64,000 bases of DNA from an uncultured Fimbriimonadales bacterium (GTDB taxonomy: Bacteria; Armatimonadota; Fimbriimonadia; Fimbriimonadales; GBS-DC), in NCBI GenBank assembly GCA_937992175.1, contig CALKLF010000005.1, positions 695 through 64,694 of the forward strand, written 5' to 3'. The notes under the pieces are model-generated. The model was not told where the DNA came from and did no database searches. It saw nothing but the letters and a program-made list of their open reading frames with translations. Positions 1 through 64,000 of this stretch are shown piece by piece (the first letter of the stretch is position 1; each line of letters opens with the position of its first letter). The position numbers were made by a program, and so were the translations under genes.

Positions 1-40
1 AGGAACAACGGAGTTGTCATTCCGAGCACAGCGAGGAACC

Positions 41-532
<492 letters not shown>

Positions 533-539
533 AGGGGGG

Positions 540-545
540 ATTGTA
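540..545 (-). promoter_or_regulatory. -10 box TACAAT (GGTACAAT), 7 nt upstream of the purE GTG; leaderless-type promoter
   Basis: Minus strand reads caGGTACAATcccccctGTG. Confidence 0.5.
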
Positions 546-587
546 CCTGAAGGAACAAGATTCCCCAACCAGTGGGCAAAGTGAAAC

Positions 588-671
588 TTAGTTACAAAGT
601 GACAGAAGGGTCGAATGATATCGAGGTTCTTGCTCCACGATGTAGATGATGATGTTGGAATCAATATACAC
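588..671 (-). pseudogene. PIN-domain (VapC-like) N-terminal remnant, 27 codons then stop
   Basis: Minus-strand GTG TAT ATT GAT TCC AAC... translates to (M)[26 protein letters not shown]. The hydrophobic-x-D-(S/T)-N start is typical of PIN toxins. The fragment sits in a low-GC spacer between lepA and purE. Confidence 0.3.
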
Positions 672-746
672 TGTACCAGTAAGTTGGTCTACTCCCATGC
701 GTCCCGTTCCTGGTTTTCATGGACGGTCTGATTATCCCACAGGTAG

Positions 747-2546
747 TTAGTCACCGACCTTCAGCACGCTCAGGAACGCCTCCTGCGGCACTTCCACTGC
801 GCCGACCTGTTTCATGCGCTTCTTGCCCTCTTTCTGGCGTTCCAGCAGCTTGCGCTTGCGCGTGATGTCGCCCCCGTAGCACTTGGCAATCACATTCTTG
901 CGGAACGGTTTAATCGTCTCGGAGGCAATTACACGCGCGCCAATCGCCGCCTGGATGCGCACCTCGAACTGCTGGCGCGGCACAACCTCTTTGAGCTTCT
1001 CGACCAGCGTGCGGGCGCGGGGGTAGGCACGCTCGCGCGGCGCAATAAAGCTCAGCGCGTCCACCGGGTCGCCGTTGATTAAGATATCGATTTTCACCAT
1101 ATCCGCCTCGCGGTAGCCTGCGGGTTCATAATCGAACGAGGCGTAGCCGCGCGTGCGGGTTTTGAGCTGGTCATAGAAGTCGAGCAGAATCTCGCTCAGT
1201 GGTAATCGGTAATACAGAATCACGCGCTGGGGCGTGGGGTACTCCATCTTCACGAACTCGCCGCGACGATTCATGCACAAGTCCATCACCGCGCCCACAT
1301 AGTCGTTCGGAACCATCACGGTCGCGTTCACAATCGGCTCCTCCACGCGCTCGATTTTGCCGGGATTGGGCCAGCGCGTGGGGTTGTCGATCTCCAGTAT
1401 CTCCCCGTCTTCCGTGTAGACGCGATAGGCGACGCTGGGCGCCGTGGCGATGAGTTCCAGCCCGAACTCGCGCTCCAGACGCTCCTGCACGATTTCCATA
1501 TGGAGCAGCCCCAGAAAACCGCACCGGAATCCGAACCCCAACGCCGCGCTATTTTCGGGTTCGAAGCTAATCGCGGCGTCATTCAGGCTCAGCTTCTCTA
1601 AGGCGTCGCGCAGGTCGGCGTACTTGTCGCCCTCCACAGGATACAGCCCGCAGAACACCATCGGCTTCACCTTGCGGAAGCCGGGCAGGGGTTCCCGCGC
1701 AGGGTTCTCCGCGGAGGTGATGGTATCGCCCACCTGCGCGTCCTTGACCGATTTGATCGACGCCGTGATGTAGCCCACTTCGCCCGTGTTCAGCGCGTTC
1801 GCAGGGCAGAGCTTCGGCGTGAAGTAGCCTACCTGCGCGACCTCAAAAGTCTTGCCGTTCGCCATGAACATAATCTTGTCGCCGGGCTTCACGCTGCCGT
1901 CCACCACACGCACATACGCCACCACGCCCACATAGGCGTCGTAGTGTGAGTCGTACACGAGGGCGCGCAGTGAGGCGTTCGGGTCGCCCTTCGGCGGCGG
2001 CACGCGCTCCACAATCGCGTCCAGAATCTCCTCGATGCCGATGCCTTCTTTCGCGCTCGCCAGAATCACCTCGTCGGGGTCGATGAGCAGCGCGTGTTCC
2101 ATCTCCTCTTTCACGCGCTCTGGCTCAGCGGCGGGCAGGTCGATTTTATTAATCACAGGCACAATCGCCAGCCCCTGATTATAGGCGAGGTTGGTGTTCG
2201 CAATCGTTTGCGCCTCCACGCCCTGCGCGGCGTCCACCACCAGAATCGCGCCCTCGCATGCAGCGAGGCTGCGCGACACCTCGTAGGTGAAGTCCACATG
2301 CCCCGGCGTGTCGATGAGATTCAGCTGGTAGGTGTTGCCGTCTTTGGCGGTATATTGCAGGCGCACGGCGGTCATCTTGATCGTGATGCCGCGCTCGCGT
2401 TCCAGGTCCATCGTGTCCAGTACCTGCTCGACGGGCGTCCCTTTCTGGATTGCGCCCGTGAACTCCAGCAGGCGGTCGGCTAAAGTGGACTTGCCGTGAT
2501 CCACATGAGCGATAATGCAGAAGTTGCGTATCAACGCCTGATTCAT
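747..2546 (-). CDS. lepA: Elongation factor 4 (LepA)
   Basis: 599-aa [38 protein letters not shown], and the C-terminal LepA region [23 protein letters not shown]. Confidence 0.97.
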
Positions 2547-2555
2547 AGCGAGGCA

Positions 2556-2561
2556 ATTGTA
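2556..2561 (-). promoter_or_regulatory. -10 box TACAAT, 9 nt upstream of the lepA ATG; leaderless-type promoter
   Basis: Minus strand reads caGGTACAATtgcctcgctATG. Confidence 0.5.
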
Positions 2562-2562
2562 C

Positions 2563-2763
2563 CTGAGCCAGTTTCAAGGAGCGTAGGGCGTAAAGAATCG
2601 CCTGCTCAATATCTTCTGACTGCAGATGAGGGTAGGCGCGCAGGATCTCTTCGTGAGTCGCGCCTGACGCGAGCAGCTCGAGGACAAACTCGACGCTGAT
2701 TCGTGTTCCCCGAATATGGGGTTTGCCTGATAGCACCTCGGGGTCAATGACAATTCTGTCCAG
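2563..2763 (-). pseudogene. DUF433-like (antitoxin-like) reading frame lacking a canonical start and its own stop
   Basis: Translation is LDRIVIDPEVLSGKPHIRGTRISVEFVLELLASGATHEEILRAYPHLQSEDIEQAILYALRSL, which fits the DUF433 pattern. The first ATG/GTG/TTG (GTG 2736) falls inside the conserved core. The frame has no stop until 2179, deep inside lepA. Confidence 0.4.
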
Positions 2764-2855
2764 TTGAGCGTCCTCACAAGTATTGTACCTAACACGCCTG
2801 TAAATCTGGTACTATACTGAGAGCAGGTTCTCCCAGTCTGTGGAACTGCTTCCTT

Positions 2856-4115
2856 GTGGCGTTGCCTCTAAACGATTCGATGTTGTGGCGGCGAGCGGAA
2901 ACCGAAGCGCGACAAGTGTCGCCCGACGAGTCCGAATGGTTCCTTCGGGTTCTGTGCGCGGGGTTCGGTCTCGATATGAATACGGCGCGACGCTTTTTTT
3001 ACGACGACCCCTATTTTGAGGTGAACCAGCGCTGGGGGTTGTGGCTCAACGAGCGCGGCGGTCAGACGCTCGTGTCGATTCTCACGGCGATTCCGCTCAC
3101 GATGTGGATTGGGGCGCGTCCTGTGCCGTTATACGGAATCGCGGGCGTGGCGACTTTGCCTGAGTATCGGCGACGGGGCTTCGCGGCGGAGTTGCTGCGT
3201 CAGACTTTGCAGAGCCTCTATCGCGAGGGCGCGCCGCTGGCGGTGCTACAGGCGTTTAATCACGAGTTCTACCGTAAGCTCGGCTGGGAGACAGTCGGCG
3301 CGATTGCCCATGCGCGCCTGACACCGAAGCAGTTGCCCCGTTATGACGGCGAGCCGCTGCGCCGCGCTGGAGCTGCTGACCACGAAGCAGTGATGAATTT
3401 GCACGCCCAGTATGGCGCTCGTCGCACAGGCAGCCTCGTCCGCGATAAACGCCGCTGGGAGTACCTGCTCTGGAACCTGCCGAACCTGTGGGTGTATGAG
3501 CGGAGCGGGCAGATAGAGGGGTACCTGTTTTACGACTTTCTCGATTCGGGCTGGACGCTGCGCGTGCGGGAGATGCTCTGGCGCAGCGAGCGGGCGCGGC
3601 GCGCAATTCTGGGCTGGCTTGCTGCGAACGAGGAGTCGGTACAGCAGGTGGAATTTCAGCTGCCTGTTGAAGCAGTCGCGTCGTTGGGGCTGCTGGGCTG
3701 GAGCGCGCCGCCGACCGAGCCGAGCCAGCCGTTTTACACGGTGCAGGTGCTGCCGAACTTCATGGCGCGACCTGTGCATGCGTCTGCGCTGCTGCGGGCG
3801 TTGCTGGAGGGCGCGCCCGCGCCTGAGGGATTTCAGCCGTTCAACTTGCGCGTGCGCGACAGCGTGCTGAAGGCAAATGGCGAAATGGCGAGCGTCAGCG
3901 CGGAAGGGGGACTATTGAAGGTGGGGAAAGCGTCGTCTGACTTGCCCGTTCTCAGCCTCGCGCCCACCAGTTTCGCGATGCTCGCTTTTGGCACGATGAG
4001 CGCGTCGGAACTCCATGCTCGCCGAATCCTGAACGCGCCCGAAACGCTGATAGAAACGCTGGAGCTGCTGTTCCCTGAACGCGCGCCCTGCCTCGCGCCG
4101 ATGGATTTTTTCTAA
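2856..4115 (+). CDS. GNAT N-acetyltransferase, Eis-like (GNAT plus C-terminal SCP2-like region)
   Basis: 419-aa ORF. Acetyl-CoA motif GIAGVATLPEYRRRGFAAELLRQ. The length and the tail ...LFPERAPCLAPMDFF fit the Eis/COG4552 architecture. Confidence 0.7.
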   Translation: MALPLNDSMLWRRAETEARQVSPDESEWFLRVLCAGFGLDMNTARRFFYDDPYFEVNQRWGLWLNERGGQTLVSILTAIPLTMWIGARPVPLYGIAGVATLPEYRRRGFAAELLRQTLQSLYREGAPLAVLQAFNHEFYRKLGWETVGAIAHARLTPKQLPRYDGEPLRRAGAADHEAVMNLHAQYGARRTGSLVRDKRRWEYLLWNLPNLWVYERSGQIEGYLFYDFLDSGWTLRVREMLWRSERARRAILGWLAANEESVQQVEFQLPVEAVASLGLLGWSAPPTEPSQPFYTVQVLPNFMARPVHASALLRALLEGAPAPEGFQPFNLRVRDSVLKANGEMASVSAEGGLLKVGKASSDLPVLSLAPTSFAMLAFGTMSASELHARRILNAPETLIETLELLFPERAPCLAPMDFF

Positions 4116-4141
4116 TACGATCGCGAGTTCAAGCGGCGCAT

Positions 4142-4206
4142 ATTGTCGGCGGGGGCGTCGACGCTGCGCACGCGCTTCGCGTAGCGTCGGCATCCCTGCC
4201 GACAAT
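4142..4206. repeat. Long imperfect nested inverted repeat downstream of the GNAT gene
   Basis: Outer arms are attgtcggcgggg (4142-4154) and ccctgccgacaat (4194-4206). Inner arms are gacgctgcgc and gcgtagcgtc. Confidence 0.6.
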
Positions 4207-4290
4207 ACACTTGAAACCCCCAAGCAGTGTGATAAAGGTACAACGCCTGGGTTCGAACACGCCGCCGATTTTTCCAACCTCCTCCCCAAT

Positions 4291-4419
4291 CCCTCTTCCG
4301 CGCCGTGGGAGGGGGGGAACGCCCCTCGCAGCGCACGCGCTCAATTCCCCTCTCCTACGTGGCGGGAGAGGGGCTGGGGGTGAGGGCGGAAAGGTGACAC
4401 TTGTTTTACAACCCTCACC
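4291..4419. repeat. G/C-run nested-hairpin repeat cluster (family copy A, three consecutive hairpins)
   Basis: Three hairpins: ccctcttccgcgccgtgggaggg; cccctctcctacgtggcgggagagggg; gggtgaggg-N27-ccctcaccc. The reverse complement closely matches copy B at 45662-45711. Confidence 0.7.
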
Positions 4420-4476
4420 CCTTAAGTCGGCGCAGCCTCTTCAATAGTGCCGTTGAGATTGGTATCGACAGCGAAC

Positions 4477-4913
4477 TTATCCGTGCTGCTGCCCAGGGTT
4501 GGGCGAGAAGAACATGCCCGCGTTAAAACTGCTCACGCTAATGCCAATCCACAAATTCTGCTTGCCGATTGTTGTTGGTGAACCAGGGAACTGCAATTGA
4601 AATGTGCCAAACGGCACGCTTGTGAGCAACGCTGTGTAAAGCAGATTACCGAAAAGACCGCTGCTGTCCGCCTCATACACGAACATCACCACATCCACCG
4701 TACTGACATTTATGTTCGTAACGCGATGTTCACCTGTTTGATTTCCAGAGCAGTGGTACGGTTCACATCATCCAGCATGATTAGGTACGGGCCACCGAGA
4801 TAGAATTGGGAATACCCACTACCTGGATCGTTATCGTAGTCGAGGGTGTTTCCATAGGTTAGGCTCAGCAGTGCGCCTGTTAAAGCCAAAAGACCGATGT
4901 AGCGTTTCATCAT
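4477..4913 (-). pseudogene. Small secreted beta-rich protein gene split by a frameshift (ORFs 4710..4913 and 4477..4698)
   Basis: The upstream ORF has a signal peptide MMKRYIGLLALTGALLSLT and stops at ...ALEIKQVNIALRT*. The downstream frame is open from just inside it (...VTNINVSTVDVVMFVYEADSSGLFGN...). The region is visibly lower in GC than its flanks. Confidence 0.4.
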
Positions 4914-5111
4914 TCACCTCTATTTAGTGAAGCGTATCAAGGAGCATCTGCTAATTGTCCACTGTTGTTCATGACTCAAAAATTGTCCCAAAGCGCACAG
5001 AAAAAATGCCAGATTCAGAGTTTTGGATTGCGCTTGCGTAAAAATGCTACTGAACAGACGCCCCCCGCATGAAGCAGGAACATCGCGTGCGGGCGAGAAT
5101 CTAACTGCAAT

Positions 5112-6362
5112 ATGCGATACTTCTGGGCGTTTGTACTGATTGCTTTCCTTATAGCTCAGGGCGGGGCGCAGACAGAGACCAAACCCGATGCGCCGCCTGC
5201 CGAAACCAAACCTGCCGCCCAAACTCGTGAAACGACGCTAATCTTCCCGCAGGAAGGCGAGCGCTGGTGGTGGGCGGAAAATAGCAAAGGGGAGCCGCTG
5301 AACGCCCCCCAGAAGACCAGCGACGCGAGCGTGAACATCAAGCTGCCTGAGGGCGCGGAGACGCTCTGGGTGTACGACGCAAAGTCGGGCAACCTCGCGC
5401 AACTCAAGGCATCTGAGTTGAAGGAAAAGACCGAACTCAAGAGCGAGAGCTGGACGCATGTCGCGCGAGTGCAGGTGAATGTGAAGTCGCAGGATAAGCC
5501 CGTCGCCAGCGCGATTGTGAGCCTGACCGACGCGAAGGGGGACACTCGAACGCAAGTACTGGAGCCGTCGGCGGAGGGGATTCTGGTGTTCGAGCGCGTG
5601 CCGTTGGGCAAGGTGGAGGTCACGGCGCGCTACGGGGACGAACAGAAAGCCTCGCAGGAGACGACGCTGAAAGCCGAGCGCGAGCTGCGCGTACCCGTGA
5701 TTGAACTCGCGCTAAGCGGAACGGTCGCCACACTGGAGCCGACGAAAAGGGCAGGGGAGACGGAAGCGAAGGCGGAGGAGACGCCGCAGGTCAGTCGCAT
5801 CGGCGCGATTGTGATGTTCATCATCGCGCTTGCGCTGGCGGTGGGCGTGGTTTACTTCCTGGTGCGATTGGCGACGCAGAAGCCGCAGCAGCTCGGCGAG
5901 GCGATGAGCAAGCTCGGCGTGGAGTTGCCGCAGGCGGCGACGAGCGGGGCAGTGGGGAGCGTCGGTTCCACCGCGCCCCCTGCGCCGCCGCAGCCCGACC
6001 TGCCGCCGCTGGACACGGCGGGCGTGCCGCCGACAGCGACCGCCGCGCCGACGGTTATGGTCGCGACAGAACCCGCCACGCGCATCGTCGCCACTCAGGG
6101 ACCCTACGCGGGGCAGGTGTTCGAGATTAGCGCTGACCTGATGACCATCGGGCGCGAGGCGGTTCATCCAATCGCGCTGGTGAACGATATGGGCGTCAGT
6201 CGCAACCATGCGCAGATTACCCGACAGGGCGACCAGACGCTCATCGAAGACCTCGGCAGCACGAACGGAACCTATGTGAACGGCGTGCGCATCAGTACGC
6301 CGACGCCAATCAAGCCGGGCGACACGATTCAGCTCGGCGCGAGCCTGTTCCGCGTGGAGTGA
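5112..6362 (+). CDS. Single-pass membrane FHA-domain protein (signal peptide, beta-sandwich ectodomain, TM, Pro-rich linker, C-terminal FHA)
   Basis: Signal peptide MRYFWAFVLIAFLIAQGGAQ. TM IGAIVMFIIALALAVGVVYFLV. FHA: MTIGREAVHPIALVNDMGVSRNHAQITRQGDQTLIEDLGSTNGTYVNGVRI. Confidence 0.8.
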   Translation: MRYFWAFVLIAFLIAQGGAQTETKPDAPPAETKPAAQTRETTLIFPQEGERWWWAENSKGEPLNAPQKTSDASVNIKLPEGAETLWVYDAKSGNLAQLKASELKEKTELKSESWTHVARVQVNVKSQDKPVASAIVSLTDAKGDTRTQVLEPSAEGILVFERVPLGKVEVTARYGDEQKASQETTLKAERELRVPVIELALSGTVATLEPTKRAGETEAKAEETPQVSRIGAIVMFIIALALAVGVVYFLVRLATQKPQQLGEAMSKLGVELPQAATSGAVGSVGSTAPPAPPQPDLPPLDTAGVPPTATAAPTVMVATEPATRIVATQGPYAGQVFEISADLMTIGREAVHPIALVNDMGVSRNHAQITRQGDQTLIEDLGSTNGTYVNGVRISTPTPIKPGDTIQLGASLFRVE

Positions 6363-6363
6363 G

Positions 6364-7761
6364 ATGGTCTCCAAACTGTTCTACCTGATGGTGTTCGGAG
6401 CGCTGGGCGGCTTGCTCGCGTGGTTTGTGAACGAGCCGTTCGTGAGCGACGACATCCGCCGCTCGGTGAACTGGGCGGAGATTGCGTTGTTCGGCTCAGT
6501 GTCGGGCGGGTTCATCGGCGCGATGATTGGCATGGCGTCGGGGCTGTCGCTGGGCACGGGCAAGCACATTATCCGAGGCGTCGCGCTCGGTGCGCTGGTG
6601 GGCATTCCCGGCGGCTGGATTGGGCTGACGGTGGGGCAGATACTTTTTAATGTGTTCGGCAGTGCGATCCCGATTGCGGGCTGGATTGTTGGGCGGATTA
6701 TCGGCTGGAGCGCGTTCGGGGCGTTGATTGGGCTGTCGGAGGGGGTGGTAGCGCGTTCGCCGAAGCGGATGCGCAACGGGCTGCTTGGTGGGGCGATTGG
6801 CGGGGCGTTAGGCGGCGCGCTGTTTGACTTTCTTGCGCTGACGGTCGGCTCGATTTTCGGGTTCGCGTTGCGGGCGGAGGGCGAAGCGGGCGCGCCTTCT
6901 CGCGCCGTCGCGCTCACGCTGGTCGGCGCGGGCATCGGGCTATTCATCGGCTTGCTGGAGCTGATCGCGCGCTCCGCGTGGATTCGCGTGATTTACGGGC
7001 GCAACGAGGGCAAGGACTACCCGATTGACCGCGACGGGGCGTACATCGGGCGCGACGAGCTGGCGGATGTGCCGTTGCGGGGCGACCCGCAGGTCGCCCC
7101 GCGCCACGCCGAGATCCGCATGGACAGGGGGGGCTATGCGCTCGTGCCCCTTGCGCCCCTGCTGGTAAACGGTCAGCCCGTCGCCGCGCCTGTGGAGCTG
7201 AGCGACGGGGACATGCTGCAGATTGGGCGTTTCCAGTTGCAGTTCCAGTTGCGCGAGGGTCAGGCGCAGCGGGTTCCGCGCGATGTGGCGCGTTCGTCGT
7301 TGCCGCCGCCCCCGCCGACGTCGCCTGGCGTGTGTCCATACTGCGGTCAGCGTCAGGATCCCGTCACGGGCGCGTGCGCCTGCACGCCTGTCGCCACTGC
7401 GCCGACGATGGCTGCGCCTACGCCGACTCCAACGCCCGCCTACGCCCCCGCGCCGTCGGGCGTCGCCGCCGTCGCGCTGGCGACCGCACTGGTGGGACTC
7501 GACGGCGCGCTCGCAGGACAGCGATTCGTCGTGCCCCCCACAGGACTGACTGTTGGACGCGAAACCGACAACGCGCTTATCGTACCCGACCTCTCCGTGA
7601 GCCGCCATCACGCCCGAATCGCCCTCGAAAACGGCGCACTGGTGGTCTACGACCTCAATAGCACGAACGGCGTGTTCGTGAACGAGCAGCGCGTGCAGAA
7701 GCAGATTCTCAAGCCGGGCGATGTGGTGCGCTTCGGCGTGGCGCGGTTTCGGGTGGAGTAA
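6364..7761 (+). CDS. Polytopic glycine-zipper membrane protein with two FHA domains and a Cys-rich (zinc-ribbon-like) linker
   Basis: The N-terminal ~200 aa are G/A-rich TM segments. FHA1: YIGRDELADVPLRGDPQVAPRHAEIRM. Linker CPYCGQRQDPVTGACAC. FHA2: LTVGRETDNALIVPDLSVSRHHARIALENGALVVYDLNSTNGVFVN. Its ATG lies 1 nt after the stop of the previous gene. Confidence 0.8.
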   Translation: MVSKLFYLMVFGALGGLLAWFVNEPFVSDDIRRSVNWAEIALFGSVSGGFIGAMIGMASGLSLGTGKHIIRGVALGALVGIPGGWIGLTVGQILFNVFGSAIPIAGWIVGRIIGWSAFGALIGLSEGVVARSPKRMRNGLLGGAIGGALGGALFDFLALTVGSIFGFALRAEGEAGAPSRAVALTLVGAGIGLFIGLLELIARSAWIRVIYGRNEGKDYPIDRDGAYIGRDELADVPLRGDPQVAPRHAEIRMDRGGYALVPLAPLLVNGQPVAAPVELSDGDMLQIGRFQLQFQLREGQAQRVPRDVARSSLPPPPPTSPGVCPYCGQRQDPVTGACACTPVATAPTMAAPTPTPTPAYAPAPSGVAAVALATALVGLDGALAGQRFVVPPTGLTVGRETDNALIVPDLSVSRHHARIALENGALVVYDLNSTNGVFVNEQRVQKQILKPGDVVRFGVARFRVE

Positions 7762-7770
7762 ATATCGAGG

Positions 7771-7776
7771 TACACT
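7771..7776 (+). promoter_or_regulatory. -10 box TACACT, 8 nt upstream of the nagA ATG; leaderless-type promoter
   Basis: Reads gaGGTACACTattaccgcATG. Confidence 0.45.
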
Positions 7777-7784
7777 ATTACCGC

Positions 7785-9002
7785 ATGGCGTTTCGGATTT
7801 ATTGCGGCGCGTTGGCGACCGACGGAAGTCGATACGAACAGCGCGCGCTGGTAGTCGATAAAGGGCGGATTGTCGCGTGGGAGCCGTATGACCCCCATCG
7901 CCTCGCGCGGATTGCGCCCCCTGATGTGGACGCGCGCGAGTATATCGCCCTACCTGGCATGATTGACCTCCACATCCACGGCGGCTTCGGACGCGATATG
8001 ATGGAGGGAACCCCCGAGGCAATTCAAGCCGTCGCGCAGCGTCTTGTGCAGCACGGCGTCACGGCGTTTCTGGCGACGCCGCTCACTGCGCCGTGGGACG
8101 CAATTAGAAATTGTATACGCGCCGCCCGCGAAGTGCGCGAACATGGCTCGGAAGGCGCGCGTGTGCTGGGATGCCACTTAGAGGGTCCCTTCATCAACCC
8201 CAAACGCGCAGGAGCGCAGCCCCCCGAATACATCCGCCCGCCCAGCGTGCGCGAACTGGAAACCGAACTGGGCGATTTGATGAGCGAGTTGCGCATCGTC
8301 ACTCTCGCCCCCGAGCTGGAGGGAGGGCTAGAGCTGACGCAGTATTTGACAGGGCAGGGGATTATCGTCTCCATCGGACACAGCGACGCGACCTACGAGC
8401 AGACCCTGCAGGCAATCGAACACGGCGCGCGCCACGCCACGCACACTTTCAACGCCATGCGCCCCTTCCAGCATCGCGACCCTAGCCTAGCGGGCGCGGT
8501 GATGCTGCGTGATGAGCTGACCGCTGAGATTATTTGGGACAATGTGCATACGCACCCCGCGACCGCGCACCTGCTGGTGAAGGCGAAGGGCATCGAGCGC
8601 GTCCTCTGCGTTTCGGACGGCACGACGGGCGTGGGCATGCCCGATGGGTACACATTTGAATTGTGGGGACATCGCGCCGTGGTACAGAATAGCGCGGCGC
8701 GTATGGTGGAGACGGGCGGACTGGCGGGCAGCACGATTGCGATGGACGCCTGCCTCATGCACTGCGCCGACACGCTGGGGCTGGAAGCCGCCTCGCTGCT
8801 GTGCGCCGCGAACCCCGCCCGCGCGCTGGGCTACGAAGGCGAACTGGGCACACTGCGACCCGGCGCGTGCGCGGACTTCATCCTCTGGAATCCGCGCACG
8901 CGGCAAATAGAGTATACTTTCATCGATGGCGTTCTAGAACAATTAGAATCGAAAACGGCAGGAGAACCTGTTTCTGCCACGAATCTCAATCCGTATCCCT
9001 GA
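7785..9002 (+). CDS. nagA: N-acetylglucosamine-6-phosphate deacetylase
   Basis: 405 aa. GMIDLHIHGGFG, HLEGPFINPKRAGAQ, SIGHSDATYEQ, THTFNAM. Confidence 0.9.
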   Translation: MAFRIYCGALATDGSRYEQRALVVDKGRIVAWEPYDPHRLARIAPPDVDAREYIALPGMIDLHIHGGFGRDMMEGTPEAIQAVAQRLVQHGVTAFLATPLTAPWDAIRNCIRAAREVREHGSEGARVLGCHLEGPFINPKRAGAQPPEYIRPPSVRELETELGDLMSELRIVTLAPELEGGLELTQYLTGQGIIVSIGHSDATYEQTLQAIEHGARHATHTFNAMRPFQHRDPSLAGAVMLRDELTAEIIWDNVHTHPATAHLLVKAKGIERVLCVSDGTTGVGMPDGYTFELWGHRAVVQNSAARMVETGGLAGSTIAMDACLMHCADTLGLEAASLLCAANPARALGYEGELGTLRPGACADFILWNPRTRQIEYTFIDGVLEQLESKTAGEPVSATNLNPYP

Positions 9003-9019
9003 AGGAGGTCCGTACAATC

Positions 9020-10642
9020 ATGTGGAACGACGAGCAGACCCGTGAGAACCTGTCAACCGAGTCGACCCTGACGACCGAGACGGCAACCGAGACCGTAGAG
9101 GAGACTGCCGTGATTGAAGCAAGTTCGGAAACGACCTCTGCGACAGAGCGCGTGCCTGAGCCGGTCAACGGGGAAGTGAGCAGCGCGCCCGAAGTCAGCG
9201 CAAGCGCGACGACGGCGTTCGAAAGCAGCGAGACTATTCAGGAGGCAGCTGGATCTCCCGCGCCGTCAGAGCCTGAAGCCACTGCGCCCGAACCGACGCC
9301 TGAGCCTGCGCCTGTGAGCGCGGCAACCCCGCCTGAGCCGACGCCTGTGAGCGCGGTATCGCAGACAGAAGCGCCCCGCGCCGCCGAAGAACCGCTCACG
9401 ATGGATAAAGCTATCGAGCAGAGTTTTCCGTCGTTTGAGCCAGGCGAGGTGATTCAGGCAACTGTGGTGCAGGTCGATCGCGACGCGATTATGGTCGATG
9501 TCGGCGCGAAGACCGAAGTGATGATCCCACGCAAGGAGCTCGCTATCGAGGAGGTCGCCTCGGCGGCGGATGTGGTTCAGGTGGGCGACACGATCGATGT
9601 TAAAGTAAAAGAGGTGCGTGGCGAAGCTGGCATGCCCGTGCTGTCCAAGCGCGCCGCTGACTTTGATAAACTCTGGGACTCCATCGTGACGGCGTACCAT
9701 AACAAAGAGACGCTGGAGGCGATGGTGGAGGACGCAGTGAAAGGCGGCGTGGTGGTGAATATCGGCGTGCGTTGCTTTGTGCCTGCCAGTCAGATTGCCC
9801 GACGCCTGCCGCCGAATCAGCTCGATCGGCTTGTGGGCGAAGTCATCCCCATCAAGATTATCGACATCGATGAGGACAAGCGCAAGGTCGTCGCCTCGAA
9901 CAAGTTGGCGGAAGAGGAGATTCGCAAGCAGCGCGAGGAAGAGGAGCGCCAGCGCCGTGAGCGCGTGTTCTCCACTCTGAAAGTCGGACAGCGGTTCCAA
10001 GGCGTGGTGAAGCGAATCACTTCCTACGGCGCGTTCGTGGACATCGGCGAATACGAGGGCTTGCTCCACATCAGCGAAATGTCGTGGGCGCGCGTGGACA
10101 ACCCGCGCGAGGTGCTTAAGGAAGGCGACGAAATTGAAGTCGTGGTGATTCGCCTGGAGCCAGAGAACGGCAAGGTCGCGCTCAGCCGCCGACAGGTGCT
10201 GCCCGATCCGTGGCAAATTGCCGCCCAGCAGTATAAGGTGGGCGACGAAATCGAGGTTCCCATCTCGCGTGTGGCGCGGACGGGCGCGTTTGCGCGGGTG
10301 ATGGAAGGCGTCGAGGCGTTCCTGCCCCTTTCGGAACTCTCCAGCAAGCGTGTGAAAAGCGCGGACGAGGTCGTGCAGGTGGGCGAAACTGTGAAAGGGC
10401 GCATCATCGAGCTGGATCCGCGCAAGCGTAGCATGAAGCTAAGCCTGCGCGCCCCCGAAGAGCAGCGCGCGGTGCAGGAGCATCGCCAGCGCGCCGCCAG
10501 CAAGAGCACGGGTATCACAATCGGCGAACGACTCTCGTCGCAACTACAGCAGTTGCGCAGCGAGGTGGATCAACCGCCTCAGAACGCGACTGAAAGCGAC
10601 GAACCCGCGACAGGAAACGAATCCGACGCCCCGAATGATTAA
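9020..10642 (+). CDS. rpsA: 30S ribosomal protein S1 (four S1 domains) with a ~130-aa acidic, Pro/Thr/Ser-rich N-terminal extension
   Basis: The internal ATG at 9020 of ORF 8801..10642 is preceded by GAAGGAGG. S1 motifs include GQRFQGVVKRITSYGAFVDIGEYEGLLHISEMSW and GDEIEVPISRVARTGAFARV. Confidence 0.85.
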   Translation: MWNDEQTRENLSTESTLTTETATETVEETAVIEASSETTSATERVPEPVNGEVSSAPEVSASATTAFESSETIQEAAGSPAPSEPEATAPEPTPEPAPVSAATPPEPTPVSAVSQTEAPRAAEEPLTMDKAIEQSFPSFEPGEVIQATVVQVDRDAIMVDVGAKTEVMIPRKELAIEEVASAADVVQVGDTIDVKVKEVRGEAGMPVLSKRAADFDKLWDSIVTAYHNKETLEAMVEDAVKGGVVVNIGVRCFVPASQIARRLPPNQLDRLVGEVIPIKIIDIDEDKRKVVASNKLAEEEIRKQREEEERQRRERVFSTLKVGQRFQGVVKRITSYGAFVDIGEYEGLLHISEMSWARVDNPREVLKEGDEIEVVVIRLEPENGKVALSRRQVLPDPWQIAAQQYKVGDEIEVPISRVARTGAFARVMEGVEAFLPLSELSSKRVKSADEVVQVGETVKGRIIELDPRKRSMKLSLRAPEEQRAVQEHRQRAASKSTGITIGERLSSQLQQLRSEVDQPPQNATESDEPATGNESDAPND

Positions 10643-11247
10643 TGCAACGGATTGCGGTCACGGGCGGCGTCGCCGAAGGCAAGACCACCATCTTGCAAAT
10701 CTTCGAGTCGCTGGGCGCAGTCACGCTTAGCAGCGACCGCATCGCGGCGACGCTCCTCCTTCCAGGGACGGACTTATGGAGAGAACTGATTCGGGAGTTT
10801 GGGCAGGCGATTATCGAGGCGGATGGCGCGCTGGCGCGCGAGCGGCTAGCGCAAATAGCGTTCGGCGACGCGCAGCTTCGCCGTCGCCTGAACCGCCTGA
10901 TGCACCCCGCGGTTGTTCGTGCGCTGGAGATGCAGCTCAACGCGCTGGAAACCGCCTCTGCATCTGCTGTTTTAATCGAGGTTCCGCTGCTCATCGAAAC
11001 AGGGTTGCAGGGCTGGTTCGACGGCGTGATTGTGGCGCAGGCGACCCCTGCGCTCCAGCGACGGCGACTTCTGGAACGAGGTGTTCCCCCAGAACGCGCA
11101 CGACAGATTATCCGGGCGCAACTCCCCACGCGCTGCAAGGTCGCCTTCGCCGACTGGGTAATCCGCACGCATCGCTCGCTGGAGCAGGTCGAGCGGCAGG
11201 CGCGTCGAATCTGGCAATCGCTGACCGAGTCGCGTGGGGTATACTGA
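10642..11247 (+). CDS. coaE: Dephospho-CoA kinase
   Basis: MQRIAVTGGVAEGKTTILQIF P-loop. 201 aa. TAATG overlap with the rpsA stop. Confidence 0.85.
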   Translation: MQRIAVTGGVAEGKTTILQIFESLGAVTLSSDRIAATLLLPGTDLWRELIREFGQAIIEADGALARERLAQIAFGDAQLRRRLNRLMHPAVVRALEMQLNALETASASAVLIEVPLLIETGLQGWFDGVIVAQATPALQRRRLLERGVPPERARQIIRAQLPTRCKVAFADWVIRTHRSLEQVERQARRIWQSLTESRGVY

Positions 11248-11299
11248 GCAACGCAACGGAATTCGGTCTCGTTCGTCAAAAACGGACAGGAGTTTCTGG

Positions 11300-14200
11300 A
11301 TGCTTATGGAATCGAGCAACGGAAGAGGAGGTTCGAACGCAGTGATACGACGATGGCAGCTGATACTGGCGGGGCTTTTGCTTAGTTTGGCGGGTCATGC
11401 GCAGGGCGGCGATGCGTCGCAGTCGCCCCTGCAGGATCGTCCCAGCCGTAATATCTTGCCGAACGCGCGGGTGCGGGAGATCCCGCCCCAGAACTACAGG
11501 GTTGCGCCGTCACGCGCACCCCAAGATACCTCGAATGTGCGCTGGCGCAAGAACGGGCTGTTTGACCCCAAACAGTTCCATCAGCAACTCCAGCAGCGTC
11601 AGCAGCGCACGCGCGCGGTTCGGTGGGACACCGACATCACCAACGCCGCGACGGATGAGATGCATCCTGTTTACAATCCGGGCGCGTCTAAAATGTATTT
11701 CGCCAGCAACGCGGCCGGCGTCGGCGCGGACGGACGGCTGATTAACCCCACCCCGCGCTATCGTATCTGGCGCGGTGATGTGGACGAAGGGTCGCAGCTC
11801 TATGTCGGCAACCTGACGAATTTGATCCCCATCACGGGCGATACCCCCGATGAGCAGTTCGGCAGCCAGATTCAGCCCTCCCTTAACACGGCGGCGAACA
11901 TCATCGTCTACGCGAACCGCAGCGCAGCCGGCAGCTACAACATCGTCGTGCGCAACCTCAGCACGGGACAGCGCGTCGTATTGACCTCCGACAACAACGG
12001 CGTCACGCAGAACCTCCGCCCCACGCTTAGCCCCGGCGGCAACCTGGTGATCTTCTCCTCGAACCGTTTGCTCTCTGGCGAGACGGAAGCCGACCGCCGC
12101 TATCGGCTCTATGTGGCGCGCGCCGACGGGCGCCCCTTCGAAGACGGAACCTTCTTCCGACGTGTCACCTTTCCCGCGCCAGGCGAAAATGATGTAGAAC
12201 CTGCCTGGTCGCCTGATGGGAATCGCGTCGCCTTCGCGCGGATCGCCGCCGACGGCAGCAGCTACATCTATATGCTCGATTTCAATACGCTGACGGTTGT
12301 GCAGTGGACGAATTTCGTGGACGCCAGCAACAACAAGCCGCGCGATCGTCAGCCTGCATGGACGCGCATCGGCAATACGCCAGTATTAATCTTTGCCTCT
12401 ACCCGAAAATCGGGAACTCCGCATCAGCTCGGGCAACCCTCAGATCGGGTCGATGTCACCGGCAATATCTACGATATTTATCGGATGAACGCCGAGTTGC
12501 CCGAGCCGCTGAGCGGTTCCGTGCTTTCTCTTACCGCAGATCCCAGTAGCGCGTCGCTGGCGCGCCCTGATGTGCCAGGCGTGAGTTTCTTCGTTCCCGC
12601 TGCGGGCGCGAAGTATCCCACGGGCGCCATCGCAGAGCGCAATCGTATCGCTTATCATTCCACCCGAACGCAGGGCGCAGAGTCGCCCGGTCCAGGCATT
12701 CACGACCTGTGGGAGACCCGCGCCTTTGACCAGACCCCGCCTGTGATGGAAATCCTGCCCATCGTCAGCCCGAAAGAGTCGTTCCCAGGCGATACAGTGA
12801 CGATTAAGGTGCGCGCCGTCGACCTCCAGAGCGGCGTGAACTTTGTGCGGGTGCAGTTCAAAGACCCCGACAGCGCGGAACAGGACGCCGAAGGGTTGGA
12901 ACATCGCCTCTATCAACTGTTCCAGTTCGATATCTTCTTCACGAACCGAATCTTGGTGGATCAGGGGCAGGCATATGTACCGCTCTTCGTGGAGGTAGGA
13001 CATCAGGCGATTCATCCGGAGACCTATGAGTATAAGGAGCCGTACAGTCTGGCGCGACTGGGCTTCGACGGCAGTCTGGACGACACCCTGCTGCTGCAGC
13101 CCGAGCTGGACGACAATGGCAATCCTACCGACTGGTATGTCGGCACTTGGCGCACGCCCGATGTTCCAAGCGACTTCTACCTCGATGTGATTGTGCGCGA
13201 TAACGCGGGCAACGAGTTTATCTACGATAATGTCTCTGGCTTCACTACCCAGCAGTTCACAGGGGCGCATAACATCTTGCTCGTGTCGGACTACATGGGC
13301 GGTCAGATTTTCGTGCAGAACCGCGTGGCGGCGATTGGCAACTCCATCACCCGCCCGACTTGGCAGCCTGTGGAGAGCTACTGGACAGATAACCCGACGG
13401 GTAAGCCGCCGTTCGATATCACCCAACCTCCAAGCGGCAGCGGGCTGATTATTCACGGCGACGGTGCAATTCCGCATCCGAACCTGCCGCCTGGCTTCTT
13501 TATTCGCTCCGATACTTTGGGCGAGAACACGACCTATGGCAATCGCTATAATATTTGGCGCGTGCAGTGCCGCAACCCGATTACTCCATCCGTGCTGGCG
13601 GGCTACCTGCCGCGCACGGAACGCGAGCCGACCGACCTGACGGGCGGTTTCCGCGAGAAACTCCATGCAACTCGTATCGTGGTCTGGGGCAGCCCCTACA
13701 GCGGAAATGTGTGGGCGGGTCCGGGGCATGTTCTGGACCCGGAAGTGCAGGCGCTTATCCGCAGCTTCCTGCAAAGCAGCGGACGCATGGTGTTCAGCGG
13801 GCAGGATATTGCCTGGGCACTGACCCTGCGCGGCGCAGTGGCGAACCAGTTCATGATCGACATCCTGCGCGTCGCATTTGACAGCGACTCGGCAGATGAT
13901 GTGTTTTTGACCCCCTATGACGGTCTGCGACATCAACTGGAAGGCGTTGCGCCCCCGAGCGGCGAGGATCCGAACCCCATTGCCAGCAATCCTGGAGGAA
14001 TTGGCATCTGGATTCGATTTGAAGGCAACACGGTCCGTGTTGATTCGCCTGCGGAGTTGCGATTGTCGCATCCCGCCGCCTACTTAGTGCTTCCTAACGC
14101 GGATCTGTTCGATGTGATTACCCCGATAACTGGAGGAACAGGACCTCTATATACCGATGCCGCGTGGAACCAGGTCTGGCTGGACACCGTGAATGTGAAC

Positions 14201-16849
14201 GAGAATGCGCGCCCCGTCTATCGCTACACGCGCCCGCGCAGCCCGGAGGTTGGCGGAACGCTTATAGGTACTTCCGATAGGGCAGGCTCGTATTACGCCG
14301 ACGCCGCGACCCACTCGAAAGTGGCGTTCCTCTCTTTCGGCTTGGAAGGTGTTAACTCAACTTACAATGACGGTCCGACAATCGGTGGACAGGGAACCCT
14401 CTGGTGCCGTTCCTACCGCAATAAGATACTGCATAACGCTTTCGGCTGGATGACGCACAGTGTGCTGGAGGGGCAGGTACGCCAGTACGACCCCGATACG
14501 CGCACTTTCACCCCGCTGCCGCGTGTGCTGGTGCGCGTGATTGGCATCGCGCCGATCAGCATCGCTGGAGTGAACGCGGGCTACGCCATCACCGACTCCA
14601 ACGGACTGTACCGCATCGTCGGACTGGAAGCGGGCGTCTATCTGGTCGATGCAGAACGCCCCGGCTTCAAGACCCAGCACCCTGAGACGATTACGCTCGT
14701 GGCGGATGCCGACCCGAATCCGGGCGTTATCAACCTGATTATGCTCGCCACGCCGCCCGGGCAGATTAGCGGGCGCGTCATCGATATCAATAATCAGCCC
14801 GTGCGTGGCGCCGTCATCCGTGCGACCAATACCGTGGATCCTGAACTGACCGTCGAGGTGTTCAGCGACCCCGACGGAACCTTCTTGATGCCGCGCGTGC
14901 CAGTCGGAAGCTGGGATGTAACGGTCGTCAGCCTCGCGTTCGGCGGCTACGCCCTGCCACCCATCCAGCCCACGCCCGACGGCGTCTACCGCAATGTGCA
15001 GGTACAGGCTGGAGAGACCACGAATGTTGGCGACTTCGTGCTAGAGCCTGAGCCGGGCACCGTAACGGGGACCGTGACAGATGTGAACACAGGGCAGCCA
15101 ATCGCCAACGCGCGTGTCACGGCGGTTGCAGGCACAAACACCCGCGCCGATGTGACCACCGACGCGAACGGACAATACACCTTCACTGTGCCCGCGGGCG
15201 AGTATGTGGTTACCGCCGTTGCACCCGGCTACGCGCCTGAGAGCCAGACGCTGAATGTGCCTGCGAACCAGACCACCACACTCAACTTCCAGCTGGCGCT
15301 GCTGCCGCCCGGCTCCGCTTCGGGCAAGATTACCCGACGCTTCGGCGGCGCACCTGAACCCGATGTGACGGTTGAATTGCGCTTCGGCACGGTGGTGGTT
15401 CAAACAGCGACAACCGACGCCAACGGCAACTACAGCTTCCCCAATGTGCCCCCCGGCGAGTATGTGGTTGTGCCCACCAAGACGGGGTTCACCTTTATCC
15501 CCAATCAGCGCACGATTACGGTGAATCCGAACCAGAACACCGTTATCGGCGAGTTCAAGTCGGAGCCGCTGCGCACCTTCTTCAAGGGACGCTTCCTGGT
15601 TTCCGCGCCGTATGACTACACGCAGGATGTGAAAGATCTGCTCGATGTGCCCGCGAGCGCGACCTTCCGCTTCTTCAGCTGGAATCCCGCGCAGTCGCGT
15701 TATGTGTTCTATCCGAACGCGCCGGCGAACCGCTTCGAGCTCGGACGCGGCTATTTCATCGAGACTTCGGTGGATCTACCCCTGACCACGCAGGGGACGC
15801 CTGCCAACACAAGTCAGCCGTTCCAGAGTCCGCTGCAGGCGGGCTGGACCATGATTGGCAATCCGTTCACTTTCGATGTGGACTGGAGCGCGGTGCAGGT
15901 GATTGACCCCGACACGAACTTGCCCGTCTCGCTGTCGACAGCGGTTGGCAAGGGCATCGTGGCGAACGCGCTGTGGGGCTACTCGTTCGGCGCGTACACG
16001 GCGACCACACGCATGAAAATCTGGGAAGGCTACTGGGTGTACGCCTACCGCAATACGACGCTGATTATCCCGCCGACGGCGCAAGCAGCGAGTGCGCCGA
16101 GCCGCAGCGCGAGCGCGAACGCAGGCGGCTGGCGGCTGACGCTAGAAGCGGAGTCGGGCGACCTGCGCGACCGCGCCTATGTGGGCGTCTCGCGCGCGGC
16201 GACGCCGGGCTATGACCGCGAGCATGACCTGCTCAAACCGCCCCCTGTCGGCTCGGACTATGTGCATATCAGCCTGCCGCGCCTCACCTGGGGCGAGCAG
16301 AGCGGCGTCTATGGCGTGGACATCCAGCCTGCAATCCGCAGCGCGAACTGGGAGTTCATCGTGGAGACCAGTCAGCCGAATCGGGAGGTCACCCTGCGCT
16401 GGCCCGACGCACAGCAACTGCCGCGCTCGGCGAACCTCGTGCTGATCAATCTCGACACAGGCGAGCGGCGCTACCTGCGCACCACAGGCGCGTACACCTT
16501 CCGCACGGGCGTAAGCGGCGTGAGCCGATTCCGCATCGAAATGACCTCCAGCGGCGGATTGCTGCGTATCCAGCAGGTGCAGGTGAACACTGGACGCGGC
16601 AATCAGCACACCATCGCGTTCCAGCTGACAGGAGATGCGACGGTGCAGGTGAATATTCTCTCCGGCGGCAGGGTGGTGCGCCAGCTGCTCCATCAGGCGA
16701 CGCGCAGCGGCGTGCAACAAGCCACCTGGGACGGGCGCGACCAGAGCGGCGTCGCGTTGCCGCCCGGCGCATACACGATTGAAATTCGAGCCGTGAGCGA
16801 GGATGGTCAGGTCGCGCGTGCGACCGCGCCGCTCATCCTCACGCGCTGA
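11300..16849 (+). CDS. Giant secreted multidomain protein: signal peptide, TolB-like PD40 beta-propeller, unassigned ~650-aa centre, 4x CarboxypepD_reg-like domains, shared C-terminal module ending in a FlgD-Ig-like domain
   Basis: The internal ATG at 11300 follows GGAG. Signal peptide WQLILAGLLLSLAGHAQG. PD40 blades EPAWSPDGNRVAFAR and RPTLSPGGNLVIFSSNR. CarboxypepD_reg repeats, e.g. VTGTVTDVNTGQPIANARVTA...DANGQYTFTVPAGEYVV. C-terminus ATWDGRDQSGVALPPGAYTIEIRA...APLILTR*. Confidence 0.85.
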   Translation: MLMESSNGRGGSNAVIRRWQLILAGLLLSLAGHAQGGDASQSPLQDRPSRNILPNARVREIPPQNYRVAPSRAPQDTSNVRWRKNGLFDPKQFHQQLQQRQQRTRAVRWDTDITNAATDEMHPVYNPGASKMYFASNAAGVGADGRLINPTPRYRIWRGDVDEGSQLYVGNLTNLIPITGDTPDEQFGSQIQPSLNTAANIIVYANRSAAGSYNIVVRNLSTGQRVVLTSDNNGVTQNLRPTLSPGGNLVIFSSNRLLSGETEADRRYRLYVARADGRPFEDGTFFRRVTFPAPGENDVEPAWSPDGNRVAFARIAADGSSYIYMLDFNTLTVVQWTNFVDASNNKPRDRQPAWTRIGNTPVLIFASTRKSGTPHQLGQPSDRVDVTGNIYDIYRMNAELPEPLSGSVLSLTADPSSASLARPDVPGVSFFVPAAGAKYPTGAIAERNRIAYHSTRTQGAESPGPGIHDLWETRAFDQTPPVMEILPIVSPKESFPGDTVTIKVRAVDLQSGVNFVRVQFKDPDSAEQDAEGLEHRLYQLFQFDIFFTNRILVDQGQAYVPLFVEVGHQAIHPETYEYKEPYSLARLGFDGSLDDTLLLQPELDDNGNPTDWYVGTWRTPDVPSDFYLDVIVRDNAGNEFIYDNVSGFTTQQFTGAHNILLVSDYMGGQIFVQNRVAAIGNSITRPTWQPVESYWTDNPTGKPPFDITQPPSGSGLIIHGDGAIPHPNLPPGFFIRSDTLGENTTYGNRYNIWRVQCRNPITPSVLAGYLPRTEREPTDLTGGFREKLHATRIVVWGSPYSGNVWAGPGHVLDPEVQALIRSFLQSSGRMVFSGQDIAWALTLRGAVANQFMIDILRVAFDSDSADDVFLTPYDGLRHQLEGVAPPSGEDPNPIASNPGGIGIWIRFEGNTVRVDSPAELRLSHPAAYLVLPNADLFDVITPITGGTGPLYTDAAWNQVWLDTVNVNENARPVYRYTRPRSPEVGGTLIGTSDRAGSYYADAATHSKVAFLSFGLEGVNSTYNDGPTIGGQGTLWCRSYRNKILHNAFGWMTHSVLEGQVRQYDPDTRTFTPLPRVLVRVIGIAPISIAGVNAGYAITDSNGLYRIVGLEAGVYLVDAERPGFKTQHPETITLVADADPNPGVINLIMLATPPGQISGRVIDINNQPVRGAVIRATNTVDPELTVEVFSDPDGTFLMPRVPVGSWDVTVVSLAFGGYALPPIQPTPDGVYRNVQVQAGETTNVGDFVLEPEPGTVTGTVTDVNTGQPIANARVTAVAGTNTRADVTTDANGQYTFTVPAGEYVVTAVAPGYAPESQTLNVPANQTTTLNFQLALLPPGSASGKITRRFGGAPEPDVTVELRFGTVVVQTATTDANGNYSFPNVPPGEYVVVPTKTGFTFIPNQRTITVNPNQNTVIGEFKSEPLRTFFKGRFLVSAPYDYTQDVKDLLDVPASATFRFFSWNPAQSRYVFYPNAPANRFELGRGYFIETSVDLPLTTQGTPANTSQPFQSPLQAGWTMIGNPFTFDVDWSAVQVIDPDTNLPVSLSTAVGKGIVANALWGYSFGAYTATTRMKIWEGYWVYAYRNTTLIIPPTAQAASAPSRSASANAGGWRLTLEAESGDLRDRAYVGVSRAATPGYDREHDLLKPPPVGSDYVHISLPRLTWGEQSGVYGVDIQPAIRSANWEFIVETSQPNREVTLRWPDAQQLPRSANLVLINLDTGERRYLRTTGAYTFRTGVSGVSRFRIEMTSSGGLLRIQQVQVNTGRGNQHTIAFQLTGDATVQVNILSGGRVVRQLLHQATRSGVQQATWDGRDQSGVALPPGAYTIEIRAVSEDGQVARATAPLILTR

Positions 16850-16879
16850 GACGCAGACTATGAAGGAGGAGCAATCAGG

Positions 16880-18658
16880 GTGAAAACACGGATGAGACGA
16901 ACTTGGGCGACGCGCACAGCGTATCTTGGTGTGATGAGTATGCTCGCGGTGGGGCTGCTCTTCCCGTCGGGCGCTGCGCGCGCCTACGCGCAGCTGGTGC
17001 AACTGCCGCGTATCGCGGTATTGGACTTCGAGAACAAGAGCGGGTACGGCGGCGCAAGCATCGCCCGCGCTGCAACCGACGCCGTCGCGGGCGAATACCA
17101 AAAAACAGGCAAGTATGAGGTGCTGGCGCGGGGCGAGGTGGAGCAACAGCTGAAAGATCTCGACCTCGCACCCCCACTCACAAAAACAGGTTTCCTTCGC
17201 CTCGGACGCGCACTGCAAGCCGAATCGATTATCACGGGCGAAGTGAGCGCCGTGACCTTTGTGGGCAGCCCGAAACAAGCACAGGTGGTGCTCACGGTGC
17301 GGGTCATCGATATCGCGTCGGGTGAACCCATCAACGGCGCAGTCGCCACAGGCTACAGTAATCGCCGCCCCGGCTACACAGGCGACGACGACACGCTCGT
17401 GCAGGAAGCCATCCGCAACGCCGCGTTCGAAGCCGTGCGCACCATCCAGAACTACACCATCCCCGAAGCGACCATCCTGACCACGCGCGCAGGCAAAGAG
17501 GTGCTGCTTAATCGCGGCATTCGCGGCGGATTGCAACCTGGCATGGAGATGATTGTCGTGCGCCGCGGCGAGGAAGTGGGGCGCATTCGCGTCACCCAAG
17601 TCTCCGATAGCGACGCGGTGGGCGAGATTATCGACTTCGGGCGCGGTATCCAGAGCGAAGACCGCGCGCGCGCAATCTATCGAGTGCCCACGGTGCAGGT
17701 GCGGGCAGGCAAAGTCAGAACGGAGCCATCGCGGCGCCCTGGTGAAGGGAACAAGCTCCTGCGCGCTCTGGGACCCGTCCTGATTATCGGGTTAATCGCT
17801 TTTGGCGTGGCGCGCGCCTCGTCGGGCGGCAACACGCCGGTGCAAACCGTGCTGGCGGAAGCAGGTGCGGACGGCAACTTCGAACCCTATGTGCGCATCT
17901 CGTGGAAAACCACTCTGTTCGCAAAAAGCGCACCCGACACGATTCAGTGGCAGATCTATCGCTCGGACTTTATTGGCACGGACGGCAACGGCAACCTGCT
18001 GCCTGTCGGCGTGACTCCAGGCAACCAAAATTTCTTCATCGATACCACAGTGCCGCGCACCTTCAGCTACGCCAGCCTGCTGCGTGAAGGCAGTGAGGAC
18101 TTGGAACTTGAAGAGCTGGAAGGTGCGCCTGGCGTTGCACCCGGACGCTCCTACACTTATCAAATCGCGTTGGTGTATCGCGAACGCATCGAGGCGGAAG
18201 GTGAAACGCTCATTCTGTTCAAGCTCTCCGACCGCGTGCGTTCGGGGCAGGTGACCGTGCTGCAGCCTGTGCAGTTGCTGACACCCGTCCAGCGCAGCGA
18301 AGATGTAGACCCCAAAGATGTGCGCTTCAGCTGGCTGGCAGCGGAAGGCGCGAACGCCTATCGCGTGGAGGTCTCGACCGATCCGACCTTCCGCGACCGA
18401 AGCCGTACCTTTGTTTCGAACGAGATTCTGTCAACCGCCGTAGGCGGCTCTCCAGTGTCTACAGACCGTATCAATCTGGAAACTGCCCTGCTCAATCGGC
18501 TGGGGCTGTTGGGGCAGCGCGTGACGCTCTACTGGCGCGTGGGTGCGCGCAACTTGGGTGATAACCCCGGACCAATCCCAGACCCCCAGAGCAAGCTGCG
18601 CTATGTGTGGAGCCGACCGTTCGAGTTCACCACGCAGGAGCTGCCGCCTGCTCCGTAG
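16880..18658 (+). CDS. Envelope protein: signal peptide, CsgG/LpoB-like alpha/beta domain, small beta domain, hydrophobic helix, two FN3/Ig-like domains
   Basis: GTG start 10 nt after GAAGGAGG. PRIAVLDFENKSGYGG...AGEYQKTGKYEVLARGEVEQQLKDLDL...AESIITGEVSAV fits the CsgG-family pattern. Hydrophobic helix LLRALGPVLIIGLIAFGVARA. Confidence 0.6.
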   Translation: MKTRMRRTWATRTAYLGVMSMLAVGLLFPSGAARAYAQLVQLPRIAVLDFENKSGYGGASIARAATDAVAGEYQKTGKYEVLARGEVEQQLKDLDLAPPLTKTGFLRLGRALQAESIITGEVSAVTFVGSPKQAQVVLTVRVIDIASGEPINGAVATGYSNRRPGYTGDDDTLVQEAIRNAAFEAVRTIQNYTIPEATILTTRAGKEVLLNRGIRGGLQPGMEMIVVRRGEEVGRIRVTQVSDSDAVGEIIDFGRGIQSEDRARAIYRVPTVQVRAGKVRTEPSRRPGEGNKLLRALGPVLIIGLIAFGVARASSGGNTPVQTVLAEAGADGNFEPYVRISWKTTLFAKSAPDTIQWQIYRSDFIGTDGNGNLLPVGVTPGNQNFFIDTTVPRTFSYASLLREGSEDLELEELEGAPGVAPGRSYTYQIALVYRERIEAEGETLILFKLSDRVRSGQVTVLQPVQLLTPVQRSEDVDPKDVRFSWLAAEGANAYRVEVSTDPTFRDRSRTFVSNEILSTAVGGSPVSTDRINLETALLNRLGLLGQRVTLYWRVGARNLGDNPGPIPDPQSKLRYVWSRPFEFTTQELPPAP

Positions 18659-18667
18659 GCTTACGCG

Positions 18668-18690
18668 GGGCGCAGGGGAAACCTGCGCCC
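18668..18690 (+). terminator. Stem-loop just after the stop of the 16880 gene (weak terminator or processing site)
   Basis: gggcgcagg-ggaaa-cctgcgccc. It is followed at a distance by tctttt. Confidence 0.35.
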
Positions 18691-18735
18691 TGTTCAAGCG
18701 TCTTTTCAACAGGCAATTATCGGGAGGAGATACCG

Positions 18736-21648
18736 ATGAAACGGATGTGGCGATGGCTGGTTGGAATAGTCATTGGAGTGCACTGCGCACTCGCGCAGAC
18801 GCTCACGCCCGACGATGTCGTGCCGGGTGAGATGTTGATGCGTCTCAAGCCGGGACGCACCATCGATACCGCGCGTGCAATTGCTAATAGCATCGACGCG
18901 GAGGTGCGTCCGATTGCGGTGCGTGATACCTATCTGTTGCGTCTGCGGGAGCAGGCAACGCCTTTGACCCTGCTCCAGAAGGTGCAGGATACTGTGAAAA
19001 CCCTTCAAGAGCACGCAGATGTCCTCTATATCGAACCGCACTACATCTTACAATATCATGACATCCCTAACGATCCACTGTTCTCGGAGCAGTGGGCGCT
19101 GCAGATGATGAAACTGCCCGCCGCGTGGGACATCGAAAAGGGCGCAACCGGGATTCGTGTTGCCTTCATCGACGATAACTTCCAGCGCTCACATCCTGAC
19201 CTTGCGGGGTTGTTCGACCCGCTTTCGCGCAACTTCGCTGCAGACACTCCCAACGACAATATCGACCCTGAAGGTCCAGGGTTTTCGCACGGCACCTCCA
19301 CAGTCGGCGTGGCAGCGGCTGTGACCAACAACGGCATCGGCATCGCGGGGCTCATCTGGGAGAATGTCAAAATTGTGGGGTTGAAAGTGACCCAGCGTCC
19401 GCTCGGTCCGCTGTTCACGCAGAATGTCCTGGAAGCCTACCAGCACGTGATTGACAACGCGGCGCAGATTCATGTGCTGAACATGAGTTATGGCGGCTAC
19501 TTCTTCTCGCCAATTGCGAACGATTTGATTCAGGAGATTTACCGTCGCGGCGTTGTACCCGTCGCTTCAGCAGGGAACGGCAACACCGACATTCCTTCCT
19601 ATCCTGCCAGTTATGACAATGTGGTGCGCGTCTCGGCAGTTGGACGCACGGGCGCGAAGGCGTCCTATTCCGATTATGGCAACATCGACCTCGCTGCGCC
19701 CGGCGGCGATCAGGCGAGCAGCTACTTCGATGGCGTGATTACCACCGCCTCGACCAGCCAGCTGTACGACTATGTGCAGGGGACTTCCTATTCGAGTCCC
19801 TATGTTGCTGCAGCGGTGGCGCTGCTGCTCTCTGCAGGTGCGCAGCGTCATGGACTGAACACGGTGGAGCCTGAGGCGGTTGTGGCGCTGAAAGAAACCG
19901 CCGATTCGCGCGGGCGTCCCGTGCCTGACCCGGAACTCGGCTACGGAATCATCGATTTGGATCAGGCGCTACGCGGCGTGGGCGGCGTCGGGATTGCGTT
20001 CATCGCGCCTGTCTCGGGCACGACCGTCGACACGCGCCAGGTGCGTGTTAATGTGGTTGTGCGCCGCGTGCTGAACAATAATCCGGCGAACATCTTGAAT
20101 GTGCGCCTGAACGATGACCCGCTGCCGCGCAGTCTCTGGGAGCCGACCGCCGTGGTGGATGTACCCCGAAAGACAATCACGCTGGACTTCGTCGTGACGC
20201 TTCCAGGCGAAGGGCGGCACACCATCTCGGTTGAGGCAATTGGGCAGGATGGCGTCACGGGCAGCCGCTCCACGCGCGTCGTCGCGAAAGCTTATGTGCA
20301 GAACGCGGGGTTGGCGATGTTCTCCACGCCCTACGATATCCAGCTCACTCCGGAGGAAGTGTTTGGCAACGATGTGATTCTGGCGCGCTATCTGCCCGAG
20401 GAGGGAACATACGCCCGCTACTCGGCGGTGTCGCAGGATCCCCGCGCGAGTTTCAATCCGCCTGGACTGGCAGTGCGTCCCGATGGCTCGAACACCCCAA
20501 CGCCGCCGCGCGGCGTGGGCTACTTCCTGCGCACCACTTCGCCCGCGTTCATTTTGGGGAATCAAGATGTGGACACCAATACCGCCTACCTGATCCCCCT
20601 CCAGGAAGGCTGGAACATGATTGGCAATCCGTTTCCCTTCAATGTGCCGTGGGCGGCGTGTGAGGTGGAAATCTTCAACGCAGGCGGGCAGACCCAGCGC
20701 ATCAGCCTGCAGGAAGCAGCCGACCGCGACTATATCCGACTACAGATTTATCGCTATGTCCCGCTCACTGGCGAATACACTTGGCGCACCGCGCCGCTGG
20801 GCGAGCTGCTTGCTTGGCAAGCGCACTGGGTGAAAGCCCTCAAACCCTGCACGCTCGTTGTGCCGCCCGTCGGCTCCGTGCGCAGTCGCGCCGATCAGTC
20901 GCCGCGCGTCGAAGCGAAGCAGTCGGACGGTTGGCTCATTCGCTTGATTGCCCGCAGCGGCGACCGCGAGGATGCCAATAACCTCATCGGCGTGACATCG
21001 CTTGCAAGCGACGAATTCGGACGCGAGGATGTGGAGAAACCGCCTGTATTCAAATCGTATGTCGCGGTGAACATCCTCGAACCGCGCACCCGCAGTGCGC
21101 TTGCGCACGACCTGCGACGCAACGCGAAACGGGCGCAGCGATGGGAAATTGAAGTTGCCACGGATCAGCCCGACGCAGAAACGACGCTGCAGTGGACTCA
21201 GGAACTCCCCGTGCCTAAAGGCACACGACTCACCCTGATTGACCAGGCGACGGGACAACGCGTCTCCATGCTGCAGCAAAGCTCCTATCGGTTCCGCACG
21301 GACGAAACCAGTCGCCGTCGTTTCGTGATTGAGGCGCAGCCCGCGCGCACGGGACGCCTGCAGGTGACGAATATCGCGGTGACGCAAACGCGCGGCAATC
21401 AGTACACCATCCAGTATATGCTCAACAGTGAGGCGTCCGTGCAAGTGTTGGTTCAGGATGCAACGGGGAAGACCATCGCGCGTCTACAGAATGGCACTCG
21501 CTCGGCGGGCGTCAGCACAGCGACCTGGAACGGACGCACCGATACGGGCATCGCCGTGCCTCCCGGAGCTTACCAGCTTCAGATTGTCGCGACGGGCGAT
21601 GAAGGCGAGGCAGTGCGCGTGGTTCGACCGCTGGTGGTCGCCCGCTAA
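18736..21648 (+). CDS. Secreted subtilisin-family (S8) serine peptidase with an I9-like propeptide and the shared C-terminal module
   Basis: ATG 18736 follows GGGAGGAG. Signal peptide MKRMWRWLVGIVIGVHCALA. Catalytic regions VAFIDDN (Asp), FSHGTSTVGV (His), GTSYSSPYVAAAVALL (Ser). C-terminus ATWNGRTDTGIAVPPGAYQLQIVA...RPLVVAR*. Confidence 0.9.
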   Translation: MKRMWRWLVGIVIGVHCALAQTLTPDDVVPGEMLMRLKPGRTIDTARAIANSIDAEVRPIAVRDTYLLRLREQATPLTLLQKVQDTVKTLQEHADVLYIEPHYILQYHDIPNDPLFSEQWALQMMKLPAAWDIEKGATGIRVAFIDDNFQRSHPDLAGLFDPLSRNFAADTPNDNIDPEGPGFSHGTSTVGVAAAVTNNGIGIAGLIWENVKIVGLKVTQRPLGPLFTQNVLEAYQHVIDNAAQIHVLNMSYGGYFFSPIANDLIQEIYRRGVVPVASAGNGNTDIPSYPASYDNVVRVSAVGRTGAKASYSDYGNIDLAAPGGDQASSYFDGVITTASTSQLYDYVQGTSYSSPYVAAAVALLLSAGAQRHGLNTVEPEAVVALKETADSRGRPVPDPELGYGIIDLDQALRGVGGVGIAFIAPVSGTTVDTRQVRVNVVVRRVLNNNPANILNVRLNDDPLPRSLWEPTAVVDVPRKTITLDFVVTLPGEGRHTISVEAIGQDGVTGSRSTRVVAKAYVQNAGLAMFSTPYDIQLTPEEVFGNDVILARYLPEEGTYARYSAVSQDPRASFNPPGLAVRPDGSNTPTPPRGVGYFLRTTSPAFILGNQDVDTNTAYLIPLQEGWNMIGNPFPFNVPWAACEVEIFNAGGQTQRISLQEAADRDYIRLQIYRYVPLTGEYTWRTAPLGELLAWQAHWVKALKPCTLVVPPVGSVRSRADQSPRVEAKQSDGWLIRLIARSGDREDANNLIGVTSLASDEFGREDVEKPPVFKSYVAVNILEPRTRSALAHDLRRNAKRAQRWEIEVATDQPDAETTLQWTQELPVPKGTRLTLIDQATGQRVSMLQQSSYRFRTDETSRRRFVIEAQPARTGRLQVTNIAVTQTRGNQYTIQYMLNSEASVQVLVQDATGKTIARLQNGTRSAGVSTATWNGRTDTGIAVPPGAYQLQIVATGDEGEAVRVVRPLVVAR

Positions 21649-21669
21649 CGGGAAGGAGGCGAACGGATT

Positions 21670-24363
21670 ATGAAACGATGGGTTTTGACATTACTGAGCA
21701 ACAGTATCCTGGTGGCGTCGCTCTGGGCGCAGGGGTCCTATCAGCCGGGACCTCTCGAGCCGTGTGGATGTCCCGATAACCAGAACCCTGTGAGCAGCGA
21801 CTACGGCGTTATCTTCGTCAGCAACGGCGTGCTGGGCGCGACGCTGGGCTTGAGCGGAACCGTGACCTGGTGGACGGGATGCTTCCCTATTGAGAACACC
21901 ACCTGTACGACGCGCCCTGCGGAGGGCAGTATCCAGCTCGGTACGGCAAGCGGCAGCAGTTTGCTGAACGACTCGGACATTGCCATGACCGCGGGCTACC
22001 CGTGGGCGGTTTATCCTGCAGGCATTTACATCACGATGCGCTCCGTGCGGGAAAACCAAACCCAGACTTTTGTCTGGGGACGTCAGGGGGGGCCTAATGT
22101 AACCTTTTCGCAAGCATGGCCTGGCGCCAGTGGCTACTACATTCGCCGCATCTGGAATGTAGAAGGATGGGATACTGACCTGCGCATCGACCTCATTCAG
22201 TCGGTGGCGCGGATTAGCCTGCGTGTGCGCAACAGCGGCGACACTGCAGCCTCGCTTGCGCTACGCCTGGCGTCGGATGTAGAGACCGGCGTCGAGGCAG
22301 GTTTTGTCCAGAATGGCGCGTCGCGACCGCCCTATGTCTATGTGCAGGGACAACGCCCAATCAAGATCGATTCCGACCTGCGCGGCTTGCAGATCCCCAA
22401 CGCCATCGAGTTCTATCTCGGGCGTGGTAACCTGCCTGGCTCGTCGCGCTACATGCTGCGACCCGTCAAAGGATTCGAAGACCAGACGCCCATCGACCGC
22501 CTGGTCATCGGGGACTGGTTCTTCGTACAGGGCACTACAATCTGGGAGCCCGTGTTATTCCCCGACTCGTTTATCGACGATGTGGCAATCAACCTGTTCG
22601 TCAACGCGCGCAACTTCGCGCCAGGGCAGACTCGCGAGTTTGTGTTTTATGTGACTCTGACTCCTGTGGATTTGGATGTTCAGCCTCCGATTGCGCTGGG
22701 TGTCGAGGCGCTGCCCGTTATCGAACCCGACCAGAGCAATCTGGGTCAGCTGGCGCAGGGTGGGCAGTTCCAGGTGTTTGCGAATGTAACCAATCAGTAT
22801 TTCATCGTCGGGCGCGAGATTGACCTGAATAATATCGTGGTCGACATCTCACTGCCGTCGGGATTGTCGCTCGCGCCGGGGCAGAGTCGTACTCGCACCA
22901 TCTCACGCCTTGCGCCGGGGCAAACCGCGCCTGTGAGCTGGGTTGTGGTTGCTGATCCCACCACCGTAGGGTTTACTACGATTCGGGTCTCCGTACAAGC
23001 CCCACCTGCGCCCACGAAATCGGTGACACGCACAATCCTCGTCTCCGCAACCGCGAACCGGAAGCTGGAATCGGGCTTTCAGATTGTCTCGATTCCGTTT
23101 ACGATGACGGGCACGCTGGAAGAGGTGTTGAACTTGCCCGTGGCGTATCAGGCGAAACGCTGGAACCCACAACGGGAACTGTACGAGACTATCGATACGA
23201 TTCAGCCGGGGCAGGGGTTCTGGCTCTTCTTGCCAGGCGACGCCATCATCGCGAACTACGATACGAGTGTCCTGCGGTTCCCTACTGGCGTGTTTGATGC
23301 CAGCCTGCCTGTGCCACTCAAGAAGGGCTGGAACCAGATTGGCAACCCCTATCCCTACCCGCTGGTGCTAGGGCAGGTGGTGGTCGTCGGCTCCAGTGAC
23401 CCGTCGTCCAGTCTAAGCTTCTTTGAGGCGGCGCAGCGGGGCGTGATTCGCGGCGTGCTGTATTACTGGGATGAGTTCACTAACGAGTATAAGTTCACTT
23501 CGGATCCCAACACGCCGCTGCTGCCCCATCGCGGCTACTGGATTAAGGTCAGTGAGGATGTGGAGTTCGTCTATCCTCCCGTCTTTCTGCCGGGCACAGG
23601 GTTTGGCGGTATCATTATCCGTTCAGCCAGTGAACCTGTGAACCGCCCCAACGACTGGCGATTGCAAATTGTCGCCCACACGAATCGCGGGGTGGATACG
23701 CAGAACTATATCGGCATTAGCAGTGGACGCTCGGCAGGCGATATCGAGGAGCCGCCCACGCCGCTGCCCGAACGCGCGGTGAACCTGACGATTCTCAAGT
23801 CGGGTACGGGAACGCCCCTAATGCAGGAAATCCGACCGCTGGCGAACCGACAACAGTTCGACCTGGTGGTGGAAGCCGCGCCAGGCGAGGAGGTCACACT
23901 GACCTTCCCGAACCTGAACACCGTGCCGCAGGGCTTCCGCCTCCGCCTGAACGACCTGAACACGGGACGCTCGATTGATCTGCGCACGACGCCCGAATAT
24001 CGGTTCGTCTCGACGGGACGCACGCGCCTGCAACTGACCGTGGAGCGCGCGGCGCGCACGGGCGCGTTGATTACCAGTGTGAATGTGGGCGCCGCGGGGC
24101 GCGGCGCGAACAGCGTCTCCATCTCCTATGTGCTGGCGGATAATGCCCAGACGAGCATCCAGATTCTGGGCTCCGACGGACGCACGGTTGCGAATCTGCA
24201 TCGCGGGCGTGCGGCGACGCGCGGCGTGAACACGGTTGCGTGGAACCTGCGCGACGACCAGGGACGCGCGGTACCGCCCGGAACCTATCAGGTGCAGGTG
24301 GAGGCGCGCACCGAAGACGGTCAGGTTGCTCGCGCGACGCGACCGCTCGTGCTGACGCGCTAA
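21670..24363 (+). CDS. Secreted protein of unknown function (novel N-terminal ~450 aa, CARDB/NEW3-like Ig domain) carrying the shared C-terminal module
   Basis: GAAGGAGG lies upstream. Signal peptide MKRWVLTLLSNSILVASLWAQG. GWNQIGNPYPYP...GYWIKV...VAWNLRDDQGRAVPPGTYQVQVEA...RPLVLTR*. Confidence 0.8.
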   Translation: MKRWVLTLLSNSILVASLWAQGSYQPGPLEPCGCPDNQNPVSSDYGVIFVSNGVLGATLGLSGTVTWWTGCFPIENTTCTTRPAEGSIQLGTASGSSLLNDSDIAMTAGYPWAVYPAGIYITMRSVRENQTQTFVWGRQGGPNVTFSQAWPGASGYYIRRIWNVEGWDTDLRIDLIQSVARISLRVRNSGDTAASLALRLASDVETGVEAGFVQNGASRPPYVYVQGQRPIKIDSDLRGLQIPNAIEFYLGRGNLPGSSRYMLRPVKGFEDQTPIDRLVIGDWFFVQGTTIWEPVLFPDSFIDDVAINLFVNARNFAPGQTREFVFYVTLTPVDLDVQPPIALGVEALPVIEPDQSNLGQLAQGGQFQVFANVTNQYFIVGREIDLNNIVVDISLPSGLSLAPGQSRTRTISRLAPGQTAPVSWVVVADPTTVGFTTIRVSVQAPPAPTKSVTRTILVSATANRKLESGFQIVSIPFTMTGTLEEVLNLPVAYQAKRWNPQRELYETIDTIQPGQGFWLFLPGDAIIANYDTSVLRFPTGVFDASLPVPLKKGWNQIGNPYPYPLVLGQVVVVGSSDPSSSLSFFEAAQRGVIRGVLYYWDEFTNEYKFTSDPNTPLLPHRGYWIKVSEDVEFVYPPVFLPGTGFGGIIIRSASEPVNRPNDWRLQIVAHTNRGVDTQNYIGISSGRSAGDIEEPPTPLPERAVNLTILKSGTGTPLMQEIRPLANRQQFDLVVEAAPGEEVTLTFPNLNTVPQGFRLRLNDLNTGRSIDLRTTPEYRFVSTGRTRLQLTVERAARTGALITSVNVGAAGRGANSVSISYVLADNAQTSIQILGSDGRTVANLHRGRAATRGVNTVAWNLRDDQGRAVPPGTYQVQVEARTEDGQVARATRPLVLTR

Positions 24364-24371
24364 ATTGGCAT

Positions 24372-24396
24372 GGGCTGGAGCCGCGCGCTCCAGCCC
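24372..24396 (+). terminator. Perfect stem-loop 9 nt after the stop of the 21670 gene
   Basis: gggctggagc-cgcgc-gctccagccc. No clear U-tract follows. Confidence 0.35.
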
Positions 24397-24415
24397 TTCT
24401 GTGAAGGAGGTAAAG

Positions 24416-25111
24416 GTGAAAAGTATCGGCGTACTAATCATCGCTTTACTTTTGATGAGGGGCTTCGCGGCGGATGAGGCGCGCGAGCTGGTGCTGTTCC
24501 CCTTCGGACAGGGAGCCGCCGTGCAGCCCGTGGAGGAGTTTAATGTCGAGGTAGAGGCTCTGAACGCGCTCTACGCCCAGCTGAAGGACCTTCCAAGCTT
24601 GTATGTGCTGCGCTATCGGGAGACGAACCCGTCCATCCGCCGCGCGATTGACGAGAACCGTATCCGCCGCGACCGCCTGACCCCGCCGTTCAACGAGCGC
24701 GAGGCGGACGGCACATGGCGCGCGGCGCGCGTGGGTGCGCTGCTCGGCGTCGACCTCGCGTTCGCCGGGCGCATCGAGGAGTCCAGCTACGACCCGAACT
24801 TGCGCGAGGCGATTGTGACCATCAGCGGCGACCTAATCGATGTGCAATCAGGCGAGGTGCTGGTCTCCGTTGCGGAAACCGGGCGCGGAAGGCTCGGCAC
24901 CGATCAGGACGATCCGAATGTCGCCCGCATCGCGGCGGTTGCGCAGGCGGCGGAGAAAATCGGCGCCGCCATTCGCACGCACCTCGCGCCGCCCGCCGAG
25001 CAACCGACCACCGTCGAGGAGCGAAAACAGCCTGACCGCAAGCGCGAGCGGGCGGCGGTCACGCTCTTCGTGCTGATTCTCGGCGCGGTGCTGGGCGGCG
25101 CCCAATTCTAA
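24416..25111 (+). CDS. Periplasmic CsgG/LpoB-like-fold protein with an N-terminal signal and a C-terminal tail-anchor helix
   Basis: The in-frame GTG at 24416 lies 5 nt after GAAGGAGG. (M)KSIGVLIIALLLMRGFA; ELVLFPFGQG...LGVDLAFAGRIEESSY...ISGDLIDVQSGEVL. The extreme C-terminus is AAVTLFVLILGAVLGGAQF*. Confidence 0.55.
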   Translation: MKSIGVLIIALLLMRGFAADEARELVLFPFGQGAAVQPVEEFNVEVEALNALYAQLKDLPSLYVLRYRETNPSIRRAIDENRIRRDRLTPPFNEREADGTWRAARVGALLGVDLAFAGRIEESSYDPNLREAIVTISGDLIDVQSGEVLVSVAETGRGRLGTDQDDPNVARIAAVAQAAEKIGAAIRTHLAPPAEQPTTVEERKQPDRKRERAAVTLFVLILGAVLGGAQF

Positions 25112-25115
25112 CTGA

Positions 25116-27056
25116 ATGCGCACGGGCAGTAAAATCCATCGATACTGGAGCGGGGCAGGGGGGTTGTGGCTCCTCTGCCTTTGCGCTTGCTGGGCAAACG
25201 GTGCGATTCGGCTCACCGCCTATCCGACCGCGGCAGTCGCCGATAGCGCGTCGCAGATTCTCATCACCGCCGAAGTGCGCACCGCGCAGGGCAAACCCGC
25301 GCCTGACGGAACCCAGATCGCCTTCAACACAACGCTCGGCGTGTTTCGGGAGTCTATCGTCGCGACCGAGAGCGGCGTCGCACGCGCAACGCTCATCGCC
25401 AGTCAGCTGCCTGGAACCGCGACCATCACGGCGACCGCCATCGGGCAGGGCGTCGTGGGCGAAGTGCAGGTGCTGTTCGTGGCGACTCAAGAGGAGCTGC
25501 GCAGCGCAACCGACTATGTGCAGGTGCTCGGCGAGTATCTTGCCTATGCCAACGAACAGCGCGTGATTGCTGCCTCTGGCAAGGAGCGCACCGCCAGCGT
25601 GCGATTCAGCTTCACACTGATTGAGGCAGATGACCTGCAACTGGAAGTCGACAGCCTGCGTGTCAAAGCCCGCAACGCCCGCTTGAAGTACGGCTCGGAG
25701 CAGCACGAGTTCGCGGAGCTGAGCTACGAGCTGCGCTCCTCGCAGGGGTTTGGGGTGCGCCAGCGCGAGAACCGCTGGGAAGTTGTACGAATCCGCTCTG
25801 GCGCGATTGAGCCGTTTGACGCCGTTGCCCCGCCTGAACTGTTCCAATTCGCCGACATTTCCGAATCGGAGCTGGTTATCAAAGCGGCGCAAATCTGGTT
25901 CTATCCGGGCGAACGCATCCAGTTCCATCGGGCGGAGTTCTATGTGGGCGAGGTGAGGTCGCTGAGCCTGCCGCTCTATTCGCAGAGCCTCTGGAGCGGC
26001 GGGGTGGGGAGCGACGCGCTGATTGGGGTGCAGAACGGGCAGGTGTATCTGGATGTGCCGTATTATTACGCGCTGACCCCGACGCAGATTGGGGCGTTGC
26101 GCCTGCGCACCGCGCAGGTCGGCGGGCGCACGATGGGCGCCGCGCGCGGAATGTTTCTGGATCTGGAGCATGAGTATCGTGTGGAACTGGGTACGGGGAT
26201 GTTCAGCATAACGGGTCTCGCGCGCGACGACTGGGGCGTGAATTGGCGACACCAGCAGCCGCTCTCGCCGACCACGCGCTTCACCATGTGGCTCGACTCA
26301 CCTGCCCATCGAGGCGTCTACGGCTCCGCGCAGCTCGCTCATCAGGCGCGGGGCTTCTCGACGGGCTTGACCCTCGCGGGCAGCACGCACTGGCAGGGCG
26401 TACGCGCCAGCAGCCTGCGTTCCGATTTGTTCATTGAAACCACCCCGCGCCGCGTATCTGACCTGCCCGTGCGCCAGAGCTTTTCGCTGAGTCTCACATC
26501 GAGCCGCACTCAAAACACGCTTGGCATTCAAAACCGCGAAGGGATCGGCGTGCGAGTGCGCTGGAACCTGATCCCGCAGTCGCTTGGACGCTCCACGACG
26601 CTCACAGGGGGCATGACCGTCGGGCGGTTCGTGGGCAACCTTCCTAATGCGGGCTGGAGCATTACGGGTACAGTGGGGATTACGCACGCGCTGGGGAACA
26701 GCGGCGCGCTCAGCCTGAACTATGACTACACGCAGGACGCCCTCGCCGCGAACCTGCTGGGCAGACATCGCCTCTCAGGGAGCCTCGGCTGGAGCCTGAG
26801 CGACCGCTTTTACCTCACGGGCTACATGAGCCGCGCACTGGATGCCGATTCTGTGAGTTATGTCGGGGATTTCTCGTGGCGAATCAGCCCCCTCTGGCGA
26901 ATAGGCGTCGGGTATACTTTGCAGTCGTACAATCAGTACGACTTTCGCGATCAGACCTTGACAATCGCATACCGCATCGGCTACCGTGAGGTGGCGCTGA
27001 CATGGTCGTCTTTCACCCGGCGATGGAGCTTCGACCTGCTCACAGCGTTTTATTAA
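25116..27056 (+). CDS. Outer-membrane beta-barrel protein with an N-terminal Big_1-type Ig domain and an LptD/OstA-like middle region
   Basis: Signal peptide GLWLLCLCACWANG. Ig domain: SQILITAEVRTAQGKPAPDGTQIAFNTTLGVF...GTATITATA. The C-terminal half is alternating-pattern beta strands ending ...WSFDLLTAFY* (aromatic terminus). FHRAEFYVGEVRSLSLPLYSQSL recalls the LptD jellyroll-barrel junction; this comparison is from memory. Confidence 0.5.
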   Translation: MRTGSKIHRYWSGAGGLWLLCLCACWANGAIRLTAYPTAAVADSASQILITAEVRTAQGKPAPDGTQIAFNTTLGVFRESIVATESGVARATLIASQLPGTATITATAIGQGVVGEVQVLFVATQEELRSATDYVQVLGEYLAYANEQRVIAASGKERTASVRFSFTLIEADDLQLEVDSLRVKARNARLKYGSEQHEFAELSYELRSSQGFGVRQRENRWEVVRIRSGAIEPFDAVAPPELFQFADISESELVIKAAQIWFYPGERIQFHRAEFYVGEVRSLSLPLYSQSLWSGGVGSDALIGVQNGQVYLDVPYYYALTPTQIGALRLRTAQVGGRTMGAARGMFLDLEHEYRVELGTGMFSITGLARDDWGVNWRHQQPLSPTTRFTMWLDSPAHRGVYGSAQLAHQARGFSTGLTLAGSTHWQGVRASSLRSDLFIETTPRRVSDLPVRQSFSLSLTSSRTQNTLGIQNREGIGVRVRWNLIPQSLGRSTTLTGGMTVGRFVGNLPNAGWSITGTVGITHALGNSGALSLNYDYTQDALAANLLGRHRLSGSLGWSLSDRFYLTGYMSRALDADSVSYVGDFSWRISPLWRIGVGYTLQSYNQYDFRDQTLTIAYRIGYREVALTWSSFTRRWSFDLLTAFY

Positions 27057-27076
27057 GAAATAAACGGAGGTACGCT

Positions 27077-27571
27077 ATGCAAGAGGTCATGCAGTTCAGC
27101 GTCGCCGCGCTGACGCAGCTCGCGCGTTTTTGCACGGCGGGCGCGGGCGTCGGCGTCTCGGCATTTGAACTGGTGTCATTCGATCGTGCTTTGAGGCAGG
27201 CAGGTTTCGCCGATTACAATCTGTTGCGTGTGTCCAGCATCCTGCCTGCGGGAGTGCAATTACGCCCCACTGTCGAGGCTTCAAAGGGGAGTCTTTTGCC
27301 CATTGCCTACGGCGCGTTCAGCTCCGACGAAGACGGACGCGCCATCGCCGCCGCCGTATCGATGGCGTTTCCTGCGGAGCCGAATGCCGTTGGCGTCATT
27401 ATGGAAGCCGCGGGCTACATGACCGAGCGCGAAGCCCGCGAGCTGGTTGCGGCGATGGCGGAAGAGGCGATGGAAGACCGAAACCTCCCGATAGCGCGCT
27501 TGGAGGTGGTCTCTGTCGAGGCGCAGGTGGATCTTTACACGACGGTCTTTGCGGGCGTCGCGCTGTGGTAG
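27077..27571 (+). CDS. pdaD: Pyruvoyl-dependent arginine decarboxylase (PdaD family)
   Basis: The internal ATG at 27077 follows GGAGG. ...SAFELVSFDRALRQAGFADYNLLRVSSILP... carries the Ser-Ser self-cleavage site typical of PvlArgDC. ~164 aa. Confidence 0.7.
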   Translation: MQEVMQFSVAALTQLARFCTAGAGVGVSAFELVSFDRALRQAGFADYNLLRVSSILPAGVQLRPTVEASKGSLLPIAYGAFSSDEDGRAIAAAVSMAFPAEPNAVGVIMEAAGYMTEREARELVAAMAEEAMEDRNLPIARLEVVSVEAQVDLYTTVFAGVALW

Positions 27572-27582
27572 CCTAAGGATTC

Positions 27583-28488
27583 TCAAAAACGCGCCAGTCG
27601 CTCGAACTGGAGCGCGAGGTCGGCAATCACGGAGCGCAGGTCTGAGAGCAAGGGCAGCTGCGCGCGGGCAATCGCCACATCGTCTAAATCAAGAGGCGCC
27701 ACCAGCAACGCTTCTTGATTAAGGGGACCTTGCGCGATTGCCTTGCCAAAGGGGTTCACAATCCACGATGCGCCGACGAACCCCTTGCCGCCCTCGAATC
27801 CGACCAGGCTCGACTGCACCACATAGATAGTATGCTCGCCCCCAATCTGGGTGAGCATGCGCCGATACGCCTCCACATTTTCGATCTGCTCCGTATGGAA
27901 GCCGCGTGCGGGCGAGGCGGTAGGCACATACAGCACCTGTGCCCCCTTCAACGCAACAATCGCGCTGGTGATGGAATGCCATACATCTTCACAGATCAGG
28001 ATTGCGGCGCGCCCGAAGCGGGTCGGGAACACCTCCAGCCTTCTACCGCGCGCTACAAACCGCTCCTCCTCGAACACCCCGTAGGTCGGCAGGAAGAATT
28101 TCTGATGTACATGCAGGATATTCGATTGTGTAGGTTCTGGCTCTAAAGTTGCATAGAGCGCGGAGTTGAAGTATTCGCCGTCCAGATATTCGTAAAAGCC
28201 GATGCAGACATCGAGGGAGCGTTTCGGTTGCTGGTCGGCGTAGAGGCGTGCGAGGTCGTGGAGCAGCTGAGACGCGGGCATCGCCAGTTCGCGCACGCCG
28301 CCCTCAATAAAGTAACCCGTCGTCGCGGTTTCAGGCAACGCCAGCACATCGACGCCCTCCTGCAGCGACTGGCGCATCAGTTGCCCAATCCGCTCCAGAT
28401 TGCGCTCATAATGCCCCTTAGTGGGCTTGAACTGCCCCACGCCTACCTTGAACTGGCGTTGCGTGCCTTCTATGTGATGGATTGGCAT
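27583..28488 (-). CDS. Carbon-nitrogen hydrolase; probable glutaminase subunit of a two-gene glutamine-dependent NAD synthetase
   Basis: E-K-C triad contexts LPETATTGY, HQKFFLPTYGVFEEERFVARG and AILICEDVWH. The K-region matches the KxxLPxYxVFDExRYFxxG pattern of NadE glutaminase domains. The ATG lies 4 nt after the nadE stop. Confidence 0.7.
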   Translation of the reverse strand: MPIHHIEGTQRQFKVGVGQFKPTKGHYERNLERIGQLMRQSLQEGVDVLALPETATTGYFIEGGVRELAMPASQLLHDLARLYADQQPKRSLDVCIGFYEYLDGEYFNSALYATLEPEPTQSNILHVHQKFFLPTYGVFEEERFVARGRRLEVFPTRFGRAAILICEDVWHSITSAIVALKGAQVLYVPTASPARGFHTEQIENVEAYRRMLTQIGGEHTIYVVQSSLVGFEGGKGFVGASWIVNPFGKAIAQGPLNQEALLVAPLDLDDVAIARAQLPLLSDLRSVIADLALQFERLARF

Positions 28489-28492
28489 CGCT

Positions 28493-29359
28493 TTAAAAAT
28501 CTACAGGTCTTAGATAATACTCGCCGATAGCCGTGGTGGAGAGCATCGCCACAGTGGGCAAATGCCGCTTCCAATGGGTGCTGTCCACCTTGTTTTTCAC
28601 GAGGCGGACATCCACCTCAGGGAAGCCCATTTCGACAAGTCGTTCAGGCGAATAGCCCTGCGTGAGATAGTGCAGGATACGGTCGGCGCGCTGATAGGAG
28701 ATGCCGAAATCGCCCTCGTCGGTCTGCCCGACAATCAGATCGGCGGAGGCGGGCTTTTCCACAATCACCGATGGCACGCCCAGATAGCGCGCGAGTTGCC
28801 AGACCTGTGTTTTAAAAAGGTCGCCCAGCGGGTTCACTGGCGGGGCGTCGTCGGCGTGCCAGGTGAAATAGCCGAACAGTCGTTCGCTTTTGTTGCCCGT
28901 GCCAATCGGCAGCGCGTTCAGCTTCGCCGACTGGTCAAACAGGATAATCATCCGCATCCGAGCGCAGATGTTGCCGATTCGCGTGGGGCTCGCGTCGGGT
29001 TCGAACCGCTCCAGATAGGCGTCCACCATCGGCGTAATCTCAATCACGCGATGATGGATGCCCAGCTCATTCACTACCAGCATTCCATGCTCCAGCGATT
29101 GGGGGCTGCTGATTTTGTAGGGCATCAGGAAGGCGTACACATTTTCGGGACCGAACGCGCGGGCGCACAGGTAGGCGACCAGCGACGAATCCACACCGCC
29201 CGACAGCCCCAGCAACGCCTTCGAGAAGCCCCGACGCCGATGCACCTCGTCGCGCAGGAACTCAATCAGCCACTCGGCGACTAGCGGCGCGTTGATTTTC
29301 AGCGGCTCGTCCGAGTTCGGGTCGTAAATCGTCGGTTTGATGACAGGAAAAGTTTGCAT
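28493..29359 (-). CDS. nadE: NAD+ synthetase (synthetase domain only)
   Basis: LLGLSGGVDSSLVAYLCARA PP-loop; GTGNKSERLFGYFT. Start set to ATG 29359, preceded by AGGAGG embedded in the thiO 3' end. Confidence 0.9.
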   Translation of the reverse strand: MQTFPVIKPTIYDPNSDEPLKINAPLVAEWLIEFLRDEVHRRRGFSKALLGLSGGVDSSLVAYLCARAFGPENVYAFLMPYKISSPQSLEHGMLVVNELGIHHRVIEITPMVDAYLERFEPDASPTRIGNICARMRMIILFDQSAKLNALPIGTGNKSERLFGYFTWHADDAPPVNPLGDLFKTQVWQLARYLGVPSVIVEKPASADLIVGQTDEGDFGISYQRADRILHYLTQGYSPERLVEMGFPEVDVRLVKNKVDSTHWKRHLPTVAMLSTTAIGEYYLRPVDF

Positions 29360-29363
29360 CGTC

Positions 29364-30467
29364 TTACCTCCTAAAGCGGTTGGGGTCAAACGGCTCGATA
29401 GGCAGCGTCGTCTTGCCGTCCAGAAGCATGTCCGCGACGGCGCGAGCAGTGGCGGGCGCCATCAGGATGCCGTGATAGGCGTGCCCTGCCGCGAGATACA
29501 GCCCCTCGTAGCCCGCGATTGCGCCGATGTAGGGGCTATGGTCGGGCGTGTCGGGGCGCAGCCCCACCAGGTGCCTTATCACAGTTGCGTGGAGCAGGGC
29601 AGGGGCGATTCGAGCCAGCGACTGCAAAAGATAGGCGTAGCCCTCGGCGGTCGCGCGCAGGTCGAACCCCGCCTGCTCGCGCGTCGCGCCCATGAGTACC
29701 GTCCCGTCCGCGCGCGGCACGATATAGCCCATCGAAGAGGAGAGGATACTTTTCACAGGCGCGAGCAAATCGCCGAGTCGCAAAATCACGCCGCGCACGG
29801 GTTCAATCGGCGCGTGGATCCCCAGCGGCTGCAGGAGCGCGCTCGCCCAAGCACCTGCCGCAACGACGACCGCGTCACCCTCAATGATGTCAAGCGCTGT
29901 GCGCACGCCGTGAACTCGATTGTGAAGCCGCTCGAGGCACAGAGCGGGGGTTCCTGTGTATAAGTTTACGCCTGAAAGTTGCGCCGCACAGTGCAGAGCG
30001 CGCATCAGGCGTTCGGTGTTGACCCAGCCTTCGCTGGGCAGGTGGATTGCGCCTACGATCTCGTTGCTTAGGGTGGGTTGCCGTTCCAGAGCAGCGTGAG
30101 GTTCGAGCCAGGTCGCGTTCGGTTCGTAGCGGCGAATCCACTCGAAATTCTCAGACAGGTGAGTCGCATCGGCAGGGGTCAGAGCGACGCGCAAACAGCC
30201 GCCCTGCCGCCACTCCACATCGATGTGAGTGAGCGATTGGAGTTGGTGCGCCCATTCGGGATACATCTGCAGGCTGTGCAGATAGAAGGGCAGGGCAGGG
30301 GTCTCGTGCGGAGTGAGGCTAAACGGGTTTACCATGCCTGCCGACGCCGCCGAGGTATGCCCGCCTTCAGCCTGACCTTCAATCAGGGCGACTTCTGCTC
30401 CGCGCCGACGCAGTTCCAGCGCAATCGCGCTGCCGATAATCCCCGCTCCAACGACGATCACACGCAT
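29364..30467 (-). CDS. thiO: FAD-dependent glycine oxidase
   Basis: MRVIVVGAGIIGSAIALELRRRG dinucleotide fold. 367 aa. Immediately downstream of thiS. Confidence 0.75.
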   Translation of the reverse strand: MRVIVVGAGIIGSAIALELRRRGAEVALIEGQAEGGHTSAASAGMVNPFSLTPHETPALPFYLHSLQMYPEWAHQLQSLTHIDVEWRQGGCLRVALTPADATHLSENFEWIRRYEPNATWLEPHAALERQPTLSNEIVGAIHLPSEGWVNTERLMRALHCAAQLSGVNLYTGTPALCLERLHNRVHGVRTALDIIEGDAVVVAAGAWASALLQPLGIHAPIEPVRGVILRLGDLLAPVKSILSSSMGYIVPRADGTVLMGATREQAGFDLRATAEGYAYLLQSLARIAPALLHATVIRHLVGLRPDTPDHSPYIGAIAGYEGLYLAAGHAYHGILMAPATARAVADMLLDGKTTLPIEPFDPNRFRR

Positions 30468-30468
30468 A

Positions 30469-30669
30469 TTAGCCCCCCGCTGTCATCTGAACAATCTCGA
30501 GGTTATCGCCCTCGCGGAGAGTAATCTCGCCGTAGCGTTCGCGGGGCAGGATTTCGTAGTTATATTCCACCACCACGGTGCGCGGATCGACGCCGCGTTC
30601 CTGAAGCAGCTGGAGCAGGGTAGTCGACTCAGGCAGTTCGCGCTCTTTGCCGTTAATGCGTACCAGCAT
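30469..30669 (-). CDS. thiS: Thiamine-biosynthesis sulfur-carrier protein ThiS
   Basis: 66 aa. MLVRINGKERELPE...EIVQMTAGG* with a C-terminal Gly-Gly. Confidence 0.85.
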   Translation of the reverse strand: MLVRINGKERELPESTTLLQLLQERGVDPRTVVVEYNYEILPRERYGEITLREGDNLEIVQMTAGG

Positions 30670-30678
30670 GGACAGCCA

Positions 30679-30684
30679 ATTATA
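30679..30684 (-). promoter_or_regulatory. -10 box TATAAT, 9 nt upstream of the thiS ATG; leaderless-type promoter
   Basis: Minus strand reads caGGTATAATtggctgtccATG. Confidence 0.5.
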
Positions 30685-30778
30685 CCTGATTGGGGGATTC
30701 GTCGGCTCGGCGCATGAGAACTTCCAGGTTCCACACGGGCGTAAGCAGGCGTCCTGTCGCGATAAGCGCCGCCCGCGC

Positions 30779-30922
30779 CTACTTTTGCATCTCCACGATA
30801 ATGCGCGGCTTTTCCTCTGGGGTCAGCTGCGCCAGCTGACGGCGTCGCGCCTCCTTGAACTCCAGCACGCGACGCACCACCTCAGGCAAATCCTCTACAT
30901 CTGGCTTCTGAATTGGTTCCAT
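30779..30922 (-). CDS. Small ORF (47 aa), hypothetical; overlaps the end of the 75-aa ORF
   Basis: Translated by hand and not in the ORF track: MEPIQKPDVEDLPEVVRRVLEFKEARRRQLAQLTPEEKPRIIVEMQK*. It overlaps the upstream ORF by 28 nt. Confidence 0.3.
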   Translation of the reverse strand: MEPIQKPDVEDLPEVVRRVLEFKEARRRQLAQLTPEEKPRIIVEMQK

Positions 30923-31122
30923 CGCTCAATCAAGCCATGTCGAGTGAGAATGTCGATAAGTTTGTTCTCGCCGAGAGACGCCTGTTGCCAGAGCAGGCGT
31001 GCGCGTTCGCGATCCTTATCAGGCTCCGTATAGAACACCAGCGCGGACGCACCCCCCAGTACAAAAGCGCGTATCACGCCATGCGCCTGTAGCTCGCGAA
31101 ACGCTTGAATTGCCATGTTCAC
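30895..31122 (-). CDS. Small hypothetical protein (75 aa)
   Basis: MNMAIQAFRELQAHGVIRAFVLGGASALVFYTEP... The VLGGASAL segment loosely recalls nucleotidyltransferase-fold N-termini. The GTG start lies 6 nt downstream of GGGTACACT. Confidence 0.4.
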   Translation of the reverse strand: MNMAIQAFRELQAHGVIRAFVLGGASALVFYTEPDKDRERARLLWQQASLGENKLIDILTRHGLIERWNQFRSQM

Positions 31123-31128
31123 ATCGAA

Positions 31129-31134
31129 AGTGTA
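31129..31134 (-). promoter_or_regulatory. -10 box TACACT, 6 nt upstream of the GTG of the 75-aa ORF
   Basis: Minus strand reads agGGTACACTttcgatGTG. Confidence 0.4.
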
Positions 31135-31140
31135 CCCTGA

Positions 31141-31171
31141 AGCAAAAGGGCTGAAGCGGTCGCTTCAGCCC
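31141..31171 (-). terminator. Rho-independent-type terminator on the minus strand with no annotated gene upstream
   Basis: Perfect 10-bp stem gggctgaagc/gcttcagccc with a 4-nt loop, followed on the minus strand by TTTTGCTT. Confidence 0.45.
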
Positions 31172-31287
31172 CACGCTCGTGCCTCATAAGTGTATGGTCG
31201 CGACCTCCTTATGAGGGCAGGCTTTGCTCTCCATCCGTAGTTCCTCTAACAGCAACTTTCGTGCCAAACGATTCGAGTAGGGCAAGG

Positions 31288-31293
31288 TATCCT
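31288..31293 (+). promoter_or_regulatory. -10 box TATCCT, 7 nt upstream of the rmlB ATG; leaderless-type promoter
   Basis: Reads aaGGTATCCTatggcatATG. Confidence 0.4.
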
Positions 31294-31300
31294 ATGGCAT

Positions 31301-32314
31301 ATGGGCAAGATTGTGCTGATTACGGGCGGCGCAGGGTTTATCGGCAGTCATTTCACGGAGTACCTCATCCAGAAGTACCCCGACTATCAGGTTCGCGTGC
31401 TGGACGCGCTGACCTATGCAGGCAGGCGCGAGAACCTCGCCGCAGTGGAAGGCAACTCTCGCTTTGCTTTTATTCACGGCGATGTGCGGGACAAGCAGGG
31501 CGTGGAGCAAGCGATGCAGGGCGTGAACTATGTCGTCCATTTCGCCGCCGAGACCCACGTTGACCGCTCGATTCTGGAGCCTGACGCCTTTATTACCACG
31601 GATGTCTACGGAACCTTTGTGATGCTGGAGACGGCGCGGCGGGTCGGCGTGGAACGATTCGTGCATGTCAGCACGGATGAGGTCTACGGCTCGGCGGAGC
31701 GAGGGGAGTTTACCGAACTGTCGCCACTGCAGCCCAGCAGCCCCTACGCCGCGAGCAAAGCGGGGGCGGATCTGCTCGCGCAGGCGTACTATCGCACTTA
31801 CGGCGTCCCCGTGCTGATTGTGCGCCCCAGCAACACCTTTGGATCACGCCAGTACCCTGAGAAACTCATCCCATTTTTCACCGTGCGTGCCCTGCATGAC
31901 GAACCCCTGCCGCTCTATGGGGATGGGCAACAGCGCCGCGACTGGCTCTATGTGGGCGATCATGTGCGCGCCATCGATACAGTGCTTCATCAAGGAAATA
32001 TCGGCGAAGCCTACAACATTGCAGGGGGCAATGAGCGCACGAATATAGAGGTTTCACGCCTAATCTTAAACACACTGGGCAAGCCAGAGAGCCTGATTCA
32101 GTTCGTGCAGGATCGTCCTGGTCACGACCGCCGCTATGCGCTAGATGACTCCAAACTCCGCGCGCTGGGCTGGAAGCCTGAAGCCGAGTTCGAGACCGCG
32201 TTGCACGAGACGGTGTTGTGGTACGCCCAGCATCCTGAATGGTGGCAGCCGATTCTGCAGAAGCAAGCGGAGTATCGGCGGTTTGTGGAGCAGTGGTATT
32301 CTCAGCGTGGATGA
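31301..32314 (+). CDS. rmlB: dTDP-glucose 4,6-dehydratase
   Basis: MGKIVLITGGAGFIGSHF; SPYAASKAGADLL (YxxxK); PLYGDGQQRRDWLYVGDH. Confidence 0.9.
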   Translation: MGKIVLITGGAGFIGSHFTEYLIQKYPDYQVRVLDALTYAGRRENLAAVEGNSRFAFIHGDVRDKQGVEQAMQGVNYVVHFAAETHVDRSILEPDAFITTDVYGTFVMLETARRVGVERFVHVSTDEVYGSAERGEFTELSPLQPSSPYAASKAGADLLAQAYYRTYGVPVLIVRPSNTFGSRQYPEKLIPFFTVRALHDEPLPLYGDGQQRRDWLYVGDHVRAIDTVLHQGNIGEAYNIAGGNERTNIEVSRLILNTLGKPESLIQFVQDRPGHDRRYALDDSKLRALGWKPEAEFETALHETVLWYAQHPEWWQPILQKQAEYRRFVEQWYSQRG

Positions 32315-32386
32315 ACCCGACAACTGGTGAAATCAGGCAGGAAATAAGTGTCTTTCCGTGAACATTAGTTGCAGAGGTATGCAACG

Positions 32387-34195
32387 ATGCAGAACGGTTT
32401 TGTCGTGAACCCGCCTGTGAACCGCTTACAGGGCACGCTGCCGAAGGTGGGCATTCGCCCCGTGATTGATGGACGCCGACAGGGCGTGCGCGAGAGTATA
32501 GAAGCCGCCACAATGCAGATGGCGCACGCTGCAGCAAAACTCATTACCGAGAACCTGCGCCACGCTTGCGGACTGCCTGTGGAGTGCGTGATTGCCGATA
32601 CCTGCATCGGCGGGATAGCCGAAGCCGCCGCGTGCGAGGCGAAGTTCGAGCGCGAGGGCGTCGGCGTGAGCCTCACGGTCGCGCGCAGCTGGTGCTACGG
32701 CTACGAGGTGATGGATACCCACCCCACGCGCCCCAAAGCCATCTGGGGCTTCAACGGCACGGAACGCCCCGGCGCCGTGTTTCTGGCAGCAGCGATGGCA
32801 GCGCACGCTAATAAGAAACTGCCTGCCTTCAGCATCTACGGGCGCGATGTGCAGGACGCCGACGACTTCAGCATCCCCCCCGATGTGGCGGAGCGACTGC
32901 TCCAGTTCGTGCGCTGCGGAATCGCCGTCGCCACGATGCAAGGTAAAACCTACGCCTCGATGGGCAATGTGTCGATGGGCATCGTCGGCTCGCTGGTGGA
33001 TCAGAACTTCCTGCAGCACTACCTCGGCATGCGCACGATGACCATCGACATGGTGGAGTTCGTGCGCCGCATGGAACGCGGGATTTACGACCCCGACGAG
33101 TTCGAACGCGCCTATCAGTGGGTAAAAACTTATTGCAAAGAGGGCAAGGACTATAACCCTCCTGAGAAGCAACTCTCGCCAGAGCAAAAAGAGCGCACCT
33201 GGCGACAGAGCATCCAGATGGCGTTGATTGCCCGCGACCTGATGGTGGGCAACCCCAAACTCGCCGAGCTGGGCTACGAGGAAGAAGCGCAGGGCTACAA
33301 CGCGATTGCAGGCGGCTTTCAGGGGCAACGCCAGTGGACGGATCACCTGCCCAACGGCGACTTTATGGAGGCGATTCTCTGCTCCAGCTTCGACTGGAAC
33401 GGCATCCGCCAGCCGTACATCTTAGCCACCGAGAACGACTACCTGAACGGCGTGTGTATGCTATTCGGGCATTTGCTGACGGGCGCGGCGCAGATTTTCG
33501 CCGATGTGCGCACCTACTGGTCGCCCGACGCAGTGCAGCGCGTCACGGGCTGGACACCGACGGGCATCGCAGAGGGCGGCTTTCTGCACCTGATTAACTC
33601 AGGTCCCGCCGCGCTGGACGGCACGGGCGAGCAAACCCTGCCTGACGGAACTCCTACAATGAAAGCCTGGTGGGAAGTCTCACCCGAAGAAGCCGAACGG
33701 TGTCTACAGGCGACCACATGGCACTGCGGGATGCTGGAATATTTCCGCGGCGGGGGCTGGAGTACCCGCTTTCACACGCGCGGGGGCATGCCCGCCACGA
33801 TGTTCCGACTGAATATTGTGGATGGACTGGGACCCGTGATGCAAATCGCCGAGGGCTACACGATAGAGCTGCCCGACGCGGTTCACACTGCGCTGGACGA
33901 GCGCACGAACCCCACCTGGCCCACCACATGGTTCGTACCGCGCACCACGGGGCACGGTGCGTTTCGGGATGTGTATACTGTGATGGCGCGCTGGGGGGCG
34001 AACCACTGCGTGCTGAGCGCAGGGCATATCGGCGACGCGCTCATTACCCTCTGCTCGATGCTGCGCATTCCTGTGGCGATGCATAACCTACCCCCTGAGC
34101 GCATTTTCCGCCCGCATCAGTGGGGCATGTTCGGCACTTCGGACGCTGAGAGCGCGGACTATCGGGCGTGCGCGGCGTATGGGGCGCTTTATTAG
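32387..34195 (+). CDS. fucI: L-fucose isomerase
   Basis: [29 protein letters not shown]...[28 protein letters not shown] closely parallels enterobacterial FucI (from memory). The ATG at 32387 was chosen over the TTG at 32369. Confidence 0.85.
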
Positions 34196-34296
34196 CGTCT
34201 ACACAGTGAAAACGCCTGTTTCAGATGCGACGGCATTCCTGCTGTTGCGGGGCAAGTAGGGGCTGACCGTGCAACGGTACGGATTGTCATAGAGTA

Positions 34297-34785
34297 CTAA
34301 CCTTTCGGAAACTCAGGGTGCATCCGAATCAGCCAGATTTGCCCCGTATGATAGGCGGCGTGCTGCGCCACGCGAACCAGCCCCTCGCGCCCCGTAATCG
34401 CGTCGCCGATGGGGCTGCGCAACGGCTTGGCTAACTGCTCTGGCGTGGGCGATTCGATAATCGGCGCGAGTTGCTCGTAAGAAAGGCTCAGCGCCCGCGC
34501 CACATCCTGCGCGTTGCAGAGCGACGGCGAGAGGGGAAACGGCTTCTCGTTCAGAAACGAGTCGGTGCAGCACGCCAGCACGCCCGCTTCGAACGCATCG
34601 GCAGGCTGCCAGTCGCCTAAGCGATGCGCCCAGTAAAGCTCCGCGCCCGCCACATGATAAAGATACTCGGCGATGGAGCGTGCGCCTTCAAACATCCGCC
34701 AGTTGAGCTGCATGTCGGTTAGCCCCTCGACTGCTTGTGCCAGTCGAACCCGCGTGAATTGCCAGATTATTGCCGTGTCGTTCAT
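34297..34785 (-). CDS. DinB-family (DinB_2) metal-dependent protein
   Basis: IAEYLYHVAGAELYW and VAQHAAYHTGQIWLIR. The ATG at 34785 lies 1 nt after the stop of the upstream small ORF. Confidence 0.7.
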   Translation of the reverse strand: MNDTAIIWQFTRVRLAQAVEGLTDMQLNWRMFEGARSIAEYLYHVAGAELYWAHRLGDWQPADAFEAGVLACCTDSFLNEKPFPLSPSLCNAQDVARALSLSYEQLAPIIESPTPEQLAKPLRSPIGDAITGREGLVRVAQHAAYHTGQIWLIRMHPEFPKG

Positions 34786-34786
34786 C

Positions 34787-35005
34787 TTAGTCATCCAGCA
34801 TATCGTAGTATTCGCGCTCACGCAGGGCAGCGCGCCGCTTCCAATGGCGGTACAAGCCGTATACGATGAACCCCGCGCCGACGAGGATCACCAGCGGGAA
34901 GAGCGCCAACACCACCCGCAGCCCCAGCGTAAAGATCGACAGCCCTACTCGCGCCAGTATCGCCAGCGCGAGGATGGCTAACCCAATCCGAACCCAGCGG
35001 TTCAT
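34787..35005 (-). CDS. Small two-TM membrane protein (72 aa)
   Basis: Two hydrophobic helices: IGLAILALAILARVGLSIF and LALFPLVILVGAGFIVYGL. ATGA overlap with the upstream ORF. Confidence 0.5.
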   Translation of the reverse strand: MNRWVRIGLAILALAILARVGLSIFTLGLRVVLALFPLVILVGAGFIVYGLYRHWKRRAALREREYYDMLDD

Positions 35006-35253
35006 CGTTTATCCTGTACCGATGTGCTCGCGGAGGTCTCCTGAGTCGTGGCAGCGGTGTCGTTGGCGATGGGCTTCGGTTTTCCGCTCTTTTGCATTTC
35101 CACGAACAGCCCAATCAAGATGAGCGCGACGCCCACCCCCGCCGCCCACGGCAGAAACCACTCGATCGTGCGGATAATCTGCCCTCCGATGTACAGCAGC
35201 GCCGCCGCCGCCACCACGAGCACGCCGACATAAATCAGTCTGTTGCGCGGCAT
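35002..35253 (-). CDS. Small two-TM membrane protein (83 aa)
   Basis: LIYVGVLVVAAAALLYIGG and WAAGVGVALILIGLFV. ATG lies 6 nt downstream of GGTATACT. Confidence 0.5.
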   Translation of the reverse strand: MPRNRLIYVGVLVVAAAALLYIGGQIIRTIEWFLPWAAGVGVALILIGLFVEMQKSGKPKPIANDTAATTQETSASTSVQDKR

Positions 35254-35259
35254 AACCTG

Positions 35260-35265
35260 AGTATA
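35260..35265 (-). promoter_or_regulatory. -10 box TATACT, 6 nt upstream of the ATG of the 83-aa membrane protein
   Basis: Minus strand reads caGGTATACTcaggttATG. It lies in the 18-nt gap after the pstB stop. Confidence 0.4.
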
Positions 35266-35271
35266 CCTGAA

Positions 35272-36054
35272 CTATCCGAATCGCCCACGAATATAGTCTT
35301 CGGTCTCCTGCTTTTGCGGGCGTTCGAAGAGCTGGGTCGTCTCGCCCCACTCCACTACCTCGCCATACATCAGGAAACCCGTGTAGTGGCTGATGCGCGC
35401 CGCTTGCTGGAGATTGTGCGTCACGACAATCACTGTGTATTGCTTGCCCAGCTCAACAATCAACTCCTCGATTTTCTGGGTGCTGATGGGGTCTAACGCA
35501 CTACAGGGTTCATCCATCAACAGGATACGGGGCTGCACGGCAAGCATGCGGGCGATGCAAAGCCGTTGCTGCTGCCCACCTGAAAGCGCAAGTCCGTTCT
35601 TTTTGAGGTCGTCTTTCACTTCGTCCCAAAGGGCGGCTTTGCGCAGGGCGTCTTCCACCACCTCTTCCAGCACACGCCCTTTCAGTCCGTAGTGCAGGCG
35701 CGGTCCCAGCGCGACATTTTCAAAAATGCTCATTGGGAACGGGTTCGGCTTCTGGAACACCATGCCCACCTCGCGGCGCAGGCGCGTGAGGTTCATACGG
35801 CGGTCATAGATGTCTTTGCCGTCAATCAGTACCTTGCCCTGCACCTGCGCGTCGGGGATGCGGTCGTTCATGCGGTTGAGGGCGCGTAGCAGCGTGCTTT
35901 TACCGCAGCCGCTGGGTCCAATCAGCGCGGTCACGGTGTTCTCGTAGAACTCGGCGTTCACCGCCTTGAGCGCGGGTTTGCCGTTATACGAGACCGACAG
36001 GTCAATCGTCTGAATTGCCGTTTTCGCTTTGGTGGGGGTCATGGCTGCAATCAT
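35272..36054 (-). CDS. pstB: Phosphate ABC transporter ATP-binding protein
   Basis: GPSGCGKSTLLRALNRMND, LSGGQQQRLCIAR, LLMDEP. ATGA overlap with the pstA stop sets the start at 36054. Confidence 0.95.
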   Translation of the reverse strand: MIAAMTPTKAKTAIQTIDLSVSYNGKPALKAVNAEFYENTVTALIGPSGCGKSTLLRALNRMNDRIPDAQVQGKVLIDGKDIYDRRMNLTRLRREVGMVFQKPNPFPMSIFENVALGPRLHYGLKGRVLEEVVEDALRKAALWDEVKDDLKKNGLALSGGQQQRLCIARMLAVQPRILLMDEPCSALDPISTQKIEELIVELGKQYTVIVVTHNLQQAARISHYTGFLMYGEVVEWGETTQLFERPQKQETEDYIRGRFG

Positions 36055-37019
36055 AGGTATCGCCTCCGTGTGCGCGAGCGGATGAAAATCGCCCCTGCAT
36101 TTAGCAGAAGCACAAGCATAATGAGGGTGAGGCATGCACCCCAGATAAGGTGGTCGGGCACGACGCCCGGTTGCCGATAGCCTTCAGCGAGGTAGTATGG
36201 CAGGTTCGCTACAGGCTGGCGTAGCGTTTCCCAGCCGAGCGTCAGTTGTGCAGTGGAGTAGTAGATGCTGGCAGTGAACAGCACAGGCGTCGCCTCGCCT
36301 GCGGCGCGCCCCAGCGAGAGGATAACGCCCGTCAGGATGCCCGACAGCGCGTAGGGCAGCGCGATGCGCCACAGCGTCTGCCAGCGCGATAGCCCCAGCG
36401 CAAGCCCTCCATCTATCAGCGCAGCTGGCGCGGTCTTGAGGGCGGTCTCAGTGGTCAGCACAATCACGGGCAGGCTGAACAGCGTGAGCGTACACCAACC
36501 CGCCAGCAGGCTCACGCCGAAGTGGAACTTCAGCACGAAAATCGCCAGTCCGAACAGCCCGTAGACGATGGGCGGCGTGCCCGCGAGCGCGGCGACGCTG
36601 GCGTGCATGAAGCGCATGATTCGGCTGCGCTCGCCATACTCTGCCAGACACACGCCGCCGAAGATGCCCAGCGGGGTCGCCAGCAAAAATGTGCCCAGCA
36701 TCAGCAGCAGCGAGCCGCGAATCATGGGCCACACGCCGCCTGCCGACATCCCTTCGCGCGGGGGTTGCGTCAGGAACTCCCAGCTGAGCGTCGGCGCGCC
36801 CTTGTAGGCAATCACGGCGATGAGCGCGAACACAAGCAGCGTGGTCAGCAGTCCCATGCCGCCGAATAGGGTAGTGAGCAGCGCGTTTTTGCGCAGTCGC
36901 TGCGCATCGCGCCGCGCCGCTCGCTGTTCCCACTCGCTTCGCTGAGCGATTCCGGTTAGCGTCGCTTCGGTTTGCATAACTCTCTCGTAGCTTGGACATT
37001 CTTTTCCAAGCCCCTCCAC
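36051..37019 (-). CDS. pstA: Phosphate ABC transporter permease PstA
   Basis: Polytopic permease downstream of pstC, with the EAA-like region ALGLSRWQTLWRIALP. The start is ambiguous (GTG 37019 or ATG 36977). Confidence 0.85.
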   Translation of the reverse strand: MEGLGKECPSYERVMQTEATLTGIAQRSEWEQRAARRDAQRLRKNALLTTLFGGMGLLTTLLVFALIAVIAYKGAPTLSWEFLTQPPREGMSAGGVWPMIRGSLLLMLGTFLLATPLGIFGGVCLAEYGERSRIMRFMHASVAALAGTPPIVYGLFGLAIFVLKFHFGVSLLAGWCTLTLFSLPVIVLTTETALKTAPAALIDGGLALGLSRWQTLWRIALPYALSGILTGVILSLGRAAGEATPVLFTASIYYSTAQLTLGWETLRQPVANLPYYLAEGYRQPGVVPDHLIWGACLTLIMLVLLLNAGAIFIRSRTRRRYL

Positions 37020-37040
37020 ACACGGACAGGATTGTCCGTG

Positions 37041-38522
37041 CTACAGTTGGAGCTGCGCTCGCTTACGGTAGACAAACCCCAGCAGGTTAATCCCCAGCGT
37101 CAGCACGAACAGGGTCAACCCCAGCAAGAACAGGTGTCCATAGTGGGGGCTTTCGAACTCGACATTCCCCATCTCAATGGCGATGGTGTCAGGAATGCCG
37201 CGCGTCGGTTTGACCAGCGTACCCAGCGCGGCGGTTGGCGAACTGAAGTCGGGCATCGTGGGCGTGCCGCCGCTAAGAATCCACACAATCATCGTCTCGC
37301 CCATTACCCGCGCCACGCCCAGCAACAGCGCGGCAATCAGTCCACTTTTCGCCGCGGGAAGTATCACCAACCGAATACGCTCGGCGAGGGTTAGACCCAA
37401 TGCCTCCGCGCCCTCACGCAGGCTGTTCGGCACGGCGCGCAGCGCGTCCTCCGAAAGCGAGATTATCGTGGGCAGGATAAATACGGTCATCATCAGCGCG
37501 GTCGCCAGCAAGCCGCGCCCCGAAGTGAGCTGTAGCCCTTCGGCAAAGAGCCGCTGCAGCCACGGCGCAATCAGCATCACGCCAAAGTAGCCCAGCACGA
37601 CCGTCGGAATCGCCGCCAGAATCTCCAGAATCGGCTTGAACCACTCCCGTACCCGCGGCGACGCCTGCTCGCTCAGGTACACGGCGGCAGCAATCCCCAG
37701 CGGCGTCGCGAATAACATCGAGAGCGCAGTAATCAGGAGCGTCGCCAGCAGCAGAGGCAGCATCCCGAAACGCGCGTACAGAATCGTCGGTGCCCAATCG
37801 GGCTTGAGGAACTGCTGGATCGTCGCCAGCGTCGTGGTGGTCGTCGGGCGCGCCTCCAGCTCAAAGAGGTAGCCCTTGAGATACTCCTCTGGCGAGTGCG
37901 CTTTCCACACAGGCAGCGCAAGGCGTCCCTTGGGCTGCTGGTTTAGGTTAACCTCGATGGGGTCAATTCGCACGCCTTCAGGAGCGCGTACCAAGCGCAG
38001 GCGGAACTCGTAGGGCGCGTAGGCAGGGTCAAAAGAGACATCGGGTTCCCACGCCAGCTCCATCGTGTCGCCGTTGTAGGTGGGCATCGCGAACGCAAGC
38101 AGCAGGAACCGCTCGCCCTGTTCAGCGCGTTTCGGCGCGCGCATGCAGTCGCGGAACAGTTCGTCAGGGCGCAGCCGATTGAGGTCCGCTGTCTGCGCTG
38201 TGGCTGTGACCAGCGGCTGCATCGAGACGAGTTCCTCGTGGAGAGGCAGGCGTGTGGCGTCTTCGGCGTCGTCTAACTCGTCGCTGCCCTCGCGGTGCGC
38301 CGCCAACAGGCTCGCCGTCGGATCCATCGAGATATCATCGCGATACTCGCTGTTGAGGGGCTGCAGCGCAACGCGAAACCCGAAAGGAAATTTGCGAGCG
38401 AAGGCATACTGCGACTCGGCGAACAGGTAGTAAAACACGGCGAGGATGGTCAGGATAAGCAAGCCTCCTGCCATCCATGTCGCCGCTTGCACAAGGTTAT
38501 CGAACAGTCGGGTACGCCACAT
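37041..38522 (-). CDS. pstC: Phosphate ABC transporter permease PstC, long form with a ~230-aa periplasmic insertion after TM1
   Basis: 493 aa. The C-terminal ~260 aa form a permease core (EGAEALGLTLAERIRLVILPAAKSG). The N-terminal extension has no match I recognise. Confidence 0.85.
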   Translation of the reverse strand: MWRTRLFDNLVQAATWMAGGLLILTILAVFYYLFAESQYAFARKFPFGFRVALQPLNSEYRDDISMDPTASLLAAHREGSDELDDAEDATRLPLHEELVSMQPLVTATAQTADLNRLRPDELFRDCMRAPKRAEQGERFLLLAFAMPTYNGDTMELAWEPDVSFDPAYAPYEFRLRLVRAPEGVRIDPIEVNLNQQPKGRLALPVWKAHSPEEYLKGYLFELEARPTTTTTLATIQQFLKPDWAPTILYARFGMLPLLLATLLITALSMLFATPLGIAAAVYLSEQASPRVREWFKPILEILAAIPTVVLGYFGVMLIAPWLQRLFAEGLQLTSGRGLLATALMMTVFILPTIISLSEDALRAVPNSLREGAEALGLTLAERIRLVILPAAKSGLIAALLLGVARVMGETMIVWILSGGTPTMPDFSSPTAALGTLVKPTRGIPDTIAIEMGNVEFESPHYGHLFLLGLTLFVLTLGINLLGFVYRKRAQLQL

Positions 38523-38569
38523 AGAGGATTAATAGGGTAGGAGCAGGGTCGCCCTGCCCCTCCCCCTGC

Positions 38570-39424
38570 TTACGGATTCAGACTGTAGTAGCCGACCTCT
38601 TCCACCAGCGACTGCCCCTCTTTGGACAGCACCCAGTTGATGAAGTTCGCGACCTCGCCGCGGGGTCTGCCGTTCGTGTAGAAGTAGAGGTAGCGCCAGA
38701 TGGGGTATTTACGGCTACGCACATTCTCCTCGGTCGGCGCGTAGGCGGTGTCGCCCTCCTTCGCCGCGATTTTGAGGATTTTGAGACCGGGACGATTCTT
38801 GAAGTAGGCTGCACCGCCGTAGCCAATCCCGCCGAGAGTACGGGCGACCTCGCGCGCCTCCTCGCTGGTGGAGGGCATAAAGCGCACGCCGCGCCCCCAG
38901 TTCTGGTTGCGCAACACATTCTGCTGGAAGAAGCCGTAGGTTCCCGAATTGCTGTCGCGACTGAACACGACGATGGGCAAATCGGGACCGCCGACCTGCT
39001 TCCAGTTGGTGATTTGTCCGATGTAGATGCGGCGCAGCTGATCTAATGTGAGCGACTCGACGGGGTTCGAGGCGTTTACACAGATTGCCAGACCGTCTAA
39101 CGCCACCGGGATCTCGTTCACCACGACGCCGCGGCTGCGCGCGCGATCCACTTCCGACTTGCGCATCGGGCGCGAGGCTGCACAGATATCCGTCACGCCG
39201 TTAATGAGCGCGTTGATGCCGATGCTCGACCCGCCGCCCGTGACAGAGACGCTTACGCGCGGGTTCACGCGCCCATACGCCTCCGCCCAGCGCTGGTTCA
39301 GAATCAGCATCGTATCCGAGCCTTTAATCGTGATGCTTTGCTGGCTCAGCCAGCTGGAAGCGGTCAGCCCGAGCAGCGCCGCCCCACTCCCTAAAACTAT
39401 AGCCAGTCGTTTGAGTGTCATCAT
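38570..39424 (-). CDS. pstS: Phosphate-binding protein PstS
   Basis: IKGSDTMLILNQRWAEAY...VTGGGSSIGINALINGVTDI. ATG 39424 is preceded by GGAGGGAGG. Confidence 0.9.
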   Translation of the reverse strand: MMTLKRLAIVLGSGAALLGLTASSWLSQQSITIKGSDTMLILNQRWAEAYGRVNPRVSVSVTGGGSSIGINALINGVTDICAASRPMRKSEVDRARSRGVVVNEIPVALDGLAICVNASNPVESLTLDQLRRIYIGQITNWKQVGGPDLPIVVFSRDSNSGTYGFFQQNVLRNQNWGRGVRFMPSTSEEAREVARTLGGIGYGGAAYFKNRPGLKILKIAAKEGDTAYAPTEENVRSRKYPIWRYLYFYTNGRPRGEVANFINWVLSKEGQSLVEEVGYYSLNP

Positions 39425-39438
39425 TTGCCTCCCTCCAA

Positions 39439-40758
39439 TCAGTAGCGATACTGCAGGCGAATCGTCCATGCGTTGTTGCGCACTTCCGTACCCTCTTCAT
39501 CGGGGATCTCATAGGCGGCGGTCAGGCGGGCGTTGGGGTTGATGAAGTAGCTATAGGCGAAGCCCCAGGTGCGCGTGCTGTCGCCGCCCCGTCCCGTGTC
39601 GGGGTCGAACACATCGTAGCGCACTGTGAAAAAGTTGCGATAGTTTAAGCGATAGGTGGTTTGCAGCTGGTAGCCCAGGATGTTGGTAGGACGAGTGTAT
39701 CGCGGCACAGTGACGCCGCTCACAGTGCGCGTGGTGGGTACGCGGTCCTTGCCCAGCATCAGCTCGCCGCGCAAAGTTAGCCCTTCAGTGAGGAAATCCA
39801 GCACCGAGGCGTCCACATAGATGAACTCACGGTCAGCAGGGCGCACCTGCGTCGGCTGATTGTTATTGTTCGGGTCGTTGAAAGTGAACCCCGGTCGCTT
39901 GCCGAAAAAGCCCGCGATCCCGAACTCGTAGCCGAGCGTGTAGTAGCGCCAACCTGCGTGCCACGCCGGCGTGCTGCCCACATTCCCGAAAGTGTTCGCT
40001 GCGGTCTGCTGCGGGTCGAGGAAAGTCAGGCTATTCCAGACCCCGAAGTGCGCGAACGAGTTATTGCTTAGCCCATAGCGCAAGAACACGCCGCGCCCGC
40101 GCTCGCCCGCGAACATCGTGCGGTTGTAAAGCGCACGCTCAGGCATCTCACGCTCGCCAGAAGAGCGTTCCAACTCATAGCCCAGCGGCAACGGCTGCTG
40201 CCCCACGAGCAGCTGCACGCCCACGCGCTCCACGGTCGGCTCGATGTCCCAGATGAGCTGCGCGTCGCGCAATTCCGCCGAAATGCGCTGCGATCCCGTC
40301 GACACATCGAACGCGAGACGCATCTGGGTACGCGGGTCGATGACATTCGTCTGGCTGATACGGAAACGGCGCATCTGGAACCCTTCGCCAGGGCGGTTCT
40401 CCTGCGAATCGAACCACTGGAACTGCATGTAGTTGCCAGGGCGGAACCGCAGCGCTTCCGCAAGGTTCGTTTGAATGACGGGGATGGTCTCCTGCGATTG
40501 CTCTTCAATATACAGGCGCACCTCCTCCATCTCGCGCTGCAGTGCTTCGAGTTGCTTTTGCAGCTCGTCGATGCGCCGTTGCAGTTCCTGTACGCGCTGG
40601 GTATCCTGCGCCGCAGTGCTGCGCTCGGCGCGAGTTTTGGCAGACAGGGTCGCTCGGGTCGCAGCGGTCTCCTCCGCCCGCGCCGCTGCGCCCAACCCGC
40701 TCATAACAAGACAACTCGCCACAAGAGTTGCACGACAGAACCTCCATGTAGGTCGCAT
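39439..40758 (-). CDS. Outer-membrane porin, phosphate-selective porin O/P-like, with an N-terminal coiled coil
   Basis: Signal peptide. Coiled coil QELQRRIDELQKQLEALQREMEEV. Beta-barrel body ending ...WTIRLQYRY*. First gene of the pst operon. Confidence 0.65.
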   Translation of the reverse strand: MRPTWRFCRATLVASCLVMSGLGAAARAEETAATRATLSAKTRAERSTAAQDTQRVQELQRRIDELQKQLEALQREMEEVRLYIEEQSQETIPVIQTNLAEALRFRPGNYMQFQWFDSQENRPGEGFQMRRFRISQTNVIDPRTQMRLAFDVSTGSQRISAELRDAQLIWDIEPTVERVGVQLLVGQQPLPLGYELERSSGEREMPERALYNRTMFAGERGRGVFLRYGLSNNSFAHFGVWNSLTFLDPQQTAANTFGNVGSTPAWHAGWRYYTLGYEFGIAGFFGKRPGFTFNDPNNNNQPTQVRPADREFIYVDASVLDFLTEGLTLRGELMLGKDRVPTTRTVSGVTVPRYTRPTNILGYQLQTTYRLNYRNFFTVRYDVFDPDTGRGGDSTRTWGFAYSYFINPNARLTAAYEIPDEEGTEVRNNAWTIRLQYRY

Positions 40759-40945
40759 TACTGCGCCTCCTTAAAGGAGAAGTTTTACTGCCCTTGCCTC
40801 ATCGCCCCGCGTTCAGAACCGTCTTAGCACACGCACAGAATGGGCTTCAGAGAATGCGCCGTCGGTTCTTTGAGGGGCGCGCCTGAAAGGGTCGCCAAAA
40901 CCGCCAGTGCGATCTTGGAAGCGGAAATAGTATTGACGAGTGGAT

Positions 40946-40962
40946 GTTAAGGCTGAGTTAAG
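40946..40962 (-). promoter_or_regulatory. Candidate Pho box: two CTTAAC hexamers with 11-bp periodicity, 13 nt upstream of a TACTAT -10 (40927-40932)
   Basis: Minus strand reads CTTAACtcagcCTTAACatccactcgtcaaTACTAT, about 190 nt upstream of the porin ATG. Confidence 0.35.
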
Positions 40963-41014
40963 GGAGAGCGCAGCGTGGTCTCGCCTGTTGCTTTGTGAAA
41001 AAATGCACAGACGC

Positions 41015-41044
41015 TTGCATGCGCTTCGGGGTTTCGGGTACAAT
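41015..41044 (+). promoter_or_regulatory. ctaB promoter: TTGCAT-N18-TACAAT, with the -10 box 8 nt upstream of the ATG (leaderless)
   Basis: Reads TTGCATgcgcttcggggtttcgggTACAATaagcgcgtATG. Confidence 0.55.
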
Positions 41045-41052
41045 AAGCGCGT

Positions 41053-41958
41053 ATGAAGACCGCCGTGCGTCTGACGGGCGCTTCGCAACTGGAGTGGGCG
41101 ATGCAGAAACTGCATGCGTACTGGCTCTTGAGCAAGCCGCGTGTGACGATCCTGGTCTGGCTCACGACGGCGGCGGGCTTGACGCTGGGGGGCTGGGGGC
41201 AGACGCTCTCGGCGGGGCTAATTGCAGCGACGCTGCTCGGCTCATGGCTGGTGATTGCGTCCGCGAACGCGCTCAATCAGGCGTATGAGTGGCGTCGAGA
41301 CGCTTTAATGACTCGCACGGCGCAGCGCCCGATTCCGTCGGGGCGCATCAGCCCGTGGGAAGGCTGGCTTGTGGGCACACTGTGGGGCGCATTGGGGACG
41401 CTTACACTTGCGCTCTGGGTGAACCTGCCAGTGGCGGTTCTGGGCGCGGTCTCGACTCTGCTCTATGCTTTTGCCTACACGCCGCTCAAGCAGCGCACGC
41501 ACTTCAGCACGGCGATTGGCGCGATTCCCGGCGCGATTCCCCCGATGGCGGGCTGGGTGGCGGCGCAGAGTGGGTTTTCTATTGAGGCTTGGCTTCTGTT
41601 CGCGTTGCAGTTCGTGTGGCAGTTCCCGCACTTCTGGGCGATTGCGTGGCTCTATCGCGACGAGTATGCGAAGGCGGGGTTCCATATGCTCCCATATCCC
41701 GACGCGACGGCGGAGGCGACGGCGCGACTCGCGCTCTGGTACACCCTCGCGATGATCGCGATTAGCCTGATGTTCGCGCCGTTCGCGACGCAAGGGTGGC
41801 TCTATCTGTTCGGCGCGGCGACACTGGGGCTATGGGCGTTGCGTGCAGCGTATCGGTTCCTCAAAACGCCTGAGGCGATTTCCAGTGCGCGCGGCGTGCT
41901 GATGAGCTCTGTGCTGTACCTGCCGTTGTTGTTTATCTGGATGATTGTCAGTCTATAG
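41053..41958 (+). CDS. ctaB: Protoheme IX farnesyltransferase (heme O synthase)
   Basis: YWLLSKPRVTILV; NALNQAYEWRRDALMTRTAQRPIPSGR. Polytopic UbiA-family protein. Confidence 0.9.
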   Translation: MKTAVRLTGASQLEWAMQKLHAYWLLSKPRVTILVWLTTAAGLTLGGWGQTLSAGLIAATLLGSWLVIASANALNQAYEWRRDALMTRTAQRPIPSGRISPWEGWLVGTLWGALGTLTLALWVNLPVAVLGAVSTLLYAFAYTPLKQRTHFSTAIGAIPGAIPPMAGWVAAQSGFSIEAWLLFALQFVWQFPHFWAIAWLYRDEYAKAGFHMLPYPDATAEATARLALWYTLAMIAISLMFAPFATQGWLYLFGAATLGLWALRAAYRFLKTPEAISSARGVLMSSVLYLPLLFIWMIVSL

Positions 41959-41960
41959 CT

Positions 41961-42596
41961 ATGAAACTCAAGAGTCGTCCTCAGGCATTTGGTCGGGGCG
42001 TGGGCGAGGGGGGCTTGCCCCCGCGCTATCGCGGCGACGGCGACAGCGGCGGCGAGCCGCCGTTCGATCGGTTTCAGGTGGCGCGGCTGGGGCTGTATAT
42101 CTTCCTCGGCGCGCTGACCGCCATGTTTGGGGCGTTGGCGGCGCTCTACCTGCTGCGCACGCCCGCGCGCTCCGACTTTGTGTTTCAGATGCCAAAGCTC
42201 AGCTGGATCAGCACGGCGGTCATCTTGCTGAGCAGTGTTCCATGCCAGGCGGCGCTGAACGCGGCGCGGGCAGACAACCCACGCGGCGTCTGGCGCGGCA
42301 TGGCGCTCACATTACTGCTCGGCGCCTTGTTCCTGAGCCTGCAGCTGGGCAGCTGGGGCGAGATTGCGCGCCAACTGCAGGGCGCACCCGCGCACTTCTT
42401 CACCTCAATGTTCTATGTCATCAGCGCGACGCACGGGTTACACCTGCTCGGCGGGCTGGTCTTTGTGGGCTACCTGCTTTATCAGGCGCAGGTGCAGTGC
42501 GCTGCCAACCCCCAGTATGTCGAACTCGGCGCGATTTACTGGCACTTTCTGGGCGTCCTCTGGGCGGCGCTGTTCGGCGTGCTGCTCATCAAGTGA
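41961..42596 (+). CDS. Heme-copper oxidase subunit III-family protein
   Basis: FFTSMFYVISATHGLHLLGGLV...YWHFLGVLWAALFGVLLIK. Confidence 0.75.
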   Translation: MKLKSRPQAFGRGVGEGGLPPRYRGDGDSGGEPPFDRFQVARLGLYIFLGALTAMFGALAALYLLRTPARSDFVFQMPKLSWISTAVILLSSVPCQAALNAARADNPRGVWRGMALTLLLGALFLSLQLGSWGEIARQLQGAPAHFFTSMFYVISATHGLHLLGGLVFVGYLLYQAQVQCAANPQYVELGAIYWHFLGVLWAALFGVLLIK

Positions 42597-42599
42597 GGC

Positions 42600-43211
42600 A
42601 TGGCGATGCGCGGCATGATGCTGTTTGCGTGGGGATTGCTAGCGCTGGCGATTGCGGCGTTCGTGTTCGCGCTCTACTCGCGTCAGGCGGCGCTCAACAA
42701 GGAGGAGCCGTTACCCATCCTCGGCGAGGTCAATACACCCTTTGAGTTCCAAAACCAGTGGGGCGAGACCATCACGCGCGACGCTTTCCAAGGCAAGGTG
42801 TGGGTCGCCTACTTCTTTTTCACCACCTGTCCCAGCATCTGCCCAATCATGAACCGCAATGCCACCGATGTGCAGACCGAGTTCGCCCAGAATCCCGATG
42901 TGCTGATTGCGGGATTCACGGTGGACCCCGAGAACGACACGGTCGCCGTGCTGAGGAAGTGGAGCGAACGACATAAGGCGCAGCGCAGCAAGTGGCACTT
43001 CCTCACGGGCAAACGCGAGACGCTCTACAACCTCTCGCGCGAAACCTTCAAACTCGGCGCGGAGCCAGGCGGTGAAGACCACCCAATCGTGCACAGCGAC
43101 AAACTGGTGCTGATTGACCGTCAGGGGCGTATTCGGGGCTACTACTCGGGCGTCAACCGCGAAGAGGTACAGCGGCTGCTGCAGGATATTTATCGGGTGT
43201 TGGAGAAGTGA
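42600..43211 (+). CDS. SCO1/SenC-family copper chaperone (thioredoxin fold)
   Basis: GKVWVAYFFFTTCPSICPIM (CxxxC) and HSDKLVLIDRQGRIRGYY. Confidence 0.85.
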   Translation: MAMRGMMLFAWGLLALAIAAFVFALYSRQAALNKEEPLPILGEVNTPFEFQNQWGETITRDAFQGKVWVAYFFFTTCPSICPIMNRNATDVQTEFAQNPDVLIAGFTVDPENDTVAVLRKWSERHKAQRSKWHFLTGKRETLYNLSRETFKLGAEPGGEDHPIVHSDKLVLIDRQGRIRGYYSGVNREEVQRLLQDIYRVLEK

Positions 43212-43256
43212 TTGGGTACGGATGTTCCTGTCCGTGCTACAAAATGGGGGACGCAG

Positions 43257-44501
43257 ATGACACAGACAACAGACGCCCGACCCGTGGGCGAGTCGGAGCG
43301 CATTCACGCGCTGGACGCCCTGCGGGGTATTGCGCTGCTGGGAATCTTGATGGTGAATATGGGTTCGTTCAAGGGGTTATCGACGCTGGAAATGTTCCCA
43401 CGCATAGAAAGCCTCGCGCAACCTGCCGACCAGATCGCCTTCTGGCTCATTCAGGCGTTGTTCGTGGCTAAGTTCTACCCGATTTTCGCCTTCCTGTTCG
43501 GACTGGGGTTCGCGTTGCAGATGGGGCGACTGGAGGCGCGCGGGCTGAATCCGACCGAGATTATGCTGCGGCGGCTACTGGTGCTGCTGGGTTTTGGCGC
43601 GCTCCACGGGCTGTTCATCTGGACGGGCGATGTGCTGTTGATTTACGCACTGTCGGGGATGATGCTTTTGCTGTTTCGCAATCTCAGTCCCCGCGCACTG
43701 CTCTACTGGGTATTGGGATTATGGGGTGTGCAGTCGCTCTGCTGTGTGAGTTGCAGCGGTCTTGTCTTTGTGAGCGCGCCTTTCGGGGGCGGCGGCACTG
43801 CAGGAAGCGACTTCCTTGCCTCCTATATCGAGCAGGGACGACAGGCATACGCCACAGGAAGCTACTGGGAAGCGCAGAAGTTCCGCTTCATCGAGTGGCT
43901 GCTGATGTTCACGAACGCGATTTTCTTCGCGCCGAATGTGCTGATGATGTTCCTGCTGGGGCTTTACTTCGGCAAGGTGGGAGTCTTTGAGCGGCTGCAC
44001 GAGTATCGTCGGCTGATGTTCTGGCTTGGGGGCGTTGGGCTAATCGTCGGACTGGCGACGAACGGGCTATACGCGACGGGCTTACTGAACGCGCTCCGCG
44101 CCGAGAACGAACTACTTAGCTACGCCTGGCTCACGCTGGAGGTTGTCTTCGGACCAATCCTTGCGCTGGGGTATATTGGCGCGTTCGGCTGGCTGTGGAC
44201 GGCGTGGGAGGGGCTACAACGCGCCCTCTCGCCCGTCGCCGCCGCGGGACGGATGGCGCTCACAAACTATCTGACGCAATCGGTGGTCTGCACGCTGCTC
44301 TTCTACGGCTATGGGATGGGGCTGCATGGCAAAGTCGGAATCGCGCAGGGTGTTGGGTTGACTGTGCTGGTCTGGGGCGTGCAGGTCGTGTTGAGTGCAC
44401 TCTGGCTGGTGCGCTACCAGTACGGTCCGATGGAGTGGCTGTGGCGGAGCCTCACCTACGGCAAGCGTCCGCCGATGCGTCGGTTGCCTGAGGCGACCTA
44501 A
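43257..44501 (+). CDS. DUF418 (YeiB-like) membrane protein
   Basis: ERIHALDALRGIALLGILMVNM; MALTNYLTQSVVCTLLFYGYG; GPMEWLWRSLTY. Confidence 0.75.
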   Translation: MTQTTDARPVGESERIHALDALRGIALLGILMVNMGSFKGLSTLEMFPRIESLAQPADQIAFWLIQALFVAKFYPIFAFLFGLGFALQMGRLEARGLNPTEIMLRRLLVLLGFGALHGLFIWTGDVLLIYALSGMMLLLFRNLSPRALLYWVLGLWGVQSLCCVSCSGLVFVSAPFGGGGTAGSDFLASYIEQGRQAYATGSYWEAQKFRFIEWLLMFTNAIFFAPNVLMMFLLGLYFGKVGVFERLHEYRRLMFWLGGVGLIVGLATNGLYATGLLNALRAENELLSYAWLTLEVVFGPILALGYIGAFGWLWTAWEGLQRALSPVAAAGRMALTNYLTQSVVCTLLFYGYGMGLHGKVGIAQGVGLTVLVWGVQVVLSALWLVRYQYGPMEWLWRSLTYGKRPPMRRLPEAT

Positions 44502-45511
44502 GCCGCCACGCGGTCGCGCCCCGCCTGCTTCGCCTGATAGAGGAGCGCGTCCGTGCGACGGAGCCATTCGTCCTCGCTCTCGTGGAGTTGCAGCTCGCTG
44601 ACGCCGATTGAGACCGTCAGGCGCAGCGGTTCGCCTTCGGAGAGCGACATCGGGCTTTTGCGCACCTGCTCGGCTAACTGCTGGGCGATTTTCTGGGCGT
44701 CGCGCAGCGAGGTCTCGCGCAGGATTATCACGAACTCCTCGCCGCCGTAGCGCGCGGCGAAGTCGCTCTTGCGCTTGCACACGCGCACTATCTGCTCGGC
44801 GACCCACTTCAACGCTGCATCGCCGACCGCGTGCCCATAGGCGTCGTTAATCTGCTTGAAATGGTCGATATCGAGTAGCAGCATGGTCGCGGGATAGCCA
44901 AAGAGCCGATTCAGCCCGACGGTGTGGCGCAGCGTCTCTTCAAATGCCCTGCGGTTGTAAAGTCCTGTGAGTGGGTCGGTCGTGCTTTCGCGACGCGCCT
45001 GCGCGAGTTCGCGCATCAAATGGTGTATCTGCCCTTGCAGTTGATTGAGGGTCTGGCGGTGGCGTTGCTCGCGCTGCTCGATCAGGCTTGTCAGCGACTG
45101 CAGGGTCTGGCGCAGGGTTTGAATATTTAGGGCGTCGGGGCGCTGAGTCTGCTGCGTGAGCTGTTGCACCTGCTGGCGCAGGGCGGCGTCGTCCTGCACT
45201 TCGCCCTGAGCGACTCTCGAAAGCGCGCTCAGCAGGCGCCACGCCAGATCGCGCAGGTCGTTCAAGTGTCCCTCGACGAACTGCTGCTCGTCGCGCCGCT
45301 GCTGACGGACAAACGGGATGATTCCGTCCAGTTCGCCTGCCTGCGCCTGCCCGCTCAGCTCGGAAAACGCCTGGCGCGTCGTCTGGGCGGCGCGGCGGTG
45401 CGTCTCGAAGGCATGTTCGCCCAGAATGGAGAGCAACTCGGCAAGGAGCATCCGTTCGTAGGGCGCGTCGCCCCCCGCGAGTTGCCAGAGCCACGACCTC
45501 AACCTGCTCAC
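44498..45511 (-). CDS. Diguanylate cyclase (GGDEF) with an N-terminal coiled-coil sensor region
   Basis: DPLTGLYNRRAFEE...LLLDIDHFKQINDAYGH...RYGGEEFVIIL. Confidence 0.9.
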   Translation of the reverse strand: MSRLRSWLWQLAGGDAPYERMLLAELLSILGEHAFETHRRAAQTTRQAFSELSGQAQAGELDGIIPFVRQQRRDEQQFVEGHLNDLRDLAWRLLSALSRVAQGEVQDDAALRQQVQQLTQQTQRPDALNIQTLRQTLQSLTSLIEQREQRHRQTLNQLQGQIHHLMRELAQARRESTTDPLTGLYNRRAFEETLRHTVGLNRLFGYPATMLLLDIDHFKQINDAYGHAVGDAALKWVAEQIVRVCKRKSDFAARYGGEEFVIILRETSLRDAQKIAQQLAEQVRKSPMSLSEGEPLRLTVSIGVSELQLHESEDEWLRRTDALLYQAKQAGRDRVAA

Positions 45512-45518
45512 GAAGGGT

Positions 45519-45524
45519 ATTATC
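45519..45524 (-). promoter_or_regulatory. -10 box GATAAT, 7 nt upstream of the GGDEF-gene GTG; leaderless-type promoter
   Basis: Minus strand reads ccGATAATacccttcGTG. Confidence 0.4.
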
Positions 45525-45661
45525 GGCAGAGGCGGGACGATTTATGGAGTGAGAATGCGCCTCCTAAGTTCGCAGCGGAGGCAGAGCCGTATCCTCTTAT
45601 CAGACCTGCAGGAGGGAAGAACATCTGAAAAATCACGAGAGTCGAGGCGCTACTGTTGTTT

Positions 45662-45711
45662 GCCCTCACCCCCAGCCTCTCTCCCACGGCGTGGGAGAGA
45701 GGACGAGGGCG
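45662..45711. repeat. G/C-run nested-hairpin repeat (family copy B)
   Basis: gccctcacccccagCCTCTCTCCCACggcGTGGGAGAGAGGacgagggc. It is near-identical to the reverse complement of 4346-4385. Confidence 0.7.
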
Positions 45712-45802
45712 AAAAAAGTGCTTCCTGCCTTCTCGCCGAGCTTAGCCGTTGTACCCTTATCAGAGAGGAGTCGAGGAATCTCGGCGTAGTGAGCAACTCA
45801 AA

Positions 45803-47215
45803 TTATGCCTTATGAATACAATGCCCCGCCGCGTCGTGGAAGGCTTCCATCAGCGACTCCACCAGCGTCGGATGCGGGTGAATCGTGTCCACCAGCTCGT
45901 CGAGCGTGGCTTCGAGCTTGATGGCAAGCACGGCTTCCTGCAGCAGGTCGCTGGCGTGTTCGCAGCAGATATGCACGCCCAGAATCTGCCCATATTTGGC
46001 GTCGGCGATGACCTTCACCAAGCCCTCTTTGACGCCCGCCGCCATCGCGCGCCCCAGAATACGCGGCGGGAACTTGCCGATTTTGAGCTCGTAGCCCTGC
46101 TCACGCGCCTGCTGCTCGGTCAGCCCGACGCCCGCCACTTCGGGCACGGTGTAGACCACATTCGGCACGGCGCGGTAGTCCATCGCGCGGTTCGCGCCGA
46201 AGCAGTTCTCGGCGGCGACGATGCCCTGCGCGCTCGCCACATGCGCCAGCGGGGCAATCCCCGTGATGTCGCCAATCGCGTAGATGTGCGGGATGTTCGT
46301 GCGCAGGTACTCGTCGACCGCCACATAGCGTTTGTTCATCTGAATCCCGACGGTCTCCAGCCCGATACCGTCTACATTCGGCTTGCGTCCGACGCCAATC
46401 AGCACGACCTGCACATCGATTTGTTGCATCCCTTTCGGCGTCTCCACATGGCAGCGCCACAGGTCGCCCACGCGCTCGGCGGATTTGAGTGTGCTGCCTG
46501 TAATGAACTGCACGCCCTGTCGCGAGAGGGCGCGCTCGACTTCCTTCGCGACCTCCTCGTCCATCGTAGGCAGAATCTGCGGCATCAGCTCCACGACCGT
46601 CACATGGCTGCCCAGCGCGTTGAACACGAAGCTGAACTCCACGCCGACCGCGCCCGCGCCCAGAATCAGCATACTGTCGGGCACGAAGCGGGCGTTCACC
46701 GCGTCGTCGCTTGTCCACACATTCTCGCCCTCTAAGCCCGGGATGTTAATCTTCATCACGCTGGAGCCGGTTGCGAGGATAATGTTCTTGCCGCGCACGA
46801 TGTCTTTACTGCCGTCGGCTTTTGTGACTTCAATCGTGTGCGGGTCGATGAGTTTGCCCGTGCCTTCCACGCTCTGCACGCCGTTTTTCTTGAACAGCAT
46901 GCCGATTCCGCCGCGCAGGGTCTGCACGATTTTGTCCTTACGGGCTTGCATCTGGTTGAAGTCGTAATCGATGGCGCCCTCAATCAGAATGCCCATCTCC
47001 TTCGCGTGCAGCACATGCTGGTAGCGTTCAGCGTGGGCAATCATTGCCTTGCTTGGGATACAGCCCCAGTTGAGACAGGTTCCGCCTAAATATTCGCGCT
47101 CAATACAGATGACGCTGCCGCCGTGTTCTTTCGCCAGCTGCCCAGCGCGGATGGCTGCCACATAGCCGCCAGGGCCCGCGCCCAGCACCACCACATCCGC
47201 TTCGTAATTCGTCAT
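45803..47215 (-). CDS. lpdA: Dihydrolipoyl dehydrogenase
   Basis: VVVLGAGPGGYVAAIRAGQL, GGTCLNWGCIPSKA, and the C-terminal HPHPTLVESL. ATG 47215 follows GAGGAGG, with GGTATACT further upstream. Confidence 0.95.
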   Translation of the reverse strand: MTNYEADVVVLGAGPGGYVAAIRAGQLAKEHGGSVICIEREYLGGTCLNWGCIPSKAMIAHAERYQHVLHAKEMGILIEGAIDYDFNQMQARKDKIVQTLRGGIGMLFKKNGVQSVEGTGKLIDPHTIEVTKADGSKDIVRGKNIILATGSSVMKINIPGLEGENVWTSDDAVNARFVPDSMLILGAGAVGVEFSFVFNALGSHVTVVELMPQILPTMDEEVAKEVERALSRQGVQFITGSTLKSAERVGDLWRCHVETPKGMQQIDVQVVLIGVGRKPNVDGIGLETVGIQMNKRYVAVDEYLRTNIPHIYAIGDITGIAPLAHVASAQGIVAAENCFGANRAMDYRAVPNVVYTVPEVAGVGLTEQQAREQGYELKIGKFPPRILGRAMAAGVKEGLVKVIADAKYGQILGVHICCEHASDLLQEAVLAIKLEATLDELVDTIHPHPTLVESLMEAFHDAAGHCIHKA

Positions 47216-47251
47216 AGAGAGCCTCCTCAAATACGCGGGTAGTATACCTGC

Positions 47252-48034
47252 TTATTCGCTCCAGAGGGCAGGTTGCAACGAGAGGCTTTCGGGCGACACA
47301 GTGCGTTTGATAAGGCAATACTCTTCCTGAATGCGTCCCGAGCGCAACCGCTCCAGAATCATCGCATGATAGGTCGGGTCTTTCTCCGCCGCAAGAAATC
47401 GCCGTCGGAGCCGTTGACACACCTCCAGCTCCGCTCCGCTGCCCCCAAAATGCACCAGCACCACATCTCCCGGCTGCGTGCAACTCAAAATCAACATCTC
47501 CGACAGCTTCTGAGGAATCTGGCACGAATGAAAAGTCTTCTCACGACTCACATTTTTCACCAGGTCAAAGAAGAACCAGCTGTAAGGCATTCGCCCCTTT
47601 TGCCCCTGCGCCAGACGCTGGCGAATGCGCCGGTCCGTCGGGTTCTGATACGGCTGCGCCACCTGCTCCTTGAAAAACTTGTTGTGCGCCGTCTTCTGGC
47701 AGTGCAGAATGCTCCGATGCGCCGTTGTGAACCGCTTCGGGCTGTGCCCGACATTCGTGTTGTAAACCCACACATAGTCCTGCACATCGTAGCACGCCTC
47801 GTCCAGAAAGCGCACGCGCAAATAAGCGTTCTGTTTGGGATAGTTGATGAAAAACATATTGCCGTCGTCTTTCAGCACACGCAGCGATTCCCGCGCAAGT
47901 TCGATGTACCATTCGATATATTCCTCGAACGCGCGAGTATAGGACTTACCGTTGTACTTGACGCCCACATTATAGTCAGGGTCGCTGAAGACCATATCCA
48001 CTGACTGGTCAGGCAGCTGGCACAACAGATCCAT
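47252..48034 (-). CDS. DNA methyltransferase, N4/N6 beta-class (PF01555-like), apparently orphan
   Basis: Motif IV variant SDPDY near the N-terminus and motif I VLVHFGGSGAE near the C-terminus. The gene is visibly lower in GC than its neighbours. No nuclease gene is adjacent. Confidence 0.75.
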   Translation of the reverse strand: MDLLCQLPDQSVDMVFSDPDYNVGVKYNGKSYTRAFEEYIEWYIELARESLRVLKDDGNMFFINYPKQNAYLRVRFLDEACYDVQDYVWVYNTNVGHSPKRFTTAHRSILHCQKTAHNKFFKEQVAQPYQNPTDRRIRQRLAQGQKGRMPYSWFFFDLVKNVSREKTFHSCQIPQKLSEMLILSCTQPGDVVLVHFGGSGAELEVCQRLRRRFLAAEKDPTYHAMILERLRSGRIQEEYCLIKRTVSPESLSLQPALWSE

Positions 48035-48110
48035 TCGAGCGAAGCAAGGAATCGCTTTTTGGCATCATCTCTTGCGGGCAGCACTTATACCTAAACCCCG
48101 ATTGGTAAGC

Positions 48111-48175
48111 CCTTCCCTGATGAAATCATTCTAAAAGCCCGCAGGGCGTGTCGCGGACGATTTTATCAGGGAAGG
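48111..48175. repeat. 17-bp-arm inverted repeat enclosing a minus-strand terminator
   Basis: Arms are ccttccctgatgaaatc (48111-48127) and gattttatcagggaagg (48159-48175), with 1 mismatch. Confidence 0.6.
48133..48158 (-). terminator. Rho-independent-type terminator after the capA-like gene
   Basis: Minus strand reads GTCCGCgacacgccctGCGGGCTTTT. Confidence 0.5.
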
Positions 48176-48226
48176 ACTTATCATAGGGGTAGCAACTTGG
48201 GTTATCGTATGGTAGAGAAATTGCAT

Positions 48227-49093
48227 CTATCCATCGATTCTGGATGTATGCTCAGTTGGGGGTATTGGACGCCCGCCCTCCAGCCAGAGGGGAATGGCGT
48301 CAATCGACTCGACACCTGTTTGGCTCACCTCTGCTTGCAGCAACACCGCCTGCCGACTGAGTTTGGAGCGTGGAGTGTGGATGAAGTTGCCGACGCTGTA
48401 GAACACATGGGCTTTCCCGACTCGCCCGTAGCCCTGCACCACATGGGGGTGATGCCCCACGATGAGATCGACGCCCGCCTTGGCGAGGGCGCGGGCGATG
48501 CGTTTTTGTTTGGCGCTGGGCTGCGTTTTGCCCTCGTCGCCCCAGTGGGGGACGGCAATCAGCACATCGGCGTTCTTCCGCGCGTCAGGCAGGAGGGGCA
48601 GCACATCGCTCAGAATCGCCACGCCGGGGGTTTTCTCGCCTGCAGGGAAGTGGCGCGGCACAATCGCCGTGAAGCACACAATCGCGATGCGCACATCCCC
48701 GAAGTCTACATACACGGGTTGCGCCGCCTCCGTTCGATTCGCGCCCGCGCCCGCCCACCATACGCCCGCACGCCAGAGATGCTCCACCGTGTCCATCAGC
48801 GCGACCCTGCCGTAGTCCACTGAGTGGTTGTTGCCGAGGGAGACCATCGTGACGCCTGCAAGACGCAGTTGCTCCGCCAGCTCAGGCGGGGCGCGGAAGG
48901 TGTATTCCTTGTCCAGCGGCGCGCCACGCGTGCTGATACAGCCCTCCATGTTCAGAATCGTCCAGTCCGCCCCGCGCAGCCGCGGCGCGACAGGCTCGAA
49001 CAGGTAGCTGATCCCGCGCGCCTGCACGATTTGACTCACTACTTTGCTGAAGATGATGTCGCCGCCGAACAAGATCCGCACGCGCTCGCGCAT
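48227..49093 (-). CDS. CapA-family metallophosphatase-fold protein (poly-gamma-glutamate capsule synthesis-like)
   Basis: ILFGGDIIF, LNMEGCIS, SLGNNHSVDYG, HWGDEG, LIVGHHPHVVQG. Confidence 0.8.
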   Translation of the reverse strand: MRERVRILFGGDIIFSKVVSQIVQARGISYLFEPVAPRLRGADWTILNMEGCISTRGAPLDKEYTFRAPPELAEQLRLAGVTMVSLGNNHSVDYGRVALMDTVEHLWRAGVWWAGAGANRTEAAQPVYVDFGDVRIAIVCFTAIVPRHFPAGEKTPGVAILSDVLPLLPDARKNADVLIAVPHWGDEGKTQPSAKQKRIARALAKAGVDLIVGHHPHVVQGYGRVGKAHVFYSVGNFIHTPRSKLSRQAVLLQAEVSQTGVESIDAIPLWLEGGRPIPPTEHTSRIDG

Positions 49094-50176
49094 TCAGCCC
49101 TCCAGAACCCGCAGGTACTGCGCCACGATGTGGTTCTCCTCAAACTGCTGCAGCCATTCGGGGGGCGTGGGGGGAATCCTGCCCTGCAAGCCCTGCAGGA
49201 TGGCGTCCGCGAGCGCGTCTACATCGCCCACGGGAACCAGCAAGCCGTACTTTCCATCCGCTAAAATCTCGCGTGGTCCGCTGGGACAGTCCGTCGCCAC
49301 AACGGGGCAACCGCACGCCATCGCCTGAATCAGCGCGTTGGGCAACCCCTCATAGCGCGAACTCAGCACGAACACTGCAGCGCGACGCATATACTTGAAT
49401 GGGTTCGGTTCGTAGCCGGGCATTTGCACGCTGTCGGCGACGCCAAGTTCGCGTGTCAGTCGCTCCAGTTCAGTGCGTTGTTCGCCCTCGCCCAAAATGA
49501 GCAGCCGAGCAGGCACAGGTAAACGAGCGAAGGCACGCAGCAGCGTCGGGAAATCTTTCTGTGGGGTCAGTCGCCCCACCGCTAGCACGACGGGCGGCGC
49601 ACCCGCCGCGAACCATGAGTGGTCTACAGGCTCTTCACGCTGTTGCAGCAGTTTCCGCGTGATGACGGGGTTGTAGATGCATGGGATGCGCGTTTCGGGC
49701 AGGCGCGTGAGACGCAGCAAGTCCGCCTGCACGCCCTGGGAGACGGCGACAACTGCATCGGCGTGGCGGTAGGCGCGGGCAATCAGTGCGGGTACGAGAC
49801 GGTCCTTAAGTTTGACCGCGCTGCCGAACTCGCGGGTGGGGGTATTCGCCTCACGCACAACAACGCGGGTAGATACACGCGCCAGCCGCCGCGCCAGAAT
49901 CGCGACCAGATTTGGCTGGCTGAGCGTGCTGAGCAGCGCGTCGGGACGCTCGCGACGCAAATAGCGGACAAGCGGCAATACCGTGCGCCAGATGCGATAG
50001 GTTTTCAGGTCTACAATCTGTACGGCAGGGCTGAGTTCTTTGCGCAACTCGCCTTCTGGTTTCATCAACACCATCTGCACGCTGTGTCCGCACTCGGCGA
50101 AGCGGTTCGCGAGCGTGACCAGCACGCGCTCCGCGCCCCCAACTTCAAGGCTGACCGTGAACAGGGCGATTCGCAT
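49094..50176 (-). CDS. Glycosyltransferase family 4 (GT-B)
   Basis: MRIALFTVSLEVGGAERV and EGLPNALIQAMACGCPVVATD. Confidence 0.85.
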   Translation of the reverse strand: MRIALFTVSLEVGGAERVLVTLANRFAECGHSVQMVLMKPEGELRKELSPAVQIVDLKTYRIWRTVLPLVRYLRRERPDALLSTLSQPNLVAILARRLARVSTRVVVREANTPTREFGSAVKLKDRLVPALIARAYRHADAVVAVSQGVQADLLRLTRLPETRIPCIYNPVITRKLLQQREEPVDHSWFAAGAPPVVLAVGRLTPQKDFPTLLRAFARLPVPARLLILGEGEQRTELERLTRELGVADSVQMPGYEPNPFKYMRRAAVFVLSSRYEGLPNALIQAMACGCPVVATDCPSGPREILADGKYGLLVPVGDVDALADAILQGLQGRIPPTPPEWLQQFEENHIVAQYLRVLEG

Positions 50177-50181
50177 GATGT

Positions 50182-51189
50182 TTACTGGCGAATGGCGACC
50201 ACGCGAAAGCTTTTCGCCCAGCGCAAACTAAGGGGCGTGAGGCGCATCAGCAAAGCGTTCGCAAGACGCACAATAGGTTTGCCGCTCGCCCCGCCAAAGT
50301 AAGCGTAGGCGCGCGCCCGAAAGCCGAACTGCTCGATATGGCGGGCTAACTCCACCGGGTGGAACAGTCGCTCAATCACTGCGCCCGAATAGGGGTTCAC
50401 GGGGCACTGCGTCGGGTCATACACCGAGTTCGGCAGCTCGCCTGTCTCGAGATATCGCTCTACCGCCTGGAAAATTGCATGGCGCGTCATCAGGCTGGTG
50501 CGCTGCGCCAGAGCCTGTACTGCCGCCTCAGGTAAGTCGGGGTACGCTTGCTGGATTATCTCGGCGCGCTGCTCCACATACGGTTTCTGGATAGTGTGCC
50601 CCTCAAACTCGCCAGCGGGACCGCTCTCGAAACGCTGCCAGAGTTGGCGAGTGTGCGCCGCGAGTTGGGGGTTCGCCGCGTTGTTGCCGTCGGCGATGAT
50701 GAGCGCGCCCCCGCGTTTGAGCCAGCGCGCCGCCCGCCTCAAAAGCTCGTCCACATCGGGATAGTGCGAAATCTCCTCGTTGGAGAGAATCAGATCGAAC
50801 GAAGCGAGTTCGTACTCTACTTCGTCCAGCGAAGCAAGCTGCGCCTGCATACCTTGCAGGTTGAAATCGGTAATCAGTCGCTGGAAGGTGCGCAGGCGGC
50901 TTTCGCTCAGATCGAAGCCAATCGCTTCACGCGCGCCCATAAAATACAACACGACGAGCTGCAAGCCGAATCCGCAGCCCGCGTCCAGCACACGCTTGCC
51001 TTCGGGGTCAAAACGCGCCAGCCGACACAGGTCGTACACATAGCGCGTCTCCTGAGTGCAACCCTGCGGGGTTTTCAGCTGCGGGTAGTAGCGCCAGAGT
51101 TCAGGATCATAGCGCGCCCGATTCTCAGGGCGCGCCGCCTGCTCAAACAGCGCGGCGACCTGCTGGCTTACACGGGCAAACTCGGGCAT
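50182..51189 (-). CDS. Class I SAM-dependent methyltransferase with a long C-terminal extension
   Basis: VLDAGCGFGLQLVVLYFMG motif I. Start set to ATG 51189, which lies 9 nt downstream of GGTATAAT. Confidence 0.75.
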   Translation of the reverse strand: MPEFARVSQQVAALFEQAARPENRARYDPELWRYYPQLKTPQGCTQETRYVYDLCRLARFDPEGKRVLDAGCGFGLQLVVLYFMGAREAIGFDLSESRLRTFQRLITDFNLQGMQAQLASLDEVEYELASFDLILSNEEISHYPDVDELLRRAARWLKRGGALIIADGNNAANPQLAAHTRQLWQRFESGPAGEFEGHTIQKPYVEQRAEIIQQAYPDLPEAAVQALAQRTSLMTRHAIFQAVERYLETGELPNSVYDPTQCPVNPYSGAVIERLFHPVELARHIEQFGFRARAYAYFGGASGKPIVRLANALLMRLTPLSLRWAKSFRVVAIRQ

Positions 51190-51198
51190 CAGAGGGTT

Positions 51199-51204
51199 AT
51201 TATA
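51199..51204 (-). promoter_or_regulatory. -10 box TATAAT, 9 nt upstream of the methyltransferase ATG; leaderless-type promoter
   Basis: Minus strand reads ttGGTATAATaaccctctgATG. Confidence 0.45.
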
Positions 51205-51217
51205 CCAACCCCCATCC

Positions 51218-51889
51218 TTACGGCACAATAATCAACCCACTGGTCGACGCGCCGCGCAGCACATGCTGTACGAACGCGGGCTCAGGCAGTGCGCCCTCGA
51301 AACTGTGGCGGTTGTTGATGACGGTCTTAGGCACTGCCATCACGCCGTACTGATTGGCTAACTCAGGGAACTCCTCGCTGCTGACGCCCTCGGCGGTAAT
51401 CAGGTCGCTCGCCATCGCCAGTTTATGCGCCAGTCGCACGGCGGCGGGGCAGTACGGGCAGCCGTAAGTCACAAACACGCGAATATGCACGGGATGGCGC
51501 AGGTTCGCCAGCATCAGGCGGCTGTCGGGCGAGAGACCAGGGTCGCCCCTGCCCACATCCTCAATCGCGCCCACCAGTGAGGCGAACTCGAAGCCCGCGG
51601 GCACGCCCAGATAGCGGATTCCGTAGTCCTTCTCTTCCGTGCGCACGACAATCGCGGGCGCGAGCGTGATGTTGTATTCCTGCGCAACCGTCGGCTCCGC
51701 TTCTACACTATGCTGCTCCAGCGTAATCTTGCCGCCCCCGATGCTCACTAAGTCCTGCGCGATTTGCGACAATAGCTCGCAGGTCTCAGGTTGCTCGTTC
51801 GTGGTGAACACGACCAGCTTCACGGTGTTCTGCAAACCGCTAAACCACTGCTGTAATGTCTGTCTATCTTTTTCCGGTAGAATGGTCAT
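51218..51889 (-). CDS. Two-unit thioredoxin-fold protein disulfide oxidoreductase (PDO/glutaredoxin-like, CPYC)
   Basis: VFVTYGCPYCPAAVRLAHKLA...GVMAVPKTVIN. The N-terminal unit lacks CxxC. AAGGAGG lies upstream. Confidence 0.7.
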   Translation of the reverse strand: MTILPEKDRQTLQQWFSGLQNTVKLVVFTTNEQPETCELLSQIAQDLVSIGGGKITLEQHSVEAEPTVAQEYNITLAPAIVVRTEEKDYGIRYLGVPAGFEFASLVGAIEDVGRGDPGLSPDSRLMLANLRHPVHIRVFVTYGCPYCPAAVRLAHKLAMASDLITAEGVSSEEFPELANQYGVMAVPKTVINNRHSFEGALPEPAFVQHVLRGASTSGLIIVP

Positions 51890-51956
51890 CGTCGCCTCCT
51901 TGTTGACTCCACTCGAGTAGAGTACCTAAAACGGAGTTTCGATTCGCCGAGAAGCC

Positions 51957-52571
51957 TCAACGTAGAAAATCGCCCACCCTGATTTCCCACTCAGGCTCGC
52001 ACAGAGGGCGAACCGTTTCATCTGCCGTGTAATGTTGCACGGTCTGATAGCCTTGCGGCGTCGGGTCTCGGTACACCTCCAGCCGCCGCGTTTCAAGATT
52101 CACAATCCAGTATTCAGGGATTCCTGCCTGCGCATACAGGCGAGCTTTTCTGGTCTGGTCATGCTCGACGGAAGTATCTGCAATCTCAATCACCAGTAGC
52201 GCGCTGGTGGGGTGGGCATGAGCATAATCGTCGAGGTCGCCCTCGACGATGCTGATGTCAGGTATGGGTTCGTTGTCGCCCAGTTGCAGGGGCGCTTCCA
52301 TGCGCACATGCCATCGGCTCGATTCGCGACGGGCGAACTGGCGTGTGGCGCGTAGACGAGTCGTTGCGTGGTCAGGTTCTTCGGGCGGCATAGTGTAGAT
52401 GTCCCCCTCAATCAGTTCCAGCCTCGCGTCGGCAGGGAACACGCCCAGCGCGCCCAGCCGATGGAACACATCAGGCGTGAATCGATAGCGCTGGGGCGCG
52501 CCCGCTCGGGCGGCGTCCGCAGAGGTCTTGGGACGCGGTTTCAGAACAGGCATAGCATAAGGATACCCCAC
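51957..52571 (-). CDS. Uma2-family (DUF820) endonuclease-fold protein
   Basis: LELIEGDIYTMPPEEPDHA...PDISIV...LLVIEIADTSVEHDQTRKARLYAQAGIPEYWIVNL. Confidence 0.8.
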   Translation of the reverse strand: MGYPYAMPVLKPRPKTSADAARAGAPQRYRFTPDVFHRLGALGVFPADARLELIEGDIYTMPPEEPDHATTRLRATRQFARRESSRWHVRMEAPLQLGDNEPIPDISIVEGDLDDYAHAHPTSALLVIEIADTSVEHDQTRKARLYAQAGIPEYWIVNLETRRLEVYRDPTPQGYQTVQHYTADETVRPLCEPEWEIRVGDFLR

Positions 52572-54668
52572 CTATCCCCTCCGCTGTGCGCCGTGCTGCG
52601 TTTCCAGCGCAACGAAAATCGCCTCCACGAGCGCGTTCACTTCCTCGTCCGTAAGGGTGCGGTTCGGGTCGCGGAACACGAGCGAGAACGCGAGGCTGTG
52701 ATGCCCTTCAGGCACGGGCGTACCCGTGTAGCGGTCGAAGAGGCGCAGCGACTCCAGCAGAGCGCCCCCCGCCTCGCGAATCGTCGCCTCCAGCGATGCA
52801 TAAGGCACAGACTGCTCGACCACGAACGCAATATCACGCAGCACAGGCGGGAAGGCGGGCAGCGGGCGATAATGCACAGTGTGCGCCGCCGCATGCATCA
52901 GCGGCGTCAAGCCAAACTCGGCTAAATAGACGCGCTGGCGGAACTCGTACTGCTTTTGCAACTCGGGATGCAACTCACCCAGCACGCCCAGCCGCTGGTC
53001 ATGGGCGTCATGCACATACGCCGAGCGCATGGGATGGAGCCGATGGTCACGCCCTTCAGCGGGAACGAACTGCGCGCTTATCCCCAGCTCGCTCAGCAGA
53101 TGCTCCACCACGCCCTTGAGCGCGTAGAAGTCGGCGGGCTGGGGCTTCAACGCCCAGTGTAGGACGTGCAGCAGCCCTGTCATCAGGATTCCCAGGCGCG
53201 TCCACTCGTGGAACTTGCCCTGTTCATCCTGTGCGAACACGCGCCCGATTTCGAACAGGTGCAGCTCGCGACGGTTGCGACGGCGGTTGTGGTCGGCGGC
53301 GCGAATCAGGCTGCTCATCAGCGAGTGGCGCAGGCAGCTGAGTTCATCGCTCATCGGGTTCTGCAGAGGCACAGGCTGATACATCAGCTCGCCAATCCCC
53401 TCGCCGCCGCTCTGCAAAGGTGAGGGAGCTTCTAAGGTGTGCCCCACAACCTCCTGCAAACCAGCGCTGAGCAACACAGTGCGCACGCGCTCGGCGAACG
53501 CGCCTTCAGGACTGTCTTTGCCCTGCGTCGTGTAGCCCTGCGGAGGAATTGCGGGGATCCGGTCGTAGCCGAGAATGCGCCCCAGCTCCTCGATCAGGTC
53601 TTCCTCGCGCAGTAGGTCGGCGCGATAGAACGGGATCTGCACGCGAAAGCCCCCCTCGATGGGTTCTGGGCGCAGGTTCAGCCGCTCCAGCACGGCACGC
53701 GCCGCATCGGGGGCGATCGAGAAGCCCAGCAGCCGTTCGGCGCGTTGCAGACGCACCGTGAGCGTGCGTGGCTCGTAAGGGCGCGGGTAAACATCGATAA
53801 TCCCAGGTACAGCCTTCACGCCCGTCCACTGCGCCAGCAGTTCACAGACGCGATGCTGCGCGACAATCACAAGGTTCGGGTCTACGAACCGTTCAAATCG
53901 GTACGACGACTCGGTGCGCAGCCCCAGCTGGCGGGCGGTGGAGCGAATCGACATGGGATGGAAGTGCGCCGATTCAATCAAGATATGGCGCGTGTCGTCC
54001 GTCACTTCGGTTTCTGCGCCGCCCATCACGCCGGCAACGGCAACGGGACGCTCGGCGTCGCAAATCATCAGCATATCGGAGCGGAGTTCGTGTACCTGCC
54101 CGTCGAGCGTCTGAATCCGCTCGTGGGGTTCGGCGCGGCGCACGATAATTGTGTGTTCCTTGAGTGTGTGCAGGTCGAAGGCGTGCAGGGGTTGCCCCAG
54201 TTCGAGCATGACATAGTTCGTGGCGTCCACGATGTTGTTGATGGGGCGCATGCCCGTCGCGAGCAGGCGATTCTGCACAGACGCAGGCGACGGCGCGGGC
54301 TTGATGTCGCGAATCACGCGCGCGGCGTAGCGGGGGCACAAGTCGGCGTCGCGGATTTCCACACGGGCATATTCAGCGGTCTGCAACGGCTCGGCGGGCG
54401 GCGGGTTCAGTATCTGCGCGTTGAGCCTGTGAAACAGCTCGGTTGGGCGCGCCTCCTCGCCCAGCAGGGCGTAAACCTCTCGCGCCACACCGAACACGCT
54501 CAAACAGTCGCCCCGATTGGGCGTGATGTACATCGACAGCACCGCGCTCTGCGGCGTGTCCAGCACTTCCTCCACTTCCAGCCCCGCCATCGTCAATCGC
54601 TCGGCGAGGGCTTCGGGCGACAGCTCCACCTGCACAAAATCCTTTAGCCACTCGATGGGTATGCGCAT
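52572..54668 (-). CDS. pheT: Phenylalanine-tRNA ligase beta subunit, short form lacking the N-terminal OB/tRNA-binding insert
   Basis: MRIPIEWLKDFV...ITPNRGDCLSVFGVAREV...GMRPINNIVDATNYVMLELGQPLHAFD. The internal ATG at 54668 lies 8 nt downstream of GGTACAAT. Confidence 0.9.
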   Translation of the reverse strand: MRIPIEWLKDFVQVELSPEALAERLTMAGLEVEEVLDTPQSAVLSMYITPNRGDCLSVFGVAREVYALLGEEARPTELFHRLNAQILNPPPAEPLQTAEYARVEIRDADLCPRYAARVIRDIKPAPSPASVQNRLLATGMRPINNIVDATNYVMLELGQPLHAFDLHTLKEHTIIVRRAEPHERIQTLDGQVHELRSDMLMICDAERPVAVAGVMGGAETEVTDDTRHILIESAHFHPMSIRSTARQLGLRTESSYRFERFVDPNLVIVAQHRVCELLAQWTGVKAVPGIIDVYPRPYEPRTLTVRLQRAERLLGFSIAPDAARAVLERLNLRPEPIEGGFRVQIPFYRADLLREEDLIEELGRILGYDRIPAIPPQGYTTQGKDSPEGAFAERVRTVLLSAGLQEVVGHTLEAPSPLQSGGEGIGELMYQPVPLQNPMSDELSCLRHSLMSSLIRAADHNRRRNRRELHLFEIGRVFAQDEQGKFHEWTRLGILMTGLLHVLHWALKPQPADFYALKGVVEHLLSELGISAQFVPAEGRDHRLHPMRSAYVHDAHDQRLGVLGELHPELQKQYEFRQRVYLAEFGLTPLMHAAAHTVHYRPLPAFPPVLRDIAFVVEQSVPYASLEATIREAGGALLESLRLFDRYTGTPVPEGHHSLAFSLVFRDPNRTLTDEEVNALVEAIFVALETQHGAQRRG

Positions 54669-54676
54669 CGGGGAAG

Positions 54677-54708
54677 ATTGTACCTGAATGCAGGTCGGCA
54701 GGTACAAT
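54677..54708. promoter_or_regulatory. Palindromic pair of divergent -10 boxes (pheT on the minus strand; histidine kinase on the plus strand)
   Basis: ATTGTACCTGaatgcaggtcggCAGGTACAAT: perfect 10-bp inverted repeat, each arm containing TACAAT. Confidence 0.5.
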
Positions 54709-54790
54709 TGTGGCACTCGGTATTCCGATTAATATGAGTAGGAAAACTTGTGAACTGCCATAATTCAAAGTAGGAAATCAGGAGGTTCCC

Positions 54791-55972
54791 ATGACTGAAC
54801 AGACGACTCAGTCGCTACAGCAAGAGTTAGAAAAGTTGCGTAGGCGTGTTGCGGAGCTGGAACATGCCCTCGAAGTGCAGGAGTGGGGGGGACAGCTGTT
54901 TCACGAAAGCAACATCCCGCAACTGTTGCTCGATTTCGAGACAGGGGCGATTCTCGCAGCGAACGCTGCGGCGCATCGGTTTTACGGCGAATCGCTCCGG
55001 ACTCATCCGCATGTGAACTGCATCTGTGCGGAGAATCTTGACTGGAATGCCGAGCTCAAGCCCGTCGTTGCCCAGCAGCGTTATGGGATGCGGGTCTCGC
55101 AACAGCATACCGAGAACGGCGTGCGCACGGTCGAGGCGCACTATGTTCTGGTGAATTTGCGTGGCAGACAGATTGTTCACCTAATCGCGTTCGATATTAC
55201 CGACCGTCTTCGGGCACAAGAGGAGTTGCAACGCACCTACCGTCTGGAAAGCATTGGGCGACTGGCTGGCGGGATTGCACACGACTTCAACAATGTGCTG
55301 ACCGCTGTGGTGGGGTTTGCGGAACTGGCGCGCGGGCGCGTGCAGGACGAAACCACACTGCGCTATCTGGACGGCATCCTCGCCGCCGCCGAGCGCGCGG
55401 CGAATCTCAACCGCCAGCTGCTTGCCTACGCCCGCCGACAGGTGGCGCAGCTCAGCCCTATTGATCTCGGTGTATGGCTGCACAACACGCTGGATATCCT
55501 GCGCCGTGTGCTGCCTGAGAATATTCGCCTCGAAACGTCGGTAGACCCCCAGCTGGGCTCGATTCAGGGCGACCCCAACCTGCTATTGCAGATTGTGCTG
55601 AACTTAGTGGTGAACGCACGCGACGCGATGCCCAACGGCGGCCCGATTACTCTTAGCTTAAAAAACCGCACACTCCGCCGCGCCTGTGGCGACGTCCCTG
55701 CAGGACGCTATGTCACGCTCACCGTGGCTGACACGGGCGTCGGTATCCCGCCCGAGGCACTGCCCCACATCTTCGAACCCTTCTACACCACGAAACCGCA
55801 GGGACATGGTACCGGGCTAGGACTGGCGGCGGTGCAGGGCGCAGTGCAACAACTGGGCGGCTATATTACGGTAGAGTCGGAAGTGGGCAAGGGAACCCGC
55901 ATCACGGTCTACTTCCCGCGCCTGACCCCGCCCACGCCGCCTCCGCGAACTGAAAATACTCAGGCGGAATAG
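54791..55972 (+). CDS. Cytoplasmic sensor histidine kinase (coiled coil, PAS, HisKA, HATPase_c)
   Basis: H-box GGIAHDFNNVLTAV, N-box VVNARDAM, G-boxes DTGVGI and GTGLGLAAV. AGGAGG lies upstream. No response regulator is adjacent. Confidence 0.9.
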   Translation: MTEQTTQSLQQELEKLRRRVAELEHALEVQEWGGQLFHESNIPQLLLDFETGAILAANAAAHRFYGESLRTHPHVNCICAENLDWNAELKPVVAQQRYGMRVSQQHTENGVRTVEAHYVLVNLRGRQIVHLIAFDITDRLRAQEELQRTYRLESIGRLAGGIAHDFNNVLTAVVGFAELARGRVQDETTLRYLDGILAAAERAANLNRQLLAYARRQVAQLSPIDLGVWLHNTLDILRRVLPENIRLETSVDPQLGSIQGDPNLLLQIVLNLVVNARDAMPNGGPITLSLKNRTLRRACGDVPAGRYVTLTVADTGVGIPPEALPHIFEPFYTTKPQGHGTGLGLAAVQGAVQQLGGYITVESEVGKGTRITVYFPRLTPPTPPPRTENTQAE

Positions 55973-56399
55973 CTGCGACCGCGCCGTCAGTGTAAAACGG
56001 CGGAACAAGCCCCTCTCGCTCTAGGCGCAGCAACTCGCGGTTCACAGGCGGATAGTTCGTTGGCTCGAAACGCTTAGCCAGCGCGTCGGGCACATTGATA
56101 CCTAAATGGAGTAACCCATACACTCCGAAATAGCCATATACCCCTGCGCGGGCGAGACGGCGCACTGTTTGCGGGCGTCGGCGCAGTCCCCACTCGATAA
56201 TTATCAGCGGTGCCGCCACCAGCAGCAGCTTCACCCCTACAAACGCGCCTAACCCATAGTCAAGATAGTACTGCATCAGGGGATTCGCCTCATTCGCCAG
56301 CCCGCGCGAGAGCAGCCATACCGTTAACGCCAAATCCGCCATACACAGGGCGAAAAGCGCCCAGCTTTCAACGCTCAGAAAACACAGTATGCTTCGCAT
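55902..56399 (-). CDS. DUF5658-like membrane protein
   Basis: [24 protein letters not shown]... followed by further TM helices. GAAGGAG lies upstream. The 3' end overlaps the kinase gene convergently by ~70 nt. Confidence 0.55.
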
Positions 56400-56531
56400 C
56401 GTTCACTCCTTCACAAAACCGACTGCACGGTTCTATATCCATTTTCGGCAGGAAGTATGGTATCCTTAAGGTGTCCCCTGCGCTGTCGCGTGGACGCTCA
56501 AGGCAGAGCCATAGGCTGGAGGAACAGAACG

Positions 56532-58097
56532 ATGTCGAAGCATGCTGATCGGACGACTGTACCAAGCAATTTAGAGATTGAGAATCTTTTAGGTCAAGCG
56601 AAACCCTTATATCACAATCTATCAGTAGCCAGTTTAGTAGAGCATGCAATTATCAACGGAGAAGCGCAGTTGGCATCGAACGGCGCGTTGGTGGCGCGCA
56701 CGGGGCAATACACAGGACGCTCCCCCAAAGACAAGTTCGTGGTGCGCCGCGCCGAGTATGAGTCGCTCATCGACTGGGGCGCGGTGAACCAGCCGATGGC
56801 TCCTGAGGTCTTTGACCGCTTGTTGCTACGCGTTTTGGCGTATCTGAGTAATCGCCCGCTGTATGTGCAGGATTGCTTCGCAGGCGCAGACCCGCGCTAT
56901 CGGCTCGGCGTGCGGGTGATTACCGAGCAGGCGTGGCATAACCTGTTCGCGAAGCAGCTCTTCATTCGTCCCACGCCTGAGGAACTGCCCGACTTTCGCG
57001 CCAACTTCACCGTGTTACACGCGCCGGGCTTCAAGACCGACCCGACGGTGGACGGAACGCGCAGCGAGGTGGTCGTCGCGCTTGATTTCACGCGGCGCAT
57101 CGTGCTGATTGCGGGCACAGCGTATGCCGGCGAAATCAAAAAGTCGATTTTCACGGTGATGAACTTCCTGCTGCCGTTGCAGGGCGTGTTTCCGATGCAC
57201 TGCTCGGCGAATATCGGCGCGGCGGGCGATGTCGCGCTCTTTTTCGGGCTGAGCGGCACGGGCAAGACCTCGCTCTCCGCCGACTGCGAGCGTCGCCTGA
57301 TTGGCGACGACGAACACGGCTGGAGCGACACAGGCGTGTTCAACTTCGAGGGCGGCTGCTACGCCAAGTGCATCAACCTCTCGCGCGAGCACGAACCGCA
57401 AATCTGGAACGCCATCCGCTTCGGCAGCGTGGTGGAGAATGTGGTCGTAGACGCCGACACACGCGAGCCAGACTACACCGACGCCTCGATCACCGAGAAC
57501 ACGCGCGCGGCATACCCTGTCGATTATATCGACGGCGCGGTGCTGCCGAGTGTGGGCGGGCATCCACGCCATCTGTTTTTCCTTGCGGCGGATGCGTTCG
57601 GCGTCCTGCCCCCTATCAGTCGCCTGAGCGTGGAGCAGGCGATGGATATGTTCCTGCTCGGTTACACAGCGAAGGTCGCGGGCACGGAGCGCGGCGTGAC
57701 GGATCCTGAGGCGACCTTCAGCGCGTGTTTCGGCGCGCCGTTCCTGCCCTTGCCCCCCGCCCGCTACGGCGAAATGCTCGCGGAGAAACTCAGTCAGCAC
57801 AAGGCGCAGGCGTGGCTGGTGAACACGGGCTGGACAGGCGGCGCGTATGGCGTGGGGCATCGAATCCCCATCCGCTATACCCGCGCGATGATCCGAGCCG
57901 CGCTGAACGGCGCTTTAGAGCAGGTTGGCTACCGCACCGACCCGATTTTCGGGCTGGAGACGCCTGTTTCTGTGCCCGATGTGCCCGACGACCTGCTCGT
58001 GCCGCGCGAAACCTGGCAGGATAAAACCGCCTACGAGGCGCAGGCGCGCCAGCTCGCCGAGCGGATGCAGCAGCAACTCAAGAAAGTGCGCGGCTAA
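56532..58097 (+). CDS. pckA: Phosphoenolpyruvate carboxykinase (ATP)
   Basis: [49 protein letters not shown] 56532 follows GGAGGA. Confidence 0.95.
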
Positions 58098-58131
58098 TCT
58101 GCTGCTTCGTCAACCATTAATCTTTGGAACC

Positions 58132-58179
58132 CCCTCCGTAGGTTCCCACTACGCAGTAGAGGGAACCTGTAGGAGCTGA
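58132..58179 (+). terminator. Long imperfect hairpin 35 nt after the pckA stop
   Basis: cctccgtAGGTTCCCACTACgcaGTAGAGGGAACCTgtaggag. No clear U-tract follows. Confidence 0.35.
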
Positions 58180-58226
58180 TAAGCAGACACCGACTAAGTA
58201 CACTCTCGCCGCGCGGGACGCCGACT

Positions 58227-58294
58227 GTTTCCACCTCACCCCCCTTGCCCTCCTCTCCGTTTACAGAGAGGGGGTTGGAGGGTAAGGTGGAAAC
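58227..58294. repeat. G/C-run nested-hairpin repeat (family copy C)
   Basis: GTTTCCACCtcaccccccttgccctCCTCTCcgtttacaGAGAGGgggttggagggtaaGGTGGAAAC. Confidence 0.6.
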
Positions 58295-58407
58295 AGCGTG
58301 GGAAATCGCCGGCGCGTTTCCCCCAGTTGAGGTCAGGTCGTGTACCATGATTAGACCTGTAGGAGCGGGTTCCAAAAATTGAGCGTGGACACAGCACTAC
58401 TTTCAGG

Positions 58408-58413
58408 TACACT
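58408..58413 (+). promoter_or_regulatory. -10 box TACACT, 7 nt upstream of ATG 58421; leaderless-type promoter
   Basis: Reads caGGTACACTttttgccATG. Confidence 0.45.
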
Positions 58414-58420
58414 TTTTGCC

Positions 58421-59632
58421 ATGGAAACCCTGCTTGCCGACGCGCTGCAATCTGTGCGCGAGCGACTGCTGCAGCCTGAAGGAGATGCGGAAACCCTGCG
58501 CGAACTCGCTATCCTGTTGCGTGACGCGAGTCTCGGCTGGACGCAGCTGCCCGAGGAAGTTCGCTCCAGCGTTCAACTCGCGTTGCAGAGTGCGCTGCCT
58601 CTGAACGAAGGCTCCATTCAGATTTTGCTGGAGGAGCTGAGCGCGCATCAGAAGGCGGTGGGACGCGCGGCGGCGCAGGCGCAAGCGCGCCGCTACCCCG
58701 CCCCGCGCGAGGCGCAACGCGCCTACGAACTGCTGACCGACGCTCCCGCCGATGCCCCGACAACGCGAATCGAAGGCGCGATTCTGGCGGCGGAACTCGT
58801 CGAGCCGAACGCTTCCCTTAGCGTACGCGCCGATAACCTCATCCGCGCTCTCTACGCCAAGCAGCCGTTTCCTGAATACAACGCCAGCGTCGCCGCGCTG
58901 CTTGGACTGGCGTTTCTGCAGGCGAACGGCGTCGCCGCCGAGCTGAGCGCGGCGCAGTCACAATCCCTAATCGAGGCGATTGTTCAGGGTGCGCCGCTGA
59001 ACCTGCCCGAAGCCACAGGTGTGCCCGACCCGCGCGTGTGGAGCGACATTCTGGATGAACTCGCGGCGCGCTATCGCGCTGCTTTCCTGCAAGCCGAGCG
59101 CGCTCTACAAGCAACCCAGCTCGTGCGCATCGAGAACCTGCCTGAGACCACGCGAGCGACGCTCCAGCCCGCGCCCGGACCTAGCTTCGAATGGCGGTAT
59201 CTCACTTTGCAAGACCTCATTTGGATTAACAGCGAGATTACGAAGTCGCCGCAGCCCTACAGCTATGACCGTCTGGAGGAGGCGACCCATTATCAATACA
59301 GTTATCGCCAGAGCCGTGATGTGCCGTTGCAGGCGGCGCGGTTCCTGTGGGGCTACCTGAAGTACCACCCCTTCGCACAGGGCAACCGGGCGACCGCTCT
59401 GATTGCGACGCTCGCATTTTTACACATCAACGGCTACGAGACGCGCCTGCCCGTTGAACACGCCGCAGAGTGGATCGAGCAGGTCGCCCTGCGCCGCAAG
59501 CATCCGCTGGACGCTATCCGCCAGATTGCCGCGCCTGCCCTGCCCGGTAAGCAGCCCGAACCTTTGCGTGAACTGGCGCACCATTTGATTGAGCATTACG
59601 AAGCGGCGTTGCATTCGCTCGCGGGGAAGTAA
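58421..59632 (+). CDS. Fido (Fic/Doc)-domain protein with a degenerate active-site motif and a long helical N-terminal region
   Basis: The C-terminal region carries YLKYHPFAQGNRATALIATLAFLHINGYE. Compare Fic HxFx(D/E)GNGRxxR and Doc HxFx(D/N)(A/G)NKR. Confidence 0.55.
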   Translation: METLLADALQSVRERLLQPEGDAETLRELAILLRDASLGWTQLPEEVRSSVQLALQSALPLNEGSIQILLEELSAHQKAVGRAAAQAQARRYPAPREAQRAYELLTDAPADAPTTRIEGAILAAELVEPNASLSVRADNLIRALYAKQPFPEYNASVAALLGLAFLQANGVAAELSAAQSQSLIEAIVQGAPLNLPEATGVPDPRVWSDILDELAARYRAAFLQAERALQATQLVRIENLPETTRATLQPAPGPSFEWRYLTLQDLIWINSEITKSPQPYSYDRLEEATHYQYSYRQSRDVPLQAARFLWGYLKYHPFAQGNRATALIATLAFLHINGYETRLPVEHAAEWIEQVALRRKHPLDAIRQIAAPALPGKQPEPLRELAHHLIEHYEAALHSLAGK

Positions 59633-59694
59633 TACCGACCGAGACTTCAAGTCCTACAAAGCGAGTAAAGGCGTCGTCGCTGCCCATGCGTTCG

Positions 59695-59757
59695 CTCCCC
59701 CCGCTTGCTGGCAGCCGCGACTCCTCCCCCGTTCACGGGGAGGTCGGGAGGGGGGAG
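59695..59757. repeat. G/C-run nested-hairpin repeat (looser family copy D)
   Basis: CTCCCCCCgcttgctggcagccgcgactCCTCCCCcgttcacGGGGAGGtcgggaGGGGGGAG. Confidence 0.5.
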
Positions 59758-59819
59758 AAAGAACAGCAGGCAAAAGGAACGATCAATCTTTGAAACGCTT
59801 ACCAATCTCGGAGCCTTTC

Positions 59820-59843
59820 ACCCGCAAATTTACGGGTTTTCTT
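59820..59843 (+). terminator. Weak Rho-independent-type terminator
   Basis: ACCCGcaaatttaCGGGTtttctt. Confidence 0.35.
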
Positions 59844-59862
59844 CCTAATCGCACCCTGAACC

Positions 59863-59892
59863 TTGACACCTGAGCAAAAACTGTGCTATAAT
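59863..59892 (+). promoter_or_regulatory. Near-consensus sigma-70-type promoter (TTGACA-N18-TGcTATAAT) for the PEP-CTERM gene
   Basis: Reads TTGACAcctgagcaaaaactgTGcTATAAT. Confidence 0.7.
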
Positions 59893-59896
59893 ATAA

Positions 59897-59940
59897 CCAG
59901 CGCAGGCTGCCCCCTGCGCTGGCAGTACCGGGACACCCGG
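59897..59940 (+). promoter_or_regulatory. Structured 5' UTR: perfect 10-bp 5'-terminal hairpin plus a 5-bp hairpin abutting the Shine-Dalgarno
   Basis: CCAGCGCAGGctgcccCCTGCGCTGG (59897-59922) and CCGGGacaCCCGG (59928-59940), then AAAGGAGG. Confidence 0.55.
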
Positions 59941-59956
59941 AAAGGAGGATATGGAT

Positions 59957-60523
59957 ATGAAACGACTGGCGATTGTAGCATTGAGCGCTTTGATGAGCGC
60001 GAACGCTTTCGCGCTGTTCGGCGAAACCGAGCCGAACGACACACGCGCGACGGCTGACATGGTGCTATACAACTTGCGTACAACGCCACCGAACGCGGAG
60101 GTGGGCGTGCTAAACCTTACTCAAAATGACAGCGACTTCTTCAAGATTCAGCTGCGAACAGGCGACTGGCTGACGGCAATTACCTTCCCGATTGGTACCA
60201 ACTACACCAGCCCCGACACCGTGATGGCGCTTTTTGACGAATTCGGAAACACCGCCATCGTGTGGAACGACGATGCGGGTATAGGCTTAGGCTCCGCCAT
60301 TCGCTGGCAAGCAGATCGAGACGGCGACTTCTACATCGCAATCACGGGCTATCGCGGAACCACTGGGCGAAACCTGTTGTCTTACTACGAGGGCGCAACC
60401 CACTCCCAGACTGGTCCGTATCTGCTGACTGTGAGCGTGGTGCCTGTGCCCGAGCCTGCGAGCATGATTGCGCTGGGCAGCGGTTTGGTGGGGCTGTTGG
60501 CGCTGCGCCGACGCCGCAAGTAA
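59957..60523 (+). CDS. PEP-CTERM-anchored secreted protein with a pre-peptidase C-terminal (PPC)-like domain
   Basis: Signal peptide MKRLAIVALSALMSANAFA. ETEPNDTRATAD. C-terminal VPVPEPASMIALGSGLVGLLALRRRRK* (PEP motif, TM, basic tail). Confidence 0.85.
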   Translation: MKRLAIVALSALMSANAFALFGETEPNDTRATADMVLYNLRTTPPNAEVGVLNLTQNDSDFFKIQLRTGDWLTAITFPIGTNYTSPDTVMALFDEFGNTAIVWNDDAGIGLGSAIRWQADRDGDFYIAITGYRGTTGRNLLSYYEGATHSQTGPYLLTVSVVPVPEPASMIALGSGLVGLLALRRRRK

Positions 60524-60550
60524 GGTTTGCTTGCGTTGCTTGCAACCATC

Positions 60551-60582
60551 CGCCCCCTGTCTTGCAGGGGGCGTTTTGTTTT
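60551..60582 (+). terminator. Rho-independent terminator
   Basis: CGCCCCCTGtcttgCAGGGGGCGTTTTGTTTT. The T-tract overlaps the stop of the convergent pfkB-family gene. Confidence 0.8.
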
Positions 60583-61519
60583 ATTGGGGGCAGCGGCGTT
60601 CCATAAATCGGACTGTCTCCTCGAGCGGTTTGACGCCCGTCGTTGCGCCTAACGCGGCGACGCAGAGCGCGCCGACCGCGTTGGCGAGCCGCGCCGTGCG
60701 CCGCAGATCCCAGCCCAACGAAACCCCCGCGAGCCAGCCCGCTGTGAAGCAGTCGCCCGCGCCCAGCATATCGACCACCGCTACCTCACACGCAGGCAGA
60801 TGGAACGCCACTTCGCGATTTTTGACAAAGCACCCCTGCGCGTCCATCTTAATCACAGCGGTTCCAATGCCTTCAGCAAGCAGTCGGTCAGCGATCTTTT
60901 CGGGATCCGTCTCGCCAGTGAGCATGCTCGCCTCGCCGTAGTTGGGAGTGATGTAGTCTAAATGAGGCAGGCACGGCAGAAGCAGGCGCATCCACTGTCC
61001 GCTAGCGTCCCAGGTGGTGTCGAGGCAGGTCGTCATCCCGCGCTGTTTCGCTTTCTGCAGCACGCGCGCGGCGGGTTCGCCGTCCATCCGCGGCATCAAG
61101 TACACGCCTGCCAGATGAAAAATCGCGCAGTCCGAGAGCAAGTTCCAGTCGATATCATCAGGGCAGAACTCGGCGTTTGCGCCCATGTGGTGAATGAACG
61201 ACCGCTCGCCGTCAGGATGCACCATCACCATCGTGCTGGAAGTGCCTGCTGACACGGTGCGCTGGATCCCGCGCGTGTCCACGCTGTAGCGTTGCAGTTC
61301 GCTGAGTATGAAATCGCCAAAAGCGTCCTGTCCTACCTTGCCGATGACGCTGACGGGCAGTCCCAGCTTCGCCAGCGCCAGCCCTGTGTTCGAGGCGCAG
61401 CCGCCTACATGGAGTGCCATGCGTTCCACATGAGCGCAGATTCCGCGTTCGGGGTAGTGGCTCACGGGTTTGGCGACTACATCGGCGACAAGGATGCCCA
61501 CCGAGGCGACTTTGCGCAC
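60581..61519 (-). CDS. PfkB-family carbohydrate kinase
   Basis: GGCASNTGLALAKLG and VVDMLGAGDCFTAGWLAG. Confidence 0.85.
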   Translation of the reverse strand: MRKVASVGILVADVVAKPVSHYPERGICAHVERMALHVGGCASNTGLALAKLGLPVSVIGKVGQDAFGDFILSELQRYSVDTRGIQRTVSAGTSSTMVMVHPDGERSFIHHMGANAEFCPDDIDWNLLSDCAIFHLAGVYLMPRMDGEPAARVLQKAKQRGMTTCLDTTWDASGQWMRLLLPCLPHLDYITPNYGEASMLTGETDPEKIADRLLAEGIGTAVIKMDAQGCFVKNREVAFHLPACEVAVVDMLGAGDCFTAGWLAGVSLGWDLRRTARLANAVGALCVAALGATTGVKPLEETVRFMERRCPQ

Positions 61520-61522
61520 AGC

Positions 61523-62650
61523 TCAATCCTCCTTCTTGACGCTGCGTTTGACTTTTTCGAAGAAGCTGGTTGGCTCCGCGCCCGCATACTTTTTGAGGCG
61601 CACGCCGCTCAACTCGGCGTACTGGCGCAGCAGGTTGCGCTGCGCGTCGGTGAGTTTTTTAGGCATTTTCAGCCCGATGCGCACATACAGGTCGCCACGC
61701 CTGCCCGTGCGGGGGTTCGGAAGTCCTCGTCCCGGGATAATTAGCTCGCTATACGGCTCCGTGAGTTCGGGGATTTCCAGCGTGGTTTTGCCGTCCAGCG
61801 TTTCGAGCTCCACTTCATCGCCGAGCGCGAGCTGTGGGTAGGTCAGGTTAACCTGAGTGGCGAGGTCGTCGCCGCGCCGTCGGAATCGGGGATGGGGCGC
61901 GATATGAACCACCACATACAGATCGCCGTCGCGTCCGCCGCGTAGCCCCGAATCGCCCTCGCCGCGCAGAAGAATTGCCGTCTCGTTCTCGATTCCGGGC
62001 GGAATCGCGACTGTGACCGCGTCGCGTTGTTGCACGAGTTTCTCGCCACGGCACTCGCGGCAGGGCGTGCGGATAATTTCGCCTTCGCCGTGGCAGCGTT
62101 CACAGGGAACCACGCGCGTGACTGTGCCCAGAATCGTGGTCTGCGTGAATCGCACGCGCCCGGAGCCAGCGCAGTCGGGGCAGCGTTCGGGCGTCGTGCC
62201 CGGCTCTGCCCCGACGCCTTTACAGCAGGCGCACAGGCGCAACCGCTCCACATCTACGGTTAGCGTCGCACCGTGCAGTACCTGCTCCAGAGTGATGGAA
62301 ACATCGGCGCGGCGGTCTGCGCCGTCGACAGGACCTCGCGTCGCGACACCCGCACCGCCGCCGAAAAACATCTGGAACAGGTTCTCCGCCATGCCGAACG
62401 GGTCGGCGGTCGGCGCGCTCTGCGACCCAGCGTGCCCGAACCGATCGTACACGGCGCGCGATTCGGGATCCGAAAGCACCTGATACGCCTCGTTGATGAG
62501 CTTGAACCGCTCTTCCGCCTGCGGGTCGTCTTTGTTCACATCGGGGTGGTACTGGCGCGCCAGTTTGCGAAACGCCGCCTTGATTTCGTCTTGACTCGCG
62601 CTTCGCTCGACGCCCAGCACCTCATAGTAGTCGGGTCTATTCATCGCCAC
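61523..62650 (-). CDS. dnaJ: Molecular chaperone DnaJ
   Basis: [34 protein letters not shown]. CxxCxGxG zinc-finger repeats [24 protein letters not shown] and CRECRGEK. Confidence 0.95.
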
Positions 62651-62662
62651 AAGAGATTATGG

Positions 62663-63007
62663 CTACTCGCGCAGGGTCGTCTCCTGCTCGTAGAACTGCA
62701 TCGCCTCTTCCTCGAACGCCTCGTCTGCTTCGGTTTGCTTGCTGAGTTGTTTGATGTCGCGTGCGGCTTGCCAGGTATGTTCAGGACCGTGAATAATCAC
62801 TTCCACAGTGTTCTCATCGATGATGCGGGGTCGGATTTTACCTTCGGCTATCTCTTGCAGGGCGACGGTCAGCGGATTGAAGTCGAGTCCATCGACGGGC
62901 ACGAGCGGTTTCGCGCCTTCGCGGAGCAGGCGCGCACGCTCGGCGGCGAGCAACGCCAGAATATAACGCGGATACTGACTGAGTTCGTCTGTTTCTGGGT
63001 AAATCAT
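62663..63007 (-). CDS. rpoZ: DNA-directed RNA polymerase omega subunit with an extended acidic C-terminal tail
   Basis: RYILALLAAERARLLREGAKPLV...LTVALQEIAEGKI matches the omega core. Start chosen at ATG 63007. Confidence 0.65.
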   Translation of the reverse strand: MIYPETDELSQYPRYILALLAAERARLLREGAKPLVPVDGLDFNPLTVALQEIAEGKIRPRIIDENTVEVIIHGPEHTWQAARDIKQLSKQTEADEAFEEEAMQFYEQETTLRE

Positions 63008-63253
63008 CCGTTCACCGTCCTTTTGGGGCGCGTGGGTGCTTGAATGCGTCAAGAAGCGCAGGAGCCGCCCCAGCTCCCGACGCTTCTAAGTTCTCGCCCA
63101 ACCGGCGGTTGTGCCATGTGGCGTTTATTAATATTACCCCCGCAGGGCGCAAAAAATCAAGGGGTGCATCGGCGTTTCAATCGGCGCAGTTCATGCGTTC
63201 CATGTCAATTCCGAGCAGGAGTTCTCGCAGTCAAAGCGAATTGAGCACCTGTT

Positions 63254-64000
63254 ATGAACCGTGAAGCGTTAATCCAGTGGATTGAAGACCACACAGAGGA
63301 GATGGTTCGTGATTTTCAGGCGTTGCTGCGTGCGCCCAGCGTACGCAGCGAAGATCAGTCACCCGGCGCGCCGTTCGGCAGGGGCGTCCGTGAGGCACTC
63401 GATGCCACGCTGGCGATGGGGGAGCGTTTCGGGTTGAACCCGCGTGATTTCGACGGCTATGCGTGCGATATGACGATTGGCGACGGCGCGGAGATGGTCG
63501 CCTCGCTGAGCCACATCGATGTCGTACCACCCGGCAACGACTGGAGTTATCCTCCCTTCGGCGCAGAGATTCACGACGGCTTCATCTATGCGCGCGGCGC
63601 AACCGACAATAAGGGCGCGACCTTAGCGAGTATCTACGCGATCCGGGCATTGAAAGAACTGGGCGTTCCACTCGCGCGGCGCGTGCGCCTGATTATCGGC
63701 TGTGACGAGGAGAGCCGCTGGGAGTGCATGCGCTACTACATGGAAAAAGAGACGGAGCGACCCGTGTGGGGGGTCAGTCCTGACGCCGGCTGGCCCTTCA
63801 TCTACGGCGAGAAGGGGATTGCGAACCTTTATCTGGAAAAGACAATAGAGCCGACCGACGGCGTGCGCGTCGTCTGGGCGAGAGGCGGTGAACGCCACAA
63901 TATGGTTCCTGACCGCGCCGAAGCGCTGCTCAATACGCCGCTGCAGCCGAACACGAGCATCGAGGGTGTGGAGTGGCAGCCCGACCCTGCGGGCTGGCGC
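63254..64000 (+). CDS. M20-family dipeptidase (PepV/Sapep-like), 3'-truncated by the window end
   Basis: Hand translation, not in the ORF track because no stop falls in the window: MNREALIQWIEDHTEEMV...SHIDVVPPGNDWSYPPFGAEIHDGFIYARGATDNKGA...IIGCDEESRWECM. Confidence 0.8.
   Translation, partial: MNREALIQWIEDHTEEMVRDFQALLRAPSVRSEDQSPGAPFGRGVREALDATLAMGERFGLNPRDFDGYACDMTIGDGAEMVASLSHIDVVPPGNDWSYPPFGAEIHDGFIYARGATDNKGATLASIYAIRALKELGVPLARRVRLIIGCDEESRWECMRYYMEKETERPVWGVSPDAGWPFIYGEKGIANLYLEKTIEPTDGVRVVWARGGERHNMVPDRAEALLNTPLQPNTSIEGVEWQPDPAGWR

Follow-up and report, generated by a model that had tools for sequence, protein, structure and literature searches.

The gene at 25116..27056 (+ strand) of the 64-kb window, by which we mean the whole stretch of DNA analysed, encodes a protein in which a signal peptide is followed by an intimin/invasin-type Ig domain, a beta-jellyroll of the OstA/LptA/LptD_N type and a C-terminal beta-barrel. 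We consider this protein, here termed Ig-LptD, to be probably the Armatimonadota form of LptD, the LPS translocon of the phylum. The gene and its architecture are real and far beyond chance, since a search of a 1.84-billion-protein library returned relatives in 602 cluster representatives (E <= 1e-3), and the architecture was conserved in the best 150 of these. Domain architecture, LptD homology, conservation and synteny are observed directly; what the protein would transport, how it would sit in the membrane and what its Ig domain and its neighbours would do is inferred, and the mechanism proposed below is modelled by homology on the LptD of E. coli and Shigella.

Jellyroll, hinge and barrel of Ig-LptD

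The initial annotation gave the exact coordinates of the reading frame (646 aa, ATG start, the end coordinate including the stop), and all of the peptides that it quoted were found in the translation. As read from the translation and from a helix at residues 2-23 of the model, a signal peptide occupies residues ~1-29 (25116..25202, + strand). It has no canonical lipobox, and it holds the only cysteines of Ig-LptD; because the mature protein has no cysteine, it lacks interdomain disulfides, which in E. coli LptD pair C31/C173 with C724/C725 (PMC12644819). The AlphaFold2 model was confident (mean pLDDT 82, pTM 0.72), and DSSP assigned to it the helix at 2-23, Ig strands at 30-122, ~17 strands at 135-291 and ~22 strands at 303-642. 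The beta-rich middle and the C-terminal strand-loop region that had been described from the letters are both present in this model, and the structure prediction and strand count that had been recommended yielded a barrel region of ~22 strands. The RNA scan found no Rfam family, no tRNA was found, and promoter and terminator matches were at chance level only.

The first line of evidence for LptD homology is structural. In a Foldseek search against the PDB, ranks 1-14 were all LptD, with E-values down to 1.4e-16; full-length LptD chains scored at ~1e-16 to 1e-12, far ahead of barrel-only LptD cores at ~1e-7, a gap that speaks for an LptD-type jellyroll, and LptD barrels were the best structural matches to the barrel of Ig-LptD, at TM-scores that were low (~0.3). 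The second is a profile built from 66 divergent relatives, which matched N. gonorrhoeae LptD 7omm at E = 5.3e-9 (chain residues 105-352, an alignment that spans the jellyroll and the first barrel strands), LptD 8h1r at E = 1.8e-3 and LptA 8onu at E = 4.5e-3. When the family profile was aligned by hhalign with the single E. coli LptD sequence, the result was E = 4.1e-4 (Prob 35%). Weak matches to LptD_N (PF03968; 5 of 66 relatives, best E 0.0018) and to LptC (PF06835; 2 of 66) were the only recurring non-Ig Pfam families among these relatives. Sequence homology to LptD covers the jellyroll and roughly the first five strands of the barrel, and the remainder of the barrel is related by fold alone.

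Curated models gave a mixed answer to the proposal that OstA, LptD and Big_1 families be sought: Big_1 was matched, while neither PF04453 (LptD) nor PF03968 matched Ig-LptD in Pfam even at E <= 1, and PF04453 was not among the 25 families listed for the 66 relatives. E. coli LptD, used as a positive control, carries both PF03968 and PF04453. The initial annotation had left two readings side by side: LptD in a divergent form to which an Ig domain has been added, or a barrel of a new class that serves the upstream cargos. The former is supported by the Foldseek ranking, by the profile matches to LptD and LptA and by the motif alignment described below; the latter is not supported, because the barrel is homologous to that of LptD.

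The jellyroll, the OstA/LptD_N-like 'beta-taco', was delimited by DSSP strands and profile alignment to residues ~135-291 (25518..25988, + strand) and has a short helical insertion at ~240-250. It is followed by a hinge loop at residues 292-302 (25989..26021, + strand), which is the sole low-confidence internal segment of the model (pLDDT < 50 at 293-300) and which aligns with the hinge at residues 220-230 of E. coli LptD. Barrel strand beta2 carries the motif VPYYYALTP (V314-P322; 26055..26081, + strand), and its P315 is one of only two residues invariant in the 66 divergent relatives. By hhalign this motif aligns with L245-P253 of E. coli LptD (LPYYWNIAP), such that P315 pairs with P246, P322 with P253 and, further upstream, P286 with P214; the corresponding stretch of N. 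gonorrhoeae LptD reads VPYYFNLAP. P231 and P246 of E. coli LptD are conserved prolines that are important for function, and P246 is the pivot proline (PMC12644819). The equivalent of P231 in beta1 is missing from Ig-LptD, where D300 occupies the aligned position and no proline occurs between residues 293 and 314.

The barrel itself (residues 303-642; 26022..27056 with the stop, + strand) was defined by DSSP and Foldseek and ends in ...WSFDLLTAFY. In the predicted model its 344 residues form 22 strand elements joined by very short loops, compared with 26 strands in canonical LptD. The strand-loop region noted initially as ending in ...FDLLTAFY is a barrel of ~22 strands in the model, and the terminal aromatic residue (...TAFY) is conserved throughout the family. 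A report on A. longum describes an LptD with 16 strands and no LptE (PMC13018214), so 26 strands are not universal for LptD.

If Ig-LptD works as the LptD of E. coli and Shigella does, Sec would export it and BAM would fold it into the outer membrane, with the C-terminal aromatic residue as part of its beta-signal. In the periplasm, the jellyroll would complete the hydrophobic Lpt bridge at its outer-membrane end and would take LPS, or the lineage's own lipid-A-based glycolipid, from an LptA-like protein. Where jellyroll and barrel meet, the lipid would leave the groove of the jellyroll and enter the membrane; the sugar part would travel through the barrel lumen and exit sideways, through a seam where the first strand meets the last, for which P315, as the counterpart of P246, may serve as the flex point.

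A conserved gene cassette upstream of the barrel gene

The family was restricted to Armatimonadota and was found across the sampled lineages, with a single gene copy in each locus fetched; in the species scan, each genome gave one locus. The loci included one from a complete genome (L015, AP024673.1, +/-10 kb around the gene), and the gene often adjoins rpsA-coaE. Public records label members of the family only as 'Ig-like domain-containing' or 'hypothetical'. Armatimonadota is a phylum reported to have lipid A genes, and all four core LPS genes are present in the cultured Chthonomonas calidirosea and Fimbriimonas ginsengisoli (PMC5007114), which speaks for a need for LptD. Within the 64-kb window there was no second LptD. 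No lpt, lpx or other LPS gene was found among the ~40 ORFs scanned there or in the annotated loci, which counts against an LptD assignment.

Ig-LptD is the last gene of a six-gene cassette ordered w1871, w592, S8 subtilase (w1013), w897, w248 and Ig-LptD. The same order, which is a giant FlgD_ig protein, a ~600-700-aa PelC-like protein, an S8 protease with FlgD_ig, a ~900-aa FlgD_ig protein, a ~240-aa PelC-like protein and the Ig-barrel, recurs in a locus at 37% identity (L002) and in another at ~26% (L055). Genes in the cassette are packed with 4-nt spacing, and internal terminators were not beyond chance. A locked operon of secreted FlgD_ig-tailed proteins and a protease is not obviously needed by a housekeeping LPS translocon. 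The suggestion that the barrel serves the genes upstream of it thus found a basis in an operon conserved down to ~26% identity, and this conservation keeps a cargo-linked role alive as a secondary hypothesis.

That hypothesis holds that Ig-LptD is an LptD-derived paralogue which serves a dedicated six-gene envelope system in the outer membrane, either as its conduit or as a platform for assembly, with another protein exporting LPS; we regard it as unlikely, at somewhat better than one chance in five. Here the barrel, w248 and w592 would export, surface-expose or anchor three FlgD_ig-tailed proteins, of which the S8 protease may process the others; alternatively, the barrel would export a specific glycolipid or polysaccharide that the FlgD_ig proteins bind. 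Beyond the retained gene order and tight packing, the hypothesis draws on the proteins themselves. The first gene, w1871 (11234..16849, + strand), encodes a giant secreted protein with, by Pfam, a PD40 repeat, four CarboxypepD_reg domains and a FlgD_ig tail, and a 2151-aa equivalent heads the cassette in L055. The S8 subtilase (18607..21648, + strand; Pfam Peptidase_S8 1.9e-36, FlgD_ig 3.2e-15; likely true start M44 at 18736) is also encoded in L002 and L055. The most constant neighbour is w897 (21670..24363, + strand), a secreted multi-beta-sandwich protein; in 44 loci a full-length orthologue (23-91% identity) lies upstream of the gene for the barrel. Its AlphaFold2 model (pLDDT 82), made from a shallower alignment out of the protein search, starts with a carbohydrate-binding-like supersandwich, continues with Ig-like domains and closes with a FlgD_ig domain (Pfam, 811-882), and Foldseek matched it to GH94 and polysaccharide-lyase N-terminal domains and to macroglobulin-like strings of Ig domains. 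The S8 subtilase, w897 and w1871 have a C-terminal region of 350-450 aa in common, as expected of a sorting or anchoring module, and the carbohydrate-binding-like domain of w897 also speaks for this reading.

The PelC match of w248 points in the same direction. The gene for w248 (24365..25111, + strand; the listed start is a TTG, and the true one probably lies ~20 codons further downstream) stops 4 nt short of the barrel gene. It encodes an exported alpha/beta protein in which a basic cluster precedes a hydrophobic helix at the C-terminus; an orthologue lies immediately upstream of the barrel gene in 35 loci. It had no Pfam match, and its profile matched PelC, the periplasmic partner of the PelB export barrel, over only ~65 residues (5t11/5t10, E ~1e-5, best 7.8e-6; 9h80_C, 3e-3). 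By hhalign, w248 is a paralogue of the N-terminal domain of w592 (Prob 97.5%, E = 5.7e-12). As delineated by Pfam and hhalign, w592 (16880..18658, + strand; orthologues in 32 loci) consists of a signal peptide, a PelC/CsgG/TolB_N-like domain, a small beta-domain, a hydrophobic helix and FN3-like domains; its residues 42-191 gave weak Pfam matches to CsgG, TolB_N and LptE, and against the PDB it gave FN3 matches only, in its C-terminal half (399-494). No LptE family rose above noise in the cassette, where the only trace was E = 0.098 on w592, and the w248 profile had no sequence similarity to E. coli LptE (Prob 0.2%). Missing LptE is as expected, because diderm Terrabacteria lack both outer-membrane lipoproteins and LptE, the latter also in A. 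longum (PMC13018214), and their Lpt system goes without lipoprotein subunits. We propose w248 and w592 as the best candidates for accessory subunits that replace LptE.

Precedents exist for both readings of such a locus. Non-LPS functions have been proposed for LptD homologues, namely B. burgdorferi surface lipoproteins (which is debated) and A. longum F7NII2. Two LptD-like proteins coexist in the A. longum genome (PMC13018214). Conversely, in Negativicutes LptD is likewise linked to unknown outer-membrane proteins and is accepted there as LptD (PMC5491611). Several features further argue against a paralogue devoted to secretion: Ig-LptD keeps an OstA-type jellyroll, which is sensible only as the end of a lipid bridge, together with an invariant lateral-gate proline; a ~22-strand barrel is an implausible exit for proteins of 900-1900 aa that are folded into several domains; no protein-secretion barrel of the LptD fold is established; and no second LptD is known from these genomes. 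We therefore favor the assignment of Ig-LptD as the LptD of the phylum. A more speculative idea, to which we give a low probability, is that the phylum-wide cassette is an unrecognised outer-membrane machine of diderm Terrabacteria that couples glycolipid insertion to the export, processing or surface anchoring of large proteins, whose common C-terminal module of ~400 residues ends in FlgD_ig. Within such a machine, the LptD-derived translocon and its periplasmic Ig domain would work together with the PelC-like proteins and the S8 protease.

The N-terminal Ig domain

The Ig-like domain of the Big_1/Invasin_D3 type lies N-terminal of the jellyroll (residues ~30-123; 25203..25484, + strand) and was recognised by Pfam and by PDB profile matches. 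On residues 31-123, Invasin_D3 (PF09134) scored 38.6 bits against a cut-off of 33 and Big_1 (PF02369) scored 35.2 bits against 34.9, so that both matches clear their cut-offs narrowly. Solved invasin and intimin Ig domains were matched by profile at E = 6e-8 and, in a second search, at 8e-11. The domain was found in 66/66 divergent relatives scanned, and 8 of the 15 nearly invariant positions of the family fall inside it, which bears out the initial identification of an intimin/invasin-type domain. We predict that it is periplasmic, and it is probably a docking or spacing module for a periplasmic partner.

Inverse autotransporters (intimin, invasin; type Ve) contain the same type of domain, in long extracellular arrays rather than the single copy found here, and carry an unrelated barrel of 12 strands at the N-terminus. 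As had been pointed out, the domain order of Ig-LptD is the opposite, with the Ig domain N-terminal and the barrel C-terminal. Classical autotransporters begin with the passenger and end with the barrel, and Ig-LptD might accordingly be read as an autotransporter-like adhesin of type Va order, a mirror image of intimin and invasin that passes its Ig domain through its barrel. We judge this very improbable: a 160-residue LptD-type jellyroll separates the two domains, the barrel has ~22 strands and not 12, no autotransporter family was detected by Pfam or NCBIfam, and no autotransporter chain was among the 50 structural matches listed. Moreover, a single 90-residue Ig domain is not an adhesive array, and its high conservation is at odds with a diversifying passenger.

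It is scarcely credible that Ig-LptD instead belongs to another large-barrel family, for instance the chaperone-usher pores, the TonB-dependent receptors or the TpsB/FhaC-type transporters, and has a superficial likeness to LptD. These families do appear lower in the Foldseek list (ushers 5e-8 at best, FhaC 1.5e-5, TonB-dependent receptors 3.7e-5 at best), where they trail LptD by 8 to 12 orders of magnitude. Pfam and NCBIfam gave no match to Usher, TonB_dep_Rec, POTRA or plug families, and the independent sequence-profile matches reached LptD and LptA only. Inverse and classical autotransporters, ushers, TonB-dependent receptors and FhaC-type transporters were rejected on these grounds.

Significance and comparison with known systems

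An LPS outer membrane cannot be built without LptD. 'Atypical' (Terrabacterial) diderms have been reported to lack the protein, and this has served as an argument for more than one origin of outer membranes (PMC8871954). A phylum-wide LptD homologue of Armatimonadota that curated models miss would add a further lineage beside the atypical LptDs of diderm Firmicutes, and it suggests that reported absences of LptD can be failures of detection. Ig-LptD would also sample another solution to the translocon, in which the barrel is smaller, LptE and the disulfides are missing, a single gate proline is retained and an Ig domain is added, and could help to sort which features of LptD are mechanistically indispensable. 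The conserved operon offers concrete candidates for accessory subunits of Terrabacterial LPS translocons, or else for a surface-protein system that would be new. The alignments made here would allow the family to be given a name and a model of its own. Should the cassette act as one six-gene machine, it would functionally parallel the way in which the type IX secretion system (T9SS) links its cargo to LPS, with different parts, and would offer a lipoprotein-free answer to the LptE problem.

The T9SS resembles the cassette in that several large secreted proteins, one of them a protease, carry a small Ig-like C-terminal domain, and its cargo is attached to a form of LPS. In the cassette the protease belongs to the S8 subtilases; PorU, the T9SS sortase, is a cysteine protease of the C25 type. 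The tail of w897 weakly matched the PorU C-terminus (NCBIfam E = 4.3e-4; Foldseek 6za2 2.6e-5); beyond this match no T9SS component was found in the window or the annotated loci, and the cassette has no homologue of SprA, PorV or PorK-N. We considered the FlgD_ig proteins as T9SS cargo and rejected this, as only FlgD_ig (PF13860) and the weak PorU match were found and no T9SS model or machinery was detected. To our knowledge, the T9SS has not been described in Armatimonadota. In the Pel polysaccharide system, PelC with PelB provides a parallel to w248, likewise a small exported alpha/beta protein beside an outer-membrane barrel. PelC, however, is a lipoprotein, while w248 and w592 have a hydrophobic helix and no lipobox cysteine, and the barrel beside w248 is LptD-like rather than PelB-like.

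Canonical LptD (E. coli, Shigella, Klebsiella, Neisseria; 4q35, 5iv9, 7omm) shares with Ig-LptD the signal peptide, the jellyroll and, as far as the model shows, a large C-terminal barrel, as well as the 'PYY(W/F/Y)xxxP' motif in beta2, the pivot proline, the hinge loop and the terminal aromatic residue. Ig-LptD differs in its lower strand number, in having no Pfam match to LptD, no beta1 proline, no LptE and an extra Ig domain, and its gene does not lie beside surA, lpt or lpx genes. Pseudomonad LptD (8h1r/8h1s, the murepavadin target) has a ~100-residue extra domain before the jellyroll on the periplasmic side (PMC6372539), a position comparable to that of the Ig domain. The alignment of our family profile with 8h1r (924 aa) begins at chain residue 148, so this chain, too, is extended by a long stretch at its N-terminus. 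For the pseudomonad insert, neither fold nor function is described as known, whereas the domain of Ig-LptD is a recognisable Big_1, and pseudomonad LptD is otherwise canonical and works with LptE.

The LptDs of diderm Firmicutes (Vpar_0647 of V. parvula; F7NLY8 of A. longum) were compared by description. They too are terrabacterial, were first missed by sequence searches, have a reduced barrel and lack LptE (PMC5491611, PMC13018214). Their genes lie away from the LPS cluster, after conserved unknown genes that have been proposed as possible LptE equivalents (PMC5491611, PMC13018214); for Vpar_0647, a conserved gene to which no function is assigned lies upstream, and the LPS cluster is elsewhere (PMC5491611). 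The available text reports no Ig domain in these proteins and, for A. longum, 16 strands, versus ~22 here, and the conserved neighbours of Ig-LptD are much larger than those described there and include a protease and FlgD_ig-tailed proteins.

Fold and sequence relationships of Ig-LptD

The open reading frame investigated here, Ig-LptD, runs from 25116..27056 on the + strand, the position given in the initial annotation; it starts with ATG and encodes 646 residues, and all of the peptides quoted in that annotation were found in its translation. The intimin/invasin-type Ig domain reported at its N-terminus was recovered by Pfam (Invasin_D3 / Big_1, residues 31-123), with scores that barely exceed the curated cut-offs (38.6 bits vs 33; 35.2 vs 34.9). 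For the window protein, residues 124-646 matched no Pfam or NCBIfam family, and the OstA/LptD_N and LptD models of these databases gave no match even at E <= 1. In a Pfam scan of divergent relatives the Ig domain was kept in 66/66. With 8 of the 15 nearly invariant family positions inside it, this domain is probably more than an inert add-on.

An AlphaFold2 model built from 50 full-length homologues (alignment A1) was confident (mean pLDDT 82, pTM 0.72). It comprises a signal-peptide helix (residues 2-23), Ig strands (residues 30-122) followed by a short helix, a beta-rich domain (residues 135-291), the sole low-confidence loop reported (residues 293-300) and long beta-hairpin strands (residues 303-642), which number ~22 as DSSP elements, with a margin of about two either way. 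Using this model as a Foldseek query against the PDB, we found that the best 14 matches were all LptD (14/14). E-values were 1.4e-16 to 1e-12 for full-length LptD chains and about 1e-7 for barrel-only LptD cores; the best scores of other barrels were 5e-8 for ushers, 1.5e-5 for FhaC and 3.7e-5 for TonB-dependent receptors. Jellyroll-containing LptD chains thus outscored the cores by about nine orders of magnitude, and the match therefore draws on the middle domain as well as on the barrel. TM-scores to LptD were low, about 0.3, which fits a predicted barrel of another size and another relative orientation of the domains.

In profile searches, the close relatives of A1 gave a marginal LptD match (7omm, E = 0.16). 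When the Ig domain was left out of the profile (A2), 602 cluster representatives were retrieved at E <= 1e-3 among 1.84 billion proteins; the best 150 of the 602 were all strong matches, and nearly all full-length members among these 150 have a layout of ~120 N-terminal residues and then ~526. The profile of 66 divergent members (A3), which are 24-34% identical to the window protein, matched N. gonorrhoeae LptD in the PDB (E = 5.3e-9) across the jellyroll and first barrel strands, as well as a second LptD (8h1r, E = 1.8e-3) and LptA (8onu, E = 4.5e-3). Recognisable LptD motifs were aligned at residue level, with profile 'gsnGltldlPyYyslsP' pairing with 'GSDGVSLSVPYYFNLAP' and 'rAtvYvdgkkvlslP' with 'HAAFVFGGVPLFYTP'. 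Alignment to E. coli LptD as a single sequence was weak overall (hhalign Prob 35%, E = 4e-4) and paired the family-invariant P315, P322 and P286 with P246, P253 and P214, respectively. LptD_N and LptC were the only recurring non-Ig Pfam families among the 66 relatives, each matched weakly (LptD_N in 5/66, best E = 0.0018; LptC in 2/66). The window protein is a true though very divergent LptD homologue, and the fold and profile matches to LptD support the earlier proposal of a divergent LptD with an extra Ig domain.

A six-gene cassette ending in Ig-LptD

The Ig-LptD gene (25116-27056) is the sixth and last of a series of tightly packed + strand genes located 3' of rpsA and coaE; no promoter or terminator signals above chance level were detected in the cassette region. 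The preceding five, named for their lengths in residues, are w1871 (11234-16849, +), with a PD40 repeat, four CarboxypepD_reg domains and a FlgD_ig tail; w592 (16880-18658, +), in which a PelC/CsgG/TolB_N-like domain and a hydrophobic helix are followed by FN3-like domains; w1013 (18607-21648, +), an S8 subtilase with a FlgD_ig tail; w897 (21670-24363, +), with an N-terminal supersandwich, Ig-like domains and a FlgD_ig tail; and the PelC-like w248 (24365-25111, +; E about 1e-5), separated from the Ig-LptD gene by 4 nt. In the AlphaFold2 model of w897 (pLDDT 82), the supersandwich resembles GH94 phosphorylases and polysaccharide lyases. Two starts, listed mechanically as GTG 18607 for the S8 protease, where it overlaps w592, and TTG 24365 for w248, probably lie too far upstream: signal-peptide-like sequence begins at M44 (18736) in the former and about 20 codons in for the latter, downstream of the spans 18607-18735 and 24365-24424.

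The three FlgD_ig proteins have in common a C-terminal module of 350-450 residues at 28-33% identity (+ strand; 15596-16846 in w1871, 20593-21645 in w1013 and 23080-24360 in w897). It far exceeds the 80-residue FlgD_ig domain in length, is absent elsewhere in the window, and has the look of a module by which all three proteins are anchored or sorted. By hhalign (Prob 97.5%), w248 and the N-terminal domain of w592 are paralogues, the former also matching PelC structures. In both, an exported domain is followed by a basic cluster and then directly by the hydrophobic helix, and neither has a lipobox; this topology is odd, since it puts the basic residues on what should be the periplasmic side.

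Elsewhere in the window, two adjacent proteins of 416 and 465 residues (5112-7761, +), with an amidohydrolase and rpsA downstream of them, each end in FHA domains, of which the second has two. A stand-alone N6_N4 DNA methylase (47252-48034, -) and a 417-residue protein with a C-terminal Fic domain (58379-59632, +) were also found. Across window positions 1-64000 we detected no tRNA genes and no Rfam families at the gathering threshold.

Conservation of the cassette and its hosts

A scan of species-representative genomes yielded 49 Ig-LptD loci, labelled Fimbriimonadales, Fimbriimonadaceae, Fimbriimonadia, Chthonomonadia or Chthonomonas among others, one of them (L015) a complete 2.99-Mb genome. 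Each fetched locus has one copy, and all homologues with organism names belong to Armatimonadota. The cassette (window 11234-27056, +; L055:1-12181, L002:1-11944, L005-L029) follows a conserved order of a giant CarboxypepD_reg/FlgD_ig protein, a ~600-residue PelC-like protein, an S8 protease with FlgD_ig, a ~900-residue FlgD_ig protein, a ~240-residue PelC-like protein and, last, Ig-LptD; in L055 the same six-gene order persists at about 26% protein identity. In 44 loci a w897 orthologue lies upstream of the barrel gene. Fimbriimonadaceae-type loci are without w248 and have a conserved ~600-residue gene directly downstream of the barrel gene (L001:11964-13745, L054:12111-13970, and in L031, L038, L040, L041, L043, L044, L046, L047, L050 and L051); this gene has no Pfam match and is absent from the window. 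Neither the window nor any annotated locus has lpt or lpx genes near Ig-LptD. One contig from a Victivallales-labelled MAG (L030, CAZJBP010000132.1) carries the entire Armatimonadota cassette, with w592, S8, w897, w248 and the barrel at 27-39% identity. The contig is probably mis-binned, which is the simplest reading, transfer to another phylum being a conceivable one.

Armatimonadetes are described in the literature as OmpM-tethered diderm Terrabacteria. The two cultured representatives each possess the full set of four core LPS genes (PMC5007114), and so require an outer-membrane LPS translocon. Independent evidence for a beta-barrel-containing outer membrane in this organism comes from a Porin_O_P-type porin, which precedes a phosphate-uptake cluster of an ABC ATPase, two permeases and a PBP_like_2 binding protein (35272-40758, -).

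Proposed function and relation to known LptD

The best-supported explanation is that Ig-LptD is probably the LptD of Armatimonadota. Its jellyroll would take LPS from the periplasmic Lpt bridge, and release into the outer leaflet would occur via a lateral seam of the barrel, with P315, the beta2 proline of the VPYYYALTP motif (V314-P322) that is invariant across the 66 divergent relatives, as the flex point. The main rival reading, which we consider unlikely, is a paralogue derived from LptD that serves only the cassette, for instance by exporting or anchoring the proteins with FlgD_ig tails or a glycolipid to which these bind. Some functional coupling is favored by how deeply the operon is conserved, and passages of PMC13018214 describe two LptD-like proteins coexisting in one Acetonema longum genome, but Ig-LptD retains both the gate proline and the jellyroll specific to the Lpt pathway, and passage of folded 900-1900-residue proteins through such a barrel is implausible. 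That the cassette constitutes a new surface-protein system is unlikely. We rejected an usher, TonB-receptor or TpsB transporter, which have Foldseek scores far below full-length LptD, and an autotransporter, on Pfam/NCBIfam, the AlphaFold2 model and Foldseek.

Atypical Terrabacterial LptDs have already been documented; in the literature searched, we found no link between LptD and Armatimonadota and no description of the Ig-jellyroll-22-strand architecture, its Armatimonadota spread or the fixed six-gene operon. Ig-LptD, as an LptD homologue of this phylum, bears on the debate about LptD in Terrabacteria, and its cassette yields testable candidate partners for LptE-independent translocons. No LptE was detected in the cassette, either by Pfam scan or by comparing the w248 profile with E. 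coli LptE, and the PelC-like w248 and w592 may, by analogy with atypical Terrabacterial LptDs, be candidates for accessory subunits.

Compared with canonical LptD, Ig-LptD has an N-terminal Ig domain that the former lacks, a barrel of ~22 rather than 26 strands, and no match to either of the two curated LptD domains carried by the E. coli protein. The beta1 proline of E. coli LptD (P231) has no counterpart, and interdomain disulfides of the E. coli type are impossible because the mature protein contains 0 cysteines. Pseudomonad LptD offers a precedent for an additional periplasmic domain at the N-terminus (PMC6372539). These oddities fit the picture emerging for diderm Terrabacteria, in which lipoprotein subunits are reported missing from the Lpt and Bam machineries. 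According to passages of PMC5491611, Veillonella parvula LptD was initially overlooked by sequence searches, is encoded outside the LPS cluster, and has a conserved uncharacterised upstream gene proposed as a possible LptE equivalent, and A. longum LptD is described in passages of PMC13018214 as a 16-stranded barrel without LptE.
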